Below are positions 1-64,000 of a DNA stretch of 64,000 bases, piece by piece. The DNA lies in contig JAAESG010000001.1 of the NCBI GenBank assembly GCA_024229615.1, positions 907 to 64,906 of the forward strand. Direction: 5' to 3'. Origin of the DNA: Gammaproteobacteria bacterium. GTDB lineage: Bacteria > Pseudomonadota > Gammaproteobacteria > GCA-001735895. The translations under genes were made by a program, and so were the position numbers. The notes under the pieces were generated by a model. The model had not been told where the DNA came from, did no database searches, and saw only the letters and a list, made by a program, of their open reading frames with translations. How positions within the stretch are numbered: the stretch's first letter is position 1; every line of letters begins with the position of its first letter.

Positions 1-496
1 CCTCCGTAGTCAGACGGTGCTTGCGCGAACAGGCGTTAGCCACCATTTCCAGCATGCGGGTGAAGGTGTTGGCCAATTCGGCGAAAATGTGCCGGTTGGA
101 TCTGGCGTTGTCGGCCAGATAGTCGTAGGCGCTGCCACCCATGCCGATGCAGTAATCCTGTTGAATGCCGTGTCGGGTGAAACGTTCGGGAAACAATGCG
201 CCGAGAAAAAGTGCCATATCTCCGAGTTGCTGCAACATCAGGCATCGTTCACGGGCATTGTCAGTCTCAATGGCATCGCTGTAGAGTAGCGCCAGTGGTC
301 TCAATGTCATCTGTCCGTCCTGAAAGGCAAACAGTTGCTCACTGCGACCGAAACGTTCCAGCAGACTACCCAGATACCAGCAGGTGTCCTCGTGCGGTGG
401 CGGGGAAAATCGCCTCGCGTAACGCGTCAACCGCCGGCTGAAGTAGCTGGAAAGGGATGTTTCTGTAATGGGTATTTGCTGCGAGTCATAGCGCAT
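1..496 (-). CDS. hypothetical protein; N-terminus at 496, C-terminus cut by the window edge
   Basis: Uninterrupted minus-strand reading frame from ATG (complement of 494-496) to position 1: MRYDSQQIPITETSL...ANACSRKHRLTTE, 165 codons. Absent from the ORF track only because it has no stop inside the window. No family recognised. Confidence 0.45.
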   Translation of the reverse strand, partial: MRYDSQQIPITETSLSSYFSRRLTRYARRFSPPPHEDTCWYLGSLLERFGRSEQLFAFQDGQMTLRPLALLYSDAIETDNARERCLMLQQLGDMALFLGALFPERFTRHGIQQDYCIGMGGSAYDYLADNARSNRHIFAELANTFTRMLEMVANACSRKHRLTTE

Positions 497-563
497 GGTT
501 ACCTCCAAACTCCATACCATTAATTCAACTATAGTCCAAATATTCCAGGTTTATCAATGCAGT

Positions 564-823
564 TAGCCTGCATATTGCATCGGTATCCCGGATGCTGACG
601 CCGGACAGATGCGGCTGAACGCCGGGCTGGACCGAAATCCATAGTCTAGCTATGGATTGAGGGAAGGCCAAGTTCAGGTGTATCTGTCCGGCGTCAGCGC
701 CGGGATAGGGCTTGGGCCGGTTACAAACGGTATTTTTAGTAGTATCCGAAATATTGCCAGCTTACTCCAACAATTCAATAGGTTAACTCAAGGGCGAGAC
801 CGACTGGAGCAATATGCAGGTTA
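564..823. repeat. MITE-like element, family 1, copy 1 (terminal inverted repeats TAGCCTGCATATTG / CAATATGCAGGTTA); carries an ~80-bp internal insertion with its own inverted segment
   Basis: Terminal inverted repeats read directly. About 85% identity with 5571-5751 over the shared parts, and with 13018-13146 in inverse orientation. Internal palindrome CCATAGTCTAGCTATGG. Confidence 0.6.
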
Positions 824-1414
824 GTGCCAAATCTCTTCACCTGACTGTCTAGCCTGGTTTCGAAATGCATTGCTATGACAGCCCGATATGTTGCCAATTG
901 CTGCGGAGTACTCAAGATTCAAAGTCATTCCGAGGCTAGTGAATCAAATATCAAATATCCTCCGGGATAGTCCAGATGACGAGAGAATTCGGAATACTGT
1001 TGCTGCTGTTTGCGGCCATGATCTATTCCCTGATTTTTATCTGGGGCAAGCGGTTGTCGCACCGGGATTCAGTCATATCCCTGACATTTTCCATGAGTCT
1101 GGGCGACGTTGATCATTGCCGCTTGTCTCTACGTTGCCCACCGCGAGGCCCTGCACTATAAAAGCTGTTAGCCTGAATACCACCACTGACGGAACAATCT
1201 GGGAGCACAGCTGAGATACCGCTGCACAAGCGAACGGTGGTTGCTCGATGCTTGTGATCATCAGGAGGTTATGACTCCAGGATTGAATCAGAGTCATCGA
1301 CACTGACCCCTTTTAATCAGCCCTTTATCAGGCATCCCTGGCCAGGTAGTCTTTTTCTACCCTCTACTGCGAATAAAGCGCATTACGATTACACTTCTTT
1401 GATAATACTACCGC

Positions 1415-1454
1415 TTGGCCTGGATCAATACAATTTGGCCTGGATCAATACAAT
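1415..1454 (+). repeat. perfect tandem direct repeat, 2 x 20 bp (TTGGCCTGGATCAATACAAT)
   Basis: Seen directly: 1415-1434 equals 1435-1454. Confidence 0.85.
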
Positions 1455-1610
1455 TTTAAAGGGCTGATGTCATTTTAGTATCGGCAACCGCTCCATAAGT
1501 TGTAAGTGGTTTGTGCTGACAATCAACCCTTTATATTCATCACTTTTAGACCAGGTTGCCTAAACAATAATTTCAGTGAATTTTAATCAGAAGATTCAGG
1601 AGAATAGGAC

Positions 1611-3128
1611 ATGAAGTCTGTAATAATTTTTGGCTCATTTATATTTACCCTTGCTACGGGTACGGTTGCGTTCGCTCACGAAGACGAGGCGGTGGTACCT
1701 GCAAACACGTACTTTGCGATGGCAGTGACCGAAAATTCGCACAATCACTATGGTGAAAACCTGCTGTATCTGGACTTCCAGGAGCACCCCGACACGACAA
1801 AAATTGCACCTCGGATTGTAATATCGCCACGCATCAAACCGGGTAGTCTGACGATAGACGGGAAGTCTGGCGACTGGAATCCTACCTATCTCACCAAAAT
1901 CTGGGGTCGGGTAATGAATAACTATCCGCTGAGTGAGTTCTATGACGCGGTGCCAGGTGAAATTACCATGGGGTCTGCATGGGATGAAGACTACGTTTAT
2001 TTCCTGGTGCAATGGGAGGACGCCAACCACGATGCTTCCATTCATCGAAACTTGTGGACTTACAACGGTGACAAATGGAGTAAAAAGAAACATGTAAAGC
2101 CCAATCCGGGTGCTCCAGCAGCCAATGCGATAAACACAACTGACGAAATTTTCGGCAGTGAAAGTGAAGACCGTGTCTTCTTCATGTTTCCGGTCAGAGA
2201 TATGCAGCGCAATTTCCGCGAAGGTGGGCTGGGTTGCGCCGCTTATTGTCATGCCAATGCTGAGCTTAGCGGTACATCGACCGAAGCTGCGGTCGGTGAG
2301 GACGTGGCTGCGATGCACACCAATGTGCCTGAGGACAAGGCAGATGTGTGGCACTGGACCTCCACGCGGTCATTGCCATCACACACGCTTAAAGATGGCC
2401 ATTTGGTATATGGTATCGGCGATTACAACGGCAGGAAAGGAGACAAGGGGAATGCCTCGACGGTCAACAATGACAGCAAGAAGTTAAAGCATTCCAAGAC
2501 AGGTCAGCCAGCCTTCATGAGCTATCGCGACTACGCTGCTGGTAATTATGGTTCAGATAACAAGGACAGGACAAAATTCGATCAAAGTGATGCGATACCG
2601 ATGCGGGAAGTCAAATTCGTCAAAGGGGATACTATTCCGTATTCGATTAACCGACCCTCTACCGGTGGTCGTGGCGATGTAACCGCGCTTGCCACATTTG
2701 ACGAAAAATCACATCGCTGGACCCTGGAGATAAAGCGGGCCCGCAATACCGGCGATGGTGATGATTACCAGTTTATGGTTGGTACCGACGCGAATGCACC
2801 CGATAATCCGGCTGCGATCATTGGCGATGCGAAGCGCGGCGAACAGTTGTATTTGACTCACGGCTGCTCGGCCTGCCATCAGGATAAAGGGCAAGGATTA
2901 TTTCAGGGAGGAAAGTGGACCTTCCCCCGGATACAACGCAGCTCCGGAGCAACAATTCTGAAAACGGTGCGTTTCAATCGTGAAATGCGCGGAGCGGTAA
3001 GGTCTTTCATTGCTGATGAAATGAAAAAATCGGCTCAAAGAATCATGCCGGATATCCAGATAAGCGAACAGGAAGCGGAAGATATTGCCAGCTGGCTACA
3101 GCTACAGTTCACGACACTTGGAAATTGA
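1611..3128 (+). CDS. secreted di-haem c-type cytochrome with a large N-terminal non-cytochrome domain
   Basis: N-terminal signal peptide MKSVIIFGSFIFTLATGTVAFA. Two CxxCH haem-c motifs (CAAYCH and CSACH). C-terminal class-I cytochrome c-like segment GEQLYLTHGCSACHQDKGQG. AGGAGA ribosome-binding site before the ATG. Confidence 0.75.
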   Translation: MKSVIIFGSFIFTLATGTVAFAHEDEAVVPANTYFAMAVTENSHNHYGENLLYLDFQEHPDTTKIAPRIVISPRIKPGSLTIDGKSGDWNPTYLTKIWGRVMNNYPLSEFYDAVPGEITMGSAWDEDYVYFLVQWEDANHDASIHRNLWTYNGDKWSKKKHVKPNPGAPAANAINTTDEIFGSESEDRVFFMFPVRDMQRNFREGGLGCAAYCHANAELSGTSTEAAVGEDVAAMHTNVPEDKADVWHWTSTRSLPSHTLKDGHLVYGIGDYNGRKGDKGNASTVNNDSKKLKHSKTGQPAFMSYRDYAAGNYGSDNKDRTKFDQSDAIPMREVKFVKGDTIPYSINRPSTGGRGDVTALATFDEKSHRWTLEIKRARNTGDGDDYQFMVGTDANAPDNPAAIIGDAKRGEQLYLTHGCSACHQDKGQGLFQGGKWTFPRIQRSSGATILKTVRFNREMRGAVRSFIADEMKKSAQRIMPDIQISEQEAEDIASWLQLQFTTLGN

Positions 3129-3225
3129 GCGATTCACTTCAATAGGTATGAGTACCCGGGGCTTGATGCTGGCCCCGGTCACTCGCTAAACTCACGGCTC
3201 CGGTCTTTGCCAGCTATAAATGTCA

Positions 3226-3263
3226 ATACCCCGGTCAACGATGTTGACCGGGGTATTTTCTTT
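3226..3263 (+). terminator. rho-independent terminator after the cytochrome gene
   Basis: Hairpin ATACCCCGGTCAAC-gat-GTTGACCGGGGTAT followed by TTTTCTTTC. Confidence 0.6.
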
Positions 3264-3334
3264 CGTGCATCGGGATTAAACTCTATACCTTGCTCGATCA
3301 TCCAGAGCTACACTTTCAATGAGGACATCAATCC

Positions 3335-4033
3335 TTGCTTCGTGTCATATTGTGGAAACTCGGTTCTGAGTGGGCGCAGATAAAAAGAATCCTGGCGCCG
3401 GGCACGGGCCGAAAAATATACTACTTCGCATTCGGTGCAAATCTCTGCCAGACGGTGCTGGATCTACGTCGGATTACGGTGTTCGAGGCATTTGACTTCG
3501 TGCTCGATGATGCAGTTCTGCGCTTTAGCCAATCCGGTTTCTACAAGGATCACGGCTATGCATCGGCCGATGCTGCTGGCGGAGAGGTGGTGTATGGCAG
3601 GATGTATCTGATACTGGAACGAGACGCGGAGCGCATGGACTACTACGAAGGGGTCCCTTTTCTTGGCGCGCATGAGAAAGTATTTCGCGAGGCGGATGAG
3701 TTTAAATACTTCTTTTATCGAGCCACCAGCATAAGCGATGGATTGAAACCCACCCGGGAGTACCTCGATTATCTGGTTACGGCCTATCGTCAGATGCCTA
3801 ATGTGCCGCAAACCTATACTGAGTCAATCGCGGCTACCGAGGTGCTCGAATACTTCATACCGTCGGATCAAACAGGAGAATTCGTCAAGGATCTTAATCG
3901 TTGGCCGTCTTTCATGCGCCCGCTATTGATTTACTACGAAGGGATTTGTCTAAGGCTGATCGAATTACTGTGGAACCGGTCGTTGTTCAAATGGATGATT
4001 AAAAGCTCGAACAAGGTTAACCCCGGCCATTAG
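3335..4033 (+). CDS. gamma-glutamyl cyclotransferase-like (AIG2/GGCT fold) protein; start uncertain (TTG at 3335)
   Basis: YYFAFGANL motif (family YFAYGSNL) and DYYEGVP...Y.R motif typical of GGCT-like proteins. Confidence 0.55.
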   Translation: MLRVILWKLGSEWAQIKRILAPGTGRKIYYFAFGANLCQTVLDLRRITVFEAFDFVLDDAVLRFSQSGFYKDHGYASADAAGGEVVYGRMYLILERDAERMDYYEGVPFLGAHEKVFREADEFKYFFYRATSISDGLKPTREYLDYLVTAYRQMPNVPQTYTESIAATEVLEYFIPSDQTGEFVKDLNRWPSFMRPLLIYYEGICLRLIELLWNRSLFKWMIKSSNKVNPGH

Positions 4034-4265
4034 ATTCGAGGCTTTCCGTTGTCCGACCAAAGGAGTACCGGTATAGTTGCCCGCCGTGACTGCCGACAGC
4101 AGGCATGACAATTGACGAAATTAGTCTGTGAGTGCTATGTATATACCGAAATTTAATACCAAATATGAGCCCTCAGTGATTGTTTTCATGCCACAAGAAT
4201 GCATAAAATTGAGTTTCCTCGCGTAAGCTAGAAACTTACCGGTTTACTCACTTTTGGTAGGAACC

Positions 4266-5459
4266 ATGTTAGAGAAAATTTCCGCAGCACCCGCCGACCC
4301 GATTCTGGGTCTCAATGATGAATTCAATAGCGATCCGCGCGACAACAAAATTAATCTGGGCATCGGTGTGTACAAAGATGCCACCGGAAAAACCCCGGTG
4401 TTGACTGCCGTTAAGAAGGCTGAAGCTAATCTGCTTGAAATGGAAAACAGTAAATCCTATCTGAGTATTCCCGGTCCCGCCGACTATGCGCTGGCAGTAC
4501 AGAAACTGTTGTTTGGTGAAAACGCACAGCTTGTCGCCGACATGCGTGCGCAGACGGCACAAGCTCCCGGTGGTACAGGCGGACTTCGCCTTGCAGCAGA
4601 ATTGATCAAACGTCAGCTTGGTGATGTGACGGTATGGGTGAGTGATCCCACCTGGGCCAACCACATGGGAATTTTTGCTGCCGTAGGCCTCGAAGTCGCA
4701 CGCTACAACTACTACGACGCCGCTGCTCACAACATGGACTTCGAGGCGGCCATAGGAGATCTGGCTAGCGCCAGGGCAGGGGATGTGGTGCTGTTTCATG
4801 GTTGCTGTCACAACCCTACCGGGATAGATCCGGATGCAGGACAATGGCGGCAGCTGGCCGAATTGTGTGCTGACAGGGGGTTGTTGCCACTGTTTGATTT
4901 CGCCTATCAGGGATTTGCGCGTGGATTACAGGAGGATGCCGAAGGACTACGAATATTTGCCGAGCTTTGTGACGAGATTTTTGTCGCCAGCTCGTTCTCG
5001 AAAAATTTTGGTATTTATAGCGAGCGCACGGGTGCCTTCACGCTGGTAGCTAAAACCAGTGAAATTGCTGCTACGGTTTTTAGCCAATTGAAAAGCATCA
5101 TCCGGGTGATTTACTCCAACCCCCCGAAACACGGTGGTGCGCTGGTGACGCATATTCTCAACGATCCAGAATTGCGTACCGAATGGGAGGCCGAGTTAAC
5201 CGAAATGCGTGCTCGCGTGCGTAAAATGCGTAAGCTGTTCGTGGCAACCTTGAAGGAGAAGGGTGTGACCACTGATTTCAGTTTCATCGAACGACAGAAC
5301 GGGATGTTTTCATTCTCAGGCCTGAACCAGGAGCAGGTGCTGAAAATGCGAGAGAACAGTGCCGTGTACGCGGTTAATTCCGGGCGTTTTAACGTCGCTG
5401 CGATGACCGAGAGTAATATGGAAGCGCTTTGCGTGGCGATTGCAGCAGTCGTGAACTAG
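4266..5459 (+). CDS. aspartate/aromatic-amino-acid aminotransferase (AspC/TyrB family, class I PLP)
   Basis: [38 protein letters not shown]...[15 protein letters not shown] matches the AspC/TyrB N-terminus and PLP-lysine region. Track start 4254 is a TTG; ATG 4266 is preceded by GGTAGGA. Confidence 0.85.
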
Positions 5460-5570
5460 TGAAGCCAGCGCCGGCTGGCTCACATTTCATGTGGCGTATA
5501 GCGTTGTATTTATGAGCCGTTTCGGGCCAGGGATTCGTGGGGAGATTTCACTGAATCCGATGCGGATTGC

Positions 5571-5751
5571 TAGCCTGCATATTGCATCAGCATCACGGAT
5601 GCTGACGCCGGACAGATGCGGCTGAACGCCGGGCTAGGGTTCAGGCCGGTTATAAATTGCACAGTCTCATTTGGTAGGAAAACCATCGATTAATCTTTCA
5701 TATTCAATGGATTATGACAAGGCTTGAGACCGACTGGTGAAATATTCAGGC
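5571..5751. repeat. MITE-like element, family 1, copy 2 (TAGCCTGCATATTGCA ... TGAAATATTCAGGC)
   Basis: Terminal inverted repeats and internal sequence homologous to 564-823 and, in reverse complement, to 13018-13146. Sits between the convergent aspC-like and VOC genes. Confidence 0.6.
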
Positions 5752-5820
5752 TCGGTGCTATTGCCTGAAATTGCGATGAACGGGTCTGATGCCAGCAGTC
5801 AAGCCTGGAATTCCTCCGCC

Positions 5821-6120
5821 TCAGACCGGTAAGTCGCTGACATGACTCGAATTGAATTTAATCAGTGTGCCCCCCGGTTCACGCAGTTCGAATTCGTCGT
5901 GAATGCTTCCGCGCTCAATTGCACCGGGTTTTAATCCCAATTCCGTATATTGACGGTGGCTTGCATCGATATCCTCGACCATCAGGTCGAAGGCTCCCTT
6001 GATGAGTTCCGATTCGGGGTCGGCGGTGAGTACCAGGTGTGTGCCACCACGCATTTCGAGTATCGCGAAATTATCAGCACTGAAAACCAGGCGCATGGGC
6101 GATGAGCTGCATAAACTCAC
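5821..6120 (-). CDS. VOC (glyoxalase/bleomycin-resistance fold) family protein, short
   Basis: Sequence LVFSADNFAILEMRGGTHLVLT...GTLIKF resembles a single VOC module; weak. Confidence 0.5.
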   Translation of the reverse strand: MSLCSSSPMRLVFSADNFAILEMRGGTHLVLTADPESELIKGAFDLMVEDIDASHRQYTELGLKPGAIERGSIHDEFELREPGGTLIKFNSSHVSDLPV

Positions 6121-6207
6121 TCGATTCGGTTACTCGCTCGGTGTGCATGGTGACATGTCCGATCCAGACAGGGGGCCTTTTTTCTCCAGTATCTTTCAAC
6201 TTCTGAT

Positions 6208-6828
6208 CTATCCGTTGCTATTTGTAGTTACCGCTTTTTCGATCAATGGCACTAACGACTCGGGTAGTTTGACGGCTCCCGAGAGCGCGAATTCATGCGC
6301 ATTAGCAGACATCTTGTTCCAGGTTTTTTGCACAATTTCTATCCATTTCTGCTCGCTATAATCCGCATGCTTGCTGACGAATTCGAGCATGTAGTGTTCC
6401 AGAAAAACCAGATCGGTGACATCTTCCAGTAACTGGGTGTCTGGATTGCCCTTGATATTCTTCTTTGCAACCGCCTTCCTGACGCGTTCGATCTCTGCGT
6501 CCCCATAACCTGCCTGCGCGAGCAATTCGGCTGCGGTGTTGGCCTGAATCTTGTACAGGTCCTTGCGCCATTGCAGGTAACCGATGCGGTCCATCGGATA
6601 GGCATTGCGAGGCGATTTCCAGCGTTCGATATGCTGCGCACGAATGGCGAGCTTCATCGCATCGTCGGCGACGGGGTTGTAACGCTGCAGCATATCCGAC
6701 ATGCGTTCGGAATAGAGCAATTCCTTGGGCCAGTCCTTGCCGTCCGCGCTAGCCTGATTCGGGTCTTCACGGTTGGCGGCGTCGATCAGCTCACGGGCCT
6801 TGTCATAAATTGATTGTTCTTGAGACAT
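6208..6828 (-). CDS. DUF4202 domain protein
   Basis: Strong resemblance to DUF4202 proteins (ANREDPNQ...KELLYSERMSDML...AIRAQHIERW...YPMDRIGYLQWRKDL...LEDV.DLVFLEHY). Confidence 0.7.
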   Translation of the reverse strand: MSQEQSIYDKARELIDAANREDPNQASADGKDWPKELLYSERMSDMLQRYNPVADDAMKLAIRAQHIERWKSPRNAYPMDRIGYLQWRKDLYKIQANTAAELLAQAGYGDAEIERVRKAVAKKNIKGNPDTQLLEDVTDLVFLEHYMLEFVSKHADYSEQKWIEIVQKTWNKMSANAHEFALSGAVKLPESLVPLIEKAVTTNSNG

Positions 6829-6920
6829 GAAGTTTTCTGTGGGACTCCTGATGGTTGAGGTGCAGCCAGATTATACCTGCTCGAGCTGGATTTCTGCGAG
6901 CCCCACTTTAGCAAAAGTAT

Positions 6921-7706
6921 TCAGGCGGGCTTTCTTCCTCTCAAGTGAGCCGGGCGCAATTGGCCCTGGTCGATAGCGATGATCAACTTGTCCCAGACCT
7001 TGATTTCATGTTCGAGAAACTCACTTCCCACCTTCGATGACAGCCCGGCATACAAAACACCGCCCAGTTGTTCACGCTCAAGGCGTGCCTGCTGACGGTA
7101 CCAGTCATTGCGGTCCAGAATTTCGATGTCTGCAAATCCGGTGCCCTGCAAAGCCCGTAAATATGTTTTGGCCGACGCGAGCCCAAAATCCAGGCCCTCC
7201 GCAACCAGGTAAGCCTGCATCTCGGCAGAAGGTTCACCTTCGTATCCTGCTAGCCAGTCACTGGCGACAAACCAGCCACCAGGTTCGAGCACCCGATAGA
7301 CGTCGTTGGCAAGGGCCTGTTTGTCCGGGATATGTATGATTGAATCCTTGCTGGTGACGATGTCAAAACTCGCGTCGTCAAATTCCAGTGGACCAGGATC
7401 GACGCAGATAAATTTGCTTTGCGTCTCCACCTTAAATTTTCGCGCGAGTAGATTGCAACGTTCGATCAGTGACGGGTTGACATCGATTCCGGTGACCAGC
7501 GCCGCGCGATGATGTTTGATTAGATGAATGTCTACGCCGCCAAGACCACAGCCGATATCGAGTACCGAAAGCCCTTCAAGCTTAACCCCATGCAGATAGC
7601 GGTCTACCTCTTCGGTTCCGCCCGGCGACATGAAGCCCTCTCCCCAGAGGGACTCGAGCAAGGCTATGAGATTATCGTCGTATTCCTGATATTCCTGATC
7701 ACCCAT
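6921..7706 (-). CDS. class I SAM-dependent methyltransferase (phosphoethanolamine N-methyltransferase-like)
   Basis: Methyltransferase motif I VLDIGCGLGG and post-motif acidic loop. ATG at 7706 preferred over the GTG at 7751 because 7751 lies inside the upstream terminator hairpin. Confidence 0.75.
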   Translation of the reverse strand: MGDQEYQEYDDNLIALLESLWGEGFMSPGGTEEVDRYLHGVKLEGLSVLDIGCGLGGVDIHLIKHHRAALVTGIDVNPSLIERCNLLARKFKVETQSKFICVDPGPLEFDDASFDIVTSKDSIIHIPDKQALANDVYRVLEPGGWFVASDWLAGYEGEPSAEMQAYLVAEGLDFGLASAKTYLRALQGTGFADIEILDRNDWYRQQARLEREQLGGVLYAGLSSKVGSEFLEHEIKVWDKLIIAIDQGQLRPAHLRGRKPA

Positions 7707-7750
7707 TGATTGTTTTTCTCTGTTGCGAGGATAGCTATAAATTTTAGGCA

Positions 7751-7810
7751 CCGGCTATAAAAGCCGGGGTGTGTTTTACCTGAACCTGCGGATTCAGGTT
7801 TTATTTTTCT
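7751..7810. terminator. two adjacent hairpins forming a bidirectional terminator region downstream of the Rieske-GltS gene
   Basis: CCGGCT-ataaa-AGCCGG (7751-7767) and CCTGAA-cctgcgga-TTCAGG followed by TTTTATTTTT (7779-7810). Confidence 0.5.
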
Positions 7811-7841
7811 CCCGATGGCAGCAGAAATCCTGCGCCAGCTA

Positions 7842-9461
7842 TCAATCGAGCGATACTCCTCCATAAGCGATGCCCGATAGATGTGCGATTTCACGGTCCC
7901 AGGTGGTCAAATCGTCGATACAGAACTGGTTCAGGTGCTGGTGACCGCAGGCTCTGGCCATAACCTGCATCAATTCGGTTGATGCGCACAGAAAATTACT
8001 CAACTGTTGAGCACCCTTGTCGATTTTCAGACGTTGCCGCAGTTCGGGTTTCTGGGTCGCGATGCCAACCGGACAATTATTGGTGTGACAGGCGCGCATG
8101 CCGAGGCAGCCGATAGATTGTAAGGCAGAGTTGGAAATAGCTATGGCGTCCGCGCCGAGCGCCAGCGCCTTGATAAAGTCAGCGGGTAAACGCAGACCAC
8201 CGGTGATTACCAACGATATGTCGTTGCGGCCTTTCTTCTCCAGATAACGTCTGGCGCGCGCCAGGGCGGGTATGGTCGGTACCGAGATATTGTCGCGGAA
8301 GATCAACGGCGCGGCACCGGTACCGCCGCCACGACCGTCGAGAATGATGTAGTCAACGCCGATCTGTAACGAGGCTTCGATGTCGCGTTCGATATGCTGG
8401 GCCGACAATTTGACGCCGATCGGAATTCCATCCGTGGCTTCACGCACTTCGGCTGCGAAACGGCGGTAGTCGTCGATATTATCCCAATCAGGAAAATGCG
8501 CGGGTGAAATGGCGGGCTCACCTTCATTAAGTCCGCGAACCTCAGCGATGCGTCCTTTAACCTTGCTTCCAGGTAAATGACCCCCTGTGCCGGTTTTAGC
8601 ACCCTGCCCACACTTGAAGTGAAAGGCCTGACACATGGCCACCTTGTCCATCGAGTAACCGAACCGCGCCGAGGCGAGTTCATACAGGTATCGACTGTTT
8701 GCCGATTGCTCGTCCGGTAGCATGCCACCTTCGCCCGAACAAATGCCGGTACCGGCGAGCTCGGCGCCCTGCGCCAGCGCAACCTTGGCTTCCTCGGACA
8801 ATGCGCCGAAGCTCATGTCCGATACGAATAGCGGGCGCTCGAGTAAAAGCGGCTTGTTGGCATTCGGGCCGATCACGACTTCAGTAGCGACGGGATCTTC
8901 ATCGAGTGCCGGAACCTTGTGCAGTTGCGCGGTTAGCAGCTGGATCTGTTCCCATTTGGGCAGTTCATCGCGAGGAACGCCCATTGCGCTAACGCGGCCA
9001 TGATGGCCAACCTTTGTCAGGCCGTGTTCGGCCAGGTGTTGAATATATTGGGTGTGCGGCTCTTCAGCAGCTCCATGGACATCCTGGTACAGACCCTGGT
9101 AGGCATGGCGGTTGTAGGGCTGCGGGTTAGCCTGTTCCCAGGCCCTGATTTCATCCTCATCGACCAGTACCTGACCGTTTTCGATCCATGACTCGAAACG
9201 ATCCAGCCGTTCTGAGTTGTTATAGGCGCTGACCCCGGATTTGTAGTTGTAGTCCCAGTTATGCAACCCGCAGATCAAATCATTTCCGTGAACATGTCCA
9301 TCCGACATTAGCGCGCCACGGTGTGCGCAGCGTCCATACAGAACTGATGCAGCATCATCATCCTGCCAGCGAATCACCACCAGATCGACCCCCGCGACCA
9401 GCGCATAGGTAGGGTCGAGCGGCTTCAGTTCGGAAAATTTGGCGATCGATATTTTATTCAT
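7842..9461 (-). CDS. Rieske [2Fe-2S] domain fused to a glutamate-synthase-like FMN/Fe-S (GltS central domain) oxidoreductase
   Basis: N-terminal Rieske motifs CAHRG...17...CGLHNW. Remainder matches glutamate synthase central-domain family proteins (FMN-binding GxGG region, LITGGLR, Cys-rich stretch). Confidence 0.8.
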   Translation of the reverse strand: MNKISIAKFSELKPLDPTYALVAGVDLVVIRWQDDDAASVLYGRCAHRGALMSDGHVHGNDLICGLHNWDYNYKSGVSAYNNSERLDRFESWIENGQVLVDEDEIRAWEQANPQPYNRHAYQGLYQDVHGAAEEPHTQYIQHLAEHGLTKVGHHGRVSAMGVPRDELPKWEQIQLLTAQLHKVPALDEDPVATEVVIGPNANKPLLLERPLFVSDMSFGALSEEAKVALAQGAELAGTGICSGEGGMLPDEQSANSRYLYELASARFGYSMDKVAMCQAFHFKCGQGAKTGTGGHLPGSKVKGRIAEVRGLNEGEPAISPAHFPDWDNIDDYRRFAAEVREATDGIPIGVKLSAQHIERDIEASLQIGVDYIILDGRGGGTGAAPLIFRDNISVPTIPALARARRYLEKKGRNDISLVITGGLRLPADFIKALALGADAIAISNSALQSIGCLGMRACHTNNCPVGIATQKPELRQRLKIDKGAQQLSNFLCASTELMQVMARACGHQHLNQFCIDDLTTWDREIAHLSGIAYGGVSLD

Positions 9462-9546
9462 AATAAAATCCGGCGACTAATTGTTAATGTGAATCGATGA
9501 CGATGCTATGACCAATCCGGGAAACTGTCGATCAATTAAATTGCCT

Positions 9547-10785
9547 CTATTCGATTACGACCAGACGTCGCGGCGCCTTGATCGGCAGTTCGGCGCTATC
9601 CTCCTTGAACAACAAGCTGCAGATATAGTAAGTGATCCCCGACATGCGTGGGCTGAAAAACTGGCTCTCGAAGTTGACGATGGTTCTGGGCTCAAAAACT
9701 TTTTCGGAATCTGAATGCGACATTTCATAGACAAAATTTCCGACCCAGTCCGGTGGAAACCCTATCCCCAATTCATAGCCACCTACCCAGCCCGCATCGG
9801 ACCAGATGCCGACATCATCGTAATACTGTCGGGCGCTGCGTACCAATTCTCCAACCGTCAACCCCGGTTTTAAAATATCGGCGATGACCGTAAACACACC
9901 TGACGACTTGTCGTGATACTCCATCACATCTTTGGGCGGTTCACCGAGATAAAACGAACGCGCCGCATTGGCGTGATAGCGCCAGTAGACGCCGCTGACA
10001 TCGACGTTAACCTGCTCGCCCTGCATGATCACCTTGCGACTCGCCAGGGAGTGGCCGGTATTGGCCTTCAGCCCGGATAGTACCGGCAGCGTGATCGCCG
10101 GGTTTTCACCACCGGCCTTCGCCATCGCATGAATCATTTCACCGTAGACGTCGAGTTCGGTAACTCCTGGCCGTATAGCATTCTTAGCCGCCTCGAGGCC
10201 GATATCCGTGATGCGCGCGGCGTGTTCGAGATATATGATTTCCTGGGGCGACTTGACCCAGCGCACTTCGCGCAGGATGTCGCTGCCATCGGTAACCGGG
10301 CATCCATTGCCTTCAAAAGCATTGCGAAATCTTGCACTGATGGCTGGATTCGGTCGGTAGCTGTAAAGCTCCATGCCGACCGTGCCACCGAGCCAACCCT
10401 CGGCTGCGAGTTCGTCCATGATGAAACCGATACCGTCGCGACGGTTATCGATCGGGAAGATACGAATATCCTTGGCGCAGGTCACGAAACGACACATGAC
10501 TTTTTCACTCGGTGTGTCGAACATGATGAAGTGGTCATGTTCGACATGTACCGCGATACCGCTCGTCGCCGGCCATTGTTTGGGACTTTGTGCCTGGTAC
10601 CATTCGCAGGTATAGCCACTGACATAGTAAAGACTTTCGGGCGCCGTCAACCAGAGTAGGTCGATGTTGTTGGCGGACATGTGTTTGCGTATCAAGCCGA
10701 GTCGGCTTTTGTACTCCGCCAGCGAAAACCCCAGTTCCATGGCTGGATTGCATTGTTCCAGTACCAGGCTACGGTTATGCCCCAT
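9547..10785 (-). CDS. M24 family metallo-amidohydrolase (creatinase / Xaa-Pro aminopeptidase / ectoine-hydrolase DoeA-like)
   Basis: Creatinase-type N-terminal domain plus C-terminal pita-bread domain with His/Asp/Glu metal ligands. GAGGGGA ribosome-binding site 8 nt before the ATG at 10785. Confidence 0.75.
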   Translation of the reverse strand: MGHNRSLVLEQCNPAMELGFSLAEYKSRLGLIRKHMSANNIDLLWLTAPESLYYVSGYTCEWYQAQSPKQWPATSGIAVHVEHDHFIMFDTPSEKVMCRFVTCAKDIRIFPIDNRRDGIGFIMDELAAEGWLGGTVGMELYSYRPNPAISARFRNAFEGNGCPVTDGSDILREVRWVKSPQEIIYLEHAARITDIGLEAAKNAIRPGVTELDVYGEMIHAMAKAGGENPAITLPVLSGLKANTGHSLASRKVIMQGEQVNVDVSGVYWRYHANAARSFYLGEPPKDVMEYHDKSSGVFTVIADILKPGLTVGELVRSARQYYDDVGIWSDAGWVGGYELGIGFPPDWVGNFVYEMSHSDSEKVFEPRTIVNFESQFFSPRMSGITYYICSLLFKEDSAELPIKAPRRLVVIE

Positions 10786-10899
10786 AACTTTAGTCCCCTC
10801 GCTTTTTATTGGTTGATTATCGAAAATTGGCCAAATGCGTTTAGAATATCAGGCTCGAATCCTTCTGTCAGAATGTAACTTTAATGGAGTGGAGAAATT

Positions 10900-12006
10900 A
10901 TGTCGGATCGACTGGCAGTATTTTTTGACGCATGCGTCTTCGACCACGATACCGGTCAGGGTTTTTTCGAAGCCAGGGCTTCACCCTATCTCCCGATTGT
11001 CGAAGCACATCCTGAAAATGACTTGCGTGCCCGGAATATGTATGGCGTGCTACAACATGGACCGATTGCCGAAGTGCTGGACTGGCATCAAGCAGAAATG
11101 GCCGAGAGGGTTGACCTGGAACGCTTTCATTCCGCGTCCTACATCGATGAACTCGAATCTATGGCAGATAACGAATCCTGCAGGATATCGGCAACCACGG
11201 TGTTTGGTCCTGGTAGTTATGATATTTGCCGAATGGCGACAGGTCTCGCTATCGCGGCTGCCAGTCACGTGTACACAGGCAAAGCAGCAGTTGCTTATGC
11301 GCTACTGCGACCGCCCGGGCACCATGCGCAACCGGAAATGGCCGACGGATATTGCTTTTTCAACAATATCGGTGTCGCGATCGAACATTTACGCGCGCAG
11401 GGATTGAAATCGGCCGCTGTCATCGACTGGGATGTGCATCATGGCAACGGTACCCAGGAGGGATTTTACCAGGACCCGGATATTCTGACGGCCTCGTTGC
11501 ATATGAATCACGGTGCCTGGGGTGCGACCCACCCGCAAAGTGGTGATATTGATGAAGCGGGTAAGGGTGCTGGGCTTGGCAAAAACATCAACCTGCCGAT
11601 GCCTTATGGTTCAGGTGACACGGCTTATCTCCGCGTATTTGATGAAATCATCGTTCCGATGGTGCGCGAGCATCGGCCAGAAGTCCTGTTTATCGCGAAC
11701 GGGCAGGACGCCAACCAGTTCGATCCGAATGGCCGCCAGCTACTCTCGATGGGCGGTTTTTATAAATTGGGCAAGCGTGCCAGGGTGTTAGCGGATGAAT
11801 GTTGCGACGGCAAAATGGTGTTGGTACAGGAGGGCGGTTATGCCATCAGTTACGCGGCCTATTGCCTGCATGCCTCGCTCGAGGGTGCGATTTACCGCGA
11901 GCCGAGTTTGCCGGATCCTCTGGTTTACATGCGGGAAGATACCGACGCGCTTGATGAATTTCTGAGGCGATTGAAACAGCGATATGCGATGGCGCTAAAG
12001 TGTTGA
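10900..12006 (+). CDS. histone-deacetylase-family amidohydrolase (AcuC / acetylpolyamine amidohydrolase-like)
   Basis: RPPGHHA and DWDVHHGNGTQ signature motifs of the arginase/deacetylase superfamily. GGAGTGGAGA ribosome-binding site. Confidence 0.8.
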   Translation: MSDRLAVFFDACVFDHDTGQGFFEARASPYLPIVEAHPENDLRARNMYGVLQHGPIAEVLDWHQAEMAERVDLERFHSASYIDELESMADNESCRISATTVFGPGSYDICRMATGLAIAAASHVYTGKAAVAYALLRPPGHHAQPEMADGYCFFNNIGVAIEHLRAQGLKSAAVIDWDVHHGNGTQEGFYQDPDILTASLHMNHGAWGATHPQSGDIDEAGKGAGLGKNINLPMPYGSGDTAYLRVFDEIIVPMVREHRPEVLFIANGQDANQFDPNGRQLLSMGGFYKLGKRARVLADECCDGKMVLVQEGGYAISYAAYCLHASLEGAIYREPSLPDPLVYMREDTDALDEFLRRLKQRYAMALKC

Positions 12007-12046
12007 ATCAATGCCGACCTCAACTCAGTCATGATGGAGAACTAAA

Positions 12047-13018
12047 TTGAAGCCAGTACTGGTAGTACAAGGGGCGCAGCAGATAGCTGACGTACCTCGA
12101 CTCGAGGAAATAAACGATCAGGTTGAACTGCGTTTCGCGACCACGGAGGATGAATTACGTGGAGCCTTGCCCGGCGCCGAAGTATTGCTGGGTTGGAACT
12201 TTCGCGCCGGTCTGCGCGCCGCCTGGAATAGCGCCAATGATTTACGCTGGATCCATTGGGCTGGAGCCGGGGTTGACGCCGCACTGTTTCCCGAACTGGT
12301 CGAAAGTAAAGTTCTGCTGACCAACGCGCGGGGGGTGTTCGATGTCCCAATGGCCGAATGGGTGCTTGGCATGACGCTTTGTTTTGCCAAGAAATTCCCT
12401 CAAAGCCTCGCTTTCCAGGCACGGTCCGAGTGGAATCACCGGCTTTCGGAATGCATAGCTGGAAAGCGTGTGCTGGTAGTCGGGGTAGGATCGATCGGGC
12501 GTGCGGTCGGACGCCTGTTGCGTGAGGCGGGTATGCAGGTCGAAGCCGTCGGACGCAGTGCGCGTGATGGCGATGCGGATTTTGGCCACGTCTATGCCGT
12601 GGATGAACTGCACGCGCGCCTGCCGCTTGCCGACTATGTGGTATTGATAACACCGTTAACGCCCAAGACGCGTAATCTCTTTGCTGCGGCTGAATTTGCC
12701 GCGATGGCGACCCATGCCCGATTCATCAATATCGGACGCGGTGCGCTGGTCGTGGAGGATGCGTTACTCGCCGCCCTGCACAACGGAGACATCGCGGGTG
12801 CCGCCCTGGATGTCTTTGTGAATGAACCCCTGGCTGCGGACAGCCCTTTCTGGACAGCGCCGAATTGTCTGGTTTCGCCGCATATGTCAGGTGATTATGC
12901 CGAGTTCGAAGAGGCTATGGCTGATCAGTTCATGACGAATTGGAACCGGTACAGACAGGGTAAGGCGCTCAACAATATCGTCGATAAAAACCTGGGTTTT
13001 GTGACAGGTTCGAACTAG
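12047..13018 (+). CDS. D-isomer-specific 2-hydroxyacid dehydrogenase, NAD-binding
   Basis: GVGSIGRAVG Rossmann motif and catalytic R/E/H pattern of the family. TTG start; stop TAG overlaps the first base of the downstream MITE. Confidence 0.8.
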   Translation: MKPVLVVQGAQQIADVPRLEEINDQVELRFATTEDELRGALPGAEVLLGWNFRAGLRAAWNSANDLRWIHWAGAGVDAALFPELVESKVLLTNARGVFDVPMAEWVLGMTLCFAKKFPQSLAFQARSEWNHRLSECIAGKRVLVVGVGSIGRAVGRLLREAGMQVEAVGRSARDGDADFGHVYAVDELHARLPLADYVVLITPLTPKTRNLFAAAEFAAMATHARFINIGRGALVVEDALLAALHNGDIAGAALDVFVNEPLAADSPFWTAPNCLVSPHMSGDYAEFEEAMADQFMTNWNRYRQGKALNNIVDKNLGFVTGSN

Positions 13019-13146
13019 CCTGAATATATCACCAGTCGGTCTCAAGCCTTGTCATAATTCATTGAATATGAAAGATTAACTGAAGGTTTTTATGCTCAGC
13101 GAGACTGTGCAACTTGTGACCGGCCTGAGCCCTATCCTGGCGCCGG
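13018..13146. repeat. MITE-like element, family 1, copy 3 (partial, inverse orientation, lacks the second terminal inverted repeat)
   Basis: GCCTGAATATATCACCAGTCGGTCTCAAGCC... is the reverse complement of the 3' half of copy 2; similarity ends near 13146. Confidence 0.55.
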
Positions 13147-13222
13147 CTTTCCCGTAGTGGAGAGCGGCAAAGGTTCGCTTTTCTCGGTTCTTCTTCTTTT
13201 ATCTCAGTGAGTTTTGACCGGC

Positions 13223-13552
13223 CTAGTTCCTGTAACAATCCGGCAGCGCGTAGCTGTCGCCGAGAAATTCACCGAACACTTCGGTTACCTGTGGGTGATT
13301 GACGGGCTCGCCACTTTCATCGATCAGCAGATTCTGTTCCGACACGTAAGCCTCGTAAGCCGCCGATTCGTTTTCGGCCAACAGGTGGTAAAACGGCTGG
13401 TCCTTACGCGGCCGAACTTCCTCCGGAATCGATAACCACCATTCCTCTGTGTTACTGAATTCAGGGTCGACATCGACGATGACACCGCGAAATTCGAAGA
13501 TGCGGTGTCTGACCACCTGGCCGATTGCAAACTGTGTACTGGTTATACTCAT
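13223..13552 (-). CDS. hspQ: heat-shock protein HspQ (YccV-like hemimethylated-DNA-binding fold)
   Basis: FAIGQVVRHRIFEFRGVIVDVDPEFS... closely parallels E. coli HspQ ([26 protein letters not shown]). Confidence 0.8.
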   Translation of the reverse strand: MSITSTQFAIGQVVRHRIFEFRGVIVDVDPEFSNTEEWWLSIPEEVRPRKDQPFYHLLAENESAAYEAYVSEQNLLIDESGEPVNHPQVTEVFGEFLGDSYALPDCYRN

Positions 13553-13626
13553 GCTTCAGATATAGTTGTAAAATCAATTATATCAATGCTTTTATCACCC
13601 ACATTCGAACTGTTTCACAGCGCTGG

Positions 13627-14517
13627 CTAGTCTAAACCGATTTTTTTACGCGCTTCATCGGGTCCCAGGACGCGGGCGCCGAGGCGTTCAATAATCTCGA
13701 CTGCACGCTCGACCAGCATGCCATTGGTCGCAAGCACACCTCGATCGAGATAGATGTTATCTTCCAGGCCGACGCGCACATTGCCGCCGAGCAGCACTGC
13801 CTGTGCCACCATCGGCATCTGCATTCTGGAGATACCAAACCCGGCCCAGATCGAATTCTTCGGCAGTGCCTGCTGCATTGCCACCATCGTAGCGGTGTCC
13901 GCACCCGCGCCCCAGGGGATGCCCAGACAGATCTGAAACATCGGTGGCGCATCGATCAAGCCATCATCGATCACGCTACTCGCGAGGCGTATCTGCCCGA
14001 GATCGAAGACTTCCAGTTCGGGTTTGACGGCGAGCTCCTGAACCATCTGCGCCATGCGGCGTAAATAGGGTGCGGTATTGATGTAGGTGTAATTGCCGCC
14101 GAAATTCATCGTACCGCAATCAAGACTGCAAATATCGGGTTTACATTCGACGACGTGTGCGAGGCGTGCTTCCGGTCCAATCATATCGGTACCGGGCCCC
14201 GGCAGAGAAGGGTCCTCCTCGCTCGGCACCCAGTCTCCACCCATGCCGGCTGTCAGATTGATAATCATGTCAACACCGCTGTCGCGGATCATCTCCACGG
14301 CTTCCTTAAACAGTGCCGGATCGCGAGAACCCTGGCCGGTTTGGGGGTCGCGTACGTGAACGTGAACTACCGCCGCTCCCGCTCTGGCGGCTTCGATAGC
14401 GGCATCTGCCACCTGGCGCGGTGTGATCGGTACCAGATTGCTGCGGCTGGTAGTGTCGCCGGCACCCGTGATGGCGCAGGTAATGATGACATCTTGATTC
14501 ATATGCGATTCCCCCAA
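13627..14517 (-). CDS. beta-keto-acid cleavage enzyme (BKACE / DUF849; 3-keto-5-aminohexanoate cleavage enzyme family)
   Basis: [15 protein letters not shown]-terminus and TIM-barrel BKACE pattern. Confidence 0.8.
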
Positions 14518-15028
14518 TAGTATGATCGATTATTCAATTTTCGGATTTTGTTTTATTTTGGTGATTTTGACCAGACCTTCATTCATTTACAATGGCTCCA
14601 GGCACTTTATCATTAATCATGTCACACCGGGTTTTGCGATTCTGTTTGCATCCGAAACGGTGGGTCGTGCTGCCGATGTTGTGATCTGGACCTGTCTTTC
14701 ATTTCGATAATCATCGAGAAACTGTCCAACATTCGCCAGGGTGCCAGCGTTTTTCGTGGTATCCGGATGGTGACAAAGACGGTCGCGCCGAGGCCAGTCG
14801 CGGCGATGAAGCTGCCGCCCTGAATCGTGACGGTTTTAGGTCGGGATACATTCATTGCGCAGTTCTTACTGAGTTCGATTTCGAACAATGCAGTGCGAAA
14901 TCGAACTAAAATCAATCAATTTATTTTCTATCCCGCTTTGGTGGATGATAGTCGGTGAAACAGGAAAAAAAACACTCCCTGATAGGCTGAGTTATAGTAG
15001 GCATTCAGCATCAAACCAATGTTAATAA

Positions 15029-16267
15029 GTGTCAAATCTGCAACTTAACCTGCGGTTGTATCCCTGGTTCCGTGCCGCTTCCGACGGGCATGCCTGGATT
15101 ACCGTGTTCTTTTTGTACATGAGCCAGCGTCTACCGCTGGACCAGGTGATTCAGCTTTCGGCGGTGTACTACCTGTCTGCTTTTATTCTTGAAGTACCAT
15201 CAGGATATTTTTCGGATCGCATAGGACGTCGCACGACATTATTGATGGCCGCGTCTGCACTAATTCTTGCCTATTTATGCTTTATCATCGGTGCGGGTTA
15301 CTGGTGGTTTGCAGCCGGTCAGTTTCTGCTCGCGGCGGGTATTGCGATGCAATCGGGAACGGATACTGCCTTGCACTACGATTCACTCAAGGCGCTGGGA
15401 CGCGAAAGCGAGTATGCCCAGCGTGAAGCTAACGCGGAACAGTGGGGTTTGATCATGCTTGCCATAGCGACCATCGCCGGTGGTGTGCTGGGTTTGATCG
15501 ATCTACGCCTGGCGTATGTATTTTCCTTATGCAGTGCGCTTACGATGGCCGTGCTGGTATGGCGATTTGCCGAACCCATGCATGCGCAAGAGACAACGGC
15601 TTTACCGCAAAGCTTCACTGCGGTTGTACTGAGTTGCCTGGCCAGATTGCGCGATCCATTGCTTGGCTGGATTCTTCTCGTCGTTGTCGTGTTATACGCG
15701 TTGGCGCATATCGTTTACGAGCTTTACCAACCTTATATTTCACTACTGCAATTGCCGGTCTTTGCGGCGTCGTCTTATGCTCCGCTCATTTCGGGAGTGG
15801 TCATTTCGATTTCGATGTTTGGCGGCGCCCTTGGTGCCAGGGCCAGTATTTCGTGGCAATCACGGCTGGGGCTGGTCGGGATACTGGCGGTGGCGATGTT
15901 GATTCAACTCGGTATCGTCGCGGCTATGGCGATCGCTGTGAGTCCTCTTGTGCTGGCGCTCGTCTGCCTGCGGAATTTCCCGATGGCGCTGGTGCACGCG
16001 CCGGTCAGGGCCGCAATTGCACCGCGCATAACGCGCGCTCAGCGCGCGACCTACCTGTCCTTACAGGGTCTGTTCGAGCGACTGTTTTTTGCCCTGTTGC
16101 TGCTTGGGCTGTCCTCGGGGCTGGAGCGGGGTGCCGCGGTGTCAGAACCGACATTGCTGAATATTCTGACATCGACGCTATGGATCGGAATTGCGCTGGC
16201 AGTGGCGTTGTTTATATTTTCGAGCAGGATTCGGCGGGTGCTGAAAGTAAAACCGCAGGCCGAGTGA
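15029..16267 (+). CDS. MFS transporter
   Basis: 12 predicted TM helices; MFS motif region SDRIGRR between TM2 and TM3. Start uncertain (GTG 15029, ATG 15119). Confidence 0.75.
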   Translation: MSNLQLNLRLYPWFRAASDGHAWITVFFLYMSQRLPLDQVIQLSAVYYLSAFILEVPSGYFSDRIGRRTTLLMAASALILAYLCFIIGAGYWWFAAGQFLLAAGIAMQSGTDTALHYDSLKALGRESEYAQREANAEQWGLIMLAIATIAGGVLGLIDLRLAYVFSLCSALTMAVLVWRFAEPMHAQETTALPQSFTAVVLSCLARLRDPLLGWILLVVVVLYALAHIVYELYQPYISLLQLPVFAASSYAPLISGVVISISMFGGALGARASISWQSRLGLVGILAVAMLIQLGIVAAMAIAVSPLVLALVCLRNFPMALVHAPVRAAIAPRITRAQRATYLSLQGLFERLFFALLLLGLSSGLERGAAVSEPTLLNILTSTLWIGIALAVALFIFSSRIRRVLKVKPQAE

Positions 16268-16279
16268 AACACTCGGCCT
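16258..16279. terminator. hairpin overlapping the MFS stop codon between convergent genes
   Basis: GGCCGAGTG-aaa-CACTCGGCC; no strong U-run, so weak. Confidence 0.35.
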
Positions 16280-16361
16280 GCAGGTTAGATCTCTGCATTA
16301 GTGAGCACCGATATTAGCGGCGTAGTGTCAGTAATGCTATGGCCACGCTGACATCGAAGGA

Positions 16362-17039
16362 TCAGGAATCTTCCGTAATCGGGATTAAAGAAAGTTCTAC
16401 GCGGCGATTCAGACGCCTGCCTTCTGCGCTAGAATTATCTGCAATCGGTGTGTCTTCACCAAAGCCGACACCTTCGACCCTGGCTTCGATGATTCCTTTT
16501 GATAACAGGTATTGCGCCACAGAATCAGCACGTCTTTCCGACAGGGCCTGGTTGTATTCCTCCGATCCTTTGCTGTCCGTATGGCCCGCGGAGACGATGA
16601 TGGTTTTATCAAATTCCTGTAATACCAGTACGACAGAATCCAGGACTTCGTGGAAGCTGTCATTGAGATCGTGACCCGCGGTTACGAAGGTGATATTTCC
16701 CGGCATAATGAGGTTGATGTTGTCGCCGTCGCGCTCTACGCTAACGCCGGTAGCGCGCAGGGTTTTCCTGAGTTCTGCCTCCTGGGTATCCATGTAATAG
16801 CCAATTCCACCACCCGCGATGGCACCGATACCTGCGGCCTGGAGCATGCGCTTCTTACGCTTTTTACTGCTTTCATCCTTGTTTTTAAGATAGGCGAGGA
16901 CCGCACCGACACCCGCACCAATGCCGGCACCCTTGGCGGTATTCGAGGTCTTTTGCTCACCGGTATAAGCGTCAAAGGTTTCGCATCCGGTTAGGACCGT
17001 CAGGCTGAATACGGTGAGTACAATGAATAGTTTTCCCAT
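16362..17039 (-). CDS. OmpA-family lipoprotein with glycine-zipper segment (YiaD-like)
   Basis: Lipobox LTGC. Gly-zipper GAGIGAGVGAVLA. C-terminal OmpA-like peptidoglycan-binding domain (...NQALSERRADSV...NRRVEL). Confidence 0.8.
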   Translation of the reverse strand: MGKLFIVLTVFSLTVLTGCETFDAYTGEQKTSNTAKGAGIGAGVGAVLAYLKNKDESSKKRKKRMLQAAGIGAIAGGGIGYYMDTQEAELRKTLRATGVSVERDGDNINLIMPGNITFVTAGHDLNDSFHEVLDSVVLVLQEFDKTIIVSAGHTDSKGSEEYNQALSERRADSVAQYLLSKGIIEARVEGVGFGEDTPIADNSSAEGRRLNRRVELSLIPITEDS

Positions 17040-17152
17040 GATGTTTTCCAGTGGTGAATCGCGATTAAAGATGAATAGACGAGGCGGATTATAGGCAATT
17101 TTGAGAGGCCTGAATTGACTATTATTTCACAAAGCCTGTGATAGTGTGAGCT

Positions 17153-17479
17153 TCACTCGAGCGAGGGAATCTTGTAGGTTTCCAGGTCGATGGAGATCAA
17201 TCTCATGCCGGCCAGAATCAATTTTCCGTGGTAACGCCGATCGCCGGTCGACGCGAACTCAAAAACGTAGCTACGTCGGAATGTCAAACCTCCGCGTCCG
17301 TCGCGCATGGCCGAGAAGCCAGTAATCACCATGCTGTCGTCGAGAAACTGCAATTCGAGTTGCTTGCAGTGTTGAATCGCAAGTTCACGTGCGCGACCCT
17401 TGTATACACCGCTTTGCCACCAGTACAGGGCAGCGGTACCGAGTAGTACCAGGCAGAGCAGGTTAGTCAAACTGAACAT
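17153..17479 (-). CDS. DUF3301 family small membrane protein
   Basis: N-terminal TM helix then conserved ...QLLDD..V...R..R...F.F... pattern typical of DUF3301. Confidence 0.55.
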   Translation of the reverse strand: MFSLTNLLCLVLLGTAALYWWQSGVYKGRARELAIQHCKQLELQFLDDSMVITGFSAMRDGRGGLTFRRSYVFEFASTGDRRYHGKLILAGMRLISIDLETYKIPSLE

Positions 17480-17566
17480 GAAGGTCTGTTTTAGTCCGGG
17501 TTCAGAAAATACATGATTGTAACTGTTGAGTAGTCATGCTCCCCGGTGCGCATAAATCGGGGTGGA

Positions 17567-18337
17567 TTACACCCCGACCGGGTCAATCGCCTTAACGATC
17601 GTTTGCATCTTGTTGGCGGCAATCTCGCTACCGTCATCTCGTTGCCACTCGATGTACTGCGAGCAAAACGCCGCCACTTCGGCCTTGCCCGAGAGAGCAT
17701 TGAGGTCATTTGATGTGCGTACGCCAAAGCCGACGGCGAGTGGCAGGTCCGTGTGTTTGCGAATTTCGGCGATATAATTCTGAAACTTTTCACCCCATTG
17801 CGTTTCATGACCGGTGACTCCCATGCGCGATACGACGTAAATCATGCCGCGTGACGCCCGGGTTATCCGTTCGACGCGTTCTGCTGCGGTATTGGGCGTC
17901 ACCATCAATATGGGTGCGAGACCCAATTCATCGAGCTTCGGTAACCAGGGTTCAATTTCTTCAACCGGCCAGTCGGGCACGATCATACCCTGAATTCCAA
18001 CCGCTGCGGCTTTTTCAAACAAAGCCTGTAAACCGTAGCGATACAGGGGGTTCAAGTAGCTCATCAAGACAAAAGTCACCTCAGGGTGACGAGCGCAGAC
18101 CTTCTCCGCCAGATCCAGTGTGGCCTTGACTGAACCGCCCTGCTTCAGCGCTTCGTAACAGGCGTTGACCAGGGTATGGCCATCGGCCACCGGATCGCTG
18201 AACGGCACCTGCAGTTCGATCAATTTAACACCCGCCACAGCCAAGCCGGCGATCGCTTTCTCATTTTCCTCGAGACTGGGGAAGCCGATGACCGCATGTG
18301 ACATGATTTGCAAGGTTTCATACTGTGCTGGAAACAT
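17567..18337 (-). CDS. trpA: tryptophan synthase alpha subunit
   Basis: LIELQVPFSDPVADG and GFGV...signature. Start moved to MFPAQYETL (ATG 18337), 2 nt after the trpB stop. Confidence 0.9.
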   Translation of the reverse strand: MFPAQYETLQIMSHAVIGFPSLEENEKAIAGLAVAGVKLIELQVPFSDPVADGHTLVNACYEALKQGGSVKATLDLAEKVCARHPEVTFVLMSYLNPLYRYGLQALFEKAAAVGIQGMIVPDWPVEEIEPWLPKLDELGLAPILMVTPNTAAERVERITRASRGMIYVVSRMGVTGHETQWGEKFQNYIAEIRKHTDLPLAVGFGVRTSNDLNALSGKAEVAAFCSQYIEWQRDDGSEIAANKMQTIVKAIDPVGV

Positions 18338-18339
18338 GA

Positions 18340-19599
18340 TTAGTGACCTCCCTTTTGTGCCAGTAACTCGGTGGAGCGGGCAGCCTCGCGCTGCAGGAAC
18401 TCGGTCCATTCGCGTTGTGGGAAGGCGCGCGCGATGTTGAAAATATCCTTGTCGCCGCGGCCACTCAGGTTGATCACGACATTCTGCTCCGGGCGCATCG
18501 ATTTGGCGCGCTTGAATCCACCGGCGAGTCCATGCGCCGATTCCAGCGCCGGAATAATACCCTCGGTTTTCATTAGCAGGCTGAAGGCTTCGGTTACTTC
18601 ATCGTCGGTGGCCGAATCAGCGATAACACGACCCTGTTGCGACAGGTAGGCAAGAATGGGTGAAACTCCGACATAGTCGAGTCCCGCTGCGATGCTGTGT
18701 GTATCTCCGAGTTGTCCATCATCGTTTTGCAGGAACAGGGTCTTATATCCCTGTGCGATTCCGGTTTCCCCGGTTCCCTGTGACAGGCGAACCGAATGCT
18801 TGCCGTCTTCGAGGCTGATGCCGCCCGCTTCTATTCCAACCAGTGCAACTTCGGGATTTTCAAGAAAAGCGCCGAAAGCACCCATCGCATTCGAGCCGCC
18901 ACCAACGCAAGCGACGACCTCGTCGGGTAAGCATCCCATCTGACGTATCGACTGATCCTTGATCTCATCGCCGATGACACTTTGAAAGTATGACACCAGT
19001 TCGGGAAAGGGCGCCGGCCCGCAGGCAGTACCTAGTACGTAGTGAGTTGTTTCAACCGATGCCGCCCAGTCACGCAGGGCTTCGTCGAGCGCTTCCTTCA
19101 GGGTTTGTGCACCCGTGGATACGCCAACTACGTCGGAACCGAGTTGACGCATCCAGAATACGTTCGAGTACTGCCGTTCAATGTCTTCTGCGCCCATGTA
19201 TATGGTCGCATTGAGCCCAAGCCGTGCTGCCATTATTGCGGTCGCCAGACCGTGCTGGCCGGCACCGGTTTCGGCGATAACACGTTGTTTACCCATACGC
19301 TGCACGAGCAAGCCCTGGCCGAGAACGTTATTGACCTTGTGCGCGCCGGAATGATTCAAATCCTCGCGTTTGAGCCAAATCTGGGCGCCACCGAGTTGTT
19401 TTGATAGACGACGTAGTGGAGTCAATGGTGTCGGCCGACCGCTGAATTCCTGGGTCAGGGTCACGTATTCCTGCCAGAAGGCGGGATCGTCACGCAGTTC
19501 AAAGAACAAATCCTCGAGTTCGGTCAGCGCGGGTAACAGGATTTCGGGGACAAAGCGCCCTCCGAACTCACCAAAATAGCCATTTTCACTGCGTATCAT
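18340..19599 (-). CDS. trpB: tryptophan synthase beta subunit, with ~25-aa C-terminal extension
   Basis: GYFGEFGGRFVPE, HxGAHKVNN, GGGSNAMG motifs. ATG 19599 preceded by GGAGACCGTG. Confidence 0.9.
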   Translation of the reverse strand: MIRSENGYFGEFGGRFVPEILLPALTELEDLFFELRDDPAFWQEYVTLTQEFSGRPTPLTPLRRLSKQLGGAQIWLKREDLNHSGAHKVNNVLGQGLLVQRMGKQRVIAETGAGQHGLATAIMAARLGLNATIYMGAEDIERQYSNVFWMRQLGSDVVGVSTGAQTLKEALDEALRDWAASVETTHYVLGTACGPAPFPELVSYFQSVIGDEIKDQSIRQMGCLPDEVVACVGGGSNAMGAFGAFLENPEVALVGIEAGGISLEDGKHSVRLSQGTGETGIAQGYKTLFLQNDDGQLGDTHSIAAGLDYVGVSPILAYLSQQGRVIADSATDDEVTEAFSLLMKTEGIIPALESAHGLAGGFKRAKSMRPEQNVVINLSGRGDKDIFNIARAFPQREWTEFLQREAARSTELLAQKGGH

Positions 19600-19642
19600 C
19601 ACGGTCTCCGGTGGTCTTATCGTGTTAATAAGATGACATAAA

Positions 19643-19655
19643 CTAAACGGTTTAG
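19643..19655. promoter_or_regulatory. perfect 13-bp palindrome CTAAACGGTTTAG in the trpB/TetR divergent intergenic region; candidate TetR operator
   Basis: Seen directly. Lies between the trpB start (19599) and the TetR start (19676/19694). Confidence 0.4.
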
Positions 19656-19675
19656 TATAGTTTGCATAAATCTCA

Positions 19676-20155
19676 ATGCGAATCAACCCTGTAATGGCGC
19701 AAAGATCCAAAAAAGACTATATTGCGGCGGCCGCGTTGCCGCTATTTCTCGAAAATGGTTTCAAGGGCACATCGATCGATATGGTGGTCAAGGTCAGCGG
19801 GGTATCAAAGCCGACCGTCTACAATCACTTTCCCGACAAGGCCGCCCTAATGCTGGCCGTAGTGGCGCGCTGGATTGAAAACAATAAGCCAATCATATTG
19901 CCACTTAAGGATTCGACCGAGCTCGAAGCGTTTGTGCGCAACCACTGGCTAACCGATGAAGCGGTCCGTATCTATGCAATCGTTATTGGTGAAGGCAGGC
20001 GCTTTCCGCTGGCGAGGGCACTCTTCTGGGAACAGTTTGACCGCCTCTGGCGCATCGCTTTCGATTATGTTTGCGAACATTCGCCTCAATTCGATCGGGC
20101 CACAATCGATGGACTGCTCGATCGACAATTACTCGAACGCTTGCGGGCGCAGTGA
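19676..20155 (+). CDS. TetR/AcrR family transcriptional regulator
   Basis: N-terminal HTH (SIDMVVKVSGVSKPTVYNHF). Alternative start ATG 19694. Confidence 0.8.
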   Translation: MRINPVMAQRSKKDYIAAAALPLFLENGFKGTSIDMVVKVSGVSKPTVYNHFPDKAALMLAVVARWIENNKPIILPLKDSTELEAFVRNHWLTDEAVRIYAIVIGEGRRFPLARALFWEQFDRLWRIAFDYVCEHSPQFDRATIDGLLDRQLLERLRAQ

Positions 20156-20255
20156 GACCGTTTTTTTTCGCCGATCCGTTTGTGCGCCAGATTTGAACTT
20201 TCAGACTCATATGTGGCCGAAGCAGAACCGACTTTTTAATCGTGGAGATCAAACC

Positions 20256-20691
20256 ATGGGAAAATTGATTATCGGCATGCTTGCGCTTTGTTGTTTTACC
20301 GCTGGCGTATGCAGGCCAGTCAGCAGCCTTTGCTAACAAGGGCGGCGCTATTCGTGGTTATGATCCCGTTGCCTGTTTTACTGCAGGTGAACCGACGCCC
20401 GGCAAAAGCAAATACTCCACCAAATGACAGGGTGCAATTTACAAGTTTTCCAGTGCCGACAATCTCGCGCTATTCAAATCCGATGCGAAAAGATAGGCAC
20501 CCCAGTACGGTGGCTGTTGTGCGTACGCAGTCTCGCAAGGTGCCACGGCGAGTACTGAGCCCGAAGCCTGGACCATCGTCAATGGTAAGCTTTATCTGAA
20601 TTTCAGTACGGCGGTGAAAAAACGCTGGAGCAAGGATGTACCCGGTCACATCAGGGCAGCCAACAATAACTGGCCGGCGGTACTCGAATAG
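20256..20691 (+). pseudogene. YHS-domain secreted protein gene, disrupted by a +1 frame discontinuity in the signal-peptide region and by in-frame TGA (20425-20427) and TAG (20494-20496)
   Basis: Frame from 20299 reads ...FANKGGAIRGYDPVACFTAGEPTPGKSKYSTK*QGAIYKFSSADNLALFKSDAKR*APQYGGCCAYAVSQGATASTEPEAWTIVNGKLYLNFSTAVKKRWSKDVPGHIRAANNNWPAVLE*. An ATG-led signal peptide MGKLIIGMLALCCFTAG is in a different frame. Confidence 0.6.
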
Positions 20692-20844
20692 TTCGGTCAT
20701 ACCGGGCACTCCGTGAAAATTTGCCAGTCCACACTTGAGGTAACGATTCCTCTGCTGCCGATTCGCTGCGATGATTTGTTCACCGGGACTGATTTATCAA
20801 TATAATAAATCGCAGCTTCTCAATCACATTTCCGGGATCAAAAA

Positions 20845-21912
20845 GTGGACGAGGTGTTCGAAACACGCAGTAAACTGGAGCTCGCCGAAAAACGGGTCAC
20901 CATTCCAGTGGATGAAATTGTATCCCTGGTCAGTGGTATATTCGAAAACATCGGATGTAGCACCGAGATATCACGACAAGTCGCCGAGCACCTCGCGGAT
21001 GCCAGTCTTTGCGGCATGGAATCACACGGGTTAATGCGTTGCCTGCAGTACGCAGACCAGTTTGCCTCTGGCTATATGCGTCCTGACGTCGAACCTGAAC
21101 TTAAGATCAGCGAACGTGGCGCGACCATTGTGGATGGAAAAGGTGGTATCGGTATTCCTGCCATGCATCTGGCGATTGACGAGGCTTGTAGAGTTGCCGG
21201 AAAGCAGGGCGTTTCCGCAATTGCGATAAGTAACGTCGGCCACACCGGCCGATTGGGTGCTTTTACCGAGGCCGCGGCCGAGCGCGGCTTTCTGTGTATT
21301 TGCTTTGGCGGTGGTGGGCGCGAGAAATGGCGCCAGGTGGCGCCATACGGTGGTAGGCAAGCGATGTTACCAACCAACCCATACAGCATCGCGGTTCCGG
21401 GTGGTGAGCGTGGACCGATGATGTTCGACTTTGCAACCTCGAAGATTGCCGGTGGCTGGATTTATGCCGCACGCAGCGCCGGTGCTCGCTTGCCGGACAA
21501 TGTGTTGATGGATGCCGAGGGCAATGTGACGCGCGACCCGGAGGATTACTTTCTCGGAGGTGCGATTATGCCCTCGGGCGGACACAAGGGTTACGCACTG
21601 GCGTTGGCGGCCGAGATTGTTGCCGAGGCGTTACTCGGCCCCACTGAAACCGAGGGTGGCTGGTTGTTGCTCACGGTGGATTGTGGGCGTTACCGCGAAG
21701 CATCGGCCATGCAGCGCGATGCCGAGGAAATTCTCGATGAGCTGCGTAACTGCCCGCCTGCGCCGGGCTTCGACCGAGTCGAGATTCCGGGTGAACGTGA
21801 ACGCGAGCATCGCATGATGACCAAAGATAACGGAATTGCACTGCCGCAAAAAACCTGGCGACAAATCGAGGTCCTGTCGCAACGTCTCGAAGCTGCAAGG
21901 TCGGCTGGCTAA
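20845..21912 (+). CDS. Ldh_2 family oxidoreductase (malate / L-lactate / sulfolactate dehydrogenase family 2)
   Basis: ESHGLMR and GGHKGYALAL motifs of the family; GTG start. Confidence 0.8.
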   Translation: MDEVFETRSKLELAEKRVTIPVDEIVSLVSGIFENIGCSTEISRQVAEHLADASLCGMESHGLMRCLQYADQFASGYMRPDVEPELKISERGATIVDGKGGIGIPAMHLAIDEACRVAGKQGVSAIAISNVGHTGRLGAFTEAAAERGFLCICFGGGGREKWRQVAPYGGRQAMLPTNPYSIAVPGGERGPMMFDFATSKIAGGWIYAARSAGARLPDNVLMDAEGNVTRDPEDYFLGGAIMPSGGHKGYALALAAEIVAEALLGPTETEGGWLLLTVDCGRYREASAMQRDAEEILDELRNCPPAPGFDRVEIPGEREREHRMMTKDNGIALPQKTWRQIEVLSQRLEAARSAG

Positions 21913-22922
21913 AATAGCGACTTAAGATAGTCGATCGACTTCTGCCACCATGATTTTGCGGTTGCAATCTCACTGATGTCTCGACTCAGATCAAAGAAGC
22001 CTTCCGGCAAGGGTGCCTTGCCAGGTGCTTCGGTGCTCGAACGGACTAGCGCGAACTCGTTTTGTTTGAGCTCAATTTCGGCACTCGCGTTTTTGAGACC
22101 GATGCTGCCGTCTCGCACTGCAACAGAGACGCCGTACAGGTCGGCACAGGTTTCGATTTGATTGCAGCTACGCACGGTAAAGTCGGTACCTCGAATGCCG
22201 ATGCTTGCGGACAGGGTTGAATCAATCTGAAATCGGTTTCGCTGGACCTTGCCGATCAGACCGGTAATGGTTCTCAAGACGCCGTTTCGAAATGAGGCGA
22301 CCAGCGAACCCAACACATCGTCATTCGGGGACTTCGGCTTGACGAAGCCATACTCGCTAATCGTGAACTCGCTATCAGGGCCCATGATGAAGCGCGTATT
22401 ATCGAGCAGCGTAATTTCGGCGAGCGAACTTTGATGAGTTAATATGACATCATCGACGTACAGTTTTTCAGTTCCGAGAATTAGAACGGTTTCATCATCA
22501 CGCTGAATTTCGGTTTGACCACTAGCACCCATAATATTACCGATCACGGGTATTGTCGGTCCCGGCTCGGGGACAGGTTCCGCTTCGGCGACTGGTTCCG
22601 GCTCGGCTATCGGCTCTGCCTCAACGATCGGTTCAGGCGGTGTTACCATCACGGGTTGGGGCGTGGGTTTATTAGGATTTTCAGGCAGCTTAATGGTTGT
22701 ACCGGGACGCACGAAATTAGCGTTACCGCTGGCGAAAATTCCAGGGTTCAACAGCAGGACCTGATCGATGAATGGCAGCAGTTCGATATAGCTTTCGCCA
22801 TAGTTCTTGGCACGCAATACCGAGGCTAGCGTATCGCTTTTCTGGATGACGTATAAATGGGTATTGGCCAGAGACTGGCCACTGGCGATCAGCGCCAGTA
22901 TCAGAAAGGCGATGTATTTCAT
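21909..22922 (-). CDS. secreted LysM-like / FecR-domain protein with Pro/Glu-rich repeat linker
   Basis: Signal peptide; YVIQKSDTLASVL LysM-like segment; PEPIVEAEPIAEPEPVAEAEPVPEP linker; FecR-like beta-rich C-terminal domain. Confidence 0.65.
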   Translation of the reverse strand: MKYIAFLILALIASGQSLANTHLYVIQKSDTLASVLRAKNYGESYIELLPFIDQVLLLNPGIFASGNANFVRPGTTIKLPENPNKPTPQPVMVTPPEPIVEAEPIAEPEPVAEAEPVPEPGPTIPVIGNIMGASGQTEIQRDDETVLILGTEKLYVDDVILTHQSSLAEITLLDNTRFIMGPDSEFTISEYGFVKPKSPNDDVLGSLVASFRNGVLRTITGLIGKVQRNRFQIDSTLSASIGIRGTDFTVRSCNQIETCADLYGVSVAVRDGSIGLKNASAEIELKQNEFALVRSSTEAPGKAPLPEGFFDLSRDISEIATAKSWWQKSIDYLKSLF

Positions 22923-23112
22923 TGAGGTACTCCCGCACTTATTTGTTTTGGTTTACTTGTCTGCCGCCGGGGCGCTTGATTTGATGAGCCCCAGATGGCG
23001 CGCACTATGTCTGTTTGGCGCTGATTTCTCAATAAAAAAATGAACCTGGGCATTTGCTCACGGTTTCACAACGAGTTCGGGCATTTCAAGCGATGAAACA
23101 CGGGTACTTGAA

Positions 23113-24945
23113 TCACGACTCGCTGGCTTCAGCCAAACTCGATTCCTGTTGGGGGTATTCTTGTGTGATGCGAATCAATTCCGCACCGTACAGTTCGAGT
23201 TTGCGTGCACCGATTCCCGGAATCAGGGCAAGCTGCTCGCTGCTTTCGGGGCGTAGATCGCATATTGCGGCCAGGGTTTTGTCGTGCAGTATGACGTAAG
23301 GGGGGACGCCTTGCTCCTTCGCTAGTTGACTGCGATGCAAGCGCAAGGCGTCGAACAAGGGTGTATCGGCAGCACATAGTTCAGTTCTCGATTTACTCGC
23401 GGCCGGTTTTTTGGGTTTTAGCGCCTTCTCGAATTTACGCAGACGAAGTTGCTGTTCCCCATTCAATAGTGGCTTGCAGCCAGGGCTCATTTTGAGTGCC
23501 CCATAGTTGTCGATATCGGCGTACAGATAGCCGAGCGCGATAAGTTGGCGGAACAGGCTACGCCATTCGTTGTTGTCCAGATCACCAATGCCAAAGGTGC
23601 TGAGCTGATCGTGATTGTTTTGCAGAATGCGTTCACGTGCATGACCCATCAGCACGTCAATGACATAATTCACACCAAAGCGCTGGCCGGTACGGTAAAC
23701 GCAGGATAGCGCCATGCGTGCGGCTTCGGTCGCATCCCAGGTTTGCGGTGGATCAACACAGTTGTCGCAATTACCGCAAGGCTCGGCCAGCTGCTCGTCG
23801 AAATAGTCGAGCAAGGTCTGGCGACGGCAGCCGGTCTGTTCGCAGAAGCCCAGCATCGATTCCATCTTGTGGTGCAGGACACGTTTGAACTGTTCGTCTG
23901 CATCGCTTTGCGCCATCATCTGGCGCAGGGTGATGATGTCCTGTAAACCGTAAGCCAGCCAGGCATTGGCGGGATCTCCATCGCGTCCGGCGCGCCCGGT
24001 TTCCTGGTAATACGATTCGATATTTTTTGGCAGATTCAGATGCGCGACAAAGCGCACGTCGGGTTTGTCGATACCCATGCCAAATGCGATGGTGGCGACA
24101 ATGATGACCCCTTCCTGCTGCAGGAAAATGCGTTGATGTTCGGCGCGGGTGGTTTTATCAAGTCCGGCATGATAGGGCAGGGCATTGCGACCCTGCTCAC
24201 GTAACCAGGCCGCGACAGTTTCGACTTTTTTTCGTGACAGGCAATAGACGATACCAGCGTCGGTGGCATGATGCTCGCGAATGAAGTTCCACAGCCTCTG
24301 ACGACCATTATCGCCCTGGGTGATTCGATAGAAAATGTTTGGGCGATCGAAACTGTGCACATATCGAGCCGCGCCATGCAACTGCAATTGTTGCTCAATC
24401 TCGCCCAGCGTACGTTTGTCAGCGGTTGCCGTGAGCGCAATTCGTGGGACATCGGGAAAACTTTCATGCAGGCGCTGCAGCTTCTGATAGTTGGGTCGGA
24501 AATCATGGCCCCATTGGGAGACACAGTGTGCTTCGTCGATAGCAAACAACGCGATCCGGCAATCTTCGAGGGTTTGCAAAAAATCGTCGCCGAGGGCACG
24601 CTCTGGTGCGACGTAAAGCAAATCGATCTCAGCGGTGCGTAAGAGCTGCTTGACCTGTTGCTGCTGGTCTACGCCCTGGGTCGAATTCAGAAATGCCGCC
24701 CTGATGCCATTTTGTGCCAGCGCATCGACCTGATCCTGCATCAGTGCAATCAGAGGTGAAATGACAATGCCGACACCTTCGCGCAAGATTGCCGGTATCT
24801 GGTAGCACAACGACTTGCCACCGCCGGTTGGCATCAAAACAAGGGCATCCTGACCGGCGACTAGAGTATCGATGATCTTTTGTTGCTGAAAACGAAACTG
24901 CGCGTAACCAAATCGGTTGCGCAGAATATCGAGTGCCTGAGACAT
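23113..24945 (-). CDS. recQ: ATP-dependent DNA helicase RecQ
   Basis: Walker A TGGGKS, DEAH box, zinc-binding and HRDC regions; 610 aa. Confidence 0.9.
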   Translation of the reverse strand: MSQALDILRNRFGYAQFRFQQQKIIDTLVAGQDALVLMPTGGGKSLCYQIPAILREGVGIVISPLIALMQDQVDALAQNGIRAAFLNSTQGVDQQQQVKQLLRTAEIDLLYVAPERALGDDFLQTLEDCRIALFAIDEAHCVSQWGHDFRPNYQKLQRLHESFPDVPRIALTATADKRTLGEIEQQLQLHGAARYVHSFDRPNIFYRITQGDNGRQRLWNFIREHHATDAGIVYCLSRKKVETVAAWLREQGRNALPYHAGLDKTTRAEHQRIFLQQEGVIIVATIAFGMGIDKPDVRFVAHLNLPKNIESYYQETGRAGRDGDPANAWLAYGLQDIITLRQMMAQSDADEQFKRVLHHKMESMLGFCEQTGCRRQTLLDYFDEQLAEPCGNCDNCVDPPQTWDATEAARMALSCVYRTGQRFGVNYVIDVLMGHARERILQNNHDQLSTFGIGDLDNNEWRSLFRQLIALGYLYADIDNYGALKMSPGCKPLLNGEQQLRLRKFEKALKPKKPAASKSRTELCAADTPLFDALRLHRSQLAKEQGVPPYVILHDKTLAAICDLRPESSEQLALIPGIGARKLELYGAELIRITQEYPQQESSLAEASES

Positions 24946-24976
24946 AGTGATATAGTCGTCCTTTTGTGGATTGTTG

Positions 24977-25432
24977 ATGTACTGTCCTTGTCATTCCGGC
25001 CAGCAATTTGACCAGTGCTGCGATCGGTTTATATCATATCGCGAGCAGCCTGAGAATGCGCTTCAATTGATGCGCTCGCGTTACTGTGCTTATTCGCTCG
25101 CTGATCGGGAATATATATTGGAAACCTGGCATGCAGATTTCCGGCCACGACAGTTCTCCATCGATCGACGAATACGCTGGATTGGTCTGGATATAATCGC
25201 TAGAGACGAGCAAGGCACGCGAGCCATGGTCGAGTTCGAAGCGCGCCTGATGCTGGAGAATACAGTCGAAGCCCTGCACGAGCGTAGTGCCTTTGTGCGC
25301 ACAGGCGGGCAGTGGCTGTACACCACCGGTGACATAATGACGCCGAGTTTCGCGCCGTGGAAACCGGGTCGCAATGAAAGTTGTCCCTGTGGCAGCGGCC
25401 TCAAGTTCAAGCGTTGTTGCTCCAGGCGTTAA
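24977..25432 (+). CDS. ychJ: YchJ family (UPF0225) protein with SEC-C zinc motifs
   Basis: N-terminal CPCHSG...CC and C-terminal CPCGSGLKFKRCC. ATG 24977 chosen by alignment to E. coli YchJ. Confidence 0.8.
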   Translation: MYCPCHSGQQFDQCCDRFISYREQPENALQLMRSRYCAYSLADREYILETWHADFRPRQFSIDRRIRWIGLDIIARDEQGTRAMVEFEARLMLENTVEALHERSAFVRTGGQWLYTTGDIMTPSFAPWKPGRNESCPCGSGLKFKRCCSRR

Positions 25433-25466
25433 AAAAAACCCGGCCGGGAAATCGGCCGGGATTTGC
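25430..25466. terminator. bidirectional rho-independent terminator between ychJ and the esterase gene
   Basis: AAAAAAAA-CCCGGCCG-ggaaat-CGGCCGGG-ATTTGCTCT. Confidence 0.6.
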
Positions 25467-25477
25467 TCTCGGTGGAC

Positions 25478-27460
25478 TTAAGGATCTAGCGGATCGAACA
25501 CCGCGTTCGGCCCGGGTGACGTGTCGAACGGGTCGGCCTGATTGCTCCGATTGGGGTACCAGTTGTAGTGCCATGACCACATCACGTAGTACTCGATAAA
25601 GTCACGCACGTTTTCGTTCGGGTGTGCCAGATGCGCCTCGTACAGTTCCTGAGGTGTGCGATTGATGTCATCGCTATCCATGTGCACGTCGAGCGTATCG
25701 TAATCTGCATCGAAAACGATCATGCGTTCACGATTTTTCTTCCAGCGCTTCCACTTAACCGGCTGCTCCTTGCTGTGTCGAATTTTGCCCGAACGGTTAT
25801 GGATGAACTCGTTCAGATAGGCCCTGGCTGCATGCGACAGTTTCAGGCGACCATCGAAATTGTCGGCAGTGTACTGGTATCCGTTTTCGACCGTGCCGCC
25901 ATCGGCTAACCCCTCGAACCTTTGCCAGAAAAAGTCGGCCTCGGCTACGTGTGGAGCACCGACATAGAACTTCCAGGCATCCTCAAATGGAATTTTATAT
26001 TCCTTGTTCGCATCCGAGCCCCAATCGAATCGATACACGTATACCGGTATCCGCGGTTTGGCCTGAGACAGGTTTCGCGCAAGGTTTTGCGCACCCAGAT
26101 AATTATTCAGTTCATCGATCAACTCGGTACCGAACTTGTAGTTAGCCATGAATTCTGCCGGACTGTCGCCCATGGTCGCGAGAAAGTCCAGCAACCACGA
26201 GGGTCCGCCGTCATTGATGGCTTCGTCGACCAGTGTTTCCAGTGATTTACCCTGTTCAAAGTTATACGGCCAATAGGCATTCCATGCGTTGTTTTCGTTT
26301 TTGGTGGTACCTATCACGGTTGGTTTAGGAAAACCGTTTCCGTTTGAGAAATCAGCAAAACTGATATTATCCGGCAGCACATAGCCGTCACCGATGGTGT
26401 AAACGAATTCGGGTCGGTTCGCCGACTTCTGTACCATAGGCGGCGGTACCCATGCATTGCCCGAGACAATATCGTCGCGATAAAAATCACCCCAGTTGAT
26501 TGAACCCCAGTATCCATTCCAGTAAACGTCGCGGATTTCCGCCGCGGTCTTGCCGTATAAGTAATCACGAATCTCGTCATTGCTCATACCATCGGCCAGG
26601 GTCTTGGCAGCCGGTGTATCGACAGCCAGACCATCGCCGACAAGCAGGTTGTACAGTGCCTGTTTTGAGGATTTGGTCGCAGCGGCAACTGGTCTGATTC
26701 CGGGATAGTTGCTCTCCATGATCGCCTTGTGGAACAGATTCTTCGCCAGCGGTGTGTGCATAAGGTAGGAAACGTTTTGTGCGCCGGCGGATGCTCCGGC
26801 GATCGTGACGTTGCGGGGATCGCCGCCGAAGCGCCTGATATTTCTTTTGACCCATTGCAGCGCTTTGACCTGGTCGAGTAAACCATAGTTACCCGAATCG
26901 TCGATACGGTTGTCGGTTTTCAGCGATGGATGCGAAAACCAGCCCATCACGCCGACGCGATAGTTGATGGAAACGACCAAGGCGTTGTAGTTTTTTGCCA
27001 CGGTGTACCACGAACCATCTCCAGAACCGCCCGTGTTGCTGCCCCCGTGGATGTAAAAGAACACCGGCAACAAGCGGTGATCGTCGTCGTCCCGCTCGTC
27101 GTCGTCATCGTCATCATGACCCTGGTACTGTGATTGCGGTTGCCAGACATTCAGGTATAAACAGTCCTCACTGCCGCCTCTGCCCTGGTGGCACCTGCTG
27201 CCGAATTCGCTGGCGTCCCTGATGCCTTCCCAGGATTCGGGATCCTGGGGTGCTTTCCAGCGTAGATCGCCGGTGGGGGGTCGAGCGTAGGGAATACCCT
27301 TGTAGGCGATAACGTCGAATTCTTCCACCAGGGTGCCCTGCACCAATCCCGATCGGGTAGGGACGACGGTATCGGTCGAAGGTCGGTCCCCGGCAAATGA
27401 AAATATCGAGTAAACCAGCAATAAAATTGCGGAAACGCTTAAATATGAGTGCTTTTTCAT
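25478..27460 (-). CDS. secreted type-B carboxylesterase/lipase family protein with poly-Asp insertion
   Basis: Signal peptide; GASAG nucleophile elbow; EDCLYLNV oxyanion region; acidic insert QGHDDDDDDERDDDDH. Confidence 0.8.
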   Translation of the reverse strand: MKKHSYLSVSAILLLVYSIFSFAGDRPSTDTVVPTRSGLVQGTLVEEFDVIAYKGIPYARPPTGDLRWKAPQDPESWEGIRDASEFGSRCHQGRGGSEDCLYLNVWQPQSQYQGHDDDDDDERDDDDHRLLPVFFYIHGGSNTGGSGDGSWYTVAKNYNALVVSINYRVGVMGWFSHPSLKTDNRIDDSGNYGLLDQVKALQWVKRNIRRFGGDPRNVTIAGASAGAQNVSYLMHTPLAKNLFHKAIMESNYPGIRPVAAATKSSKQALYNLLVGDGLAVDTPAAKTLADGMSNDEIRDYLYGKTAAEIRDVYWNGYWGSINWGDFYRDDIVSGNAWVPPPMVQKSANRPEFVYTIGDGYVLPDNISFADFSNGNGFPKPTVIGTTKNENNAWNAYWPYNFEQGKSLETLVDEAINDGGPSWLLDFLATMGDSPAEFMANYKFGTELIDELNNYLGAQNLARNLSQAKPRIPVYVYRFDWGSDANKEYKIPFEDAWKFYVGAPHVAEADFFWQRFEGLADGGTVENGYQYTADNFDGRLKLSHAARAYLNEFIHNRSGKIRHSKEQPVKWKRWKKNRERMIVFDADYDTLDVHMDSDDINRTPQELYEAHLAHPNENVRDFIEYYVMWSWHYNWYPNRSNQADPFDTSPGPNAVFDPLDP

Positions 27461-27720
27461 GAAACTCCTCCTATTTATCAGTCAATTATCTGTTGTAGCC
27501 GGATGTTTTTGTTTTTATAGAAAGACAGGTTGCTATGTGTTTCACACTGTTAAGGAAGTTGAACGGGATCAGGCGTTTCTTTGAAGAAGACCTGAGGTTC
27601 GAGCTCTTCCCTGGGTTCAGTTTTTTGTTAATCTCCCTGTCCTTGGAATGACGAGGGTTTATTTCATCAGATTTGTTCCTCGCCAGTCAACCACCGGGGT
27701 GCATCTACCTTGCCGGTAGT

Positions 27721-27742
27721 GCAGTCATGCATGCATGACTGC
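27721..27742. repeat. perfect 22-bp palindrome GCAGTCATGCATGCATGACTGC
   Basis: Seen directly. 27 nt downstream of the CBS gene stop, 260 bp upstream of the esterase start. Confidence 0.6.
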
Positions 27743-27768
27743 TGTGCTGACAGGCGGGAATAAGCCGG

Positions 27769-28176
27769 TCAGAGCAGGCGATCGCGAATGCCGTGCAACA
27801 CGATATCGGTGTATCCGACGATACCGACCACCTTGCGGTTGTCGACCACCGGGGCGCGACCGATGCCGAAGTTTTCGAACAGGCGCGCACAATAGCGAAT
27901 ATCCATCTCCGGATCCACGCTGATCACTGGCTTCGACATGATTTCGTAGATATTGACTCGCTCGGCCGACTTATCCCTGGCCAGAACCTTCTTCGCAATA
28001 TCGGATAACAAGACGATTCCGTATTCGTCGTTCTCATGGCGGGTATCGACGATGAAACACTTGGATTCGGGATGTATCGACTTTTTTAGGACATCTGCTA
28101 CGGTGTCCATGCCATCGACGAGATCGAAATCCGGAGTCATGACGTCCTTAACGCGAATGATGACTTTCTCACTCAT
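27769..28176 (-). CDS. CBS-domain pair protein
   Basis: Two CBS motifs (VKDVMTPDFDLV..., ...IYEIMSKPVISV...). Confidence 0.8.
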   Translation of the reverse strand: MSEKVIIRVKDVMTPDFDLVDGMDTVADVLKKSIHPESKCFIVDTRHENDEYGIVLLSDIAKKVLARDKSAERVNIYEIMSKPVISVDPEMDIRYCARLFENFGIGRAPVVDNRKVVGIVGYTDIVLHGIRDRLL

Positions 28177-28523
28177 ATCTCTTCCTCAACAATTTCTGCC
28201 AGCTTGCTTACCTGATGTGACACTCCGACCGCATCCTCAACATCGATGCTGAATGCGATGCCGGAACCCGGGCTGGCGTCGAAGTTCCCGGCGACCTCGA
28301 TGGTTTCGAGAATTTCCCGGCACATGTGTTCTTCGACCAGTAGTAAAACCACATCTCGCTGAGCTTCCAGGTTCAGTCCGAGAAAAGTTTTGCTAATCTG
28401 CATACCTTCACCTCGAGCGCTGGAGATCACAGTTGAGCCGGTGGCACCGTTATCGCGCGCAGCTTCGACGATCTTATCAGTGATCGAGTCCTCGGTCAGT
28501 GCGATGATTAATTTAAAATGCAT
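28173..28523 (-). CDS. P-II (GlnB)-like signal-transduction protein
   Basis: 116 aa, ferredoxin-like beta-alpha-beta double fold with T-loop-like segment, PII-like. Overlaps the CBS gene by 4 nt. Confidence 0.65.
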   Translation of the reverse strand: MHFKLIIALTEDSITDKIVEAARDNGATGSTVISSARGEGMQISKTFLGLNLEAQRDVVLLLVEEHMCREILETIEVAGNFDASPGSGIAFSIDVEDAVGVSHQVSKLAEIVEEEI

Positions 28524-28536
28524 GGCGATTTCTCTT

Positions 28537-29316
28537 TTAAGTTATGGGTTTGTTGCTGCGCCGATTACGCCATTCGGACAATTGGGCGTAGGCTAGCACA
28601 GACATAATCGGAAAAAGACTGGCGAAGGCGATCAGGCCAAAGCCGTCGAGTAACGGGTTACGACCCGGCACGGTGCTGGCTAGTCCGAGCCCGAGAGCAG
28701 CAACCAGTGGAACCGTTACGGTCGAGGTGGTGACACCGCCCGAATCATAGGCGAGCGCAATTATCATGCGTGGTGCGAACATAGTTTGTGCCAGCACCAA
28801 CACGTAACCGCTAATAATGTACCAGTAGAGTGGGGTGCCGGTGATGATTCGGAACACGCCCAGTGCGATACCGATAGCAACGCCTATCGCGACCGCGATG
28901 CGCAATCCCCAGGTTCCGATACTGCCGGCCGAGACCTGGTTTGCCTTAATCGCCACAGCCAGTAACGACGGTTCGGCGATGGTGGTTGAAAATCCGATGG
29001 CGAAGGCGAATAGGTAGACCCACTGGTAGTCCCACCATTGTAGAATCCTGCCGACATCGTCACCGGCGATGAAGACTGGATCGGTCAACTGTTGCGCCAT
29101 CAGCCGTCCAAGCGGGAACAGTGCCGCCTGCAGACCCTCGAGGAAAAAACCCAGTCCCAGCAACACCAGCAGGAAGCCGGTAAGAATTTTTTTCAGGTTG
29201 GGGATGGGTTTGCGCAGGATAAACAACTGGAATCCGAAAATAACCAACGCGATCGGTAAGACATCCCAGACGGTTGCTGCGATCGCATAAATCAGGTCTG
29301 TCAGGATGTGTATCAT
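28537..29316 (-). CDS. DUF1538 family integral membrane protein
   Basis: Multi-TM; paralogous to 29324-30055 (shared GVTTSTxTVPLVxALGxGLAS and [11 protein letters not shown] segments). Confidence 0.75.
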   Translation of the reverse strand: MIHILTDLIYAIAATVWDVLPIALVIFGFQLFILRKPIPNLKKILTGFLLVLLGLGFFLEGLQAALFPLGRLMAQQLTDPVFIAGDDVGRILQWWDYQWVYLFAFAIGFSTTIAEPSLLAVAIKANQVSAGSIGTWGLRIAVAIGVAIGIALGVFRIITGTPLYWYIISGYVLVLAQTMFAPRMIIALAYDSGGVTTSTVTVPLVAALGLGLASTVPGRNPLLDGFGLIAFASLFPIMSVLAYAQLSEWRNRRSNKPIT

Positions 29317-29323
29317 GGGCGCG

Positions 29324-30055
29324 TCATACCAGCATGCCGTAGCCCATGACGAATATCATCGGAGTCAGCGACGCGAATGCGATCAACCCGAAGCCGTCGA
29401 TCATCGGGTTGCGTCCCTTGATTGAACTTGCCAGGCCTACTCCCAGCGCAGTGACCAGAGGAACCGTAATCGTAGAAGTCGTGACGCCACCGGAATCATA
29501 AGCGATGCCGACTATCTCTTTGGGCGCAAACACGGTCATGATCACGACCCCCAGGTATCCGACTACGATCAGGTATTGAATCGGCCAACCCATGACGATG
29601 CGAAACACCCCGATCATGATGGCGATACCAACTGAAATCGCCACTGTTAGTCGTAAACCGGTGGCATAAGAGTTGAGCGACGGTGGACTGTTTTCAATCA
29701 TACCGCCATTGGCGGCGACAATTGCCGCTTCGTCGGCGACCGCGATCAGGGCTGGTTCGGCGATGGTGGTGCCAAAACCCAGTGCAAAGGCAAAACACAA
29801 CAGCCAGAAGATATTACCCTTGCTCGCGAAAGCATTGGCCATGCTCTCGCCGATGGGGAACAAGCCCATGTTCAAGCCCTGAACAAACAGGGTTAAACCG
29901 ATCACGACAAATAGTATGCCAACTGCGATTTCGCCGAAATTCGGAATGGGTTGCTGTAATACTGCGAATTGGAAAAATCCGATGACAACGATGATGGGGA
30001 GTAGATCGCGCAGGCTGTCAAATAGTGAGATCCATACCACCTTCAGTGATTTCAT
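29324..30055 (-). CDS. DUF1538 family integral membrane protein
   Basis: Paralogue of the downstream gene; first gene of a 4-gene operon. Confidence 0.75.
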
Positions 30056-30541
30056 GTAAGCCCATTTATGAAATTCTTATTTGGCTGACTATATCAGGGC
30101 ATCGAGTACAGGCCTATGACGAATATCAATAAACCGATCGCCAGCGAATGTCGGTTGCCTTGACACTCGAAATTACGGTCGAACAAAGAAGATGCTTGTT
30201 TACATGTTTAAAACCAGGTTGTTTTGGGTAATGAAATCCGAGAAATGTGACGATGTCGATTGCGGCGTCATTCCTGATTAAAGACCTCGAAGCGGCGTGC
30301 AGGGTTCTGGGTATCGAAGCAAAATTGCTGACTTATCGGCGCCAGTATTATCTCTACGCGACACAACCATCGGCACGGCTGGCACTGGTATATCCGCTTG
30401 AGCGGAAACTGTCGAATCACGGCCTTGCAGCACCCGTCTCTGAGCGGTCGGTTAGCGGTTGGATTGTCGGAGTATGAATCCTTAGCTGACTTTGCGCAGT
30501 CGTTGCTCGCTGGTCTGCCGATATATGTCCCTTATTCGCTG

Positions 30542-31501
30542 CTACGGGACTGCTCTTTGACCTGAGGCCGCGACGCGTTCGCGCCAGGCGGTGATAACCC
30601 CGGCCGAGCCGATTAGTGTCATACCGATCAGGGCCTGCCCCGTCGGCCACTGGTCGAAAATCACGCGGCTCCAGAATGCAGCAAAAATCAGGTAGCTGAA
30701 ATCGATGGGTGCGAGCCAGCTGGCATCGGCGGTCTGGTAGGCGCGGCTGAGACAGATATTACCGGTCAGGTTGAGTACCGACGCAAACAGCGCAAAGCCG
30801 GCCACCAGCAGGGTTAATTCCGGCCAGCCGATGGCGACGAAGGGCATGTTGTCGCGAATTTCGGTCGACGGTGGAAACACCGACAACAGGAAAATTCCAA
30901 GCATACCGACAGCGATAAAAACGATTCCCACCGCAAATGCCAGGGCCAGGGTGCTTTCCTGGCGACAGGCTTTGCGTAAGGTCAAGATATTGGTTGCATA
31001 GAAAAAGCCCGCCAGGATGGGCAACACTTGCACCGCCGAAAAGTTATCATCCCAGGGGCTGAGAATAAAAGCGGCCCCGATACCCCCCAGCAAAAGGGCC
31101 GCGATTCGCCAGCGTCCGACGGATTCACCCAGAATCGGACCCGCCAGTAGCGATACAAACAGCGGGTAGGTATAGAGCCCGGCCGCCATCTGCGGCACTG
31201 TCAGGTAGGGTGCCCCGGCAAAAAAGCAAAACATGCAAACCGTTAATAAAGCAGCGCGCAGATAAACCGGTCGCCAGTTGTCGGGTCTGATCAAGCTGAT
31301 GCCGCCACTCATCAATGCGAGCACGACGATGAAGCTGAGATTGCCAATCGAACGCAGTGTTTGAAACTGCCAGAAGGAAGTGTCCGCGGACATTAACTTG
31401 ACCAGCGAATCCTGCAATGCGAGTGCGAAAACACCCGTTAATAAAAGGATGAGCGCGAGTAGCGGACGATCTTCACCTGGTTGTTGGAACAGGCTTTTCA
31501 T
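30542..31501 (-). CDS. DMT superfamily (EamA) transporter
   Basis: 10 TM helices, two EamA repeats. Confidence 0.75.
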   Translation of the reverse strand: MKSLFQQPGEDRPLLALILLLTGVFALALQDSLVKLMSADTSFWQFQTLRSIGNLSFIVVLALMSGGISLIRPDNWRPVYLRAALLTVCMFCFFAGAPYLTVPQMAAGLYTYPLFVSLLAGPILGESVGRWRIAALLLGGIGAAFILSPWDDNFSAVQVLPILAGFFYATNILTLRKACRQESTLALAFAVGIVFIAVGMLGIFLLSVFPPSTEIRDNMPFVAIGWPELTLLVAGFALFASVLNLTGNICLSRAYQTADASWLAPIDFSYLIFAAFWSRVIFDQWPTGQALIGMTLIGSAGVITAWRERVAASGQRAVP

Positions 31502-31641
31502 TGACTCCTGGTTTGTTATTTTCGGAAAGCTCTGTGTAAGTCATGACGACATTGCAGAGATTCCTCAGGTTTTAAGGAAAGGCGCAGTGTAATGCAACAA
31601 ACAGCCTCTTTGCCATTCGCCGGTCCACCTGTCGGCGTGGC

Positions 31642-33126
31642 TTAGGCCTGAATTTTTTCGCGACCGATTCGTAGTACGCTAGCCAACAAACCTTCGATGT
31701 GTTCGGCGCGGGTGGCGTGGTTCATGATGCATACGCGCAGTACCGGTCTGCCCTGCACCTGGGTAGCCGACATCAGGTAATCGCCTTCGAGCTGGATTTG
31801 ATCACGGATTGCGGTGTTCAAGTGGTCGATACTGTCATCGTCGAGGCCGTCAGGACGAAACCGATAACAGAGGATAGACAGCTGTGGCGCGACGACGAGT
31901 TCAAGATCATCTTCCGAACGGATCAATTCGGCAAGGTACTCGGCGCACTGCACATTATGCAGCGCGTTGCGTCCGAGTGTCTCCATCCCGTAACAGCGTA
32001 GCGACATGTAAAATGGCAAGGCGCGAAAACGTCGCGACAACTCGGGAGCCAGGTCATAAAATCGATACTGCTCGGGCGTGTCTTCTTCGCTGGCGCGCAG
32101 GTAGTCCGAATTCTCGAAGAAAAGCTGGCGTGCCGAACTGGCGTCGCGGTATAGCAGCAGGCTGCCTCCCAGCGATTGGTAAAACCATTTGTGCATGTCC
32201 ATGGTGACCGAATCCGCCTTTTCAATGCCACGGTAACGTGGTCTCAGCTGCTCTGACATCAATCCACCGCCGCCGTAAGCCGCGTCGACATGTAACCAGA
32301 TATTGTGCGTGGCACAAAGTTGGGCGATATCATCCAGTGGATCGATTGCACCTGTATTCGTGGTACCTGCGGTCGCTGCCACGCAGACAACATTACTGTT
32401 TTCTGCGATGGCCTCCTCCAGCTTGTCGATACGCATGCGAAATTCAGCATCGGTATCGACGGGGATTATATTGTCTGTACCGACCCCGAGCATAACCGCG
32501 GCGCGCCGGATCGAGAAATGCGCCGCCTGTGAACAAATAATCACCGGTTTTGCCGACTGGCTGAACGCGGCCAATCCTTTTTTGCGATATTCAGGCCCAA
32601 AACGTTTTGCCAGGGCGCTCGCGATACCGGACATATTGGCCATGGAACCGCCGCTGAGGAAGATACCTTCGGACTGTGCCGGGAAATTCACCAGATCGGC
32701 GAGCCAGCGGATCACCGTTTTTTCGATCGTGGTGCCCACCGGAGAAGCCCAGTAACCACCGAGGTTTTCGTTTAACACGCTAACCATGGCGTGTGCCAAT
32801 GGATCGCTCGGTAAACCCGATGGCGCGATCCAGCCGAAGAATCCGGGGTGTGTGTTGCGTCGCGGGTATTGTCTGTTTGCGTCGCTAATCTGGGCCACTA
32901 ATTGTTCCAGCGAGTCACCGCCCAGCGGGTAGGATTGATCGATGAGTTTGGCGACATCCGTGGCTATAGAAGGACGTACGATCGGCGATTCACAGCGTTG
33001 CTGGATCAGCGGCGCCAGCAATGCCGATATATCGACATCGGCTGCACGGGTCAGATCATCTGCGGGTTCGAGATGGGGGCGATGCGGTCGGGTCATTGAC
33101 AGATGTACTGGTCCAGCAAGGCGCAA
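31642..33126 (-). CDS. PLP-dependent group II decarboxylase (aromatic-amino-acid / L-2,4-diaminobutyrate decarboxylase family)
   Basis: S-x-D-x-HKW PLP-lysine motif (DMHKW) and fold-type I architecture. Start uncertain. Confidence 0.8.
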   Translation of the reverse strand: MRLAGPVHLSMTRPHRPHLEPADDLTRAADVDISALLAPLIQQRCESPIVRPSIATDVAKLIDQSYPLGGDSLEQLVAQISDANRQYPRRNTHPGFFGWIAPSGLPSDPLAHAMVSVLNENLGGYWASPVGTTIEKTVIRWLADLVNFPAQSEGIFLSGGSMANMSGIASALAKRFGPEYRKKGLAAFSQSAKPVIICSQAAHFSIRRAAVMLGVGTDNIIPVDTDAEFRMRIDKLEEAIAENSNVVCVAATAGTTNTGAIDPLDDIAQLCATHNIWLHVDAAYGGGGLMSEQLRPRYRGIEKADSVTMDMHKWFYQSLGGSLLLYRDASSARQLFFENSDYLRASEEDTPEQYRFYDLAPELSRRFRALPFYMSLRCYGMETLGRNALHNVQCAEYLAELIRSEDDLELVVAPQLSILCYRFRPDGLDDDSIDHLNTAIRDQIQLEGDYLMSATQVQGRPVLRVCIMNHATRAEHIEGLLASVLRIGREKIQA

Positions 33127-33281
33127 GCGGTGTCGAGTCGGAATTCATTGTCGCATGGGAATCGCGTCGAATAAATCAAAACCTGGACTCTTGCTAATCG
33201 AAGAACTGTAGCCCCGACTTTGCTGTTGTCTGCTTGCAGTTAGCTTTCAACAGGTAAGCGGAGCCAGGCCACATCGTCGTT

Positions 33282-34490
33282 TCAGTCCTCGACGAGGTGG
33301 CCGTAATGTTTGTAAAACAGACGCAGCCAGAAGGGTGTGAGCAGAGTTGTGTAGGCGATGACGATAACCACAGTGGCATAGATTTCGTGGTTGAACAGCC
33401 CGGTATGACGGCCAATCTCGGCGAATACCAGGCCGACCTCACCGCGTGGCACCATGGACATTCCGATGATGATACGACGCGCGAGTTTTTCTCGAATCAG
33501 CAATCCTGCGAGAACTTTGGAGAGGATCGCCACGCCGGCGAGGGTTACAGAAAATATCCAGAAAAAAACCGAACTCAAATCCAGCGAACTCAAATCCAGC
33601 GACAGCCCGACCGTGACAAAGAAAACGGGTGTGCACAGCTGAATCACCGGTTTCATCTGGTTGTGTACGCGAGATGAAAATTCCGGATCAGCTTTAAGCG
33701 CGACACCGAAAGGAAGAAAGAAGCGGCGCGACAGCGCGAGCCCAGTAGCAAAACCACCGAGCAATTGCGGAATCCCAATGGCATGCGACAACCAGGCCAT
33801 GAAAAGCACCAGCGATACGATTGTAGTCGGGACCATGCCGGGAGTTTCGCTGACCGACTCCCAGCGATTGATGACGTAACTGATCGTCTTCGCCATTGCC
33901 GGTGCGACCATGAAGAAAACTGCCATGAACAGCAGGATTTTCGAGGTGCCAATCAGGTCTACCGAGCCGCTGGTAATGAAATTGAACAGAATCGCCAGCA
34001 GCAGTACGCCCATGATATCGTCCAGTACTGCAGCGCCCAGGATGATGTGCCCCTCGTGGCTCTGGTCGCGGTCGAGGTCGGTCAGGGTTCGCATGGTAAT
34101 ACCGATACTGGTTGCGGTCATGGTTCCCGCAATGAGTAGCGAGACCAGGAATTCGAGCTCGAAGCCGTAATAGCTGATCGTGAAACAACTCGCAAACGGT
34201 AGTAAAAATCCTGCGATTGCAACGATGACAGATTTGGTCCCGGCGCTTGCGAGCTCACCGATATCGGTCTCCAGCCCGACTTCGAACAACAGCAGGATGA
34301 TGCCGATTTCAGCCAGCACCCAGATCAATCCATCGGCTTCGATGAAGCCTAGTAGTGACGGTCCCAGGATAACCCCGGCAATAATTTCACCGATCACCGT
34401 GGGTACTTTAATATAAGCCGCCAGTTCGCCCATGACGCGTGCGGCGATCAGGATCATCGCGACTTGCAAAATGGTCGTCGAAGTATCCAT
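33282..34490 (-). CDS. monovalent cation:proton antiporter (CPA family, Kef/NhaP-like)
   Basis: N-terminus MDTSTTILQVAMILIAARVMGELAAYIKVPTVIGEIIAGVILGPS typical of CPA antiporters; 12-13 TM helices. No Shine-Dalgarno sequence upstream. Confidence 0.8.
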   Translation of the reverse strand: MDTSTTILQVAMILIAARVMGELAAYIKVPTVIGEIIAGVILGPSLLGFIEADGLIWVLAEIGIILLLFEVGLETDIGELASAGTKSVIVAIAGFLLPFASCFTISYYGFELEFLVSLLIAGTMTATSIGITMRTLTDLDRDQSHEGHIILGAAVLDDIMGVLLLAILFNFITSGSVDLIGTSKILLFMAVFFMVAPAMAKTISYVINRWESVSETPGMVPTTIVSLVLFMAWLSHAIGIPQLLGGFATGLALSRRFFLPFGVALKADPEFSSRVHNQMKPVIQLCTPVFFVTVGLSLDLSSLDLSSVFFWIFSVTLAGVAILSKVLAGLLIREKLARRIIIGMSMVPRGEVGLVFAEIGRHTGLFNHEIYATVVIVIAYTTLLTPFWLRLFYKHYGHLVED

Positions 34491-34774
34491 TAGTGGTCAT
34501 TCAAGGTGATAATGACGGGTGCAGAGCGTTCCAGGTGCTGTGGGACAAGTGATGCGGCATCCCGACGCAGTCCGAAGGGAAGACCCAATGCATTCGCTGC
34601 GCTCATGGAGCCGGTCCTGGCATGCCCTTTCCAAGGATTGCAACGCTGTACCACGCCAACCAGGACGCTCCCTTCGGGCGGGCAGCAAAACGGCCATTCG
34701 CCGCGTTGCGTCTTTTGCCAAGGGATGGGCCATTGTCTGCAAGACGCGCCTTGCGACTGACTGCTTTGCTTCAT
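34490..34774 (-). CDS. candidate 94-codon upstream ORF translationally coupled to the antiporter (stop TAA overlaps the antiporter ATG as TAATG)
   Basis: GAGGGG Shine-Dalgarno sequence 6 nt before ATG (complement of 34772-34774). Protein MKQSSQSQGASCRQWPIPWQKTQRGEWPFCCPPEGS...VIITLNDH, Trp/Cys/Pro-rich, no recognised family. May be fortuitous within a repeat element. Confidence 0.3.
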   Translation of the reverse strand: MKQSSQSQGASCRQWPIPWQKTQRGEWPFCCPPEGSVLVGVVQRCNPWKGHARTGSMSAANALGLPFGLRRDAASLVPQHLERSAPVIITLNDH

Positions 34775-34809
34775 GCTGAACCCCTCATTATTACCTTGAA
34801 AGACCACTA
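34491..34809. repeat. 319-bp element bounded by a 26/30-nt imperfect terminal inverted repeat (TAGTGGTCATTCAAGGTGATAATGACGGG / CCCCTCATTATTACCTTGAAAGACCACTA)
   Basis: Inverted repeat seen directly. The element fills the entire gap between the antiporter start codon and the adjacent MITE. GC-rich interior with open frames on both strands. Confidence 0.55.
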
Positions 34810-34962
34810 GGGAAGCTCTGCATAAGTCATCCTGACTTAGCAGAGCACGAAAAACGCAAAATGCGATTTTTCGTTTTTCTTCATTTTTCAATCACTTGTG
34901 TGATCGAAAAATGGCGGCACATCCCTGTGCCGCAGGAATCTCTGCATTTTGCAGAGATTCCC
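34810..34962. repeat. MITE-like element, family 2, copy A (terminal inverted repeats GGGAAGCTCTGCA / TGCAGAGATTCCC, TA flanks); contains a nested perfect 27-nt palindrome GGAATCTCTGCATTTTGCAGAGATTCC
   Basis: Terminal inverted repeats read directly. About 85% identical to 54356-54428 over the shared 73 bp; the extra 90 bp is an internal insertion. Its last 3 bp (CTA) form the stop codon of the metallophosphoesterase gene. Confidence 0.6.
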
Positions 34963-35582
34963 TAGCTATACAGCATGCTGAAATTCCAGCATTTGACGAT
35001 ATTCTGGTTTCCGAGTGCGTATAGTTTCACGCTGAGGTCGGGTAGCGACAGTATCATACAGCTGTGATTGAAAACCGAACTTCCCGGGTTGACCACAAAA
35101 ACACCTCCGAGTTGTTCAGCATAGACCTGGTGGGTATGGCCGACAATCAGTACGTCGTAGTCAAAGTCGGACAGATTCTGGTGCCAGACATCTCTTTGTT
35201 GCTCGATAATCTGACCCTGCTGATCGAGCAGTTTTATACCGCCATGTTGTTCGCTGGGCGGGTTGGCGTGAACCACGAATACGCGCTTCTGCTCGATCGT
35301 CAAATCCAGTGTTTGCGGTAACGTCCGTAAGTAGTTGCGAGTCGACTGATCGCCTTCGAGTGAAGCCTTTTGCAGCCAGGATTGATCGTGGTTACCGACG
35401 ATTACCTGACAATTTGCCGAAGTCAGCAGTTCGATCGTCGGCAGCAGTGTGTCGTAGTAGCCGGCAATGTCACCCGCGCAGATAATTTCGTCGACGTTTT
35501 CTCGCCTGAAGATTTCAAGTGCCTGGCCGAGTGGGCCGGGGCTTGAATGTACGTCACTGATGAGTCCGACGGTGGTTGTCAT
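34962..35582 (-). CDS. metallophosphoesterase (YfcE-like calcineurin-fold phosphodiesterase)
   Basis: GLISDVH, GDIAGY, GNHD and HTH metal-binding motifs. Stop codon lies in the MITE terminus. Confidence 0.8.
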   Translation of the reverse strand: MTTTVGLISDVHSSPGPLGQALEIFRRENVDEIICAGDIAGYYDTLLPTIELLTSANCQVIVGNHDQSWLQKASLEGDQSTRNYLRTLPQTLDLTIEQKRVFVVHANPPSEQHGGIKLLDQQGQIIEQQRDVWHQNLSDFDYDVLIVGHTHQVYAEQLGGVFVVNPGSSVFNHSCMILSLPDLSVKLYALGNQNIVKCWNFSMLYS

Positions 35583-35622
35583 TTGTTTTTACGCAATCTC
35601 CTGGTTAGGCCAGAGGGAGTTT

Positions 35623-36231
35623 CTAGCGTGAAAGCTGGCGATTTTCGTTGGCGTCCCGCCGTTCCCGTTTCCTCGCGTGTATCTCGGCCTGCGGTTTCCA
35701 TTGGTAACTGGAATCTTCCAGCGTGTTTGACCAGAATAACTCTCCACCCCGACGCCAGGGATCAAGCACCAGTCCCTGATAAAGTGAATTTCCGCGGGCG
35801 CTGATAATGACCGTACTATGCTCGAGACGAAAGGTGGTTTCGTAGTTAGCGATTCCCCAATGCAGGTCGAGGCTGTGAAACTGTTCCTGCTGCAATCGGG
35901 TCAGCAGATCCGAGGTCCAGTGGACGCAAAGGCCGCGCGGTTTGACGCCCAGGTTGACGAGCAAATTGTGAAATACCGGTGAACTCGATATTTCATATTC
36001 GTGCGCCAGCCGCCGGGTATATTCGATCGAAATCCGTGCCGCACGCTGGGCCTCGCTCGCATCGATATCTTCGCCGAGTGCGAGAATGGAGTGATTCAGG
36101 TCGCGGATGCGTTGCTGCTCAAGCAGCGGCGGTAGCTCGGGTTGTGGTTTTGTACTCGCACAATTTGTCTGCAACGCCATGACCAGAGTCAGGCAGCAAA
36201 TCTTGCATAGATTTTGAAATTCGTAGCGCAT
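35623..36231 (-). CDS. hypothetical secreted protein / lipoprotein
   Basis: N-terminal hydrophobic segment with Cys (LVMALQTNCAS). No family recognised. Confidence 0.45.
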   Translation of the reverse strand: MRYEFQNLCKICCLTLVMALQTNCASTKPQPELPPLLEQQRIRDLNHSILALGEDIDASEAQRAARISIEYTRRLAHEYEISSSPVFHNLLVNLGVKPRGLCVHWTSDLLTRLQQEQFHSLDLHWGIANYETTFRLEHSTVIISARGNSLYQGLVLDPWRRGGELFWSNTLEDSSYQWKPQAEIHARKRERRDANENRQLSR

Positions 36232-36348
36232 CGGATATTCAGCTATTCAGATCGATAAAGGTATCTCAGCCAGCGGTAATTTGTCGAGCGATTGTCAGGA
36301 TAACTCTGATACACTGCGGCTGACCTGTAATTCCGCATCGATCTTGAT

Positions 36349-37287
36349 ATGACCAGTTTAACCGAGCGCCTGGACAATAAGGAAATTCTGCTACTCGATG
36401 GTGGTGTCAGTACCGAGATCCGCCGGCGTGGTATTGCTCTGGATAAAAACGTCTGGAGCGGCCTGACCACCAAAACTCACCCGGATGATGTGCGTCAGGT
36501 CCACCAGGACTATATTCAGGCAGGCGCGCAAATCATTACCGCCAATACCTACTCGACGGCACGCCACGTACTGGAAAGCATTAATCTGGGCCATGAATCC
36601 AAGTTGATCAATCTGAAATCGGTGCAACTGGCACAACAGGCACGCGACAATGTGGCGCAGCGAGATGTATATATTGCTGGATCTATGTCGAGTATGCCGC
36701 CATTGACGAGTCATCGTGAAGTCGCGATCGACGGTCAGATTGAATCCAGCTACATGGAACTTGCGCAAGGGCTTGCCGAAGCCGGCGTCGATCTGATCAT
36801 TGCTGAAATGATGCGGGATATCGAAAATGCGAGCATTGTGATCAAGGCGGCGGTATCGACCGGGTTACCGGTCTTTATTGGATTTAGTGCGATGCTGGCT
36901 GAAAACGGAGTCGATGTACGCAGCCTGCGCTGGAAGAATACCGACGATACCACCAGCGCTCACGACTTTAGTGATATGGTCGATGCGCTTAAACCCCTCG
37001 GTGGGCATGCTGCTGGCATCATGCATACCAGGGTAGAAGACATCGTTCCGGCACTCGAAGTGTTAAAACAACACTGGTCCGGCCCCTTGCTTGCCTATGC
37101 TGAAACCGGCAAGCTGGTGTTGCCCGACTGGCGCTACGAGGAAATCAGTTCCCCCGATAACTATGCAAGCGAAATCGACAGCTGGATCGAAAACTTTGGC
37201 GTGCAGATCGTAGGAGGGTGCTGCGGCACGGGCCCTGAACACATTCAGGCATTGAGGCATCTGCTGGACCAACGCAGCAGCAATTAA
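36349..37287 (+). CDS. mmuM: homocysteine S-methyltransferase
   Basis: LLDGGVSTE N-terminus and zinc-binding GGCCGTGPEHI C-terminal motif. Confidence 0.8.
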   Translation: MTSLTERLDNKEILLLDGGVSTEIRRRGIALDKNVWSGLTTKTHPDDVRQVHQDYIQAGAQIITANTYSTARHVLESINLGHESKLINLKSVQLAQQARDNVAQRDVYIAGSMSSMPPLTSHREVAIDGQIESSYMELAQGLAEAGVDLIIAEMMRDIENASIVIKAAVSTGLPVFIGFSAMLAENGVDVRSLRWKNTDDTTSAHDFSDMVDALKPLGGHAAGIMHTRVEDIVPALEVLKQHWSGPLLAYAETGKLVLPDWRYEEISSPDNYASEIDSWIENFGVQIVGGCCGTGPEHIQALRHLLDQRSSN

Positions 37288-37388
37288 TAGCGATCGAATC
37301 CGTTTCCGTGGCGCAAGCTGACATGGGTCAGTAAAAGCCATTGATCGGCCGCTAGAATCATCTACCAGATTCAATTAACGGAAACCAA

Positions 37389-38582
37389 GTGTCAGAAAGC
37401 ACTCTTGATACCAAAAAAGTAACGCGTGCTGCATTGTTGGGCCGTGATTATCGTGGGGTCAAATTTGAGCTGCTTTGCCGGGAGGGTGACGAAGTCGGCG
37501 CCGGCGATGCGGTGATGCGTGATCTGCGCCGCCCGGCTATCAAGTTTGTGGCTCCGGTATCCGGCCGGATAGCCCGTATTGACAGGGGAGCCCGACGCAA
37601 ACTGATTTCGATGCAAATAGATATCGACGATTCAGTGCCGGTGGCCGGGGTGGAACCACCGGCTGATAACAAGACTGATACATTGCGCAGTTTCATGCTC
37701 GAGTCGGGCGCCTGGAGCGCGTTACGCACGCGACCATTCGGGAATATCCCGGGTCCCGACGGCGAGCCTGCCGCGATATTTGTAACCGCGTTGGACAACG
37801 ATTCTTATGCGCCTCGAGCGTGCCAGATCATCGATTCACGAATGGATGAATTCCGCGCTTCGCTTGAGGTTCTCGCGGATATCAGCACTGCACCGTTATA
37901 CCTTTGCCACGCTCCCGATCATAGCCTCGCGTTCGCGGATTCCAGCAAGATTCGCTGCGTACCGTTTAGTGGCGGATATACGGCCGGCTTGCCCGGCTTC
38001 CATATCAACCGCCTGGCACCGATCGGATTTGCCGGCCGGGAAGTCTGGCACATGGGTTATCAGGATGTGATTGCGCTAGGACATTTGTTAGTGCATGGCA
38101 AACCCTGGTTGCATCGCGTTATTTCGCTAGCCGGTAGCGCTGTCCAAAATCCTCGCAATCTGTGCGTGGTGCCCGGCGCCGCAAATGATGAATTACTCGA
38201 AGGTGAGCTTGCCGATGGCCCCAACCAGATTCTGGCGGGATCCCCGCTATACGGTCGCCCTCTCGACACAGGGCAGTCTTTCCTGGGTGCCGGGCAGCGC
38301 CAGCTCAGCGCACTGCTCGGGAAATCCGAAGAATCTGGCAAGTCGGACGGGGTCGGTACGATAATCCCGAGCGACAGACTGGAAGCGGCGTCACCGCCGG
38401 GCATCTACCCGGTGCCGTTGATGCGTGCATTGCAACTCGGCGATGCCGAACGTGCGCGCGAACTGGGTGCCCTGGAACTGGTGGAAGAGGATTTGTCACC
38501 GCTTAGCCTGGCCTGCGTTTCAAACAGCGACTATGGGTCGCTGCTGCGTGCGGTGCTCGAGCAGATCGAGGCGGCACGCTAG
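37389..38582 (+). CDS. nqrA: Na+-translocating NADH:quinone oxidoreductase subunit A
   Basis: Alignable to NqrA (...WSALRTRPFGNIPGPDGEPAAIFVTALD..., GALELVEEDLSPLSLACVSNSDYGSLLR). Confidence 0.9.
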   Translation: MSESTLDTKKVTRAALLGRDYRGVKFELLCREGDEVGAGDAVMRDLRRPAIKFVAPVSGRIARIDRGARRKLISMQIDIDDSVPVAGVEPPADNKTDTLRSFMLESGAWSALRTRPFGNIPGPDGEPAAIFVTALDNDSYAPRACQIIDSRMDEFRASLEVLADISTAPLYLCHAPDHSLAFADSSKIRCVPFSGGYTAGLPGFHINRLAPIGFAGREVWHMGYQDVIALGHLLVHGKPWLHRVISLAGSAVQNPRNLCVVPGAANDELLEGELADGPNQILAGSPLYGRPLDTGQSFLGAGQRQLSALLGKSEESGKSDGVGTIIPSDRLEAASPPGIYPVPLMRALQLGDAERARELGALELVEEDLSPLSLACVSNSDYGSLLRAVLEQIEAAR

Positions 38583-39670
38583 TGGCGACAATGACGACAC
38601 AAGTGACCAGGCGAGCGGATGCGCGTCGGCACATTGTCAAATTGTGGCTAATCGCCCTGCTGCCCGTCAGTTTGGTTGCAATATTCAATTCCGGGCACCA
38701 ATACCTGAGCGCTGTCGATAGCAATCTGCTTGCCGCTGATGATCTGCGTAGCCTATTGCTCCGAGGGCTCGGTGCCAGCGCACAAAACCCGGGACTGTAC
38801 GACATGGTTATCGTTGGAGTGGCGCATTTCCTGCCGATCCTGACCATGGCGCTGCTGGTGGGTGGTTTCTGGGAGCGAATTATTGCAGATCGTAGTCAGC
38901 GATCCATGGAACCGGGATTTATCCTGGTCGCGTTGCTGTTCACGCTGATGTTGCCGGGTGCAGCTGCGTTCATGCATGTCGCTTTTGGCATGTCGCTGGC
39001 GATGATACTTGGCAAGGCGATTTTCGGCGGTGACGGAAAAAGCTTTTTGAACCCGGCATTGCTGGGTGTGGCGATCGTGCAGGTCAGTTTTCCGGGTGCT
39101 GCCGGGTCACACCCGTTGTGGAGCGGACTCGCCGGTTATGCTGGCAGTGACGCCATCGGTTTGTATCATCGAGGCGGTGAAAGCGCGCTCACGGCGGCCG
39201 ACATGGACCTGTGGTCGGCGTTTATCGGCAGCACCCCGGGGCTGATGGGAACCACTTCGGTTTTGGCGGTTGCGCTGGGTGCAGCCCTGCTGCTGTGGAA
39301 GGGCCTGATTGCCTGGCGATTGCTCGCCGCGCAAATGATTGGCTTGTTTGTATTTGCAGGGATTTTCAATTTACTCGGGGCCGATCAGGGTGCCGGCACG
39401 ATGCCCTTCTACTGGCATCTGTTACTTGGCAGCTTTGCCTTCGGTGCGGTGTTTCTGGCCTGCGATCCGGTTGCATCTTCGTCTACTAATCCCGGGCGCT
39501 GGATCCAGGGATTTCTGATTGCCGCCCTGGTGGTACTGATTCGGGTTGCCAACTCGACTCATCCGGATGCGGTCGTCCCGGCCTTGTTGCTGGCCTCGAT
39601 CATGGCCCCGCTCATCGATCACGGGGTGATCGCATGGAACATACGTCAGCGGGCTCGCCGTCATGTCTGA
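38582..39670 (+). CDS. nqrB: Na+-NQR subunit B
   Basis: FLPILTMALLVGGFWE..., GKAIFGGDGKSFLNPALLG, FMN-attachment region SGAT absent here but TM pattern and C-terminus IDHGVIAWNIRQRARR match NqrB. Start overlaps the nqrA stop. Confidence 0.85.
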   Translation: MATMTTQVTRRADARRHIVKLWLIALLPVSLVAIFNSGHQYLSAVDSNLLAADDLRSLLLRGLGASAQNPGLYDMVIVGVAHFLPILTMALLVGGFWERIIADRSQRSMEPGFILVALLFTLMLPGAAAFMHVAFGMSLAMILGKAIFGGDGKSFLNPALLGVAIVQVSFPGAAGSHPLWSGLAGYAGSDAIGLYHRGGESALTAADMDLWSAFIGSTPGLMGTTSVLAVALGAALLLWKGLIAWRLLAAQMIGLFVFAGIFNLLGADQGAGTMPFYWHLLLGSFAFGAVFLACDPVASSSTNPGRWIQGFLIAALVVLIRVANSTHPDAVVPALLLASIMAPLIDHGVIAWNIRQRARRHV

Positions 39671-40439
39671 AGTGATACCCAGAGACAGTACTGCCAGGGC
39701 TCTCGGCGTCGCGCTGCTGGTGGCGTTTATCTGCGGACTTCTGGTATCGGTAGTCGCGGTTGAGCTGCGGCCGATCCAAAAGGCCAACATCGAAGCCGAA
39801 CGTATCGCTCAGCTCGAACTGGTGCTGGATGCATTGTCGGACATCGGACGAGTGCAGAGCATTGACAGCCTCGAGGCACGAATCGTCGAACTCACCAGCG
39901 GCCAGTTCGACGACAGCATCGACCCGGCAACCTTCGATGCGGAAAGGGCGGTCAGAAGATCGACGAGCAGTGTCGCGATTCCAGCCGATCTCGATCTGGC
40001 CGGGCTTAAGCGACGTGCGAAGCACGCACAGGTTTACCTCGTCAACGACGCCAATCGGCGTATCGAATTGATCATCCTGCCAGTTTCGGGCCGTGGATAT
40101 CAGTCGACTTTACGCGCCTGGCTAGTGCTCGATGGCGGTACTCAAACCGTACGCGCGCTCAAATTTTACCAGCATGGCGAGACTCCGGGTGTCGGTGCGC
40201 GCATCGAGGAACCTGAATGGGAAGCGCAATGGCGTGATTTGAGTGCCTACGACGATGCCGGTGTACTGCGCATTGGCGTCAGATCGCAGGCTGGCTATAG
40301 CGATGACGCCGAGTTCCAGGTCGATGGCATCTCCGGCGCGACCCGCACCATGCAGGGTGTCGATGGCATGCTGCGTTTCTGGCTCGGCGAGTTTGGTTTT
40401 GCGAACTTTCTGCAACGTATCCGTGAGGAGCAACTCTGA
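39663..40439 (+). CDS. nqrC: Na+-NQR subunit C
   Basis: FMN-attachment motif DGISGATRT and NqrC topology. Confidence 0.9.
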
Positions 40440-41098
40440 TGCAGAACAATAACTGGAAAATTCTGACCCGCCCGCTGATCGATGACAATCCATTGACCCT
40501 GCAGATTCTCGGCATCTGTTCCGCGTTGGCGGTGACTACATCGCTCGATACCGCGTTGTTGATGAGCCTGGTCGTGGTTTGTGTACTCGCCTTGGGCAGC
40601 GCTTCGGTTAGCCTGATTCGAAAATTTATCCCGCATACGATACGGATCATCGTACAGATTACGATTATTGCGACCCTGGTCATCGTGGTTGACCAGGTAC
40701 TTCAGGCCTATGCTTTCGAGCTCAGCAAACGTTTGTCCGTTTTCGTCGGCTTGATCATCACCAACTGCATCGTACTCGGGCGCGCCGAAAGCTACGCCAT
40801 GCACAATGGTTTTGTCGCCAGCACGCTGGATGGAATCGGTAACGGACTGGGCTACTCCCTGATTCTTGTTATCGTTGGTGCGATCCGTGAATTTTTCGGT
40901 AAAGGAAGCCTGCTCAATGTGCAGATACTGATCCCGCAAAGTCAGGGCGGATCTTTCGAACCCCTGCAATTGATGCTGTTACCGCCGAGCGCGTTTTTCA
41001 TTATCGGTGGCATTATCTGGTTTATTCGCAGGCGTCGCCCGCAACAGGTCGAATCCGCAGAATTCAGCTTGCGCCAGCTCGAGGATAGTGCGAAATGA
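40439..41098 (+). CDS. nqrD: Na+-NQR subunit D
   Basis: [18 protein letters not shown] and [13 protein letters not shown] match NqrD. ATGA overlap with nqrC. Confidence 0.9.
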
Positions 41099-41700
41099 AC
41101 GGCTTGTTCGAACTACTGTTGCGATCGGTATTCCTGGATAATCTCGCCTTGTCGTTTTTCCTCGGCATGTGTACTTTTCTTGCGGTTTCGAAGCGCGTGG
41201 ATACTGCATTTGGTGTAGGGCTTGCGATGATGGTGGTGCAGACCGTGACAGTGCCGGTGAATAATCTGATCTATAACTGGTTACTGGCGCCAGGCGCTCT
41301 GGACTGGGCCGGCCTGGGCGATGTCGATCTTTCTTTTTTACGCCTGATCGCATTCATCGGTGTGATCGCGGCGATGGTGCAGGTGCTCGAAATGACACTC
41401 GAGTTTCACGTTCCCAAACTGCACCGGGCGATGGGTATTTTCCTGCCGTTGATTACCGTCAATTGCGCCATACTCGGCGGCAGTCTGTTCATGGTCGAAC
41501 GCAGTTACAGTTTTGGCGAAAGCCTGGTTTTTGGATTTGGCTCGGGCCTGGGCTGGGCACTGGCGATCGTCATGTTTGCGGCGATTCGGGAACGCCTAAA
41601 ATATGCCGATATACCCGATGGCCTGCAGGGACTCGGTATCAATTTCATAGTCGCCGGCATCATCTCGTTGGGCTTCATGGCGTTTGCAGGGATGGGTTGA
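41095..41700 (+). CDS. nqrE: Na+-NQR subunit E
   Basis: [12 protein letters not shown] and [11 protein letters not shown] match NqrE. Confidence 0.9.
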
Positions 41701-42920
41701 TGCACGAAGCGATCCTCGGAGTTCTGTTCTTTTCCGGCATTGTGCTGCTATTGACGCTGTTCGTGCTGGCTGCACGACGCGTGCTGGTGCCGCGTGGAGA
41801 ATGCGATATCGAAATAAATGCGCGAAAAACGGTCAAGGCACAGATTGGCCAGCGCCTGCTTTCGGTGTGCCAGCATGCCGAAATCCATTTGCCCAGTGCC
41901 TGCGCCGGCGCCGGCACCTGCGGTCTGTGCAAGGCCCGTGTAGTCGCTGGTGGCGGTGAAGCGGGACCCCAGGAACTCGCGCACCTGAGCCGGTATGAGG
42001 CCCACAAGGGGATGCGACTGGCGTGCCAGGTTTCGGTATTGGGGCCGATGGCGGTCGAGGTTGACGAAGCCTACTTCGACGTGCGGACCTGGCGTTGCCA
42101 GGTCGAGCAAACGCGTAATGTCAGTACGCTGATTCGAGAAATCGTGCTGCGCCTGCTCGGGGACGAGCCGATGGAGTTTCGTGCCGGCGGTTTCGTCGAG
42201 TTGAGCAGCCCGCCTTACCAGGTCGATTTCAGTGACTTCGAAATCGAAAGCGAGTTTCGCGATGTCTGGGACAAGTTCAATCTGTGGAAACTAAGGTCGG
42301 TCAGCGAAACCCCGGTGTCGCGTGCCTATTCGATGGCAAATCACCCCGCGGAGAAAGGGGTTATCATTCTTAATATACGCATTGCGTTACCACCGTCGGG
42401 TCAGCCACAAGCGCCCCCCGGGGTGGTTTCGAGTTGGCTCTTTTCACTTAAAGCAGGCGATCAGGTCGATCTACGGGGCCCGTACGGACACTTCGCGGTC
42501 GAACCTTCCGAACGGGAACTGGTCTTCATTGGTGGCGGCGCTGGTATGGCGCCCTTACGTGCCCAGATTCTCGATCTACTCGAAACCCAGCACTCGAAGC
42601 GCAACATCAGCTACTGGTATGGCGCGCGTTCGCGACGCGAGCTGTACTATGACGATGTGTTCGACAAACTACAACTTGAGCACGATAATTTTCACTGGTA
42701 TCCAGCGCTGTCGGAAGCGGAAAAAAGCGATGACTGGCAGGGTTTGGCGGGTTTCATTCACCAGGTTGCCTATGACAAATACCTGGCACGTCATCCGACC
42801 CCCGAAGCTTGCGAGTACTACCTTTGCGGTCCGCCGCTGATGGTGCAGTCGGTGCTTGCGATGCTCGATGAGCTCGGGGTCATGGCGGAGAATATTCACT
42901 ATGATGATTTTGGCAGTTAA
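41699..42920 (+). CDS. nqrF: Na+-NQR subunit F (2Fe-2S ferredoxin / FAD / NADH domains)
   Basis: N-terminal TM helix, Cx5CxxC...C ferredoxin motif (CAGAGTCGLCKARV), RAYSMAN FAD motif, GGGAGMAP NADH motif. Start at ATG 41699 overlapping the nqrE stop. Confidence 0.9.
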
Positions 42921-42941
42921 ACAATACGGGAGCGTCAAACA

Positions 42942-43082
42942 ATGACCACAATATTGATAGCAATCCCTTTGTTCGTCCTCGCGGTCGTCGGGCTGGGGCT
43001 GGGTTTCGTATTAAGGCGGCGTCCACTTTGCGGCAGTTGTGGCAATTGCAGTGAATGCATCATGCGCAGGGCCGGGTCATGA
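42942..43082 (+). CDS. nqrM: (Na+)-NQR maturation factor NqrM-like small membrane protein, 46 aa
   Basis: MTTILIAIPLFVLAVVGLGLGFVLRRRPLCGSCGNCSECIMRRAGS: one TM helix then C-x2-C-x2-C-x2-C. Not in the ORF track because it is under 60 aa. Confidence 0.65.
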   Translation: MTTILIAIPLFVLAVVGLGLGFVLRRRPLCGSCGNCSECIMRRAGS

Positions 43083-43483
43083 ACAAGAGCATCGAAAATT
43101 ACATGGCCACCGAACTGGTTTGCTTCGCGCCCGACGACGATATTATCGACGCCATGCGAACCTTGCTGGAGCGGCATATTTCGGGAGCGCCGGTGCTCGA
43201 TTCGGATGGGCAGATGCTTGGCCTGCTGACACAAAAGGATTGCCTTGCGATCGTATACAACACGGCCTACCACCAGGATTGGGGCGGACAGGTCGAACAG
43301 TATATGAGTCGAGAAGTGGAGCATATAGATGCCGACAGCAGCATTCTCGAAGTCGCCGAGAAATTCCTGCACTCCAATTTTCGCCGTTTTCCGGTGCTGC
43401 GTGATGGGCGCCTGGCAGGCCTGATCAGTCGGCACGATATCATGCGTGCACTGGACGAAAACTACCTGGCCACATCCGCTTGA
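43079..43483 (+). CDS. CBS-domain pair protein, start overlaps the nqrM stop (ATGA)
   Basis: Two CBS motifs (YMATELVCFAPDD..., YMSREVEHIDADS...). Confidence 0.75.
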   Translation: MNKSIENYMATELVCFAPDDDIIDAMRTLLERHISGAPVLDSDGQMLGLLTQKDCLAIVYNTAYHQDWGGQVEQYMSREVEHIDADSSILEVAEKFLHSNFRRFPVLRDGRLAGLISRHDIMRALDENYLATSA

Positions 43484-43487
43484 AGAT

Positions 43488-44687
43488 TCAGATCAGAGCC
43501 CGGTAAACCGCGTCGCGAAAATCCTTGCGTCCGGCATGATGCAGTGACGGCAGATACTGTTGCATCAGGATCGCAATCAATTCCTGTTCGGGATCGACCC
43601 AGCAGTAAGTGTCGGCCATGCCACCCCAACCGAAATCCCCGCGTGTGCCGGCCGCCGCCGCGGTGGCCGGATCCAGGTTGATGCAATAGCCGAGTCCGAA
43701 TCCGTAGCCCTGGTAAGCCCCGGGGGCGACACCGTTGAAACTGAGCGGCAACAATTTTTTATCGAGGTGATTTGCAGTCATCAAGGCAACGCTGTCGGCT
43801 TCGAGTATACGACAGCCTTCCAGCTCGCCGCGGTTTAACATCATTTGCGCAAAACGCAGATAGTCTTTGGCAGTAGAGGTCAAACCGCCGCCACCGGAAT
43901 GCAGCCTGACCGGAATCCCCGAAATGGCGGATATGAAAGGTGAACTCTCGTTTGTTTCAAGTTGCGCCAGTGCATTGTCGTCAGTGTATCCATACAGGGT
44001 TGCAAAGCGTTCAATTTTCCCTTCGCTGACCTCGAACGCGGTATCGACCATGCCGAGCGGATCGAAAATAGTCTGTTGCAGGTAATCTGCGAGTGGTATG
44101 CCGCTGATCAATTCTACCAGGTATCCACAGATATCGGTCGCGACACTGTAGTGCCACAGGGTTCCCGGTTGTGCCACTAACGGAATCTCTAGTACCTTTT
44201 GCATGACCTGTGCCAGAGTCTGATCCTGGATACGACTGCGCCAGATTTCGGCGTAAAGTTTATCAACTGGATACAGCTCCGGTTTGAAACCGTAACTGAA
44301 ACCAGCCGTATGCGTCAGCAATTGTCGAATCGTGATATCCGATTCGATTTTCCCTTGTTGATAAACTTCCATTTCCGCGAGTGCGGGAATCCAGTGTTTT
44401 GCCGCATCGTCCAGTTCGAAATGGTCCTGTTCCATCAGCGTCATCAAGGCCACGCTGGTGATCGGCTTGGTCATCGAGTAAATACGAAAAATGGTATCCT
44501 CCCGAATCGGGGTGACACTGGCAATATCCGCGTAGCCTCGAGATGACAGTTGTGCAACCTTCCCATAGCGACTGACCAGGGTCAGCATGCCAGCCGATTT
44601 GCCGCTGGAAACATAGCTTTCCATCATTTGTTCGATACTTGCGAGGCCCGTTGGGCTGAACCCCCTGGGAGTGATGACGGCCGCCAT
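43488..44687 (-). CDS. serine hydrolase of the class C beta-lactamase / esterase family
   Basis: S-x-x-K motif SMTK and YxN-like downstream motifs. Confidence 0.8.
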   Translation of the reverse strand: MAAVITPRGFSPTGLASIEQMMESYVSSGKSAGMLTLVSRYGKVAQLSSRGYADIASVTPIREDTIFRIYSMTKPITSVALMTLMEQDHFELDDAAKHWIPALAEMEVYQQGKIESDITIRQLLTHTAGFSYGFKPELYPVDKLYAEIWRSRIQDQTLAQVMQKVLEIPLVAQPGTLWHYSVATDICGYLVELISGIPLADYLQQTIFDPLGMVDTAFEVSEGKIERFATLYGYTDDNALAQLETNESSPFISAISGIPVRLHSGGGGLTSTAKDYLRFAQMMLNRGELEGCRILEADSVALMTANHLDKKLLPLSFNGVAPGAYQGYGFGLGYCINLDPATAAAAGTRGDFGWGGMADTYCWVDPEQELIAILMQQYLPSLHHAGRKDFRDAVYRALI

Positions 44688-46012
44688 CAGGCGTTCAGTT
44701 CTTGCAGGGCGTTGTCAATCGCCATTAGCGCTGTATCGGCATCCGTTTGCGAGAATACCAGCGGCGGCCGTAGCTTCAGTATCTGATCATAGCGACCCGA
44801 AGTGCCGGTAATGACGCCCTGCTCGACGATGAGACTGCCCAGGTGGCGCATTTGCTGCTCGGAAAGTGGTTCCCTGGTATCGGGGTCGGATACCATGTCG
44901 AGCCCCCAGAACAAACCACAACCCTGGACATCCCCGATCAGCGGGTGGCGTTCAGCGAGCTTACGCAATCCGGCCTCGAGATAGGCGCCGGTTTCCTGGG
45001 CGTTCTGCAATAACCCATCGTTGTCGATGACCTCGATGACCGCTTTGCCGACGGCGGCCGAAACCGGGTTACCGCCGAAGGTGTTGAAGTAATGGTACTG
45101 ACGCGAGTAATTGTTGGCGATCTCTCGGCTCGTGGCCATCAATGAAAGTGGGTGTCCAGCGCCCATGGGTTTGCCGCAGGTCAGGATATCGGGCTGCAAA
45201 GCGTAGAAATCACTGCGCCACCAGTTTTGACCGCTGCGGCAATAACCGGACTGAACTTCGTCAGCAATCACCAATCCCCCGCGCTTGCGGATTTCGGCGC
45301 AAAGCCCGAGCACATAATCGGATGGTGGTGACAGGGGACCATTGGAGTCCCAAACCAGATCGATCATTACCGCCGCTGGTTTATATCCTCGCTGCTCAAG
45401 CCCGTCGAGCGCCCGCCGGGCCAGTTGCAGATATTTTTCTCCGGCCTTGGGATCGTCGCGATGATAGGGCCCGCGATATAGGTTGGGCGGTTCGATCACG
45501 GCCAGCCAGTCGGGGCGATGCTCGGGAGGATAACTGTGTGTCGACAGGCGTCGAGTCAGTTCGGAAACACCGTGATAAGAGGCTTCGGTGACGACTATGC
45601 CCTGGTTGCCAGTGACGTGACGCGCAATTTGCGTGGCCAGGTCGTTGGCTTCACTACCGGTACAGGTAAACACACAGCAATCAATATCGCCGGGCATTTT
45701 ATCGACCAGCATTTCTCCCAGTTCGACGATACCGGCATGCAGATAGCGGGTATGGGTGTTGAGCGTGGCTGCCTGCTTGCAGAGCGCATCGACGACATGG
45801 GGATGGCAATGTCCGACCGAAACCACATTGTTGTAGCAATCCAGATACTGGCGCCCTGCCGCGTCCCACAATCGAGTACCCGAGCCGCGTACCAGGTGGA
45901 GTGGTTCATCGAAAAAGTTTTGATAGGTGGGGGCGAGGGTCGCCTTACGCCGAGCAATCAGTTGCTGATCATGCATGTTATGTACTTTACGGGCTGAATC
46001 CGTCAATTTCAC
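44687..46012 (-). CDS. class III PLP-dependent aminotransferase
   Basis: DEVQSG...R.G and PLP-lysine TCGKPMG motifs; 441 aa. Confidence 0.85.
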
Positions 46013-46024
46013 TTTGAAAGAACA

Positions 46025-46912
46025 CTAGGATTCAATTTTAATTTTGGTATCGCCACCTAGCACCGGTTTACTCAGATGGATAGACATGCCTTCCGCCGCA
46101 CAGACGCTACGCGTGGGTGCTCGATGGGATTTAAGGTATTTCTCGTTTTCGATCTGAATTTCATCGAGTTCGGAATCGCTGCGATCAGGGTCGTGGTGAA
46201 ACATGACCAGGGTGCCTACCTCGGCATCACTGGCCAGTTGTCGAACCTGTGAAATCAAGCTATGCCCCCATCCGTGCTTGTGTGGCATGTCGTCTTCGAC
46301 GTACTGGGCGTCGTGAATCAGTACGTCGACACCCTGCAGGTAATTGACCCACTGGTCATAGTTGGTGCTCTGAGCATAGGGTGGGTCGAGCTCGTTGTCG
46401 GTAACATAGGCGCAAGTGACGCCGTTTTCATTGATCATGTAAGCAACGCCACCGCCAGGATGATTGAGTGCCTGCTTGGCCACCTTGATACCTTCGCGTT
46501 CATACATCTCACTTTCGATCCCCTTGAATTTCGGAATGTTGTTCGATGGCAGATCCTCAACTTTTACCGGGAAGTGAGTGCCATCCATTTGCCGGAACAG
46601 CGTATTGAATAGCTTGCGTCCGGACTCCATGCTGATATAGACATTGATATCGCGGCCGGTTTGATAAATAGGTGCGAAAAACGGGTAACCCTGGATATGA
46701 TCCCAGTGACCGTGTGATAGCAGGATATTGACGTGTGTCGATTTCTTCGCGAGTTTGTTGCCGAGCATGCGAATGCCGGTTCCGGCATCGAGGATCAGAT
46801 CATTGCCGCTTTCGAGTTCGATATGAACGCAGGAAGTGTTACCACCGTATTTTACGGTCTGTGGCCCGGGTACCGAGGTAGAACCACGCACGCCATAAAA
46901 TGTGATGATCAC
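46025..46912 (-). CDS. MBL-fold metallo-hydrolase
   Basis: HGHWDH zinc-binding motif. Confidence 0.8.
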   Translation of the reverse strand: MIITFYGVRGSTSVPGPQTVKYGGNTSCVHIELESGNDLILDAGTGIRMLGNKLAKKSTHVNILLSHGHWDHIQGYPFFAPIYQTGRDINVYISMESGRKLFNTLFRQMDGTHFPVKVEDLPSNNIPKFKGIESEMYEREGIKVAKQALNHPGGGVAYMINENGVTCAYVTDNELDPPYAQSTNYDQWVNYLQGVDVLIHDAQYVEDDMPHKHGWGHSLISQVRQLASDAEVGTLVMFHHDPDRSDSELDEIQIENEKYLKSHRAPTRSVCAAEGMSIHLSKPVLGGDTKIKIES

Positions 46913-46924
46913 TGACTGTACCTG

Positions 46925-47884
46925 CTATGGCGATATCTCCGCGCCTGCGGTCTTGTTAGCATCTTTACCCTCTTCCTCTTCGTCAGGGTTTACCAGCACC
47001 AATCCGAGTAACATGACAACCACCGCGGCCCATACCCAGGTACTGTGTTGCTCCGAAAATATCATAATACCCCAGATGACCCCAGAAATCGTAACGATAT
47101 AAGCGCATTGGCTCGCAAAAACCGGTCCCGAGGCCTTGATCGAATAGAAGAACATCGAATAGGCAAAGCCGCTGCCGATCGCAATACCGATAATTGCGAG
47201 CCCGGCATCGCTGGCAAGCCAGTCCCAGGGCTCATTGATACCGAGATAAATAGCCAACGGAAACTGGATTGCAGTTGCCAACAGGTTCGAACCGAACAGT
47301 AATTCGCGAATATCGATATCAGGCTCTACGCCTCTACTGATATAAACATTCTCGACCGCATAGAGCAGCGCGCACAGAATTACCAGCAGAATCCAGAAGC
47401 TGGCATCGTCGCTGCCGAGACCCTGGTCGGGAATCACCAGTAACAGGATTGCGATCATACCGAGCAGGATTCCGAGCAGACGTCTGGCGATGACTGATTC
47501 GAAGCGCAGCGTCAACATGATGGCGTAGGTGAACAGAGGCACAGTCGATACGGTAATCGCGAGGATTCCAGCCGACAGATGCGACGCGGCGTAGTAGTAA
47601 AAAAGATTCGGCGCGGTAATTCCAACCAGGGCCAACACGAGGTAATGACGCAGATTTCTGAAATTGAACAGGGTAGTGCGTGATAACAGGCATGCGACCA
47701 GGAAAAATGCGGCAGTTACCGCGACTTGCCAGGCCGATAACGCGAGTGGGTGGGCGCCTTGTCCGGTTGCAATCAGTGCCAGTGAAAATGTCGCACCCCA
47801 GATCATGCCGGCGGCCAGGATCAGGAGGTAGGGAAATAATCGGTGCTCGGTCATGCTTGCGCTCAACTCGGTGATGTGCGGCAA
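46925..47884 (-). CDS. DMT superfamily (EamA) transporter
   Basis: 10 TM helices, duplicated EamA domain. Confidence 0.75.
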   Translation of the reverse strand: MPHITELSASMTEHRLFPYLLILAAGMIWGATFSLALIATGQGAHPLALSAWQVAVTAAFFLVACLLSRTTLFNFRNLRHYLVLALVGITAPNLFYYYAASHLSAGILAITVSTVPLFTYAIMLTLRFESVIARRLLGILLGMIAILLLVIPDQGLGSDDASFWILLVILCALLYAVENVYISRGVEPDIDIRELLFGSNLLATAIQFPLAIYLGINEPWDWLASDAGLAIIGIAIGSGFAYSMFFYSIKASGPVFASQCAYIVTISGVIWGIMIFSEQHSTWVWAAVVVMLLGLVLVNPDEEEEGKDANKTAGAEISP

Positions 47885-47993
47885 AGCGTCGATTATAGAG
47901 AGCAGCGACTATCACGGTAACTATTTTATTTCTACCTCAGCATGGCTTTAACATTCCGCGCTGTTGGGCTGCAGTTCCCGGTGCCAATATCCT

Positions 47994-48160
47994 CTAGCCC
48001 GCATTTCTCACCAGGATGGCGGGCCCTCGCTTGTTCTTTGAACTCACAAGGGATTTTCTTCAGGCGGGTTACGCTCTGTTATTCCGCTCCTTCAGAAAAC
48101 CCCTTGTGAATCCAAAGCCCTGCGCGATCATCCTGCCCCCTGGTGAGAAATGCGGGCTAG
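47994..48160. repeat. 167-bp nested inverted-repeat (hairpin) element: 22-bp perfect terminal inverted repeats CTAGCCCGCATTTCTCACCAGG / CCTGGTGAGAAATGCGGGCTAG plus an inner ~25-bp inverted repeat
   Basis: Seen directly. Located in the divergent promoter region between the DMT transporter and the aldehyde dehydrogenase. Confidence 0.6.
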
Positions 48161-48275
48161 ATGGTGTTGGAAGCACAGAATTTGCCCCAATATTGAAAAA
48201 AGCCTTGCAGATGAATCCGCTTCACGGCACATTTCGCATTCCATAACTTAATCGATTTACCAGGAAATCAAGCAG

Positions 48276-49703
48276 ATGGATTACCTCAAGTTTTTTATCG
48301 ACGGCGCGTGGGTGGATCCGATTACCCCGGCAACTATCGATGTTATCAACCCAGCCACCGAACAGGCGTTTACCCAGATCAGTGCGGGTAGCCCTGCGGA
48401 TGTCGACCGCGCCGTGACCGCGGCACGCAATGCCTTTCCCGCATACTCACAATGGAGTGTGCAACAGCGACTCGAACTACTGGAAAAAATTCGAGTGGTC
48501 TACAAAGAGTATTTTGATGATATCGCGCAGGCCATTTCTGACGAAATGGGTGCTCCAGTCGACCTGGCTCGCGGTTCGCAGGCTAAACTCGGTGCCGGGC
48601 ATATCAAAAGCGCGATCAAGGCCCTGTTGAATTTCAGCTTTGAAAGTATTGAAGACGATATGATTCTACGCCACGAACCGATCGGTGTTTGCGGCATGAT
48701 CACGCCGTGGAACTGGCCGATGAATCAGGTTGCGGTCAAGGTCATTCCGGCGCTGGCTGCCGGTTGTACGATGATCTTGAAGCCCAGCGAAGAGTCACCG
48801 CTGGACTCGATGATTTTCACCGAAGTGCTACGCGAAGCCGGGGTTCCCGCGGGTGTTTTCAACCTGGTTAACGGATACGGGGCCGTCGTCGGGGAAGCGA
48901 TGTCCTCGCACCCTCAAATCGATATGATGTCATTCACCGGGTCTACCCGGGGCGGCATCGCGGTCGCAAAGGCGGCGGCCGATACCGTTAAGCGGGTGGG
49001 TCAGGAACTGGGTGGAAAATCGGCCAACGTGATCCTGAAGGATGCGGATATTGCCCGGTCTGTTACCGAAGGTGTGCACTACATGATGAGTAATAGTGGT
49101 CAATCCTGTAACGCGCCGACGCGCATGTTGGTGCCGAACACGATGATGGCTGAAGCAATCGAAGCCGCCCGGGCGGCGGCGGAAAGCATCGCTGTCGATG
49201 ATCCGGCCAAGCCGGGTAATCATATCGGTCCGGTCGTCAATCAGGCTCAGTTCGACAAAATACAAGGCTTGATTCAACAGGGCATCGACGAAGGTGCCAC
49301 CCTGGTTACCGGCGGCATTGGGCGCCCTGAGCATTTACCCAGGGGTTATTATGTGAAACCCACCGTGTTTGCCAACGTCGACAACAATATGACGATTGCA
49401 CGCGAAGAGATTTTCGGTCCGGTGCTTGCGATTCTCGGCTATGACACCGAGGACGAGGCGGTTGAAATTGCCAATGACAGTGTCTATGGCCTGTCTGCCT
49501 ATGTCACCTCGACTGAAATGGAGCGTGCCAAGATGGTTGCCAGGCGCCTGCGCGCGGGCCAGGTCGTTGTCAACTACGTAGGCGGTGACCCCGATACACC
49601 GTTTGGTGGGTACAAACAATCCGGCAACGGACGCGAGAAAGGCAAGTGGGGACTCGCGGAGTTCCTTGAACTGAAAGCCATCACCGGCTTGCAGGCGGGT
49701 TAA
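48276..49703 (+). CDS. NAD(P)+-dependent aldehyde dehydrogenase
   Basis: Catalytic Cys region GQSCNAP, Glu motif ELGGKSA, GxGxxG-like FTGST. Confidence 0.9.
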   Translation: MDYLKFFIDGAWVDPITPATIDVINPATEQAFTQISAGSPADVDRAVTAARNAFPAYSQWSVQQRLELLEKIRVVYKEYFDDIAQAISDEMGAPVDLARGSQAKLGAGHIKSAIKALLNFSFESIEDDMILRHEPIGVCGMITPWNWPMNQVAVKVIPALAAGCTMILKPSEESPLDSMIFTEVLREAGVPAGVFNLVNGYGAVVGEAMSSHPQIDMMSFTGSTRGGIAVAKAAADTVKRVGQELGGKSANVILKDADIARSVTEGVHYMMSNSGQSCNAPTRMLVPNTMMAEAIEAARAAAESIAVDDPAKPGNHIGPVVNQAQFDKIQGLIQQGIDEGATLVTGGIGRPEHLPRGYYVKPTVFANVDNNMTIAREEIFGPVLAILGYDTEDEAVEIANDSVYGLSAYVTSTEMERAKMVARRLRAGQVVVNYVGGDPDTPFGGYKQSGNGREKGKWGLAEFLELKAITGLQAG

Positions 49704-49709
49704 GGTCTG

Positions 49710-50489
49710 GTGACTGCCGCGGCGATTAAATTTGACTTCAACGGACGGCGGGTGCTGGTCACCGGCGGTACCTCTGGAATGGGCGAGGCGAGCGCGATCG
49801 CCTTTGTCAAGGCCGGTGCCAGGGTTGTGATTAGCGGTCGCAACCAGGAGCGGGCCAGAGAAATCATGAGTCGCTGTAAAGGTGCGGCAGGCAGCATCGC
49901 ATTTGTTGCGGGAGATATTGGCAAGCGAACTGTATGCGATCTGATCATCACTGAAGCGGCCGGAATTCTTGGCGGGCTGGATGTTGTCGTTAACAGTGCC
50001 GGCATCATCTACCATGCGACCGCCGAAGAAACCACCGACGAGCAGTGGCTGGAAACGATGAACATAAATGTCAATGGCGTGTTTTACCTGTGCCGTGCCG
50101 CGCTGCCACATCTTAAATCCAGCCAGGGCACCATTGTCAATATCGCTTCTGATGCGGCTCTGACGGGTAGTCATCATTTAACCGCTTATTGCGCCAGCAA
50201 GGGTGCTGTGCTGCAGATGACCCGCGCGATGGCGCTTGACTATGCGAGCGATGGAGTTCGCATCGTGCCGATTTGCCCGGGTGATGTCGATACGCCGATG
50301 CTGCGTGGTGAATTTCGCGATCGGGGCCTGGATGCGGATACCGGATTGAAAGAGTCTGCCGCGGCTGTGCCTCTGAACCGTGTTTGTAGCGCAGAGGAAG
50401 TCGCCGATATGGTGTTATACGCCTGTAGTGATTCGGCTAAATTCATCACAGGCTATCCGCTGGTTCTGGACGGCGGTAATCGCGCTTAA
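49710..50489 (+). CDS. SDR family oxidoreductase
   Basis: TGGTSGMG cofactor motif, YxxxK (YCASK) catalytic motif. Confidence 0.85.
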   Translation: MTAAAIKFDFNGRRVLVTGGTSGMGEASAIAFVKAGARVVISGRNQERAREIMSRCKGAAGSIAFVAGDIGKRTVCDLIITEAAGILGGLDVVVNSAGIIYHATAEETTDEQWLETMNINVNGVFYLCRAALPHLKSSQGTIVNIASDAALTGSHHLTAYCASKGAVLQMTRAMALDYASDGVRIVPICPGDVDTPMLRGEFRDRGLDADTGLKESAAAVPLNRVCSAEEVADMVLYACSDSAKFITGYPLVLDGGNRA

Positions 50490-50541
50490 CGTAGTACCTG
50501 AATCTACGAATTCAGGTAGTATTTATCAGCTTTCGCTTGCG

Positions 50542-50976
50542 TTAAAACTCTATCTGTTCACCGAGCAAGGCCATCACTTCACGCCAGTGTTTCTCGGCCA
50601 CTGGCCCCGTTTTCCTGAATATATCTGCGAAACGCTCGCGTTGCACCTCGGTTAATTCCTGTTCCAGTTTTATACCACTCCTGCTCAGACGCAAACGTTT
50701 TATGCGTCGGTCTTTCGGATCGGGTCGTTGCAGGATGTAGCCAAGCGCGAGCATTTTCCTCAACGGCTGATGCAGGTACTGTTTCGAAATGCGCATCGCC
50801 TGCAGCAATTCGTTGATACTGCAATCCGTCTGTCGAGCGATGAAATAGAGCAGGCGGTGATGAATGCGGGAAAGGCCCAGTTGCGCCAGGCGTTGATCGG
50901 GTTTGTAGGTCATCGCACGAAAGCCGAAGTGCATCGCTTCCAGCGCCAGGTTCAATTCCTGTTGTCGTCTATTCAT
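50542..50976 (-). CDS. MarR family transcriptional regulator
   Basis: Winged-helix region ...INELLQAMRISKQYLHQPLRKMLALGYILQRPDPKDRR. Confidence 0.8.
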   Translation of the reverse strand: MNRRQQELNLALEAMHFGFRAMTYKPDQRLAQLGLSRIHHRLLYFIARQTDCSINELLQAMRISKQYLHQPLRKMLALGYILQRPDPKDRRIKRLRLSRSGIKLEQELTEVQRERFADIFRKTGPVAEKHWREVMALLGEQIEF

Positions 50977-51064
50977 ATCAATAAATTATGTCAATAGTGT
51001 TGACATTATAGGGCGAATTCGGCAATCTTTATAGGTCAATAGTATTGACTTTTTAGAGTGAGCC

Positions 51065-51940
51065 ATGAATAACCACGCACTTTGCTGGATCAACCAGACA
51101 ATCAAGCCGGCTGCTGAAGCCTCGATATCGGTTTTCGATCACGGCCTGCTTTACGGCGACGGGGTCTTCGAGGGACTACGCTACTACTTTGGCAAAACCT
51201 TCATGCTTGAAGCCCATCTCGAACGGCTGTGGTCGTCGGCACAGGCAATCGGGCTGGAGCTCCCCTACAGCAGGCAAGAGATCACCGCTGCGATCGAGCA
51301 GTTAATCGAACAGTATCATAGTGATTCCGGCTACCTGCGCCTGGTCGTGACCCGGGGGCAGGGCTCATTGGGCATCGATCCCGGAAAATGCGCCAATCCG
51401 AGCCTGTTTATCATTGCCGATGAGTTGTCAGTGATGAATGTTACTGATCTCAGCCAGGGCGTCAGTCTGCATGTCTCCCGGACTCGTCGTTCCCCGGCCG
51501 AGTGTCTGGACCCAAAAATCAAAAGCATGAATTACCTCAATAACATCCTCGCGCGAATCGAAGCGAACCAGGCCGGCATGGATGAAGCCTTGATGCTGAA
51601 TCTGGATGGCTATGTCTGCGAGGGCAGTGTGGACAACCTGTTTATCGTCTCCGATGGAGTACTCAAGACACCGTCGCTTGACTGTGGTCTGCTCGAAGGT
51701 ATTACGCGAGCGGTGGTCATCGATATCGCGATCGGTCTCGGTATCCCTTGTGAGGAAACCCGACTCGTGGTCGCGGATCTGGAGCGGGCCGAGGAATGTT
51801 TTTTAAGTGGAACCGGTGCGGAGTTGATACCGGTCCGGCAGATTGGTGCGCATGTTTTTGACAGACCACGAACATCGCTGGTTCCGTTGATTATGCACAC
51901 CTTCAAGGAAAAAATCGCCGAACACTGCACGAAACGGTAG
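51065..51940 (+). CDS. class IV PLP aminotransferase (branched-chain / D-amino-acid aminotransferase family)
   Basis: GDGVFEGLRYY...HLERL and E..G.N motifs of fold-type IV. Confidence 0.85.
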   Translation: MNNHALCWINQTIKPAAEASISVFDHGLLYGDGVFEGLRYYFGKTFMLEAHLERLWSSAQAIGLELPYSRQEITAAIEQLIEQYHSDSGYLRLVVTRGQGSLGIDPGKCANPSLFIIADELSVMNVTDLSQGVSLHVSRTRRSPAECLDPKIKSMNYLNNILARIEANQAGMDEALMLNLDGYVCEGSVDNLFIVSDGVLKTPSLDCGLLEGITRAVVIDIAIGLGIPCEETRLVVADLERAEECFLSGTGAELIPVRQIGAHVFDRPRTSLVPLIMHTFKEKIAEHCTKR

Positions 51941-51972
51941 TATAACTGCTCCATTTCCTCGAGGAACAGAGT

Positions 51973-52572
51973 GTGAAAGTTATCGTGATTGGCGCCGCTG
52001 GCGCTGTTGGTAAGACCGCGGTCGATGCGTTGTCATCGAGACATGAAATCATTACGGTCGGGCGCGGTAGCGGCGATATACAGGCGGATATCGAGGATAT
52101 CGATAGCATTCGCGCGTTGTATCGACAGGTAGGCAAGGTCGACGCGGTGGTGAGCGCGGTCGGGCATGGGCATTTCGGCAAGGTTGATGAAATGAATAGC
52201 GAGCAATTCATGAAGGGAATCAATCACAAGGTCCTGCCGCAGGTCAACCTGGTACTGGAAGGCTTTGACTACATCAATGACGATGGCTCCTTCACCCTCA
52301 CCAGTGGAGTACTGAATCGCGATCCGATCCCGGGTGGCTCCTGCGCAGCGGCTGCCAACGGTGCGCTGGACGGTTTTGTGCTGGGTGCGGCGGTCGATAT
52401 GCCGCGCGGCATTCGCATCAATGCGGTTAGCCCGGAAGTGCTCGAAGTGTCGCGCGAGAAGTACGACGGATTTTTTCGTGGGCATGTGCATGTATCCGAC
52501 GAGGCGGTTGGTCTGGCCTACAGCAAGGCGGTTGAGGGCTGTTTGACCGGCCAGGTATTTATAGTCGATTAA
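51973..52572 (+). CDS. short NAD(P)-binding SDR-like protein (199 aa)
   Basis: GAAGAVG Rossmann motif at the N-terminus. Confidence 0.65.
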   Translation: MKVIVIGAAGAVGKTAVDALSSRHEIITVGRGSGDIQADIEDIDSIRALYRQVGKVDAVVSAVGHGHFGKVDEMNSEQFMKGINHKVLPQVNLVLEGFDYINDDGSFTLTSGVLNRDPIPGGSCAAAANGALDGFVLGAAVDMPRGIRINAVSPEVLEVSREKYDGFFRGHVHVSDEAVGLAYSKAVEGCLTGQVFIVD

Positions 52573-52946
52573 ACAGGGCGCTTAGTTGACCAGAATGGTA
52601 TCGGGAGGTGTATGCGATCGTTGCCGGTCGTCTGACACTTCGCTAAACCCGGTATCGGGGAGATTTTGCAGCATAAAGAACAAATTGACAAAGTGCTCTG
52701 CGGCATCGGGTCGTTGAGTGCTTGCTGAGGGTTGCAGGCTAAAGACCAGTAGGCCTGCGATCAGCAGTAAGAATCGGTCGCGATTGATTTTCAGGGTGGT
52801 CTCGGGCAGAAACGTTTAGAACTTCGCAAAATGCCAAGGTTTCCGCGCTGATCTGATTTATTCTCATGCAATTGCCGGGGATCAATAAAAAGTGCAATGA
52901 CAGGCCTGATAATTGAGTTTCCTAATAAACCAGCACGGGTGCGTGT

Positions 52947-53414
52947 ATGCAATCAATCGAAGATTACCTGTCCAGTCATACCTTCTTCTCGGGCCTTGCC
53001 GACAGCTATCTGGAATTTCTGGCTAATTCAGCCACCGAGGTGAACTACAAAGAGGGCGATGCCCTGTTCAAGCAGGGTGCGGCCGCGGACCAATTCTACC
53101 TGTTGCGCAATGGAAGGGTGTCGGTCCAGGTGCCGGCGTTAGTCGGGCCGACTCTGGAAATTCAATCCCTCGGCGCAGATCAAATGCTCGGCTGGTCCTG
53201 GCTGATTCCACCATACCGCTGGAGCTTCCAGGCCCGGGTCATGGAAAATACCGACCTGCTGCAGTTTGACGGTAGCGCTATCCTGGCACGCTGCGAGCAA
53301 GACCCGAAATTCGGATACGAATTGTTCAAGCGATTTACCGCGCTGATGTCCGAACGGCTCGATGCCGCACGTCAAAAGATGATGGACCAGTGGAATCCGC
53401 CGGGTTTCGCGTGA
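52947..53414 (+). CDS. cyclic-nucleotide-binding domain protein (no DNA-binding domain)
   Basis: cNMP-binding beta-barrel pattern (FFSGL...GDALFKQG...FYLLRNGRVSV). Confidence 0.7.
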   Translation: MQSIEDYLSSHTFFSGLADSYLEFLANSATEVNYKEGDALFKQGAAADQFYLLRNGRVSVQVPALVGPTLEIQSLGADQMLGWSWLIPPYRWSFQARVMENTDLLQFDGSAILARCEQDPKFGYELFKRFTALMSERLDAARQKMMDQWNPPGFA

Positions 53415-53729
53415 ATCCTGCGGCCGCCGCGTAAGAAGCAATCCTGACAAAGAGTGTTTTTACCGCAGTGAAAAAGCGGTTCCTGGGTCGGATTATATGT
53501 TTGCTGAATGTCTGTTTTGGGGGATGCTCCCGATACCGATACTGAGCTAATTTTCAGATAATTTTAAATTTCTTATACCACAGGATATATTTCTAAAATA
53601 ACAAGATATCAAGTGATCCGCATCAATTCACGTTGATACTTTTGATTTATATTTCGAAATAAGTTGCTAAAAACGAATAGGTTACTGAAAAAAGCGACTA
53701 CTACCACAAAGTTAATGAAGGGTGATCAC

Positions 53730-54239
53730 ATGAAAATATTACTGGTATTGGCATCCATGCTGCTACTTTCAGTATCAGCGCAATTGCGTGCCTCGGAAGG
53801 CGCATATGGCGGATTAGGGGGTGGCTTACTAACCTTCGACGATGGTTTCGACGAGGTGGAACCGAAACAGTTGTTCGGCCGCCTCGGATACAATTTCAAT
53901 AACTATGTTGGCGTCGGCTTTGAAGGCGGTTTTTCGCTAATCGAGGACGAAGTATATGGTGTCGACTTCGACGTTACTACGACCTTTTTCTATTTACGCG
54001 GGAGTGTCCCGGTTGGCGAGAAATCAAGCGTGTATGTCTTGATCGGTCCAACCAATGTTGAATTGACGGGCAGTTCCGGCGGTACCTCGCTGTCGGCCGA
54101 TGACAGCGATACTGGCACCGGATTCGGATTTGAAACTCAGCTTGAAACAGTTTCTTTCCTCGTCGATTACATCAAGTATTTTGACGACGACGGAGTCGAT
54201 GTCTCTTCGATCAATCTCGGCGTGTTGTGGTACTTCTAG
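53730..54239 (+). CDS. small outer-membrane beta-barrel protein
   Basis: Signal peptide MKILLVLASMLLLSVSA, alternating amphipathic strands, C-terminal ...LGVLWYF. GAAGGGTGA ribosome-binding site. Confidence 0.7.
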   Translation: MKILLVLASMLLLSVSAQLRASEGAYGGLGGGLLTFDDGFDEVEPKQLFGRLGYNFNNYVGVGFEGGFSLIEDEVYGVDFDVTTTFFYLRGSVPVGEKSSVYVLIGPTNVELTGSSGGTSLSADDSDTGTGFGFETQLETVSFLVDYIKYFDDDGVDVSSINLGVLWYF

Positions 54240-54355
54240 ACTAGTCAGCAAATTGGGACTTATTGTCTGCCGGTTTCTGACTGGCCAGACTTGCATCGGT
54301 CTGTCCGCCTTTGGTAAAACCGACACTCGGGATTACTTCTGTATCTACATATTTA

Positions 54356-54428
54356 AGGAATCTCTGCAAGATCGTATTTTGTGTTTTTCTTGCTCTGCTG
54401 GGTCAGCACGACTTATGTAGAGCTTTCC
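54356..54428. repeat. MITE-like element, family 2, copy B (73 bp; terminal inverted repeats AGGAATCTCTGCA / TGTAGAGCTTTCC, TA flanks)
   Basis: About 85% identical to the outer parts of 34810-34962. Its last base is the first base of the dctM-family stop codon (CTA on the plus strand). Confidence 0.55.
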
Positions 54429-55732
54429 TAAGATGTCATAAGAGTCGGCAGATAAAGTGCTATGGCGGGGTAGGCCGTTATCAACACAATAGCGACGGCA
54501 ATCATGAAAAAGAACGGTAGTGCGGCCTTGGCAACATAAATAATATTTTTACCGGTCAGGGATTGAATCACAAAAAGATTGAATCCGACCGGTGGGGTAA
54601 TTTGCGACATTTCAACCACCAGTACGAGAAAGATACCGAACCAGATGGTATCGATCCCGGCCTGTGTCACCATCGGCAATACCACGGAAGTCGTCAGAAC
54701 GATGACAGATATACCATCGAGAAAACAGCCCAGCGCAATAAAAAATACCGTCAAGCACATGATTAGCTGAATCGGCGATAGGCCGAGTGACGCGATCCAC
54801 TCGGCGAGTGCGTTAGGAATGCCGATAAAACCCATCGCCAGGGTTAAGAAGTGCGCGCCCACTAGAATTAATCCAAGCATGCATGAATTTTTCACCGCGC
54901 CGGTCACGCTACTGACAAAACTGGAAAAGGCGAAGCTGCCCAGTAGCATGGATAAAACCAGCGCTCCGATTACCCCGAATGCCGCGGCTTCGGTGGGCGT
55001 CGCGATGCCCTGATAAATTGAACCCAGCACGCCACCAATCAAAAACATGATCGGAATCAGTTTTTTAAACGCGATTATCTTTTCAGCGAATGAATAGCTG
55101 ATGTCGTCAACGACGCCACCGGATTTACCTTTTATGATCGACCATACGACGGTGTAGCACATGAATAAAAGAATCAGAATCAAGCCAGGCAAAGCCCCGG
55201 CCAGAAATAAACGCGCGATTGAAACTTCGGCGGCAACACCGTAAATAATCAGGATGATCGACGGTGGAATGAGCAGGCCCAAAGTCCCTGAGCCAGCCAG
55301 GGTTCCGATTGCCATCGAGTCATCGTAGCCTCGCTTTGACAGTTCAGGTAATGTCATGCGCCCAATGGTAGCTGCGGTTGCCGCGGATGAGCCCGAGACC
55401 GCGGCAAAGATACCGCAACTCAGAATATTGACGTGTAACAATTTACCGGGAAGTTTTGACAGGGTCGGGGACAGACCTTCAAACAGGTCTTGTGATAAAC
55501 GCGTGCGAAACAGGATTTCGCCCATCCAGATAAATAGTGGCAGTGCGGTGAGTGACCAACCTGTGGTTGCACTCCACGACGAGGTGCCGAGCAATAAACC
55601 GATGCTGCCATTATCGATTAACTTAAGCCCAACGATTGCGAGCCCGGTTAGTGTCAAAGCGACCCAGATGCCGCTGGTTAACATCAGGAACATGCAAACG
55701 ACCAGGATTCCGCCAATCAATGTCATATCCAT
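54428..55732 (-). CDS. TRAP transporter large permease (DctM family)
   Basis: 434 aa, about 12 TM helices, DctM-family signature segments. Confidence 0.9.
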   Translation of the reverse strand: MDMTLIGGILVVCMFLMLTSGIWVALTLTGLAIVGLKLIDNGSIGLLLGTSSWSATTGWSLTALPLFIWMGEILFRTRLSQDLFEGLSPTLSKLPGKLLHVNILSCGIFAAVSGSSAATAATIGRMTLPELSKRGYDDSMAIGTLAGSGTLGLLIPPSIILIIYGVAAEVSIARLFLAGALPGLILILLFMCYTVVWSIIKGKSGGVVDDISYSFAEKIIAFKKLIPIMFLIGGVLGSIYQGIATPTEAAAFGVIGALVLSMLLGSFAFSSFVSSVTGAVKNSCMLGLILVGAHFLTLAMGFIGIPNALAEWIASLGLSPIQLIMCLTVFFIALGCFLDGISVIVLTTSVVLPMVTQAGIDTIWFGIFLVLVVEMSQITPPVGFNLFVIQSLTGKNIIYVAKAALPFFFMIAVAIVLITAYPAIALYLPTLMTS

Positions 55733-55735
55733 GGC

Positions 55736-56251
55736 TTAAATCTCTTCGCTCATTTCGTCTTCATTGACGATATATCGAGGGGTTTTGCCGGTTAGCATCT
55801 CGGCAAAACTATCAGCCATGGCGATAAATAAAAATAACGAGCCGATCGCCATCGGCATCTGCACCATCCATAGCGGCACGACCAGGTAGGTATCTGTCAC
55901 GTCACCGAAATCGTAAGATTCATACGCGGTATGGGCGGTATAAAAGGCGAGGTAACCACTGATAAACAGGCCAATAGCGAGATTCAGGAATTCGAGGTAG
56001 CGACGTTTTGCTTTTCCGAGTCTGACCAGCAACATGGTGACTCGAATATGTCCACCCTCGTGGAAAGTATATGCCAGTCCAAAAAAGATAGTGGCCGACA
56101 GCAACCAGCCTGCAAAATCCTCGGAGGATGGAATTACAGCACCCACAAACCGCGCAACGATCTGAGCTGAAATCAGTAAGGTCATTGTCACCAGACATGC
56201 GCCCGATAATAAAGCCGAGGTAAAATAAAAGTACTTTCTCAATGCGTTCAT
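55736..56251 (-). CDS. TRAP transporter small permease (DctQ family)
   Basis: 171 aa, 4 TM helices, immediately upstream of DctM. Confidence 0.8.
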   Translation of the reverse strand: MNALRKYFYFTSALLSGACLVTMTLLISAQIVARFVGAVIPSSEDFAGWLLSATIFFGLAYTFHEGGHIRVTMLLVRLGKAKRRYLEFLNLAIGLFISGYLAFYTAHTAYESYDFGDVTDTYLVVPLWMVQMPMAIGSLFLFIAMADSFAEMLTGKTPRYIVNEDEMSEEI

Positions 56252-56396
56252 GTTAGGGCTTGAATGATTGCGCGAGGATAAACCGATCGAGCAAAACGTA
56301 AGGTTTAGGATTTGGCGGGAAGATAAATTTCAGGCTATTAAATCCGGTCTTGACCGAGGTGCTAAAAGACACTTTGGTCAAGACCGGAAATTATAA

Positions 56397-57368
56397 CTAC
56401 ATGGCTTTGTAAGCATCAACGACAGACTTGCCACTGGCACCCGCTTCGCTGAGCCATTCATCGACCATGGTCGCGCCAATTTTACGCAATTCGGCGTCCA
56501 GTTTTTGGCTGGGTGGTGACACCGTCATGCCATTTTCCTTGAGCATATTGGTATGCTCGACAGCGAGTTTACGACCGAGGGCCCAGCCTTTTTTCTCAGC
56601 ATTTGCGGCCGCGGTCAAGATGACATCTTTGGTCGCGTCATCCAGTCGGTCGAAGAGTTTTTTATGCACGAACATCATGTTTTTTGGAATCCACGCGTTA
56701 ATCGTCGTGAAATGACTGATGTAATCCCAACTCTGACTATTGACGCCGGTACTGGGAGAAGTCACCATCGCGTCGATCGCATTGGTCGTGAAGGCTTGCG
56801 CAACATCACTAAAAGGAATATTCACCGGTGTTGTTCCCATGAGGTCGGCCAGGCGGGAGGTGGTTGGGCTATAGGCGCGCATTTTGAGACCAGACAAATC
56901 AGCCAGGCTGTTGATTGGTTTGTTTGAATACAAATCCTGAGCAGGCCACGGAGAGGTATACAGCAACATCAGGCCGTCCTTGCCCAGTTCCTCATTTAAC
57001 GCGGCTTTAGATGCCTTGTACAACTTTTCGGCGCTGTCAAAATCGGTCGCCAAAAACGGTATATTGTCTAATTTATAAATAGGGTTGTTATTCCCCAGGC
57101 GCCCTATAAAAACTTCGCCAATCTGTACCTGGCGGGATTTTACCGCGCGATAAATTTCCGGATGCTTGATTAACGAACCACCCGAGTGGATTTTTATGGT
57201 GAGCTTACCACCGGAATTGGCAGTTACTTCGTCAGCGAAGCTGCGTGCAACCTGTGTTTGATGAGTGCCATCGCCATAGGGTGTGGGGAGGTCCCATTTG
57301 TCGGCAGCGAATGCTGTGGTTGTACCGAAACAGAGTGCTAATCCGGCTAGCAACAGGGATTTATTCAT
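56397..57368 (-). CDS. TRAP transporter periplasmic solute-binding protein (DctP family)
   Basis: Signal peptide plus DctP-family fold (LNEELGKDGLMLL...). Confidence 0.85.
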   Translation of the reverse strand: MNKSLLLAGLALCFGTTTAFAADKWDLPTPYGDGTHQTQVARSFADEVTANSGGKLTIKIHSGGSLIKHPEIYRAVKSRQVQIGEVFIGRLGNNNPIYKLDNIPFLATDFDSAEKLYKASKAALNEELGKDGLMLLYTSPWPAQDLYSNKPINSLADLSGLKMRAYSPTTSRLADLMGTTPVNIPFSDVAQAFTTNAIDAMVTSPSTGVNSQSWDYISHFTTINAWIPKNMMFVHKKLFDRLDDATKDVILTAAANAEKKGWALGRKLAVEHTNMLKENGMTVSPPSQKLDAELRKIGATMVDEWLSEAGASGKSVVDAYKAM

Positions 57369-57525
57369 TTTGACGATCGCTCCTTAGGTATTGTTATCAG
57401 TTTTCAAGTTCTTGCCGGAACACTCGATAAATTAGGTGGATTTAAGAGCGCCGAGGCAAAAATGAGGGACTTGCATCTTAGCATTGAAAATCTTTGGCTC
57501 CAACGTATTTGGCTGGACACAGCGG

Positions 57526-58770
57526 TTACCCGTGCAGGGGGGGTAAATTATCCCGGCTGCGATATGCGTAGTAAGCCAGTGCCGAAGTGATGAAAATGTA
57601 GAATGCAGAGGCGATGGCCAGGGTGCTCATACCGGTACCGATATCAATTTGCCATCCGAATACCAGCGGCGATAACGCGGTACAGAAAACCATCGCAGAG
57701 GCACCCAGTGACTTGATCGCGCCGAGATGCTGATTACCGTACATTTCCGACCAGAAGGGTGCGGTAACGGTCGACTGAAAACCAACGGTAATGCCGGTCA
57801 ATACCAGGAATATGCCGCCCCCGAAAAGACTGTTCGAAAACGCCAGGATGATGAGCCCGACACCCATCGGAAGTGCTACCAGCGGCACCATACGGATCGC
57901 ACCATAGCGGTCAATCGAGATTCCGGTTATCAGCTTGGTGCCAACCGACACCAGTGCATAGATTGAAAATAGCGCGGCCCAACCGATCAGCGGCCAGCCC
58001 TTGCTTTCCACCAGGTGTACCTGATGGAAGATGAACCCGGTGAACATCAACGGTTGTGACATTAGTCCAGGCGCAAACAGGTAGAAGTACTTGTCACGAA
58101 TGACTTCCTTGCGCGTCCACTGGCGGCGGCGATATACCGGTACCTGATCGTCCGTGGAATTCTGTGATAGCTGATCCAGGTAGTGATCGTGACGTCGCGC
58201 GTGGCCTCGTAGCAGATAGAGAATTGCCGGTACCATGAATAATACCAGCAACAGACCCCCCACCTGCCAGCTCTGACGCCAGCCTACCCACAGCAGCAAT
58301 GCGACTAGCATGCTCGGCATCGTGGCTTCTGCCATCGCGTAGCCCATGCTTGCGAGTGCCGAGGCTTTGCCCTTGTGTTCATCCAGGTAGCGCACCATGG
58401 CGGTGGAACTGACGATGAACATCAGTCCCTGACCGAGCTGCCGCAATATAAACAGACTCAGCAGCAGCGTGGTCACATTCATGCTGACCGACATCAAGCT
58501 GCAGCCGACACCGAGACCGAGGACGATAGCGATCGATAGTTTTTTAAGATCGATCCGGTCTACCAGTGATCCGCTCCAGATCATGACGATAGCGCTAAGC
58601 AGGGTTGCGATCGAATAGATGCCGGCAAATTCGCCATCGCTCAGGGATAGCTCGGCGCGAATCTCGCCGCTGAAAAGCGATATCAAAAATGTTTGGCCCG
58701 GTGATGACCAAAAGGTCATGAGAAACCCGAACAGCAGTAGCTGCCACTCGGATCGAATCAGTTTTAACAC
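57526..58770 (-). CDS. MFS transporter
   Basis: 12 TM helices; overlaps the acyl-CoA synthetase gene by 7 nt. Confidence 0.75.
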   Translation of the reverse strand: MLKLIRSEWQLLLFGFLMTFWSSPGQTFLISLFSGEIRAELSLSDGEFAGIYSIATLLSAIVMIWSGSLVDRIDLKKLSIAIVLGLGVGCSLMSVSMNVTTLLLSLFILRQLGQGLMFIVSSTAMVRYLDEHKGKASALASMGYAMAEATMPSMLVALLLWVGWRQSWQVGGLLLVLFMVPAILYLLRGHARRHDHYLDQLSQNSTDDQVPVYRRRQWTRKEVIRDKYFYLFAPGLMSQPLMFTGFIFHQVHLVESKGWPLIGWAALFSIYALVSVGTKLITGISIDRYGAIRMVPLVALPMGVGLIILAFSNSLFGGGIFLVLTGITVGFQSTVTAPFWSEMYGNQHLGAIKSLGASAMVFCTALSPLVFGWQIDIGTGMSTLAIASAFYIFITSALAYYAYRSRDNLPPLHG

Positions 58771-60869
58771 TGGGTTCTGGACTTGTTGAGTGCGATCAGG
58801 GCGTCCACGGCCACCGCTTCGTGCTCATTAACCAACACGGGATTGATATCTATTTCGGCGATGCTGTCGTGAAATTCGAAAGCAATGCGCGATAGCGCGA
58901 CGATCGCATCGATCAGTGCTTGCCGGTTTACCGCGGGTTTACCACGGACGCCTTGCAGCAATCGGTTTACCTTAAGCGAGGAAAGCATTTCATCGGCCTG
59001 TCGCGAGTTGACCGGGCATATTGCCACCGAGCGATCGGATAGTAACTCGACCAGTATGCCCCCGGCGGCGACCATGATGATTGGGCCAAACTGCGGATCA
59101 TTTAAGGTTCCGAGCGCAATTTCGACGCCCGCGGCGACCATTTGCGAGACCAGTGCTTTCGGACCCAGGCGTTGGCAAAGGTCGGAATAGTGCTCCGATA
59201 AATCAACTTCAGATTGAATGTTGACGAATACCCCGTTGCTGTCGCTTTTATGGTTGATACCGATCTCGGCGGTTTTAAGCACGAGTGGATAGCCGATACG
59301 CCTGGCTGTCTTTAACAGGCTCGAAACGTTTGAAACGGTTTCGTGTTTAACCACGTTCACCGAAAAATCTTTCAGTAAAGCAAGCGCCTCTGCCTCACCA
59401 ATTGTTTCGTTCTGATCGGCTGCCAGTTTCCGCTGCCAGGCATCCACTGGCTCGCGCTCGAGTTGGAGCAATGGATCTTGCTTGTCCCGATGACGCTTGA
59501 ATTCGCGGTAGTCGAACAGGTGCTTGAACGCAAGCAGGGTTTCATGTGCGCCATCGATAAGCGGAATTCCAGCTGCATGTGCCTGTCGTCCGATGGTCGA
59601 ATTCGCGAGGTCTGAATAACAGGTCGCAAGCGCGATCGGTTTGGCGGTTTGCCTGCTAACTGCCTCCACTATCCGGTAGATTGCTTCTGAAAGAAAGTAG
59701 CCGTCGCGATAGTTGCTGATAAACGCCCCTGCTGCGACGTTGGGATCTCGCATCAACGCACTCATGCAAGCCTCAAATCGTTCCTCAAAATGGTCATGCG
59801 AGCCCCAGGCATCGAGCGGGTTTTCGGCCTTCAGCCCGGGATCGAGGTTTTCTGTGATCACCTCCCGGGTCGAATCTTCGAGCTGGGCAAACCCTATGCC
59901 GAGCTCGAAAGCCTCGTCGGTGACCAGCTCGCGAAATCCACCTGATTCGAAAACGGCGGAAAAACCACCTTCCCCGGCTTCGCGCCCTGATTGCAGCAGC
60001 ATCAGTATCGACGCCATTTCATCGAAATCATTCACCTCGATCACACCGTAGCGTTTGAACAGCGCCTGGAATACGGCGTGGTTACCGGCAATTGCACCGG
60101 TGTGGGTCAGTGCCATCGCCGCGCTCAATGGTGATTTACCGATTTTCAGAACCACGACCGGGATATTTTTTTGATTGGCTTTTTCGAGCGCGTCGATAAA
60201 CGCTGACGGGTCACGTACCGTTTCGAGGAACAGACCTATCACCCGGGTATCGCCTTGGTCGAGGCTCCAGTCCATGTAATCGGCAACGCTGGTGGTGATC
60301 TCGGTGCCGGCAGAAACACAGAGGTTAAAACCGAGTCGGCAACCGTTGTGGCACAGCGTAGTGAAAGCCGATCCCGATTGGGCAATGTAACTAATTTCTC
60401 CCTTGATGATCTCCGCAGCACGCGGGAAAATGCCCGCGTACAGGTTATGGCTGACACTGTAAAATCCCATGCCGTTGATGCCGCAAATCTCAATATCGGC
60501 TGTGTCAGCCATCTTCGCCAGACGATCCGTCAACTTCGGTTCCGAATCCTGCGCGAGCACGCCACTGGAATAAATGGTCGCGGCTTTTGCGCCATGTTCG
60601 ATCGTTGCTTTGAGCGCGGCTTCGAGGTGCTGGTTGCCCAGAGCGATGACGACGTGATCCACCCTGACCGGCAATGATTCGAGGTTGGGGTGGCAGGGCC
60701 GTCCGAGTAATTTCCGGTAACGCGGGTTGACCAGGTAGACTTCACCGGTGTAGTCAGAACCGACAACCATATTTGCCAAAACCTGCCCGGGGCTGTCGCG
60801 GCGCTCGGAAACCCCTACCAGTGCAATACTACCTGGCTTCAGCAGGGGGTCTAACCGATGTTTACTCAT
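58764..60869 (-). CDS. acyl-CoA synthetase (NDP-forming; acetate--CoA ligase [ADP-forming] family: CoA-binding + ligase-CoA + ATP-grasp domains)
   Basis: N-terminal CoA-binding SIALVGVSER...; 701-aa three-domain architecture. Confidence 0.85.
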   Translation of the reverse strand: MSKHRLDPLLKPGSIALVGVSERRDSPGQVLANMVVGSDYTGEVYLVNPRYRKLLGRPCHPNLESLPVRVDHVVIALGNQHLEAALKATIEHGAKAATIYSSGVLAQDSEPKLTDRLAKMADTADIEICGINGMGFYSVSHNLYAGIFPRAAEIIKGEISYIAQSGSAFTTLCHNGCRLGFNLCVSAGTEITTSVADYMDWSLDQGDTRVIGLFLETVRDPSAFIDALEKANQKNIPVVVLKIGKSPLSAAMALTHTGAIAGNHAVFQALFKRYGVIEVNDFDEMASILMLLQSGREAGEGGFSAVFESGGFRELVTDEAFELGIGFAQLEDSTREVITENLDPGLKAENPLDAWGSHDHFEERFEACMSALMRDPNVAAGAFISNYRDGYFLSEAIYRIVEAVSRQTAKPIALATCYSDLANSTIGRQAHAAGIPLIDGAHETLLAFKHLFDYREFKRHRDKQDPLLQLEREPVDAWQRKLAADQNETIGEAEALALLKDFSVNVVKHETVSNVSSLLKTARRIGYPLVLKTAEIGINHKSDSNGVFVNIQSEVDLSEHYSDLCQRLGPKALVSQMVAAGVEIALGTLNDPQFGPIIMVAAGGILVELLSDRSVAICPVNSRQADEMLSSLKVNRLLQGVRGKPAVNRQALIDAIVALSRIAFEFHDSIAEIDINPVLVNEHEAVAVDALIALNKSRTQC

Positions 60870-61695
60870 CCTGAGCGAGTCTGGCCTCGCGCCATGCGAG
60901 TGCCGCCTTCATGCCCTCGCTGCGCAAAATCTGATTAAAGCGTTTACGTAGTTCGGTTTCCAGAGTCTCGATTTTGATTGAGGTGTCGGCGCCCATGCGC
61001 AAGGCTTTGCCGAGACCCATGATTTCATAGGTCTGATTGATTGCCTGTTTGGTCAATTTTACCGAATCCGGGTCCATCAATGCGACCTCGCGCGCGAGTG
61101 CGATACCCTGTTTCAAAGCTTCGCCCTCGACCACCACCTCGTTGACGATGCCATGTTGCAGGGCTTCGTCAGCACGCATACGGTCATGCCCGCTGAGCAG
61201 CATCTTCTTGGCACGCTTGGGGTTGACATACCAGGGCAGCAACAGCGCTACGATGCTGCTGCCGAAGCGCAGCTCGGGTTCACCGAACAGAGCACTGGTA
61301 TCGCAAACACTCATATCACAGGCGAGCGCGATTTCGAAGCCGCCGGCCAGCACGTAGCCGTGCAGCGCGGCAATCGTCGGCTTGCTGCAATGCCAGAAGC
61401 GCATGATGAGATTCAGATCGATGTCGATCGCATGACGCCAGTCGGCCTCGCCGCGACGATTGGTGGCTACTCCGGCCTGTAAGTCGAAGCCTGAACTGAA
61501 AGCACGTCCGTTGCCGTTAACGACGATCGCATGTACCCCATCATTGCCCTCCAGGTCATCCAGTGCACGCCCGATTTCGTCAATCATGGTCGCGTTGATG
61601 GCGTTGAGTTTCGCGGGTCGGTTCAGGCTGATAACGGCGACGGGCCCATGCTGGTTCAGCTCGATGGTTTCACACGACATGGATTTGTCTGACAA
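60862..61695 (-). CDS. enoyl-CoA hydratase/isomerase (crotonase) family protein
   Basis: GNGRAFSSGFDL oxyanion-hole motif. Confidence 0.85.
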   Translation of the reverse strand: MSDKSMSCETIELNQHGPVAVISLNRPAKLNAINATMIDEIGRALDDLEGNDGVHAIVVNGNGRAFSSGFDLQAGVATNRRGEADWRHAIDIDLNLIMRFWHCSKPTIAALHGYVLAGGFEIALACDMSVCDTSALFGEPELRFGSSIVALLLPWYVNPKRAKKMLLSGHDRMRADEALQHGIVNEVVVEGEALKQGIALAREVALMDPDSVKLTKQAINQTYEIMGLGKALRMGADTSIKIETLETELRKRFNQILRSEGMKAALAWREARLAQDE

Positions 61696-61807
61696 ATAGC
61701 AACAGGTCGATTATATTGGCAAAAAGGAGAGCTGCAAATACTTCTTTGCCTAATGCTCGCAGCGTGGCTAAAATCGCCGATGTTGCGATAAATCCAGGCT
61801 TAGTACC

Positions 61808-62239
61808 ATGTCATCGTCGCCTTACAACGCCACCGGCGAATACCAACCCGAATCGACGCTGAAATTACCCGACTTATTCGCCTGGCCACCGCGACCCCTG
61901 AATGCTTTGCGCTGGGTATGCTTCGATATGCTGTTTCCGTGGGGGTTTTTTTACATCGCGCTCGCGTTCATATCCTGGTACTACCTGACGCCTTCGCTGG
62001 CAAGCATGACCGAATTCTCGGCCGCATGGATAGCACAGATCTGGCTACGCAACGCGGCACTGTTGACCCTGGTGGCGACTGGTTCGATCAATTGCATCAT
62101 CAGTATTTCAATCTCAATTTTGGCAATACGGGCGCACCGCTGGATGCTGCTTTCGGCAGCTGGCATGACGGCAGTAAGGAATCATTGCTGGTCCAGAAAG
62201 GGCGTAAGCGCCGGCAACGCCGTCGGACCACCTGAGTAG
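61808..62239 (+). pseudogene. remnant of a fatty-acid hydroxylase / sterol desaturase family gene (frameshifted, internally deleted)
   Basis: Frame A encodes TM segments (WVCFDMLFPWGFFYIALAFISWYYL). The overlapping +1-shifted frame encodes a C-terminal His box and tail (DWFDQLHHQYFNLNFGNTGAPLDAAFGSWHDG). Only one of the three His boxes is present and the total is about 143 aa. Confidence 0.5.
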
Positions 62240-62244
62240 TAGCC

Positions 62245-63798
62245 ATGTCTGAAGCTGAAGCTGGCGCTCGCGCCAAACGTAAACGCCGCCGCCGCGAGCC
62301 GGGCTCGACCCGCGCAGAATCGAGGTTTCCGAGATTAAGCGGCATAGTCGGTGGGCGATATCATCCGTTGAATGAATCCGACTTGCCGCAGGTCGATCGG
62401 GCTGTGCGTAAGATCTTGCAGGATGTAGGTATGTCTGAAGCCCCCGATATGGTGATCGAACAGGTGACCCGGGCCGGAGGCAGTATCGATGCGGATGGAC
62501 GCCTGAGATTTCCGGCTGATTTGATCGAACGCGCGCTCGCCGGGTTGCCGCGTAATTTTGTACTTTGCGGTCAGCAAATCGAGCACGATATGCATCTCGG
62601 TGGACGGCGTGTCCACGTCGGTTCCGGGGGTGCCGCACCGATGATTCTCGATCTCGAAAGTGGGCGTTATCGGGAATCCAGTTTGCGCGATCTTTACGAT
62701 GCCGCGCGCGTCGTCGACAGTCTCGAGCATATCCATTTCTTCAGTCGCTCACTGGTCGCGCGCGACATGCCCGACCTGCACAGTCTCGATATCAACACAG
62801 CCTATGCCTGCCTGGCAGGCACCGGTAAACACGTTTTTACCTCGGTGTCGATCGCCGAGAACGTCAAAGAGATTGCTGAAATGTGTTTCACTATCGCGGG
62901 ATCGCCTGAGGCCTTTTATGCCCGTCCGTTCCTCTCGCTGAACATCAATATGCCGGTTCCACCGATGCGTTTCGATGCGGATTCCTGCGAGGTCATGGCA
63001 GAGGCCGCGCGTCTGGGTATTCCGCTACATTCCAATACCTTCGGCCAAATGGGTGCATCGAGCCCGGTGACTGTCGCCGGAACTGTCGCGCAGACTATTG
63101 CCGAAACCCTGTCCGGCATGATCTTCGCGTGGTTAATCAATCCCGAGGCAAAGGTGATTTTCGGTGCACGACCACTAGTGGCCGATTTACGCACCGGCGC
63201 GATGAGTGGCGGTAGCGGTGAAGCGGCGATCACGATGGCGGCCAGTGCGCAAATGGCGAATTATTATGACCTGCCCAACTCTACCATTGCCGGTGCCTCC
63301 GACAGCAAATTGGCCGATGCGCAAAGCGGATATGAAAAATGTTTAACCGTTGAACTCGCTGCTCAGGCAGGTTCTAACCTAATTACCCAGGCCGGCGGCA
63401 TGCAGGCCAGCCTGATGGGTTGTGCCTTGGAGAGCTATGTCATCGATAACGATATGCTCGGTAGCGTCATGAAATCGCTGACCGAAATCGAGGTCAACGA
63501 GGCAACCCTGGCTATCGACACGATCGATGAAGTAGTACGCGGTGACGGTCACTTTCTCGGCCAGCCCGAAACCTTGCAACGTATGCAAAGCGATTTCCTT
63601 TACCCGGAAATCGGTGATCGTCGCACTATTGATGAATGGGAAGCCGATGGTTCGAAGGATATTCGCGAGGTCGCGCGCGAACGCACCCGGCAAATTCTGA
63701 AACAACATTACCCCAAACATATTTCTACCGAAATGGACCGCATGCTGCGTGACAGATTTGATATACGATTGCCCGTGGAGGCGATGATAGAACCATGA
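62245..63798 (+). CDS. MttB-superfamily (trimethylamine methyltransferase family, non-pyrrolysine) quaternary-amine methyltransferase
   Basis: 517 aa; Arg/Lys-rich N-terminus followed by GGRYHPLNESDLPQVDRAVRKILQDVGM, and TIM-barrel MttB pattern. No in-frame TAG. Confidence 0.85.
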   Translation: MSEAEAGARAKRKRRRREPGSTRAESRFPRLSGIVGGRYHPLNESDLPQVDRAVRKILQDVGMSEAPDMVIEQVTRAGGSIDADGRLRFPADLIERALAGLPRNFVLCGQQIEHDMHLGGRRVHVGSGGAAPMILDLESGRYRESSLRDLYDAARVVDSLEHIHFFSRSLVARDMPDLHSLDINTAYACLAGTGKHVFTSVSIAENVKEIAEMCFTIAGSPEAFYARPFLSLNINMPVPPMRFDADSCEVMAEAARLGIPLHSNTFGQMGASSPVTVAGTVAQTIAETLSGMIFAWLINPEAKVIFGARPLVADLRTGAMSGGSGEAAITMAASAQMANYYDLPNSTIAGASDSKLADAQSGYEKCLTVELAAQAGSNLITQAGGMQASLMGCALESYVIDNDMLGSVMKSLTEIEVNEATLAIDTIDEVVRGDGHFLGQPETLQRMQSDFLYPEIGDRRTIDEWEADGSKDIREVARERTRQILKQHYPKHISTEMDRMLRDRFDIRLPVEAMIEP

Positions 63799-64000
63799 AG
63801 ATAGCAATTTTCGGAGTGGGTGCGATGGGCTCGGTTTACGCCGCTTTGATGGCCGAAGCCGGGCATGATATCTGGGCGGTCGATATCTGGCAGGACCATG
63901 TCGATGCGATCAATGCGTCAGGTTTGCGCATCGAAGGTGCCAGTGGTGATCGCCTGGTGCAGGGTATCCGAGCGACTACCAATGCCGATGAGGTCGGCGA
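63795..64000 (+). CDS. 2-dehydropantoate 2-reductase (ApbA/PanE)-like NAD(P)-binding protein, C-terminally cut by the window edge
   Basis: MKIAIFGVGAMGSVYAALMAEAGHDIWAVD Rossmann N-terminus. ATG overlaps the MttB stop (ATGA). Not in the track because it has no stop in the window. Confidence 0.6.
   Translation, partial: MKIAIFGVGAMGSVYAALMAEAGHDIWAVDIWQDHVDAINASGLRIEGASGDRLVQGIRATTNADEVG

Follow-up and report, generated by a model that had tools for sequence, protein, structure and literature searches.

Do the seven enzyme genes that lie within 9 kb (positions 6921-16267) of the 64-kb window, i.e. the whole stretch of DNA analysed here, constitute one route for the stepwise degradation of an N-acylated or cyclic amino solute, as an earlier note had proposed? 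All seven were recovered by profile searches against Pfam and NCBIfam (Table 1), and the domain assignments of that note were correct throughout. When gene neighbourhoods were compared over about 90 related loci, clustering beyond chance was found only for the genes of the M24 hydrolase and the HDAC-family protein, plus that of the 2-hydroxyacid dehydrogenase (2-HADH) within this lineage. On balance, we lean towards a functional unit consisting of a two-gene M24-HDAC module with a lineage-added 2-HADH, in which hydrolysis by M24 would be followed by deacylation, and not towards a seven-gene pathway.

Table 1. Features of the region in the window, with the evidence for each.
Feature	Position	Strand	Evidence
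DUF4202 protein, 206 aa	6208-6828	−	Pfam DUF4202, 242.5 bits
SAM-dependent methyltransferase, 276 aa	6921-7751	−	Pfam Methyltransf_11/25
Rieske [2Fe-2S] + GltS FMN-domain fusion (Rieske-GltS), 539 aa	7842-9461	−	Pfam Rieske + Glu_synthase
M24 pita-bread hydrolase, DoeA/EutD-like, 412 aa (core gene 1)	9547-10785	−	Pfam Creatinase_N + Peptidase_M24
Putative sigma-70-like promoter of the M24 gene	10843-10871	−	CTGACA-N17-(TG)ATATTCT, consensus scan
HdaH-type (class II-like) zinc amidohydrolase (HDAC), 368 aa (core gene 2)	10900-12006	+	Pfam Hist_deacetyl
D-isomer 2-hydroxyacid dehydrogenase (2-HADH), 323 aa	12047-13018	+	Pfam 2-Hacid_dh_C + 2-Hacid_dh
Short intergenic repeat	13017-13142	no strand	Inverted copy of 5627-5752
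hspQ, 109 aa (housekeeping)	13223-13552	−	TIGR02097 HspQ, 128 bits vs cut-off 38
BKACE family enzyme, 296 aa	13627-14517	−	Pfam BKACE, 323.7 bits
Probable acyl-CoA dehydrogenase remnant, 24 codons	14579-14650	+	tblastn, weak match
MFS transporter, 412 aa	15029-16267	+	Pfam MFS_1

The M24 protein had been described as creatinase- or ectoine-hydrolase-like, and both relationships were recovered, with EutD/DoeA the best match by sequence and fold and creatinase second. The highest-scoring NCBIfam models were those of ectoine hydrolase, NF038259 (136.7 bits; cut-off 575) and TIGR02993 (107.4 bits; cut-off 613); these scores were 4-6 times under the equivalog cut-offs, neither of which was reached. 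The closest PDB sequence was DoeA (6twk; E=7e-23). In a Foldseek search with the AF2 model (pLDDT 86.7), the EutD/DoeA structures 6yo9, 6twk, and 6twj ranked at the top (TM 0.80-0.85, E about 1e-28; TM 0.82-0.85 and 22% identity for 6yo9 and 6twk), followed by creatinases (TM 0.78-0.80, 18-20% identity), with prolidases under both. A GY-x-[LI]-GI-x-[FY]-PPDW motif is also common to M24 and DoeA, and the modelled protein is predicted to have an EutD-like fold and active-site scaffold. When aligned with prolidase 1pv9, the residues that we take to be the metal ligands of the latter, D209/D220/H284/E313/E327 (a numbering that agrees with the motifs in the alignment), corresponded to D262/N273/L339/E373/Y387 of M24, namely, three of the five were replaced; among 36 M24 homologues, D262, N273, and E373 were invariant, and L339 and Y387 were at least 90% conserved. 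The protein was therefore rejected as a canonical metallopeptidase (Xaa-Pro dipeptidase or aminopeptidase P), for which the five-ligand set Asp, Asp, His, Glu, Glu is incomplete, and these results support an ectoine-hydrolase/creatinase-like enzyme instead of a peptidase. On the other hand, D262 and E373 are kept in M24 and absent from DoeA, and, together with the identity of only 22% to EutD, this means that its chemistry could differ from that of EutD. His, Asp, and Cys residues invariant in the N-terminal domain could, judging from the alignment, form an alternative metal site.

The HDAC gene product scored 269.6 bits with Hist_deacetyl (cut-off 27.9). Its H141, H142, D178, H180, D270, and Y314 were invariant among 11 orthologues (43-76% identity) and provide the His-His dyad, the Asp-His-Asp zinc ligands, and the catalytic Tyr (in an EGGY motif) of a classical Zn-deacylase. 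Among single-domain PDB entries, HdaH-type enzymes scored best (213-231 bits), including bacterial HdaH, dimethoate hydrolase, propanil hydrolase, and the P. aeruginosa homologue. With its intact catalytic residues, the protein resembles HdaH sub-cluster 1b (KpHdaH, P. aeruginosa HdaH, DmhA, and PrpH), which, according to PMC11532494, mostly comprises efficient lysine deacetylases and includes small-molecule amidohydrolases, e.g. DmhA and PrpH. An assignment as acetylpolyamine amidohydrolase was rejected because structures of that enzyme gave only 121-130 bits. The 2-HADH gene starts 40 bp 3' of the HDAC gene, and in L164 the two overlap by 4 bp at the HDAC stop codon; the protein has both Pfam domains but passed no NCBIfam equivalog cut-off, its best model giving 207.9 bits (cut-off 400). 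This gene followed HDAC in 14 related loci, all belonging to a gammaproteobacterial clade with M24 of at least 78% identity, and is thus a lineage-specific third gene of the module.

Among the 50 loci informative for pairing (M24 of at least 66% identity), the HDAC gene was located 40-190 bp upstream of M24 on the opposite strand in 24, derived from Gammaproteobacteria, Rhodospirillales, Parasphingorhabdus, Myxococcales, and Ectothiorhodospiraceae MAGs, and HDAC identity dropped in parallel with M24 identity. In one monophyletic M24 subclade, a DMFA2_C (dimethylformamidase-like) amidase of ~745 aa replaced HDAC in 12 of 16 loci, while neither amidase adjoined M24 in 14 of the 50. The HDAC gene was found again in the same cluster in a distant M24 clade (50-55% identity). 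Reciprocally, M24 was present in all five informative HDAC-anchored loci of at least 60% identity (L083 and L163-L166), and 16 of 29 long HDAC-bearing contigs paired with M24-bearing contigs when matched by length. L084 carried an HDAC homologue (55% identity) with no M24 in 2.6 kb of upstream sequence, and two close relatives (L010 and L012) kept M24 and 2-HADH without HDAC, meaning that the coupling is not obligatory or that those MAGs are misassembled. The M24 promoter motif was conserved in the HDAC-M24 intergenic regions of 10 loci (M24 77-87% identity). Among 137 neighbouring ORFs taken from 30 loci and classified with Pfam, no third partner emerged, no family occurring in more than four of them, and EutE-like proteins were not among the top families. 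These comparisons support a functional tie between M24 and HDAC as far as gene order can tell. No mention of a conserved HdaH/M24-hydrolase pairing was found in the papers retrieved by literature searches or in the passages of PMC11532494 consulted.

By analogy, the best reading is a hydrolase-deacylase bimodule like EutD/EutE (EC 3.5.4.44 + EC 3.5.1.125; also DoeA/DoeB), whose deacylase shares no homology with EutE. EutD and EutE are recognised as a bimodule by the juxtaposition of their genes, and ectoines are degraded efficiently only when both enzymes are present (PMC8739950). In both systems, the gene of an amidohydrolase adjoins that of an M24 pita-bread hydrolase, which carries a PPDW motif and whose active site is non-canonical. 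We infer that M24 would hydrolyse an amidine- or amide-type C-N bond of a small solute containing nitrogen, after which the divergently encoded HdaH-type zinc amidohydrolase would take off the small acyl group thereby exposed; in the same way, EutD opens ectoine to N-acetyl-diaminobutyrate, which EutE deacetylates. In this lineage, 2-HADH, presumably co-transcribed with the deacylase, would probably interconvert a 2-oxo/2-hydroxy acid product. There are also differences from EutD/EutE: besides the low identity of M24, the deacylase, of arginase/HDAC fold or DMFase-like, is no member of the EutE family, the two genes are divergent and not co-oriented, no transaminase, semialdehyde dehydrogenase, EnuR regulator, or ectoine transporter gene lies near the pair, and the host is a gammaproteobacterium of sediment that resembles sulfur oxidisers. 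The exclusion of the canonical ectoine pathway, for which the want of a DoeB-type enzyme had been cited, held: the neighbour of M24 is a PF00850 HDAC-family protein and not of the EutE/DoeB type. No described pathway fits the M24-HDAC pair.

Should the proposed mechanism hold, the principle of EutD/EutE, in which hydrolysis of a ring or amidine is coupled to deacylation, would extend to a substrate and an enzyme family that are both new, and a bacterial HDAC homologue would acquire a physiological small-molecule role; to our knowledge, natural substrates are established for few such homologues. With an HDAC fold exchanged for a dimethylformamidase-like amidase in one and the same genomic slot, the module would also clearly exemplify non-orthologous displacement. 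Many uncultured Gammaproteobacteria of sediments carry the pair, as do Rhodospirillales, and its substrate may therefore be an environmentally common nitrogen compound. More tentatively, the M24-amidase pair might be a widespread two-enzyme system of marine-sediment and soil bacteria from several phyla, degrading a small and abundant nitrogen compound for which no catabolic route has been assigned. Examples would be a cyclic amidine/imino-acid solute distinct from ectoine, or an amine bearing an N-methyl or N-acyl group; the enzyme that opens the ring or cleaves the amidine would then have been kept, and the deacylase swapped between the unrelated HDAC and dimethylformamidase types.

The order of the two reactions might also be reversed, the amidase (HDAC or DMFase-like) deacylating an N-acyl or N-methyl amide before M24 acts as a creatinase-like amidinohydrolase, or the two enzymes might act in parallel on substrates feeding one amine pool. 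Creatinase converts a guanidino compound to urea and an amine, and lacks the M24 metal site. The window protein shares this loss and the Creatinase_N + M24 architecture, and creatinases were its second-best fold match. Release of a methylated amine by dimethylformamidase is established enzymology. Methylated amines are released by DmhA of sub-cluster 1b as well, as described in the HdaH study. In addition, the pair lies within N-methylglutamate-pathway-like genes (GS-like, GATase, GXGXG, and GltS-FMN) in L027, and sarcosine-oxidase-like genes are found 7 kb from it in L165. However, these methylamine contexts are single loci, EutD/DoeA fits M24 better by sequence and fold, and no urease or urea carboxylase gene was present among the 137 neighbouring ORFs of the 30 loci; we regard this reading as unlikely. 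The window also differs from creatinase systems in carrying no sarcosine oxidase or urea-handling genes, and the amidase pairing has no counterpart in creatine catabolism. A peptidase function, in which HDAC would remove an N-terminal or side-chain acetyl group from a peptide before M24 cleaves it as Xaa-Pro/Xaa-hydroxyproline dipeptidase, agrees with the depositors' labels ('aminopeptidase P family' or 'Xaa-Pro dipeptidase'), with an equivalog-level trans-3-hydroxy-L-proline dehydratase gene within a few bp after M24 in L029 and L031, and with a gene for a family-5 (peptide/opine) solute-binding protein behind 2-HADH in five close relatives. We give it little credence: the hydroxyproline context counts as a single independent case, prolidases ranked below EutD and creatinase, the ligand replacements are conserved family-wide, and, as far as we know, all five ligands are essential to every characterised M24 peptidase. 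The loss of the dinuclear metal site itself argues against an Xaa-Pro peptidase. It is similarly improbable that HDAC is a protein lysine deacetylase standing beside M24 only through a shared regulatory region or joint inheritance. The prevalence of lysine deacetylases in sub-cluster 1b and the loss of HDAC from L010 and L012 would fit such independence, but the pairing extends across several classes and orders with co-varying identities, and an unrelated small-molecule amidase takes the HDAC position in one subclade, which a protein-deacetylase role can hardly explain.

That the entire span forms one catabolic pathway is very improbable, in spite of its seven domain families within 9 kb. The Rieske-GltS gene, which adjoined M24 in the window and in only one other locus (L014), had different neighbours in all five loci that were anchored independently (L001, L002, L167, L168, and L169; 84-89% identity). 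The protein was 82-89% identical across sulfur-oxidiser MAGs. The slot between M24 and the methyltransferase was empty in relatives, or held ribonucleotide reductase or other genes; Rieske-GltS is an occupant of this variable slot and not part of the module. L027 also contains GltS-domain genes and a BKACE fragment at most 10 kb from the pair, but the former are ordinary mgsC-like genes without the Rieske domain. The window BKACE is full-length; it scored 246.8 bits against the Kce equivalog (cut-off 382) and reached no other equivalog cut-off in NCBIfam. In eight relatives, its orthologue lay beyond hspQ after a 3HCDH-family dehydrogenase gene, in six with an ECH gene as well, and the BKACE proteins encoded after ECH and 3HCDH were 88-92% identical to that of the window. 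L164 has the full ECH-3HCDH-BKACE operon, with genes for an acyl-CoA dehydrogenase and an acyl-CoA synthetase running divergently from it. 3-Hydroxyacyl dehydrogenase and BKACE are classic partners, as in the cleavage of dehydrocarnitine and 3-keto-5-aminohexanoate. Unlike such operons, the 64-kb window contains no ECH or 3HCDH orthologue, and its BKACE gene has no tie to M24-HDAC. A short segment between the BKACE and MFS genes weakly matched residues 158-181 of the L008 acyl-CoA dehydrogenase (67% identity, E=2e-4), whose gene adjoins the BKACE operon in relatives, and is probably a deletion scar. BKACE is thus the orphaned last gene of a separate operon, divided from the module by hspQ. The MFS orthologue of L011 (81% identity), a locus with no BKACE, adjoins hspQ; MFS goes with hspQ and YiaD and not with BKACE, and is conserved flanking sequence unrelated to the module.

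The position of the methyltransferase is less clear. In 12 related loci, its gene was situated downstream of M24, as near as 20 bp or as far as 9 kb away, and ribonucleotide reductase genes on the opposite strand sometimes intervened; the methyltransferase gene was absent from all non-gammaproteobacterial loci compared. It accompanies M24, together with DUF4202, in one gammaproteobacterial lineage only; the order M24-methyltransferase-DUF4202 is tight in L163, and DUF4202 was also found in L009, L033, L056, and L164. Module membership of both is uncertain. Outside this lineage, none of the other genes of the span accompanies M24-HDAC, and comparative synteny largely refutes the whole-span pathway. 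Of the proposed cluster, only the M24-HDAC part (with 2-HADH in the lineage) held together in the neighbourhood comparison. Orthologues of Rieske-GltS, BKACE, and MFS did not co-localise with the pair, an outcome that the earlier note had itself named as speaking against a stepwise pathway including them and the methyltransferase; the proximity of Rieske-GltS, hspQ, BKACE, and MFS reflects local genome history. For sequence scans, this case is a caution, as a series of catabolic domains that looked plausible together over 9 kb did not turn out to form one pathway.

The region has a GC content of 0.51-0.58, the same as its flanks, and is bordered by the housekeeping genes trpA, trpB, and an aminotransferase gene. 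The hspQ gene and the repeats had been regarded as flanking the cluster, but hspQ and one repeat copy sit inside the span. The 126-nt inverted copies are 86% complementary, as found by repeat search and alignment, and, with the partner at 5627-5752, they bracket the block from g5821 to 2-HADH and not BKACE or MFS. A second repeat module of 65 nt has copies at 564-628 and 5571-5635. The repeat copy behind 2-HADH occupies the slot in which the relatives L004, L008, L014, L056, and L164 have the SBP_bac_5 gene.

ORF listing together with Pfam and NCBIfam profile searches upheld all of the domain assignments that the earlier note had made for the region (see Table). The proposal that these genes, among them Rieske-GltS, BKACE and MFS, act with M24 (ectoine-hydrolase/creatinase-like) and HDAC (HdaH-type zinc amidohydrolase) in a single seven-gene pathway was not supported: comparison of gene neighbourhoods split off Rieske-GltS, BKACE and MFS. 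The accompanying insight into M24 and HDAC was a good one, and the observation behind it is real; the pair co-localizes in other genomes. Base composition was even throughout the region, which was flanked by housekeeping genes (e.g., trpA, trpB and an aminotransferase gene). An Rfam search of window positions 4000-18000 (E≤1) gave no match and no riboswitch, and hence no substrate clue from that side; no tRNA genes were found within positions 1-24000.

Table. Coding features of the region and small ORFs of loci with a dimethylformamidase-like (DMFase-type) partner of M24
Feature	Position	Strand	Evidence
DUF4202	6208-6828	−	ORF listing, Pfam/NCBIfam profiles
SAM-methyltransferase	6921-7751	−	ORF listing, Pfam/NCBIfam profiles
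Rieske-GltS (Rieske + GltS FMN-domain fusion)	7842-9461	−	ORF listing, Pfam/NCBIfam profiles
M24 (Creatinase_N + M24)	9547-10785	−	ORF listing, Pfam/NCBIfam profiles
HDAC family	10900-12006	+	ORF listing, Pfam/NCBIfam profiles
D-2-hydroxyacid dehydrogenase (2-HADH)	12047-13018	+	ORF listing, Pfam/NCBIfam profiles
hspQ	13223-13552	−	ORF listing, Pfam/NCBIfam profiles
BKACE	13627-14517	−	ORF listing, Pfam/NCBIfam profiles
MFS	15029-16267	+	ORF listing, Pfam/NCBIfam profiles
YiaD-type lipoprotein	16362-17039	−	ORF listing, Pfam/NCBIfam profiles
~100-aa ORF of DMFase-type loci	L034 6959-7378; L035 13565-14032; L043 7400-7717; L049 9598-9897		

A scan of a genome collection with an M24 alignment yielded 80 loci (flanking sequence, up to 10 kb; loci in other genomes or MAGs carry handles such as L001), which were compared with the window by tblastn, subjected to ORF clustering and placed on an M24 tree labelled by partner. 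Partners were counted among 54 sequences with M24 identity of at least 66%, 50 of which had enough upstream sequence. The HDAC gene was located 40-190 bp upstream of M24 on the opposite strand in 24 of these 50 loci; in 12, the gene beside M24 encoded a protein of ~745 aa that bears the dimethylformamidase large-subunit domain (PF20254); and neither partner was present at M24 in 14. The HDAC-bearing loci were from Gammaproteobacteria, Rhodospirillales, Parasphingorhabdus, Myxococcales and Ectothiorhodospiraceae MAGs, and falling M24 identity was mirrored by that of HDAC (from 87/73% down to 68/56%). The DMFase-type loci formed one monophyletic M24 subclade (12 of its 16 members), nested among HDAC-type branches; Roseovarius sp. 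SYSU LYC5162 (L037) has a pair of this type. In a distant M24 clade (50-55% identity; L066, L080 and L082), the cluster again contained an HDAC gene, together with genes for an ADP-forming acyl-CoA synthetase, enoyl-CoA hydratase, ABC transporter, MDR reductase and LysR regulator. Conversely, M24 was the divergent neighbour of all HDAC orthologues looked up at 60-72% identity (L083 and L163-L166), and 16 of 29 long HDAC-bearing contigs were equal in length to M24-bearing contigs. A metagenome scan with the HDAC alignment, using the generic motif DWDVHHG, detected mostly paralogues (33-45% identity); only L083, L084 and L088 were at the orthologue level. As a third conserved partner, no Pfam family occurred in more than four of 30 non-redundant loci (137 neighbouring ORFs), and the module is therefore self-contained.

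In two close relatives, L010 (8934-11236) and L012 (170-3314), 2-HADH adjoins M24 and the HDAC gene is missing, which reflects either a real loss of the deacylase or an artefact of MAG assembly. These two loci and the 14 without an adjacent amidase are evidence against strict M24–HDAC coupling. A conserved ~100-aa ORF (MYEIDPSRTDLVEEFRNNPGGPYS...), often found alongside the DMFase-type partner, matched no Pfam or NCBIfam family and may be a small subunit.

M24, an EutD/creatinase-like C–N hydrolase, is coupled to an amidase, and an amidase of unrelated kind can take the partner's place in the genome; these two facts would be best accommodated by a hydrolase–deacylase bimodule like EutD/EutE (PMC8739950). 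The M24 enzyme would open or cleave an amidine-type bond, and the partner amidase would then remove the small acyl group produced; the order of the two steps and the substrate of the pair are presumptive. The M24–amidase core resembles this known kind of bimodule, and no description of it was found in the literature searched: queries on M24–HDAC pairing, on DoeA-like, EutD-like and creatinase-like proteins, on the Rieske–GltS fusion and on dimethylformamidase with M24 returned nothing relevant.

EutD/DoeA were the closest solved relatives of the M24 protein by sequence (E=7e-23) and also the closest by fold (AF2 model, pLDDT 86.7; Foldseek TM, 0.82-0.85), followed by creatinases and, lower, prolidases. 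Five metal ligands of prolidase were mapped by alignment to D262, N273, L339, E373 and Y387. Since three of the ligands are replaced, and these replacements were kept in 36 homologues (N273 invariant; L339 and Y387 at least 90%), the canonical dinuclear peptidase site is, judging from the alignment, absent from M24. In the N-terminal domain, C12, C60, C103 and H80 were invariant in the family, and D82, H83 and D84 were conserved at 90% or more. These residues and the WYQAQSPKQWPATSG motif (in the region of residues 12-106) had no counterpart in the DoeA alignment, and the conserved residues could constitute an alternative catalytic or metal site. The HDAC protein retained the His-His dyad, the Asp-His-Asp zinc ligands and the catalytic Tyr, and was nearest to sub-cluster 1b of the bacterial HdaH enzymes, which, according to PMC11532494, includes lysine deacetylases and the small-molecule amidohydrolases DmhA and PrpH. 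Promoter predictions were at the level of shuffled sequence (10 vs 10.6) and terminator predictions close to it (15 vs 13.7). The sole prediction to gain support, through conservation across loci, was a sigma-70-like promoter of M24 (CTGACA-N17-TGATATTCT, with an extended −10 element; 10871-10843, −), which ten related loci share; the HDAC gene showed no element of comparable conservation.

Association of the other genes with the pair was confined to narrower groups. HDAC was followed by 2-HADH in 14 related loci, each belonging to the gammaproteobacterial lineage with M24 identity of at least 78%; in L164, 2-HADH has a 4-bp overlap with the stop codon of HDAC. A family-5 solute-binding protein gene (SBP_bac_5) came next in five of the 14, in the slot occupied in the window by a repeat (13017-13142). 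The methyltransferase and DUF4202 genes accompanied M24 only in the gammaproteobacterial lineage: they were tightly packed with it in L163 (gaps of 20-30 bp), and elsewhere were up to 9 kb away or separated from it by opposite-strand ribonucleotide reductase genes.

Eight relatives had a BKACE orthologue (88-92% identity) on the far side of hspQ; 3HCDH preceded it in all eight and ECH in six. The full ECH–3HCDH–BKACE operon was present in L164, where genes for acyl-CoA dehydrogenase and acyl-CoA synthetase run divergently from it. BKACE of the window is intact but orphaned, ECH and 3HCDH being missing, and a 24-codon fragment of acyl-CoA dehydrogenase left at 14579-14650 (+; 67% identity, E=2e-4) is a probable deletion scar. 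In L011, which is without BKACE, the MFS gene adjoins hspQ. Rieske-GltS, whose conservation across MAGs was unusually high, adjoins M24 nowhere but in the window and L014; its neighbours in the five loci anchored independently were a Rieske–ThDP enzyme and an Na+/H+ exchanger, or phosphatase and PLD genes. In L001 (10001-13622) and L002 (10001-13619), the gene after Rieske-GltS encodes another Rieske fusion, with a ThDP enzyme (654-656 aa), and the exchanger gene comes next; the window has no such Rieske–ThDP partner. Near Rieske-GltS in L167 (238-3687) and L168 (4571-6223) was a small cluster with a BKACE paralogue (48-50%) and a P5C-reductase-like gene, and that of L167 additionally contained a PhyH dioxygenase and a 315-aa HDAC paralogue. 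A link through the BKACE and HDAC genes near Rieske-GltS in L167-L169 was rejected: they are paralogues (48-50% and 30% identity, respectively), and therefore no evidence for it.

Two short repeat modules were found between genes, one of 65 nt in two direct copies (564-628 and 5571-5635; 95% identity) and one of 126 nt in two inverted copies (5627-5752 and 13017-13142; 86%). At 5571-5752 the two modules are joined head to tail. Straight after the 2-HADH stop codon comes the 13017-13142 copy, which lies within the 6921-16267 span that MITE copies had been thought to flank; hspQ, also named as a flank, likewise sits inside. An island or composite transposon bounded by the inverted copies was rejected because the genes stand in the same order in relatives devoid of the repeats and because GC content is even.

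Weak leads to the substrate pointed in differing directions. In L027, a Pseudomonadota MAG locus (813-5199 and 11947-14183), the M24–HDAC pair stands between two N-methylglutamate-synthase-like sets (GATase, GXGXG and GltS-FMN), with a glutamine-synthetase-like gene, CN_hydrolase and an HTH-cupin regulator, a context that suggests methylamine utilization. Sarcosine-oxidase-like genes were near the pair of L165. In two closely related loci with M24 orthologues of 70-71% identity, L029 (11240-12271) and L031 (4343-5374), a trans-3-hydroxy-L-proline dehydratase gene follows M24 within a few bp; the dehydratase passes the NCBIfam equivalog cut-off (648 vs 550 bits), and no amidase adjoins M24. The CoA-ligase, hydratase and reductase genes of the distant M24 clade are a further lead. 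As to the host, flavocytochrome-c sulfide dehydrogenase genes were present in close relatives, and the Rieske-GltS protein was 82-89% identical in Ca. Thiodiazotropha, Sedimenticolaceae and Thiogranum MAGs; on account of these genes and this kinship, the host is probably a sediment sulfur oxidizer.

Follow-up and report, generated by a model that had tools for sequence, protein, structure and literature searches.

Two kinds of glutamate synthase (GltS), the ferredoxin-dependent enzyme (Fd-GltS; Synechocystis, 1OFD and 1LLW) and the alpha subunit of the NADPH-dependent enzyme (1EA0 and 7MFM), contain an FMN barrel with a C-x5-C-x4-C motif and characteristic Gln, Lys and Arg residues, and in GltS a one-electron carrier feeds the 3Fe-4S cluster. 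Both bacteria and archaea commonly encode stand-alone GltS-type FMN/[3Fe-4S] proteins, to which no reaction is assigned. The closest studied analogue of the protein considered here is CD0828 of C. difficile, in which an N-terminal rubredoxin precedes a GltS-like FMN/[3Fe-4S] part (PMC11980386, 2025). Its gene is induced by H2O2 and air, its deletion from the rbr operon leads to sensitivity to both, and the protein is slowly reduced by NADH and passes electrons very slowly to Rbr and Sor (PMC11980386). In agreement with the initial annotation, which had called stand-alone members of the family functionally uncharacterised, the purified protein is without a known substrate (PMC11980386). Type 5 CDGSH proteins, which combine a tandem CDGSH module with the GltS FMN domain, have been described bioinformatically only (PMC3174974, PMC5859297), and a further comparison is offered by flavocytochrome b2 (L-lactate:cytochrome c oxidoreductase), an FMN TIM-barrel dehydrogenase of a 2-substituted acid with an N-terminal tethered one-electron carrier. 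Our literature searches returned nothing on a Rieske/GltS-like or Rieske/PF01645 fusion, on DUF4202 or on a Rieske-pyruvate oxidase, nor any gene cluster joining Rieske, glutamate synthase and thiamine enzymes; for the 'FMN-binding glutamate synthase family' they gave incidental mentions and one report on N-methylglutamate synthase, and a review of Fe-S flavoenzymes held no residue-level data.

The gene that we analysed, located in a window of 64,000 nucleotides (the whole stretch of gammaproteobacterial DNA under study), encodes a Rieske electron-carrier domain joined in one polypeptide to the glutamate synthase FMN/iron-sulfur barrel. The protein shares barrel, cysteine motif and Gln/Lys/Arg residues with GltS, at about 35% identity over 264 residues, and the same feeding of the cluster by a one-electron carrier is proposed for it, but its ferredoxin is fused and of the Rieske type, and the Ntn glutaminase, the central domain and the GXGXG β-helix are all absent, so that it would have no ammonia tunnel. 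With CD0828 it has in common a small N-terminal Fe-S carrier, a linker that is flexible or modelled with low confidence (about 40 aa in CD0828), a barrel with the C-x5-C-x4-C motif and a length of about 480-540 aa, whereas CD0828 has a rubredoxin instead of the Rieske domain, comes from an anaerobic Firmicute, lies in an rbr-perR-sor operon and has no ThDP or membrane Rieske partners. The type 5 CDGSH proteins are its nearest paralogues, with 55-64% identity over barrel and linker (P0122, P0123) and a CDGSH [2Fe-2S] carrier at the place of the Rieske domain. Flavocytochrome b2 is the next-best structural match after GltS (Foldseek E about 1e-13), and the protein also has a weak match to PF01070; with a haem b5 carrier, no [3Fe-4S] cluster and hydroxy-acid chemistry, however, flavocytochrome b2 is an analogy of design and not a close homologue. 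The overall architecture is that of carrier-fused stand-alone GltS-like proteins, i.e., an Fe-S carrier, a linker and a single barrel in about 480-630 aa.

Gene and domain architecture

The gene is a minus-strand open reading frame that runs from ATG to stop and fills the analysed interval exactly, while the same interval read on the plus strand contains many stops (Table 1). Homologues align with the protein from residue 1 to its C-terminal end, so the gene boundaries are right, and the protein is 100% identical to an NCBI entry from a metagenome-assembled genome, named 'Rieske 2Fe-2S domain-containing protein'. The fusion that the initial annotation had read from the letters is borne out by Pfam, with the Rieske family PF00355 at aa 4-77 (E 2.7e-11, 43.6 bits; cut-off 20.3 bits) and Glu_synthase, PF01645, at aa 189-506 (E 1.2e-92, 311 bits; cut-off 20.4 bits). 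GltS large-subunit FMN domains also match among PDB sequences (E 2e-40 to 2e-33) and rank top when the AF2 model is searched with Foldseek (E about 1e-21). The part following the Rieske domain, taken earlier for a GltS 'central' domain of ~430 aa, is thus GltS-like, but it is the FMN-binding domain, PF01645, and is preceded by a linker. No Pfam match to GATase_2 (glutaminase), Glu_syn_central, GXGXG or an NAD(P)-binding domain was found in the protein, and neither Pfam nor PDB sequence searches detected an oxygenase catalytic domain in it. The protein reaches 145 bits with the NCBIfam GltB model, whose cut-off is 1047, and no NCBIfam equivalog model reaches its cut-off for this gene or for the partner genes described below; such genes should not be called 'glutamate synthase'. 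The N-terminal Rieske domain has no signal or Tat motif. The encoded protein is most likely a soluble, cytoplasmic iron-sulfur flavoprotein.

Table 1. Features of the Rieske-GltS-like gene and its downstream spacer, in positions of the window.
Feature	Position	Strand	Basis
Whole gene, Rieske-[GltS-type FMN/3Fe-4S] fusion (539 aa + stop)	7842..9461	minus	ORF, Pfam
N-terminal Rieske [2Fe-2S] domain, aa 1-100	9162..9461	minus	PF00355; AF2 pLDDT about 76-95
Rieske ligand box CAHRG...CGLH (C45, H47, C64, H67)	9261..9329	minus	translation
Conserved linker / N-terminal barrel extension, aa 101-188	8898..9161	minus	alignment with CDGSH-fused paralogues
GltS-type FMN-binding (beta/alpha)8 barrel, aa 189-506	7944..8897	minus	PF01645, PDB search, Foldseek
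Active-site segment QGAKTGTGGHLPG...R (Q286, K289, R309)	8535..8606	minus	alignment
[3Fe-4S] ligand motif C452-x5-C458-x4-C463 (CLGMRACHTNNC)	8073..8108	minus	translation, GltB alignment
Pair of short G+C-rich hairpins within the 90-bp spacer that separates the gene from the methyltransferase gene downstream	7751..7801		T-runs after the hairpins on the plus strand only

The Rieske domain and its replacement by other carriers

The two ligand boxes pointed out in the initial annotation, CAHRG (aa 45-49) and CGLHNW (aa 64-69), are both present, and C45, H47, C64 and H67 are kept in 87 of 87 informative homologues, which rules out a degenerate motif. High-potential Rieske proteins of the bc1/b6f type carry extra disulfide cysteines by the cluster (C-x-H-x-G-C ... 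C-x-C-H). This additional pair is absent from the ligand box (CAHRGA ... CGLHNW), from which we infer a centre of the low-potential ferredoxin type. The Rieske ferredoxins NirD, MocE, HcaC and AndAb give weak matches to the N-terminal domain, and the matches to SxtT, NdmA, CntA and KshA cover the Rieske part only (aa 4-93), the remainder being the GltS barrel. A Rieske-oxygenase reading was rejected on these grounds, as the protein has no catalytic domain with a mononuclear Fe site (2-His-1-carboxylate).

With CDGSH in place of the Rieske domain, the barrel recurs at 55-64% identity, and more distant relatives carry Fer4_19 plus CDGSH, a rubredoxin, a C-terminal rubrerythrin or a 4Fe-4S dicluster module. 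Among these, a representative with a rubredoxin-like fusion (P0147, 485 aa) shares 46% identity with the barrel of our protein. As judged from these alignments, the N-terminal carrier module is shown to be interchangeable among paralogues. Because CDGSH, rubredoxin, rubrerythrin or 4Fe-4S modules occupy its place in close paralogues, the Rieske domain most probably serves as an electron carrier, a tethered ferredoxin connected to [3Fe-4S] and FMN, and is no part of an oxygenase. Of the oxidative C-N bond chemistry put forward in the initial annotation, amino-acid/imine redox at FMN stays the most plausible, and the N-demethylation-like part falls away, both for the lack of a Rieske-oxygenase catalytic domain and for the exchange of the Rieske domain against other carriers.

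The linker and the FMN/[3Fe-4S] barrel

The linker has a mean identity of 65% over 87 homologues and is common to the CDGSH-fused paralogues, and would therefore belong to the catalytic module. Its residues 114-161 have a pLDDT below 50 in the AF2 model; at such low confidence for the linker, the model does not fix how the Rieske centre and [3Fe-4S] are placed relative to each other.

C452, C458 and C463 align with the C-x5-C-x4-C motif of GltB and are invariant in 88 of 88 sequences and in all fusion types. Q286, K289 and R309, which we take to correspond to Q969, K972 and R992 at the 2-oxoglutarate/2-iminoglutarate site of Synechocystis Fd-GltS, are invariant across the homologues, with respect to E. 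coli GltB and across the whole aligned PF01645 set; given this last point, they do not single out glutamate. The chemistry had been proposed to be distinct from glutamate synthesis, a distinction against which the invariance of these residues and of the cluster cysteines speaks. Because of it, a glutamate/2-oxoglutarate-type substrate is our default expectation from sequence comparison. Other positions of the site are particular to the family. T290, T292 and H295 stand where GltB has P, E and Q, so that the GltB segment PGEGGQ reads TGTGGH, and H295 presumably takes the place of Q978 of GltS. At position 224, which we presume to map to the GltS glutamate E903 (the equivalent is ambiguous between E223 and E224), 48 of 88 homologues have E and 36 have P.

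Neighbouring genes in the window

On the same strand as the gene lie M24 (creatinase-like), methyltransferase and DUF4202 genes, with gaps of 85-92 bp, and an HDAC-like amidohydrolase gene is divergent. The initial annotation saw in this a catabolic-looking cluster headed by the fusion gene. The corresponding explanation, in which the adjacent M24 and HDAC-like amidohydrolases would supply an amine to a catabolic oxidase or N-demethylase-like enzyme, has the close same-strand spacing on its side, but we consider it very improbable. The gene is second in its run, after the M24 gene, and not first; the protein has no oxygenase catalytic domain; and the neighbours are not kept even at 88% identity. 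In the closest genome (L008, 88% identity), the 21.6 kb around the orthologue contain no counterpart of the M24, HDAC-like or DUF4202 genes, with the methyltransferase at 9.3 kb from the orthologue, and none of the window neighbours recurs across 87 orthologous loci, where other genes do. The gene is thus most likely functionally tied to neither the M24, HDAC-like, methyltransferase nor DUF4202 genes, and the local neighbours should not serve to infer its function. A horizontal insertion of the M24 and HDAC-like genes was also considered and rejected, the composition profile being without anomaly. Promoter and terminator scans around the gene gave counts within about 1.5 sd of the shuffled expectation.

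Recurrent partners in orthologous loci

Partner counts were made over the 57 of 87 loci with at least 4 kb of sequence on both sides. A gene with Rieske and TPP_enzyme_N/M/C domains lies near the orthologue in 28 of them, a Ferric_reduct+Rieske gene in 16 and a cation/H+ antiporter gene in 14; one or both of the two Rieske-fused partners occur in 32, and neither in 25, our window included. Over all 87 loci, the median gap between the Rieske-TPP gene and the orthologue is 30 nt, and in 33 of 39 cases the two share a strand. The orthologues L001 (88% identity) and L002 (84%) have Rieske-fused partners. In the window itself, tblastn with all members of the partner families matches only the Rieske domain of the gene, and the Na_H_Exchanger gene of the window (33282-34490) has no tblastn match to the antiporters of the cluster type.

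The ThDP partner is nearest to pyruvate oxidase and E. coli PoxB (3EYA, E 1e-67; NCBIfam PRK08611, E 3e-114). Behind an N-terminal Rieske domain, its ThDP part aligns to PoxB residues 3-528, and the alignment stops before the last roughly 40 of the 572 PoxB residues, which we take to be the lipid-activated C-terminal segment. Pyruvate oxidase and PoxB are electron-releasing 2-oxo-acid decarboxylases. The membrane partner is a di-haem Ferric_reduct/MsrQ-like (cytochrome-b) protein with a Rieske domain of its own, inferred to be cytoplasmic, and wherever the sequence suffices its gene is followed by that of a further protein, c9. Together these genes form a 'Rieske trio' cluster (Rieske-GltS-like, Rieske-PoxB-like and Ferric_reduct-Rieske/c9), with or without the antiporter and a DUF5996-like gene, c11. 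Neither c9 nor c11 has a significant match to PDB sequences in profile searches; c9 has no Pfam match, and that of c11 to DUF5996 is sub-threshold. This context is a clue that the other fusion types inspected do not offer. No ThDP gene adjoins the CDGSH-fused paralogues in 2 loci inspected, and distant Rieske-fused relatives (about 40% identity) are without a ThDP partner in 3 loci, one of them adjoining a stand-alone CDGSH protein.

That three unrelated proteins of one operon each have their own Rieske domain is unusual for a simple electron chain and could mean that the domain senses redox state, O2 or NO and regulates the flavoenzyme, as it would the ThDP enzyme, instead of being a catalytic wire. 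We regard this as the least probable of the alternatives, as CDGSH, rubredoxin, 4Fe-4S and rubrerythrin, the modules that replace it, are for the most part known as electron carriers or acceptors, and a barrel with FMN and [3Fe-4S] would presumably need a one-electron partner.

A role in oxidative-stress defence is improbable too, though less decidedly so. Here the protein would act as a diaphorase or carrier reductase, with NAD(P)H or some abundant metabolite supplying electrons that pass through the barrel to the tethered carrier, and from there to peroxide or oxygen detoxification or to periplasmic repair, e.g., by the MsrQ-like Ferric_reduct-Rieske protein with c9. The constant succession of the Ferric_reduct-Rieske gene and c9, the rubrerythrin and rubredoxin fusions, and the reduction by NADH, induction by H2O2 and air and H2O2-sensitive mutant of CD0828 fit such a role. 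However, the reduction of CD0828 by NADH is slow and the authors of that study concluded that CD0828 is not the physiological partner of Rbr and Sor (PMC11980386), the protein has no NAD(P)-binding domain, and the strictly kept residues of the GltS substrate site argue for a specific carboxylate substrate.

Proposed function

The explanation we prefer, with a probability of roughly 0.45, is that of a cytoplasmic glutamate-type amino-acid/2-oxo-acid oxidoreductase which would exchange electrons singly through its Rieske domain and, together with the Rieske-PoxB-like and membrane partners, work oxidatively. The FMN would interconvert an L-glutamate-type 2-amino acid and its 2-imino/2-oxo acid, and the two electrons would move one at a time between FMN, [3Fe-4S], Rieske and an external partner, along the path of Fd-GltS with the ferredoxin built in. 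As a less certain step, the physiological direction would be oxidative, i.e., that of an amino-acid dehydrogenase passing electrons outwards. In orthologous loci, the adjacent Rieske-fused PoxB-like enzyme may take up the 2-oxo-acid product for oxidative decarboxylation, and both enzymes may pass electrons to the membrane di-haem Rieske protein.

Since a low-potential Rieske centre and the glutamate/2-oxoglutarate couple have almost equal potentials, sequence cannot fix the direction. Run reductively, the protein would be a glutamate synthase that depends on ammonia, lacks a glutaminase and has its ferredoxin built in: the Rieske-PoxB-like enzyme would oxidise pyruvate or another 2-oxo acid, its electrons would pass via Rieske and [3Fe-4S] to FMN, and 2-iminoglutarate formed from free NH3 and 2-oxoglutarate would be reduced. 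The cofactor chain, the K/R/Q residues and the cysteines are identical to those of Fd-GltS, the Rieske domain is without the extra cysteines associated with high-potential types, and the strongly reducing 2-oxo-acid oxidiser adjoins in about half of the well-flanked loci, all of which suits this scheme. We nevertheless hold it to be rather unlikely. It leaves no role for the membrane haem-Rieske partner, both the rubrerythrin fusions and the phenotype of CD0828 hint that electrons leave the protein, and PGEGGQ of GltB has changed to TGTGGH; a GltS synthase site without glutaminase domain and tunnel, moreover, uses free ammonia very poorly. The dehydrogenase direction is the one we tentatively favour: the barrel appears as an electron source because of the rubrerythrin fusions and the phenotype in the CD0828 rbr operon, and a haem protein in the membrane would more plausibly accept electrons from a Rieske ferredoxin than donate them to it. 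Several observations count against the preferred explanation, namely the E/P variation at position 224 and H295, T290 and T292 as compared to true GltS, the slow electron transfer of CD0828, the 25 of 57 loci with neither Rieske partner nearby, and the CDGSH-fused and distant Rieske-fused relatives without a ThDP partner.

More speculatively, and in our view doubtful as a whole, the family could be one arm of a 'Rieske-plug' electron-transfer system in which two sequential dehydrogenases dock on one membrane protein. Glutamate would be converted to 2-oxoglutarate by the GltS-like barrel, and the 2-oxo acid to an acid and CO2 by the PoxB-like enzyme; both Rieske-bearing dehydrogenases would dock on the NOX/MsrQ-like di-haem protein with its cytoplasmic Rieske domain, which would export the electrons to quinone or to c9, a periplasm-facing protein with Cys/His motifs. 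If this is true, glutamate would be turned into succinate independently of NAD and CoA. Translational coupling of the K+/H+-type antiporter suggests that K+-glutamate, upon osmotic downshift, or NH4+ is disposed of jointly.

Distribution

The family is very widespread and highly conserved, and its members go by generic names in the genomes that carry them. Full-length homologues with 67-88% identity occur in more than 10 phyla, and 200 of the 539 positions hardly vary among 88 sequences drawn from these phyla, a sign of strong purifying selection. Carriers include relatives of sulfur-oxidising symbionts, nitrifiers, sponge symbionts and marine Alphaproteobacteria, and several of them are in culture (among others Ahrensia marina, Hoeflea poritis, Ruegeria, Cognatiyoonia and Pelagibius), which makes direct tests of the function possible.

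Domain architecture of the fusion protein

The Rieske-GltS-like fusion is encoded by a single ORF of 539 residues, running from ATG to TGA, whose start and stop are correct because homologues align from residue 1 through the end. It lies on the minus strand, a point on which the initial annotation was silent; stops interrupt the plus-strand reading of the same interval. An entry from a gammaproteobacterial MAG, named 'Rieske 2Fe-2S domain-containing protein', is identical to it. The fusion itself had been proposed, with the motifs CAHRG and CGLHNW as evidence for its Rieske part, and it is borne out: the motifs are present at aa 45-49 and 64-69, Pfam recovers both domains (see table) alongside weak FMN_dh and IMPDH barrel echoes, and all four Rieske ligands (C45, H47, C64, H67) are conserved in 87/87 homologues. 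The C-terminal part is indeed GltS-like, as had been claimed; in GltS nomenclature, however, it corresponds to the FMN-binding domain rather than to the 'central' one.

Coordinates of the fusion gene, its domains and other features (window positions unless a locus or aa is given)
Feature	Position	Strand	Remark
EB_dh/cytochrome c ORF	1611-3128	+	505 aa
DUF4202 protein	6828-6208	-	E 3.5e-72; last in same-strand run
SAM methyltransferase	7751-6921	-	third in run
Two G+C-rich hairpins	7751-7801		spacer past the fusion gene's stop codon
Rieske-GltS-like fusion	9461-7842	-	second in run
Rieske domain	aa 1-100		PF00355, aa 4-77, E 2.7e-11
Linker	aa 101-188		mean 65% identity among homologues
GltS FMN barrel	aa 189-506		PF01645, aa 189-506, E 1.2e-92
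M24/creatinase-like	10785-9547	-	first in run
HDAC-family gene, D-2-hydroxyacid dehydrogenase	beside run	+	divergent from run
BKACE (beta-keto acid cleavage enzyme)	13627-14517	-	beyond the HDAC-family and dehydrogenase genes
DUF1538 membrane protein pair	28537-30055
NqrA	37389-38582	+	ORF match
NQR2_RnfD_RnfE	38582-39670	+	ORF match
FMN_bind domain protein	39663-40439	+	ORF match
Rnf-Nqr subunit	40439-41098	+	ORF match
Next ORF downstream	41095-41700	+
Three-Rieske operon (example)	L038:11641-16053
Nitrosomonas MAG cluster	L025:2527-6046
Distant Rieske-GltS-like genes	L091:7001-8863; L092:1211-3073

Neither a signal sequence nor a Tat motif occurs in the Rieske domain, and the additional cysteine pair of high-potential, bc1-type centres is missing. 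Identity as a Rieske oxygenase was rejected, as Pfam and PDB sequence searches found no oxygenase catalytic domain after the Rieske part. The linker is best counted with the catalytic module because CDGSH-fused paralogues have it too; in the AF2 model (mean pLDDT 78.9, pTM 0.67) its residues 114-161 fall below a pLDDT of 50. For the barrel, the PDB sequence search returned GltS large subunits (E 2e-40 to 2e-33), and Foldseek, queried with the AF2 model, ranked GltS FMN domains top (E ~1e-21), followed by glycolate oxidase and flavocytochrome b2 (E ~1e-13), the latter being of similar design to the fusion. The [3Fe-4S] motif CLGMRACHTNNC provides C452, C458 and C463, which align with the GltB cysteines and are invariant. 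Q286, K289 and R309 are likewise invariant throughout the Rieske-fused family, and every other fusion type as well as E. coli GltB shares them; they align with the Gln/Lys/Arg that line the 2-oxoglutarate/2-iminoglutarate site in the Synechocystis and Azospirillum structures. QGAKPGEGGQLPG in GltB corresponds to QGAKTGTGGHLPG in the Rieske-fused family, H295 is present in 87/88 sequences, and position 224 is E or P across the 88. The gene encodes a cytoplasmic protein with predicted sites for FMN and two iron-sulfur clusters, one Rieske [2Fe-2S] and one [3Fe-4S], and a predicted GltS-type carboxylate-substrate site. It is not a canonical glutamate synthase, since the three domains that define the latter (glutaminase, central and GXGXG) were absent in Pfam and NCBIfam searches (GltB model: 145 bits vs a cut-off of 1047).

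A conserved family with an exchangeable electron carrier

More than 8000 homologues share words with the fusion protein; identity is 81-100% among the best 120, whose sources are Thiodiazotropha, Sedimenticolaceae, Thiogranum and metagenome contigs. When contigs were surveyed with one genome per species, the best 80 loci gave full-length matches at 67-88% identity, mainly from marine or sponge sources, in Gamma- and Alphaproteobacteria, Nitrospinaceae, Nitrospirales, Nitrosomonas, Poribacteria, Marinimicrobia, Myxococcota, Acidobacteriota, Chloroflexota, Gemmatimonadota, Spirochaetales, Bdellovibrionales and Acidimicrobiales. Nearly invariant positions number 200/539 (88 sequences). That the fusion exists is confirmed, its degree of conservation is unusual, and it offers a handle on what GltS-like barrels do.

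Paralogues in a 50%-identity representative library carry other modules. In the nearest non-Rieske relatives, whose linker and barrel are 55-64% identical, tandem CDGSH replaces the Rieske domain, the 'type 5 CISD' arrangement of Lin et al. 2011 (PMC3174974; PMC5859297); others have Fer4_19+CDGSH, Rieske plus CDGSH plus Fer4_19, rubredoxin, a rubredoxin-like domain, a C-terminal rubrerythrin, a 4Fe-4S dicluster or GXGXG. C. difficile CD0828, a rubredoxin fusion purified in 2025, has a ~40-aa loop after the rubredoxin and predicted FMN and [3Fe-4S] sites ~6.8 Angstrom apart, is reduced slowly by NADH, and passes electrons very slowly to rubrerythrin and superoxide reductase; its gene lies in an rbr-perR-sor operon and its deletion causes sensitivity to H2O2 and air (PMC11980386). 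For the Rieske fusion, a generic reductase serving stress defence is a lesser alternative.

Taken together, the swapping of carrier modules and the CD0828 findings indicate that the N-terminal domain serves the [3Fe-4S]/FMN pair as a tethered carrier of single electrons, a task that a soluble ferredoxin performs in Fd-GltS; a sensor function for the Rieske domain is a lesser reading. By analogy, the protein would function as the synthase half of Fd-GltS does, but with a ferredoxin built in. It is a Rieske variant of the loosely recognised carrier-fused stand-alone GltS-like flavoproteins that include type 5 CISD and CD0828. A literature search found no paper on a Rieske-GltS-like fusion, a Rieske-PoxB-like fusion or their common cluster; since public annotations already display the architecture, what is new is the variant together with its conserved partners rather than the gene as such.

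Conserved genomic partners

ORFs were called in 87 loci and clustered by all-against-all BLASTP, and recurrent clusters were annotated. The most frequent (38/87 loci) is a ~659-aa fusion of Rieske with TPP_enzyme_N/M/C, separated from the GltS-like gene by a median of 30 nt and on the same strand in 33/39 cases. Its ThDP part is closest to pyruvate oxidase and E. coli PoxB (3EYA, E 1e-67; PRK08611, E 3e-114), the alignment stopping at residue 528/572 of PoxB. A ~355-aa MsrQ-like Ferric_reduct protein (~6 TM) with a C-terminal Rieske domain occurs in 23/87 loci, followed, wherever sequence suffices, by c9 (21/87), a ~253-aa family with one N-terminal TM helix, the invariant pattern GEICDxKC...GxMxPG.GLAHKxCAxLC and no match in Pfam or the PDB. 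A K+/H+-antiporter-like Na_H_Exchanger (19/87) mostly lies directly upstream, overlapping the fusion gene's start, and the ~283-aa DUF5996-like family c11 (18/87) in most loci adjoins the fusion or Rieske-TPP gene. Of the 57 loci flanked by 4 kb or more on each side, 28 have Rieske-TPP, 16 Ferric_reduct-Rieske, 16 c9, 14 Na_H_Exchanger and 10 c11, and at least one Rieske partner is present in 32 (56%).

The nearest orthologues with partners are those of loci L001 (88% identity) and L002 (84%); L003 (65%) also has one. None of the recurrent partner families was found in the window, whose copy is an orphan; the partners may be elsewhere in the source genome, because the source contig spans just ~66 kb.

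An operon of three Rieske proteins (GltS-like, PoxB-like ThDP, Ferric_reduct membrane protein) plus c9 recurs in L018, L032, L038, L042, L053, L059, L070, L074 and others. In L025, part of a Nitrosomonas MAG, a GltS-like paralogue (26% identical, membrane-anchored, with a hydrophobic N-terminus devoid of Rieske motifs) comes directly after the Rieske-fused gene, and the Rieske-TPP gene is next. A distant Rieske-GltS-like clade (~41% identity), with cluster members from Ca. Endoriftia and tubeworm symbionts, is convergent with a gene for a stand-alone 81-aa CDGSH protein (L091, L092), recalling the CDGSH fusions of paralogues.

Possible reaction and its direction

FMN would interconvert a glutamate-type amino acid and its imino/oxo acid, with single electrons moving along FMN <-> [3Fe-4S] <-> Rieske <-> partner. 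Of the two directions, we lean towards the oxidative one (at a conditional probability of roughly 0.55-0.6), because rubrerythrin fusions and CD0828 biology cast the barrel as an electron source, because an amino-acid dehydrogenase would yield a 2-oxo acid, the substrate class of the adjacently encoded PoxB-like enzyme, which gives the pair metabolic logic, and because the di-haem membrane Rieske protein, whose Rieske domain we infer to be cytoplasmic, resembles an electron outlet in the style of NOX/MsrQ. The main rival is the reverse, a pyruvate-driven, ammonia-dependent glutamate synthesis. The glutamate/2-oxoglutarate couple is about isopotential with a low-potential Rieske centre, which places direction beyond what sequence can decide.

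Gene neighbourhood in the window

The fusion gene belongs to a same-strand run with intergenic gaps of 85-92 bp and, with the M24 gene ahead of it, stands second; the initial annotation had it heading a catabolic-looking cluster, with neighbouring amidohydrolases as guides to its substrate. The closest genome, L008 (88% identity), is syntenic for TrpBA, DUF3301, OmpA, MFS, BKACE and the 2-hydroxyacid dehydrogenase, which other genes separate from the orthologue; counterparts of M24, HDAC-like and DUF4202 were not found in its fetched 21.6 kb, and its methyltransferase homologue lies 9.3 kb away. Nor does any of these four neighbours recur among the 87 loci. Both proposals are therefore unsupported, and a local catabolic role is a lesser alternative.

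The M24 gene (creatinase/ectoine-hydrolase-like; NCBIfam DoeA_2, 137 bits vs a cut-off of 575) and the HDAC-family gene span 9547-12006 and look like a lineage-specific insertion; the composition profile showed no anomaly there. In the closest gammaproteobacterial relatives (L004-L006, L008, L010, L011), too, BKACE is no more than a few kb from the fusion gene, probably because gene order is shared and not because the two are linked in function. The hairpins are followed by T-runs on the plus strand only, the flanking genes being on the minus strand. A literature search found no paper mentioning DUF4202.

Elsewhere in the window, the 505-aa ORF, which had no NCBIfam match, has an ethylbenzene-dehydrogenase-type haem domain (EB_dh) joined to a cytochrome c domain at its C-terminal end, and a DUF1538 membrane protein pair is present. 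The row from NqrA to the Rnf-Nqr subunit is consistent with a Na+-NQR-type operon.

Follow-up and report, generated by a model that had tools for sequence, protein, structure and literature searches.

A widely conserved operon joins a predicted UmpAB-type cation/proton antiporter to PII-like and CBS-pair proteins

The window, by which we mean the whole stretch of 64,000 nucleotides analysed here, encodes two DUF1538 membrane proteins (subunits A and B) followed by a PII-like protein and a stand-alone CBS-pair protein. These four genes form a real and widely conserved operon, whose recurrence across genomes is far beyond chance. Judged by its family matches, the A/B pair is most likely an UmpAB-type transporter, a monovalent cation (Na+/K+/Li+)/H+ antiporter, and the PII-like and CBS-pair proteins probably regulate it. 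The combined reading, a PII-plugged and adenylate-tuned cation/proton antiporter built as an antiparallel UmpAB-type heterodimer with PII-like and CBS regulators, is one that we hold with slightly better than even confidence. Antiport and heterodimer formation are already known for the DUF1538 homolog of Halomonas; what is new here is that the linkage to PII persists even at 28 to 33% identity, that PII domains occur fused to the B half, and that the CBS gene is an add-on of one clade.

Layout and conservation of the operon

Four consecutive minus-strand open reading frames lie exactly where the earlier note had placed them, with Pfam matches to DUF1538, DUF1538, P-II, and CBS in that order (Table 1). 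The 4-nt overlaps that it described between genes hold for the PII/CBS junction (ATGA), the sole overlap within the window operon, and fail for the A-B and B-PII junctions, which are gaps of 7 nt and 13 nt, respectively. An A-B junction of -4 or -1 is common among relatives (48 of 75), and the PII-CBS junction is -4 in 50 and -1 in 9 of 66 loci (together 59/66). The region carrying an extended -10-like element TGATATAGT and a conserved box GTCATAGGCCTG is kept in the window and in three other loci (L004, L006, and L001) despite differing upstream genes, and from its sequence we regard it as a candidate promoter only. This region was uncalled in a two-hexamer scan, which yielded no convincing two-hexamer promoter at the operon. 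A simple scan returned no convincing minus-strand terminator at the operon, and an Rfam search of the operon and its flanks (27300-30700) gave no match at E ≤ 1.

Table 1. Genes and candidate promoter elements of the operon (positions in the window)
Feature	Coordinates	Strand	Basis or position
umpA-like gene, DUF1538 subunit A, 243 aa	30055..29324	minus	ORF, Pfam DUF1538, NCBIfam UmpA
umpB-like gene, DUF1538 subunit B, 259 aa	29316..28537	minus	ORF, Pfam DUF1538, NCBIfam UmpB
PII-like gene, non-canonical, 116 aa	28523..28173	minus	ORF, Pfam P-II, AF2/Foldseek fold
Stand-alone CBS-pair (Bateman module) gene, 135 aa	28176..27769	minus	ORF, Pfam CBS
Candidate promoter region	30088..30120	minus	~35-65 nt upstream of umpA-like start
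Extended -10-like TGATATAGT	30096..30088	minus	part of candidate promoter region
Conserved box GTCATAGGCCTG	30120..30109	minus	part of candidate promoter region

A genome scan with a six-sequence alignment found A orthologs in 80 species-representative genomes, and the order and strand of A-B-PII-CBS are kept in 69 of them. Six further loci of the 80 are cut by contig ends, leaving 74 evaluable genomes, of which 69 are colinear; one or more members of the cassette are missing from L013, L021, L024, L034, and L056. The carriers belong to the Gamma-, Beta-, and Alphaproteobacteria, Nitrospirota, Desulfobacterota, and Bacteroidota, mostly to marine, sediment, and sulfur-oxidising lineages. Culturable species among them include Sedimenticola selenatireducens, Colwellia demingiae, Photobacterium rosenbergii, and Aliikangiella marina. 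The flanks of the cassette are variable across loci; no carbon- or nitrogen-assimilation gene is conserved beside it, and no conserved third gene that could serve as a target travels with it among the flanks compared. An Na_H_Exchanger gene neighbours the cassette in the window (33282-34490), L084, and L024, and was dropped as a rule of the neighbourhood since a relative occurs in 3 of 83 loci only. Comparison of genome neighbourhoods was the check by which the earlier note proposed to stand or fall, and the co-occurrence in 69 of the 74 evaluable genomes bears it out. That the four genes are adjacent incidentally and functionally unlinked is a very improbable reading, whose sole support is the few loci without one or more members; it is effectively refuted by an order that is retained while the flanks change, by the overlapping junctions, and by the existence of gene fusions.

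The linkage between PII and DUF1538 extends beyond this clade. Immediately downstream of DUF1538 lies a PII gene in all five annotated distant plasmid loci, at 28 to 33% identity, and in four further loci from intermediate to distant relatives, and the sole plasmid match of the PII-like protein adjoins a DUF1538 gene. In four protein clusters (P0242, P0255, P0267, and P0291) a PII domain is fused behind the B half. The distant PII-linked pairs or fusions include Clostridia and Alphaproteobacteria. Two departures were seen: a distant solitary DUF1538 gene with no adjacent PII gene (P0364), and a protein cluster in which a cytidylate-kinase-like domain takes the place of PII (P0243). In distant DUF1538 loci the PII gene is retained and the CBS gene is absent, so that the latter does not belong to the core shared family-wide; the CBS-pair protein is a putative accessory regulator specific to one clade.

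The DUF1538 pair: family, substrate, and topology

Subunits A and B match Pfam PF07556 (DUF1538) over their full lengths (A, 2.2e-70 and 236.7 bits; B, 1.1e-67 and 227.9 bits), both exceeding the gathering score of 22.6 bits, and are paralogues with 44% identity. The membrane-subunit family comprises 2,982 clusters at 50% identity, and close environmental homologs of the membrane subunit and of the PII-like protein were scored in the thousands. Against the NCBIfam equivalog models NF041627/NF041628, A scores 366.3 bits to UmpA and 200 bits to UmpB, while B scores 332.1 bits to UmpB and 211 bits to UmpA. These scores stand below the cut-offs of 490 (UmpA) and 500 bits (UmpB), as do those of orthologs from ten other genomes (369 to 401 bits), and no strict UmpA/UmpB equivalog occurs among the representatives and orthologs scored. 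The two genes nevertheless lie side by side, each is best matched by its own Ump model, and both proteins carry the published subunit-specific indels, since loop III-IV of A is long and acidic, whereas in B it is loop II-III that is long and the C-terminus bears a basic tail (RNRRSNK). Across 13 diverse DUF1538 members, E100 and D220 are invariant and D187, R152, T97, and S194 nearly so; the invariant acidic and hydroxyl-rich motifs fall where helices are predicted to break (TTIAEP within helix 3, a 14-residue motif in helix 6, and DGFG before helix 7).

DUF1538 is not an uncharacterised family, because the best NCBIfam matches, UmpA and UmpB, were characterised in Halomonas zhaodongensis as a DUF1538 pair that forms a two-component Na+(Li+,K+)/H+ antiporter (Meng et al. 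2017, PMC5484666). The earlier view that no substrate had been assigned to DUF1538 is thereby superseded, while its prediction of a heteromeric permease agrees with the published finding that UmpA and UmpB co-immunoprecipitate, form a heterodimer, and are both required for activity (PMC5484666). UmpAB confers Na+/Li+ tolerance and catalyses antiport in everted vesicles with a K0.5 of 0.26 to 0.46 mM, sub-millimolar for Na+, K+, and Li+; this substrate assignment comes from one laboratory, by complementation of E. coli KNabc and fluorescence-dequenching assays (PMC5484666). UmpAB is active in E. coli without PII-like or CBS proteins (PMC5484666), so these two proteins are dispensable for basal activity.

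The substrate of the window pair is extrapolated from this homolog, because A and B score below the equivalog cut-offs. It is unlikely, at perhaps a one-in-several level of belief, that the proteins form a transporter whose physiological substrate is not Na+/K+ at all but bicarbonate, ammonium, or another carbon-, nitrogen-, or energy-linked metabolite; the PII-like protein would then report metabolic status, and the Na+/H+ activity in KNabc would be a side activity. The transporter partners of PII or PII-like proteins that we know of handle nitrogen or carbon substrates, being ammonium and bicarbonate systems (AmtB, SbtA), and the PII link holds family-wide, anaerobic Clostridia included. The sub-cut-off scores point the same way, as does a fold that has no solved relative to fix the substrate class. 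Against this stand the direct vesicle antiport of the Halomonas homolog at sub-millimolar K0.5, the presence of that homolog's subunit-specific indels in the window proteins, ortholog hosts in marine, sediment, and sulfur-oxidising lineages for which Na+/pH homeostasis is a plausible need, and the lack of conserved carbon- or nitrogen-assimilation genes beside the cassette. Cation/proton antiport remains our preferred reading of the pair.

Both subunits are predicted to have seven membrane helices, A with its N-terminus inside and its C-terminus outside and B in the opposite topology (N-terminus outside, C-terminus inside). The K+R bias, taken as odd loops minus even loops, is +5 for A in the window and positive in 80 of 80 orthologs (+5.2 overall), and it is -7 for B in the window and negative in 76 of 76 orthologs (-7.05 overall). 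All 19 single-chain fusions repeat the pattern, with +7.6 in half 1 and -9.8 in half 2, joined by an acidic 29-aa linker. The opposite bias of A and B predicts an antiparallel, split inverted-repeat transporter, an orientation that we derive from charge bias alone. An AF2 model of a fused homolog, from which the helix pattern of A was taken, has a membrane part with pLDDT of ~85 to 95 and two broken helices per half; its PII domain was modelled poorly. A Foldseek search of this model against the PDB gave no match at E ≤ 1e-3 (TM-score ≤ 0.19). VcINDY, EAAT, and MATE appeared in the Foldseek list at non-significant levels, and neither an elevator nor another known fold is claimed. When all PDB chains were searched with the sequence of A, and with a profile built from 13 DUF1538 members, nothing emerged at E ≤ 10; hhalign of helices 1 to 3 against helices 4 to 7 gave no sign of a repeat inside a single DUF1538 domain (probability 0.2%).

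The PII-like and CBS-pair proteins

The third protein matches Pfam P-II (PF00543) at 2.7e-10 and 40.9 bits (gathering score, 25), and AF2 gives its monomer a beta-alpha-beta-beta-alpha-beta fold with a pLDDT of 75.6, from a shallow alignment. Foldseek assigns a probability of 1.0 to PII/GlnK/CPII structures, and the ortholog profile matches archaeal GlnB (E = 1e-4). The protein has a short, highly conserved T-loop (residues ~37 to 55) with residues nearly invariant among orthologs, an additional helix at the C-terminus, and an acidic tail; the loop is ~3 to 4 residues shorter than the canonical ~19 and lacks Tyr. The PROSITE signatures PS00496 (T-loop Y-[KR]-G-[AS]-[AE]-Y) and PS00638 ([ST]-x3-G-[DY]-G-[KR]-[IV]-[FW]-[LIVM]) are absent from the window protein and from 75 of 75 orthologs, with E. 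coli GlnB positive as a control. Equivalents of the triphosphate-binding K90, R101, and R103 are missing, the aligned positions being I89 and V/S. Because both these residues and the signatures are missing, the ligand may not be ATP or ADP. SbtB chains match at E = 0.27 to 0.28 only, and the SbtB-type C-terminal redox Cys motif is absent, the C-terminus reading ...EIVEEEI with no Cys pair. The protein thus has a PII fold and is neither a canonical PII (GlnB/GlnK) nor a member of the SbtB group, and the annotation name "P-II family nitrogen regulator" for this small gene is probably misleading in the DUF1538 context.

The fourth protein matches Pfam CBS (PF00571) at 1.7e-18 and 67.1 bits in two stretches, that is, two tandem CBS motifs in one polypeptide. 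Among solved structures it is closest to the CBS domain of CBS-CP12 (5nmu; E = 3e-23, 38% identity across a stretch of 122 residues), to whose CBS pair it aligns gap-free from residue 6 to residue 127. The C-terminal CP12 domain is absent, the protein ending at residue 135 versus 208 in 5nmu. The CBS domain of 5nmu binds AMP, not ADP, ATP, or cAMP. Among other candidate ligands, c-di-AMP is unlikely in a gammaproteobacterial lineage, because to our knowledge the Gammaproteobacteria lack diadenylate cyclases.

Proposed regulation and relation to known systems

Few signal transducers are as widespread as the PII proteins, and for GlnK, sequestration at the membrane by AmtB is well established as a way of controlling further targets. 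In the mechanism that we propose, the two homologous 7-helix subunits would insert oppositely, giving an antiparallel heterodimer equivalent to a split inverted repeat, and the invariant motifs at the helix breaks would form the ion and proton sites. The PII-like and CBS-pair proteins, both cytoplasmic, would be translated from the shared mRNA of the operon. The PII-like protein could dock through its T-loop close to the C-terminus of B, at the cytoplasmic side of the transporter, and open or plug it depending on which metabolite is bound, after the precedents of GlnK with AmtB and SbtB with SbtA. The CBS-pair protein, whose translation would be coupled to that of the PII gene, may add an adenylate input (probably AMP, or energy charge), acting on the PII-like protein or directly on the transporter. 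We infer the docking, the ligands, and the direction of regulation. Counting against the scheme, a PII trimer and a pseudo-twofold heterodimer have no obvious symmetry match unless the transporter assembles as (AB)3.

The fusions of B to PII lend weight to the earlier proposal that two regulatory subunits sense ligands. A different role for these proteins, as assembly or stability subunits rather than gates, or within a membrane complex that acts as a transceptor sequestering PII from some other cytoplasmic target, strikes us as improbable, more so than a different substrate. The activity of UmpAB alone in E. coli would fit such a role, membrane sequestration has its precedent in GlnK-AmtB, and the cytidylate-kinase-like domain of P0243 indicates that what is appended at the C-terminus can also be a module resembling an enzyme. 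However, no conserved third gene accompanies the cassette as a target, and fusion ties PII to the transporter, as would be expected of direct action more than of shuttling. Gating of the antiporter is the role that we consider likelier.

More tentatively, and with somewhat less than even confidence, we suggest that DUF1538 transporters form a structural class of their own, lacking any solved relative and made of antiparallel 7-helix halves, paired or fused, with a near-universal, dedicated, non-canonical PII-like partner and, in the window clade, an AMP-type CBS sensor. PII control, so far a matter of nitrogen and carbon uptake, would then reach cation/proton (Na+/K+/pH) homeostasis as well, and the PII-like proteins would constitute a new subfamily whose ligand set is unpredictable from canonical residues. 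A PII-like protein tied across phyla to cation/proton antiporters would represent a third class of PII-controlled transport, linking energy or metabolite status to salt and pH homeostasis.

The closest known system is UmpAB, which the window pair resembles in its two adjacent paralogous DUF1538 genes, in having seven helices predicted for each subunit, in the loop insertions particular to A or to B, and in the hydrophilic tail at the C-terminus of B. It differs in scoring under the equivalog cut-offs and in sitting inside a conserved four-gene operon, whereas the published work cloned umpAB alone and is silent on PII, CBS, and membrane orientation.

GlnK-AmtB and SbtB-SbtA provide the "valve plug" precedent for PII on a transporter. 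As in these systems, a small PII-fold protein with a conserved T-loop is encoded immediately downstream of the transporter, an SbtB-like arrangement found in 69 of the 74 evaluable genomes and in the distant loci; sequence matches to SbtB and GlnB are weak, and fold matches to PII, GlnK, and CPII are strong. Here, in contrast, the partner belongs to a cation/proton antiporter family and is neither an ammonium channel nor a bicarbonate symporter, it is a heterodimer of half-transporters and not a homotrimer, the PII-like protein lacks the PROSITE signatures, the K90/R101/R103 equivalents, and the SbtB-type Cys motif, and a second sensor (CBS) is co-encoded in the window operon. That sensor resembles the CBS-CP12 protein of Microcystis and the CBSX type, with an AMP-specific domain in the aligned 5nmu structure. 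Its genomic partner, however, is the transporter/PII pair and not thioredoxin or the Calvin cycle, and AMP is proposed here by analogy.

Dual-topology evolution has produced paired or fused half-transporters of opposite topology, such as the EmrE-type SMR pairs and the DUF606 pairs. DUF1538 shares with them tandem homologous genes of opposite K+R bias and single-chain fusions in other lineages; it differs in that its halves are large, each with 7 helices of which two are broken, that Foldseek matches the fold to no solved transporter, and that the orientation is deduced from charge bias. In the DUF1538 transporter an inverted repeat seems to persist in clear form as two separate genes, with fused versions alongside; this makes it a useful system in which to follow how transporters evolve, and it presents cryo-EM with a well-defined target.

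The four genes and an UmpAB-type transporter

The window encodes four consecutive minus-strand ORFs, exactly where the earlier note had placed them: two DUF1538 membrane proteins (A and B, 44% identical), a PII-like protein, and a CBS-pair protein. The 4-nt overlaps it had described are present only at the PII/CBS junction (ATGA), while A and B lie 7 nt apart and B and the PII-like gene 13 nt apart.

Coordinates of the cassette genes, the conserved upstream elements, and neighboring genes in the window
Feature	Position	Strand	Description
A, DUF1538	30055..29324	-	243-aa ORF; Pfam DUF1538 2.2e-70
B, DUF1538	29316..28537	-	259-aa ORF; Pfam DUF1538 1.1e-67
PII-like	28523..28173	-	116-aa ORF; Pfam P-II 40.9 bits (gathering score 25)
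CBS	28176..27769	-	135-aa ORF; two CBS motifs, Pfam 1.7e-18
Extended -10-like	30096..30088	-	TGATATAGT; inside conserved block upstream of A
Box	30120..30109	-	GTCATAGGCCTG; same conserved upstream block
Carboxylesterase (PF00135)	25478-27460	-	660 aa; unusual acidic/His-rich insert HDDDDDDERDDDDH
Na_H_Exchanger (PF00999)	33282-34490	-	CPA-type; 3.2 kb upstream of the cassette

The transporter adds a new member to a known family. DUF1538 had been taken to lack an assigned substrate; however, the best NCBIfam matches of A and B are "Na,Li,K/H(+) antiporter subunit UmpA" (366 bits, with UmpB at 200) and "UmpB" (332 bits, with UmpA at 211), respectively, and such a pair was characterized from Halomonas zhaodongensis in 2017. 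Rescue of E. coli KNabc by these paired DUF1538 genes requires co-expression, UmpA and UmpB co-immunoprecipitate, and everted vesicles display pH-dependent Na+, Li+, K+/H+ antiport with K0.5 values of 0.26-0.46 mM (Meng et al. 2017, PMC5484666), in agreement with the heteromeric permease that had been proposed. UmpA is distinguished by a longer loop III-IV, and UmpB by a longer loop II-III and a hydrophilic C-terminus (PMC5484666); the window proteins carry the matching features. This indicates that A is UmpA-type and B UmpB-type, and that their duplication is older than the split from Halomonas. The putative substrate is taken over from this one study to proteins that fall below their equivalog cut-offs (490 for UmpA and 500 for UmpB), and a different physiological substrate is unlikely.

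Conservation and surroundings of the cassette

A scan of one genome per GTDB species, using a small DUF1538 alignment as the query, recovered at least 588 relatives. The best 80 loci (65-91% identity to A) were kept; they span many gammaproteobacterial orders, together with Beta- and Alphaproteobacteria, Nitrospirota, Desulfobacterota (cable bacteria), and Saprospiraceae. When these were searched by tblastn with the four window proteins, A-B-PII-CBS was colinear on the same strand in 69, contig ends cut 6, and members were missing despite sufficient room in 5. The latter comprise A without the other cassette genes (one Thiomargarita MAG and one Parabeggiatoa MAG), A-B only (another Thiomargarita MAG), and A-B-PII without CBS (Thiomicrorhabdus and Thiosulfatimonas). 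Recurrence of the operon in other genomes, on which the earlier note had staked its claim, is clear from the 69 colinear loci. Spacing within the cassette is tight, with a PII-CBS junction of -4 at 50 loci out of 66 and of -1 at another 9, and an A-B junction of -4 or -1 at 48 out of 75. Genes flanking the window cassette were found again near it in the three closest relatives only, and the neighbors in an Arenicellales MAG are entirely unlike those of the window. Retention of the cassette while its flanks differ indicates that it is the unit under selection; coincidental adjacency of the four genes is extremely improbable beside so many colinear loci.

In the giant sulfur bacteria L013 and L021 (Thiomargarita and Parabeggiatoa MAGs) and in L056, A is solitary or A-B lacks PII and CBS, and the downstream genes are unrelated; decay, rearrangement, or assembly problems are possible causes. 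Across phyla, A orthologs 65-77% identical to the gammaproteobacterial protein occur in Nitrospirota (L028, L043), Saprospirales/Saprospiraceae (L072, L081), Desulfobacterota (L052, L063, L082, L083), and Rhodospirillaceae (L075), and in three of these loci the cassette is complete while its flanks vary. Such a pattern suggests that the cassette moved by horizontal transfer.

The block upstream of A that holds the -10-like element and the box is common to L004, L006, and L001 despite different upstream genes, and is a candidate promoter or operator. The cassette's regulatory DNA gave no Rfam match, and no clear terminator was found at the cassette. The carboxylesterase gene lies between the cassette and YchJ/RecQ; it looks like a window-specific insertion, since YchJ/RecQ directly follows the CBS gene in the closest relatives (L004-L006). 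Genes similar to the Na_H_Exchanger gene occur near the cassette in L084 (1898-3073) and L024 (8109-10097), but a general linkage was rejected, with a relative within the flanks in 3 of 83 loci only.

Probable PII partnership and predicted membrane architecture

Behind distant plasmid and chromid DUF1538 genes of 28-33% identity, the very next gene is annotated "P-II family nitrogen regulator" in all five annotated cases. Methylocystis and Chelativorans encode a DUF1538 pair and then a 112-122-aa PII; Paraclostridium, Vescimonas, and Peptoclostridium encode a ~500-aa fused DUF1538 and then a 222-224-aa tandem double PII. Searched against 72,556 plasmids, the PII-like protein found a single relative, which adjoins a DUF1538 gene. 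All four cassette genes are present in a 64% relative, A-B-PII in a 43% relative and in Dongshaea marina, fused DUF1538 with double PII in a 30% relative, and fused AB, a weak-PII gene, and a CBS gene, in that order, in a Campylobacterota-like locus. Single-chain A-B fusions are numerous among the 50%-identity DUF1538 cluster representatives, with a PII domain fused behind the B half in P0242, P0255, P0267, and P0291 and after a single DUF1538 domain in P0257. In P0243, a 724-aa DUF1538-DUF1538 fusion, a C-terminal cytidylate-kinase-like/AAA_18 nucleotide-binding domain replaces PII and may be an alternative nucleotide-sensing module. Gene fusion and synteny at such evolutionary depth provide strong evidence that PII and transporter are physical partners; the PII link is family-wide and CBS a clade-specific addition.

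Several divergent forms were also observed. The tandem double-PII partners (L088 4707-5375, L090 5515-6189, L091 5484-6152, and L096 4988-5674) are 222-228 aa long, contain two P-II stretches each, and overlap the 3' end of the ~500-aa fused DUF1538 gene; they come from Clostridia and one other distant lineage. In fused DUF1538 proteins of 600-740 aa, the B half is split by an insertion of ~80-130 aa; at L095 197-3440, a 707-aa form (P0282) precedes an unassigned 375-aa protein whose N-terminus gives only a faint P-II match (E = 0.018). The distant (38%) DUF1538 gene P0364 (L092 2417-3157) is solitary, lacking a second DUF1538 and a PII gene, and might encode a homodimeric or dual-topology protein; downstream of it lie genes for a 168-aa protein without assignment and a DUF421/YetF protein.

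Subtracting the lysine-plus-arginine count of the even loops from that of the odd loops gives +5.2 for A orthologs (positive in 80/80) and -7.05 for B orthologs (negative in 76/76). Contributing to this difference, the N-terminus is basic in A and acidic in B, loop 1-2 is K/R-free in A and basic in B, and B also carries a basic C-tail. The same opposition recurs within 19 single-chain fusions, whose halves score +7.6 and -9.8 and are joined by an acidic linker of ~29 residues. With seven helices per half, the opposite biases place A N-in/C-out and B N-out/C-in, and the positive-inside rule thus predicts an antiparallel heterodimer, or split inverted repeat, with which the fusion of PII to a cytoplasmic C-terminus of B agrees. 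Modeled with AF2, the fused homolog P0242 is confidently predicted across its membrane portion (pLDDT about 85-95, pTM 0.73) and has seven helical segments in each half; the most conserved motifs, TTIAEP and DSGGVTTST, coincide with breaks in two of these. Among diverse DUF1538 members, E100 and D220 do not vary, and D187, R152, T97, and S194 hardly do, consistent with ion/proton sites at the helix breaks.

The small proteins and comparison with known systems

The AF2 model of the PII-like protein (pLDDT 75.6) has a beta-alpha-beta-beta-alpha-beta fold plus a C-terminal helix and matches the solved structures of GlnK, PII, and CPII at probability 1.0; the ortholog profile reaches archaeal GlnB (E about 1e-4). 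Both PROSITE PII signatures are absent from it and from 75/75 orthologs. In contrast to canonical PII, its B-loop reads PGSGIAF instead of GDGKIF, it has no RxR equivalent, and its T-loop is shorter and lacks Tyr; the sequence match to SbtB is marginal. These features make it non-canonical. Its T-loop region (R37-G-E-G ... T46-F-x-G-L ... Q55-R56-D57) is near-invariant among orthologs, as would be expected if it forms a conserved surface for docking. Among solved structures, the CBS pair comes closest to the CBS domain of the Microcystis protein CBS-CP12 (PDB 5nmu; E = 3e-23, 38% identity across 122 residues without gaps), a domain that binds AMP but none of ADP, ATP, and cAMP; by this analogy, our best guess is that the window protein senses AMP or energy charge.

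We propose that the complex would be an UmpAB-type cation/proton antiporter with the PII-like protein as a plug or sensor on its cytoplasmic face, and that the translationally coupled CBS-pair protein would tune it by an adenylate signal in this clade. The B-PII fusions strengthen the earlier suggestion of two sensor subunits, and both small proteins are plausible sensors. Against regulation, UmpAB is active in E. coli without PII-like or CBS proteins (PMC5484666), and a PII trimer may not match a heterodimeric transporter. A non-gating role for both proteins is quite unlikely. The published clone ends with umpB, and PII, CBS, and orientation are absent from that paper (PMC5484666). The literature searched reports no link of DUF1538 to PII or CBS and contains no description of the obligate PII-like partner, the CBS add-on, or the predicted antiparallel split architecture. 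For a PII-like protein seated on a transporter, GlnK-AmtB and SbtB-SbtA provide the "valve plug" precedent.

Follow-up and report, generated by a model that had tools for sequence, protein, structure and literature searches.

An inverted-repeat element flush against a cation:proton antiporter start codon is probably a copy of a previously undescribed MITE-like family

The start codon of a CPA2-type cation:proton antiporter gene in a gammaproteobacterial genome directly abuts a 319-bp sequence that is closed by inverted repeats and carries an open reading frame (ORF) running into the gene. The question is whether this sequence is a structured regulatory leader belonging to the antiporter, as an earlier note on this DNA proposed, or a mobile element that came to rest there, and by what route the antiporter is translated. 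We considered the locus within the window, meaning the whole 64,000-nucleotide stretch of DNA that was analyzed. The following features are relevant.

33282-34490, minus strand: CPA2-type cation:proton antiporter gene; start codon abuts the element; Pfam Na_H_Exchanger, E=1.8e-62
34490-34493, minus strand: right CTAA, putative target copy; supplies the TAA stop of the element ORF and, with its final A, the start of the antiporter ATG (TAATG)
34490-34774, minus strand: 94-codon ORF (ATG 34774-34772, TAA 34492-34490), overlapping the antiporter ATG (34490-34488) as TAATG
34491-34809, minus strand: 319-bp non-autonomous, probably MITE-like element, sense relative to the flanking genes; limits set by the inverted repeat
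34491-34524, minus strand: 3' terminal arm, ending …GACCACTA, followed at once by the antiporter ATG
34524-34670, minus strand: hairpin 2, long form, ~78 nt longer than in the short-form copies L002 and L021
34546-34568, minus strand: 23-nt block GCGTCGGGATGCCGCATCACTTG, nearly invariant, containing the 11-bp palindrome GATGC-C-GCATC
34666-34679, minus strand: junction segment GCCCGAAGGGAGCG, conserved, with a mini-hairpin CCC…GGG
34685-34769, minus strand: hairpin 1, stem GCAAAGCAGTCAGTCGC / GCGAATGGCCGTTTTGC, with a conserved apical region
34776-34809, minus strand: 5' terminal arm, holding an in-frame GTG (34807-34805) and the Shine–Dalgarno (SD)-like GAGGGG (34786-34781)
34807-34810, minus strand: left CTAG, putative target copy, doubling as part of the neighboring MITE's CTAG duplication
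34811-34961, minus strand: neighboring IS5/MITEPsy1-like MITE, ends GGAAGCTCTGCA…; CTAG duplication at 34807-34810 and 34962-34965
34914-34933: terminator-like hairpin within the neighboring MITE
34962-35582, minus strand: metallophosphoesterase gene, upstream; its stop codon, TAG, forms part of a CTAG

The earlier note described an inverted-repeat element filling the gap before the antiporter gene, and such an element is present exactly there. Its ends, reported as complementary at 26 of 30 positions, do form an inverted repeat, but the actual arms are longer: each spans 34 nt, with 30/34 positions complementary (88%). A 25-nt arm consensus matches only these two arms in the window, and none of 100 shuffles gave any match. 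The GAGGGG, the ATG, the 94-codon ORF, and the TAATG overlap all lie where they had been placed. While the count of 94 codons stands, the frame is in fact open farther upstream, from the GTG at 34807-34805 (105 codons) and even from a TTG inside the neighboring MITE, giving a 133-aa ORF. It is the only one of the six frames that passes through the window element without a stop. The antiporter gene indeed has no SD sequence of its own: no purine-rich stretch stands before the start codon (…CCTTGAATGACCACTA, then ATG).

Related copies occur at seven loci besides that of the window copy, among unrelated genes; three of these seven come from one sister-assembly series that also holds the window locus. 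The 319-bp element aligns over its full length to three copies, of which one separates tatA from tatB (L017), one precedes a molybdopterin oxidoreductase gene (L013), and one is flanked by two unrelated genes (L021); it matches the family profile with E=4e-81 (nhmmer). The terminal inverted repeats of these full copies measure 33 nt at 94% complementarity (L017), 39 nt at 90% (L013), and 35 nt at 91% (L021). Partial copies are present at DedA/SLT (L001-3), at FMN reductase/DUF3750 (L008), and on a JGI contig (L022). Copies are 240-320 bp in size, their lengths differ by 78, 36, and 15 nt, and every one is in sense orientation relative to an adjacent gene. The gene downstream of or adjoining a copy encodes a CPA2 antiporter, TatB, a molybdopterin oxidoreductase, a DUF3750 protein, or an unannotated 238-aa protein, or there is no such gene. 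The window holds one further trace of the family:

45990-46027, minus strand: solo terminal-arm remnant (28/35 identity; profile match weak, E=0.11-0.37)

The TAG of this solo arm is the stop of an MBL-fold gene (46025-46912), and the likely ATG of the next gene lies ~16 nt downstream.

The copy number of the family is low. Exact 20-mer scans within the near-invariant block recovered two full copies from the metagenome collection and a single fragment from 185,579 species genomes. Seven of the eight exact genome matches were due to chance, including those on GC-rich actinobacterial and myxobacterial contigs. Among the metagenome matches, L016 and L019 were rejected as coding …GMPHH… motifs, and L014, L015, L018, and L020 as matches to the 20-mer alone. 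In the profile search, the giant tandem-repeat proteins P0004, P0006, and P0007 were spurious, each summing weak matches. Neither the viral-contig scan nor blastn against plasmids and phages returned any member of the family. A sister strain (L004) carries both the 319-bp element and the neighboring MITE. Between two strains with 1.1% overall difference, both insertions are without a single change (100% identity). This is not significant, because mismatches occur in clusters and 15.6% of intervals of the same length are likewise free of them.

The flanks of the copies point to a preferred target. L021 has a perfect CTAG on both sides; the window copy lies between CTAG and CTAA, and the flanks of L017 (CCAG/CTAA) and L013 (CTCG/CTTA) are degenerate. 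Because CTAG is its own reverse complement, its duplication is indistinguishable from two extra inverted-repeat bases. In the window, CTAG is depleted five-fold (45 occurrences vs ~247 expected), and 8 of the 45 provide the TAG stop of an ORF no shorter than 150 aa. Four copies of the element adjoin a stop codon that belongs to a CTAG. Thus, the copies sit at gene boundaries because CTAG is rare and often coincides with TAG stops. No autonomous insertion sequence with matching ends was found in the window, in plasmids, or in phages; a 9-nt identity, TAGTGGTCT, to the end of ISPsy24 (IS3 family) as given in PMC3189936 serves as a lead only. Our conclusion is that the 319-bp element is probably a copy of a previously undescribed MITE-like family (240-320 bp, ~34-nt repeats, CTAG/CTAA target) that is not specific to antiporters. 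The fallback reading in the earlier note, a third MITE type with a fortuitous ORF, was therefore essentially right: the copies are scattered, and they reveal no coding constraint.

We propose the following history. The family would insert at the rare tetranucleotide CTAG/CTAA, and the window copy may have landed in a stop/start overlap, …AGC-TAATG-GAT…, between the metallophosphoesterase and CPA2 antiporter genes. The upstream stop would have become the TAG of the left CTAG, and the antiporter ATG would have been left flush with the right end. A second, IS5-type MITE would then have entered the left CTAG; that is, we infer that the neighboring MITE inserted later than the 319-bp element.

An unusual property of the family is its predicted fold. 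The RNA of the window element folds at -139.2 kcal/mol (z = -3.85 vs shuffles), with a terminal helix that pairs the SD region with the 3' end adjoining the stop/start overlap, just as the earlier note had supposed. The terminal helix and the two long hairpins are kept in all copies despite near-complete turnover of their stems. Specifically, across three sequences, 52 of 109 pairs have changed on both sides and 92.6% of cells are paired, a count of compensatory pairs equaled by 0 of 500 shuffles and compared with 7-12 in slid controls. Within helices 2-4, both sides have changed in 16/34 pairs. Differences between L021 and L002 in hairpin 2 were rejected as compensatory, arm-by-arm comparison having identified them as single-arm changes. 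Predicted pairing is, in sum, conserved across the family despite sequence turnover. Ordinary MITEs are most conserved in their terminal repeats; this family is conserved in its internal loops instead, with arms that turn over.

Pairing could have been kept by arm-to-arm quasi-palindrome correction during replication, by selection on a folded RNA or single-stranded DNA (ssDNA), or by both. Correction of quasi-palindromes by template switching is an established mutational mechanism that mimics compensatory changes without selection. Stems of 20-39 bp that pair almost perfectly are typical for DNA palindromes, from which the covariation pattern seen here would be expected as well. If selection is at work, the mobile element would carry a functional structured RNA or ssDNA module, its three-helix junction and 23-nt block being selected for protein binding, for processing, e.g., by RNase III, or as a recombination substrate. 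This possibility is compatible with mobility, but we regard it as unlikely. In its favor are the pairing that survives stem turnover at a level no shuffle attained, the palindrome-bearing 23-nt block, which is identical in five copies from different sources (the window, L013, L017, L002, and L008), the invariant and mutually complementary heptamers GCAACGC and GCGTTGC, one in each apical region, and the uniform sense orientation of the copies. However, the block is not strictly invariant, with one substitution in L021 and 15 nt missing from L022; the stems are palindrome-like enough that template switching could mimic the compensation; and Rfam contains no match. Moreover, sense and antisense strands of the element fold with equal energies. 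RNAalifold pairs include 20 G·U vs 7 A·C (P=0.02), but that method favors G·U, and a Watson–Crick-only fold displays the opposite trend, its isolated mismatches being A·C more often than G·U. Thus, no strand asymmetry was found that would mark RNA-level selection on the sense strand.

The two readings that tie the element to the antiporter fare far worse. A riboswitch- or attenuator-like cis-regulatory leader dedicated to the antiporter, the main proposal of the earlier note, would account for the stable structure that pairs the SD region with the stop/start overlap, for the upstream ORF whose stop overlaps the antiporter start, and for the missing antiporter SD. The distribution of the family nonetheless refutes it: all other copies found adjoin different, unrelated genes, none of them an antiporter gene, truncated and solo-arm copies exist, and the ORF is not conserved, which is the very pattern the note itself had set against a leader. 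Its suggestion of consulting Rfam for a riboswitch or leader led nowhere, in that no curated family matches the element; specifically, a search of Rfam 15 yielded nothing at E<=1 across the window, L017, and L008 copies of the element, and no hit anywhere in the window reached the gathering level. We consider a dedicated leader highly improbable.

Equally improbable is that the 94-codon ORF is a genuine gene for a small Trp/Cys/Pro/Arg-rich protein coupled to the antiporter. The frame is open and furnished with an SD and an ATG, related ORFs are annotated as genes in further assemblies (P0002, P0003, and P0005), and the length differences between copies are all multiples of three. Substitutions between copies, however, fall evenly over the codon positions (10/10/10, 22/31/22, 13/20/16, and 39/45/42). 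Four stops interrupt the window's frame in L013, and, taken relative to the invariant 23-nt block, the frame that is open in L017 is another one. The supposed gene consists of long palindromes. The peptide has no Pfam domain, in keeping with the earlier note's failure to place it in any family, and only two related peptides were found among 5.8 billion clusters; its handful of relatives are all explained by nucleotide similarity. Judged by these comparisons, the peptide is not conserved and the element encodes no conserved protein. An antisense ORF with one in-frame TGA, present in the window and L013 but not in L017, was also dropped. Finally, a retron, superficially alike with its terminal a1/a2 helix plus msr and msd hairpins, is not indicated, as no reverse-transcriptase gene is adjacent and the flanking genes are those for the antiporter, the phosphoesterase, TatA/TatB, and the oxidoreductase.

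The statement in the earlier note that the antiporter's expression signals now reside in the element is borne out for translation, whose signals lie inside it, and purifying selection on the gene has continued since the element came to lie there: of its 29 differences from the sister strain, 20 are at third codon positions. The full copies suggest how ribosomes might pass. In all four full copies, the distance between the 5' GTG and the terminal TAR is divisible by three, and in three of the four, this frame is open throughout. In both the window and L017, a single frame of the six is free of stops, and it leads from the 5' GTG to a TAATG on a genuine start codon (shuffle P of ~0.016 and ~0.037, respectively); in L017, that start codon belongs to tatB, where the TAATG again follows a frame open across the whole element. 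L021 is open from a GTG, which overlaps the upstream stop as TAGTG, to a TAG. There, the downstream gene has its own SD, yet the open frame is kept, so the open frame may be a trait of the lineage rather than a response to position. The argument for coupling comprises two independent junctions, one for the window/L021 lineage and one for L017. Translational coupling of the antiporter through the element is plausible on these grounds, and termination-reinitiation at TAATG appears to be a reasonable route for antiporter translation.

In mechanistic terms, the element would be co-transcribed with its neighbors and would fold into a very stable three-helix structure that buries its SD and abuts the antiporter start. 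Because the antiporter has no SD and that of the element would be buried, translation is most likely by reinitiation from the element frame. Ribosomes would read the sole open frame, from GTG 34807 or ATG 34774 to the UAA, and re-initiate at the overlapping antiporter AUG. Ribosome loading would need to be co-transcriptional, ahead of synthesis of the 3' arm. Counting against this picture, no promoter-like site from which the antiporter might be transcribed was found, and the neighboring MITE carries a terminator-like hairpin. A bolder notion is that the element is translationally transparent, built in a way that would suit it to life within operons. Such an element would land on CTAG/CTAA stops with its GTG overlapping the upstream stop (TAGTG), its length would keep the GTG in phase with the terminal TAR, its open frame would let ribosomes unwind the fold and hand over at TAATG, and its junction and 23-nt block, far from being a by-product, would function as RNA or ssDNA, e.g., in processing, protein binding, or transposition. 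We think it doubtful that all of these parts hold together.

Several known repeats resemble the 319-bp element in part. MITEPsy1 of Pseudomonas syringae, derived from IS5/ISPsy2, is 100 nt long with GGAAGG… ends, a 4-nt CTAG/YTAA duplication, and a known parent insertion sequence (PMC3189936). It shares with the 319-bp element a non-autonomous nature, terminal inverted repeats, gammaproteobacterial hosts, and probably a CTAG or YTAA target. In contrast, the 319-bp element has TGGTC… ends, three times the length, two internal long hairpins, and no identified parent, and MITEPsy1 is far closer to the neighboring MITE at 34811-34961. Correia/NEMIS elements of Neisseria, as summarized in PMC2229807, are single hairpins of 107-155 bp with conserved ends, present in hundreds of copies; they have TA termini and inverted repeats of ~24-26 bp, and one size class has contiguous ORFs. 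They are gene-adjacent and co-transcribed, and their long hairpin affects neighboring mRNA, with RNase III proposed to act (PMC2229807). Compared by description only, the present family differs in having longer (240-320 bp), multi-branched members in few copies, and in that its loops are conserved while its arms vary.

ERIC/IRU and YPAL of enterobacteria and Yersinia are single stem-loops of 127-168 bp with short terminal repeats (PMC2229807). Like the 319-bp element, they are palindromic repeats within transcribed operon spacers, but unlike in the 319-bp family, no stop/start overlap has been described at both of their ends. The CIR elements found in Caulobacter and Brucella are ~110 bp, contain the GANTC methylation-site motif, and have stops in all six frames (PMC2229807). 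What they have in common with the 319-bp element is a pair of long inverted-repeat arms connected by a linker, a short conserved motif exposed in a loop, and a phylogenetically conserved secondary structure, whereas no terminal inverted repeat closes the CIR arms. The junction itself recalls UAAUG termination-reinitiation: a UAAUG joins the end of the element ORF to the antiporter start and, in L017, to the tatB start, with no SD before the downstream gene. In the usual case, the upstream cistron is a gene; here, as inferred from sequence alone, it would be a non-conserved frame through a mobile element.

Here, we have focused on a locus whose helix, SD, upstream ORF, and TAATG before a transporter gene mimic a dedicated leader. 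In this case, the arrangement is probably the trace of a mobile element whose insertions fall on stop codons. The analysis adds an undescribed MITE family from marine-type gammaproteobacterial sequences, with a three-helix architecture in which the arms turn over and the loops are conserved. It also offers a simple rule for elements flush with genes, namely a CTAG target that is depleted yet often found at stop codons. The 79-105-aa "hypothetical proteins" annotated on these elements should be treated as spurious. Finally, if the coupling is true, these elements would show how operons tolerate highly structured insertions between their cistrons, even between tatA and tatB.

The antiporter start codon is adjoined, flush, by a 319-bp element that the earlier note took to be a dedicated regulatory leader. 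The anatomy described there is present. Specifically, inverted-repeat arms of 34 nt, 88% complementary, bound 34491-34809, and the arm consensus has 0 further matches in the window and 0 in 100 shuffles. On the minus strand, the TAA of a 94-codon upstream ORF shares bases with the antiporter ATG (TAATG). The antiporter is clearly of the Na_H_Exchanger type, and no Shine-Dalgarno (SD) sequence of its own is seen. The predicted fold of the transcript has an energy of -139 kcal/mol (z = -3.85), and its terminal helix pairs the SD region with sequence adjoining the stop/start overlap. The open frame extends upstream of its ATG to the element's first GTG (34807); this frame is the only one of six that runs stop-free through the element. 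The features concerned are:

34786-34781, minus strand: SD-like GAGGGG, read from the sequence
34774, minus strand: ATG of the element ORF, read from the sequence
34811-34961: neighbouring MITE, 151 bp, with a CTAG duplication at 34807-34810 and 34962-34965
45990-46027: solo arm remnant of the element family
1395-2128 of locus L017: element region, in which a copy fills the tatA-tatB spacer

Relatives of the element occupy unrelated genomic settings. Among 5.8 billion protein clusters, the 94-aa peptide matches two: itself, in the sister strain, and P0002, whose element copy has a DedA/VTT gene on one side and an SLT/ProS pair on the other and is without the 5' arm and ~78 nt of interior. Exact scans with 20-mers taken from the block common to the window/sister-strain and P0002 copies return three loci: a fragment flanked by FMN reductase and DUF3750 genes (L008), a full copy of 279 bp upstream of a molybdopterin oxidoreductase (L013), and a full copy of 281 bp within a hisI-hisE-tatA-tatB operon (L017). 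When 1.84 billion representative proteins were searched exhaustively with a profile, two more copies emerged: a complete short form of 240 bp (L021) and a copy cut at its 5' side (L022). Three very long tandem-repeat proteins (P0004, P0006, and P0007; 1352-3213 aa) also score against the element-peptide profile; with 4-13 weak repeated stretches (e.g., …HGDWPFLRPPERVPEGPV…), they are judged spurious. Searches of Rfam, plasmids, and phages give 0 matches to the element.

None of the other loci found places a copy at an antiporter, and the dedicated-leader reading is not supported; such scatter is what the earlier note itself had named as grounds for rejecting it. Nor does the ORF encode a conserved protein: substitutions between copies fall evenly across codon positions (10/10/10, 22/31/22, 13/20/16, and 39/45/42), L013 carries four stops in the frame used by the window copy, and the open frame of L017 differs relative to the conserved block (VGMPHHL versus RRDAASL in the window). 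Resemblance among the element peptides simply reflects nucleotide similarity. With copies at unrelated loci and no coding constraint, the earlier note was in essence correct in its alternative proposal of a MITE whose ORF is fortuitous. Mobility is deduced from distribution and anatomy because neither an autonomous partner nor an empty insertion site was recovered. Nine nucleotides of the end of ISPsy24 (IS3 family), TGTAGTGGTCTAATG…, are identical to the element terminal TAGTGGTCT (34801-34809; end from PMC3189936), at most a lead to a parent IS and possibly chance.

In L021, a perfect CTAG borders the element at each end (…atat-CTAG-TGGTC…GACTA-CTAG-tgtt…). The window copy is flanked by CTAG on one side and CTAA on the other, and the flanks of L017 and L013 are degenerate versions. 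CTAG is depleted five-fold in the window (45 versus ~247 expected, ratio 0.18), and CTAA and TTAG are likewise depleted (0.28 and 0.34). Eight of the 45 CTAGs provide the TAG stop for ORFs that are 150 aa or longer; several others border small repeats. In four copies, the CTAG adjoining the element doubles as a gene stop codon:

Window copy: metallophosphoesterase gene, with the later neighbouring MITE set aside
Remnant at 45990-46027: MBL-fold gene
L021: 259-aa gene
L022: convergent gene

The neighbouring MITE (ends GGAAGCTCTG…, = GGAAGCTCTGCA…) has three internal hairpins, a terminator-like hairpin and T-run on the gene strand (34914-34933), and partial copies at 54368-54430 (84% over 63 nt) and around 31524-31564. 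It is closely similar to MITEPsy1, a MITE of IS5 origin whose target duplications are CTAG or YTAA (PMC3189936). It used C+TAG at the left edge of the 319-bp element and therefore arrived after it. We infer that excising both elements would give …AGC-TAATG-GAT…, an ordinary stop/start overlap of the two genes. CTAG also flanks the window's other small repeats. One copy of a 65-nt repeat (564-628 and 5571-5635, 95% identity), at 5574-5633, sits between CTAGs at 5570 and 5634, so this repeat is probably a further, very short element that targets CTAG. A ~125-bp repeat occurs in opposite orientations (5627-5752 and 13017-13142, 86% identity), one copy ending at CTAG 13015, the TAG stop of a 323-aa ORF.

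A single fold is common to every full copy, with a terminal helix of ~33 bp followed by hairpin 1, a CCC…GGG mini-hairpin, and hairpin 2. Stem sequences are nearly wholly different between copies and pairing is retained (92.6% of cells paired). Both sides have changed in 52 of 109 pairs among three sequences, a value reached by none of 500 shuffles; the slid controls yield 7-12. Apparently compensatory changes can also arise in the absence of selection, a known route being the correction of quasi-palindromes by template switching. The pairing may matter in RNA or in DNA: sense and antisense strands fold equally well, and mismatch types have no consistent strand bias. Whereas the ends are the conserved part of ordinary MITEs, here the apical and junction segments are conserved, among them a 23-nt block that five copies carry unchanged and that is mostly absent from L022. 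This near-invariant block (34546-34568) holds an 11-bp perfect palindrome, GATGC-C-GCATC. Invariant complementary apical heptamers, GCAACGC in hairpin 1 and GCGTTGC in hairpin 2, show no covariation and could pair with each other.

The window and L017 copies are flush with genuine start codons, and in both the sole open frame starts at the 5' GTG and ends in TAATG, with shuffle P values near 0.016 and 0.037. The L017 copy, spanned by a 93-codon frame beginning with GTG, terminates …CACTA-ATG at the native tatB start (MFDIGF…); an alternative in-frame ATG lies 10 codons upstream of tatB, inside the 3' arm. L021 is open from GTG, which overlaps the upstream stop as TAGTG, to TAG. L013, not flush with a real start, is closed. 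GTG-to-terminus length is divisible by three in all four full copies. An open frame has precedent, as contiguous ORFs are reported in many bacterial MITEs, some co-translated with upstream genes (PMC2229807).

The antiporter start adjoins a 34-bp helix, lacks an SD, and receives the end of the element's only open frame; a search of 34300-35100 yielded no sigma-70-like promoter. The sister-strain contig L004 matches window 31777-37588 at 98.9% identity with 0 indels. Its 64 mismatches fall in clusters, a pattern suggestive of mosaicism or recombination, and the longest clean run (916 bp) covers the two MITEs together with the ends of the neighbouring genes. The antiporter is kept under purifying selection in these two strains, both carrying the insertions: third positions account for 20 of its 29 differences. 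Most likely, ribosomes would load on the element frame ahead of 3'-arm transcription, translate through the element and unwind the fold, then stop at UAA and begin again at the antiporter AUG that overlaps it. A "translation-transparent" design of the element is possible. Although based on few copies, this possible design and the conserved multi-helix fold make the family noteworthy.
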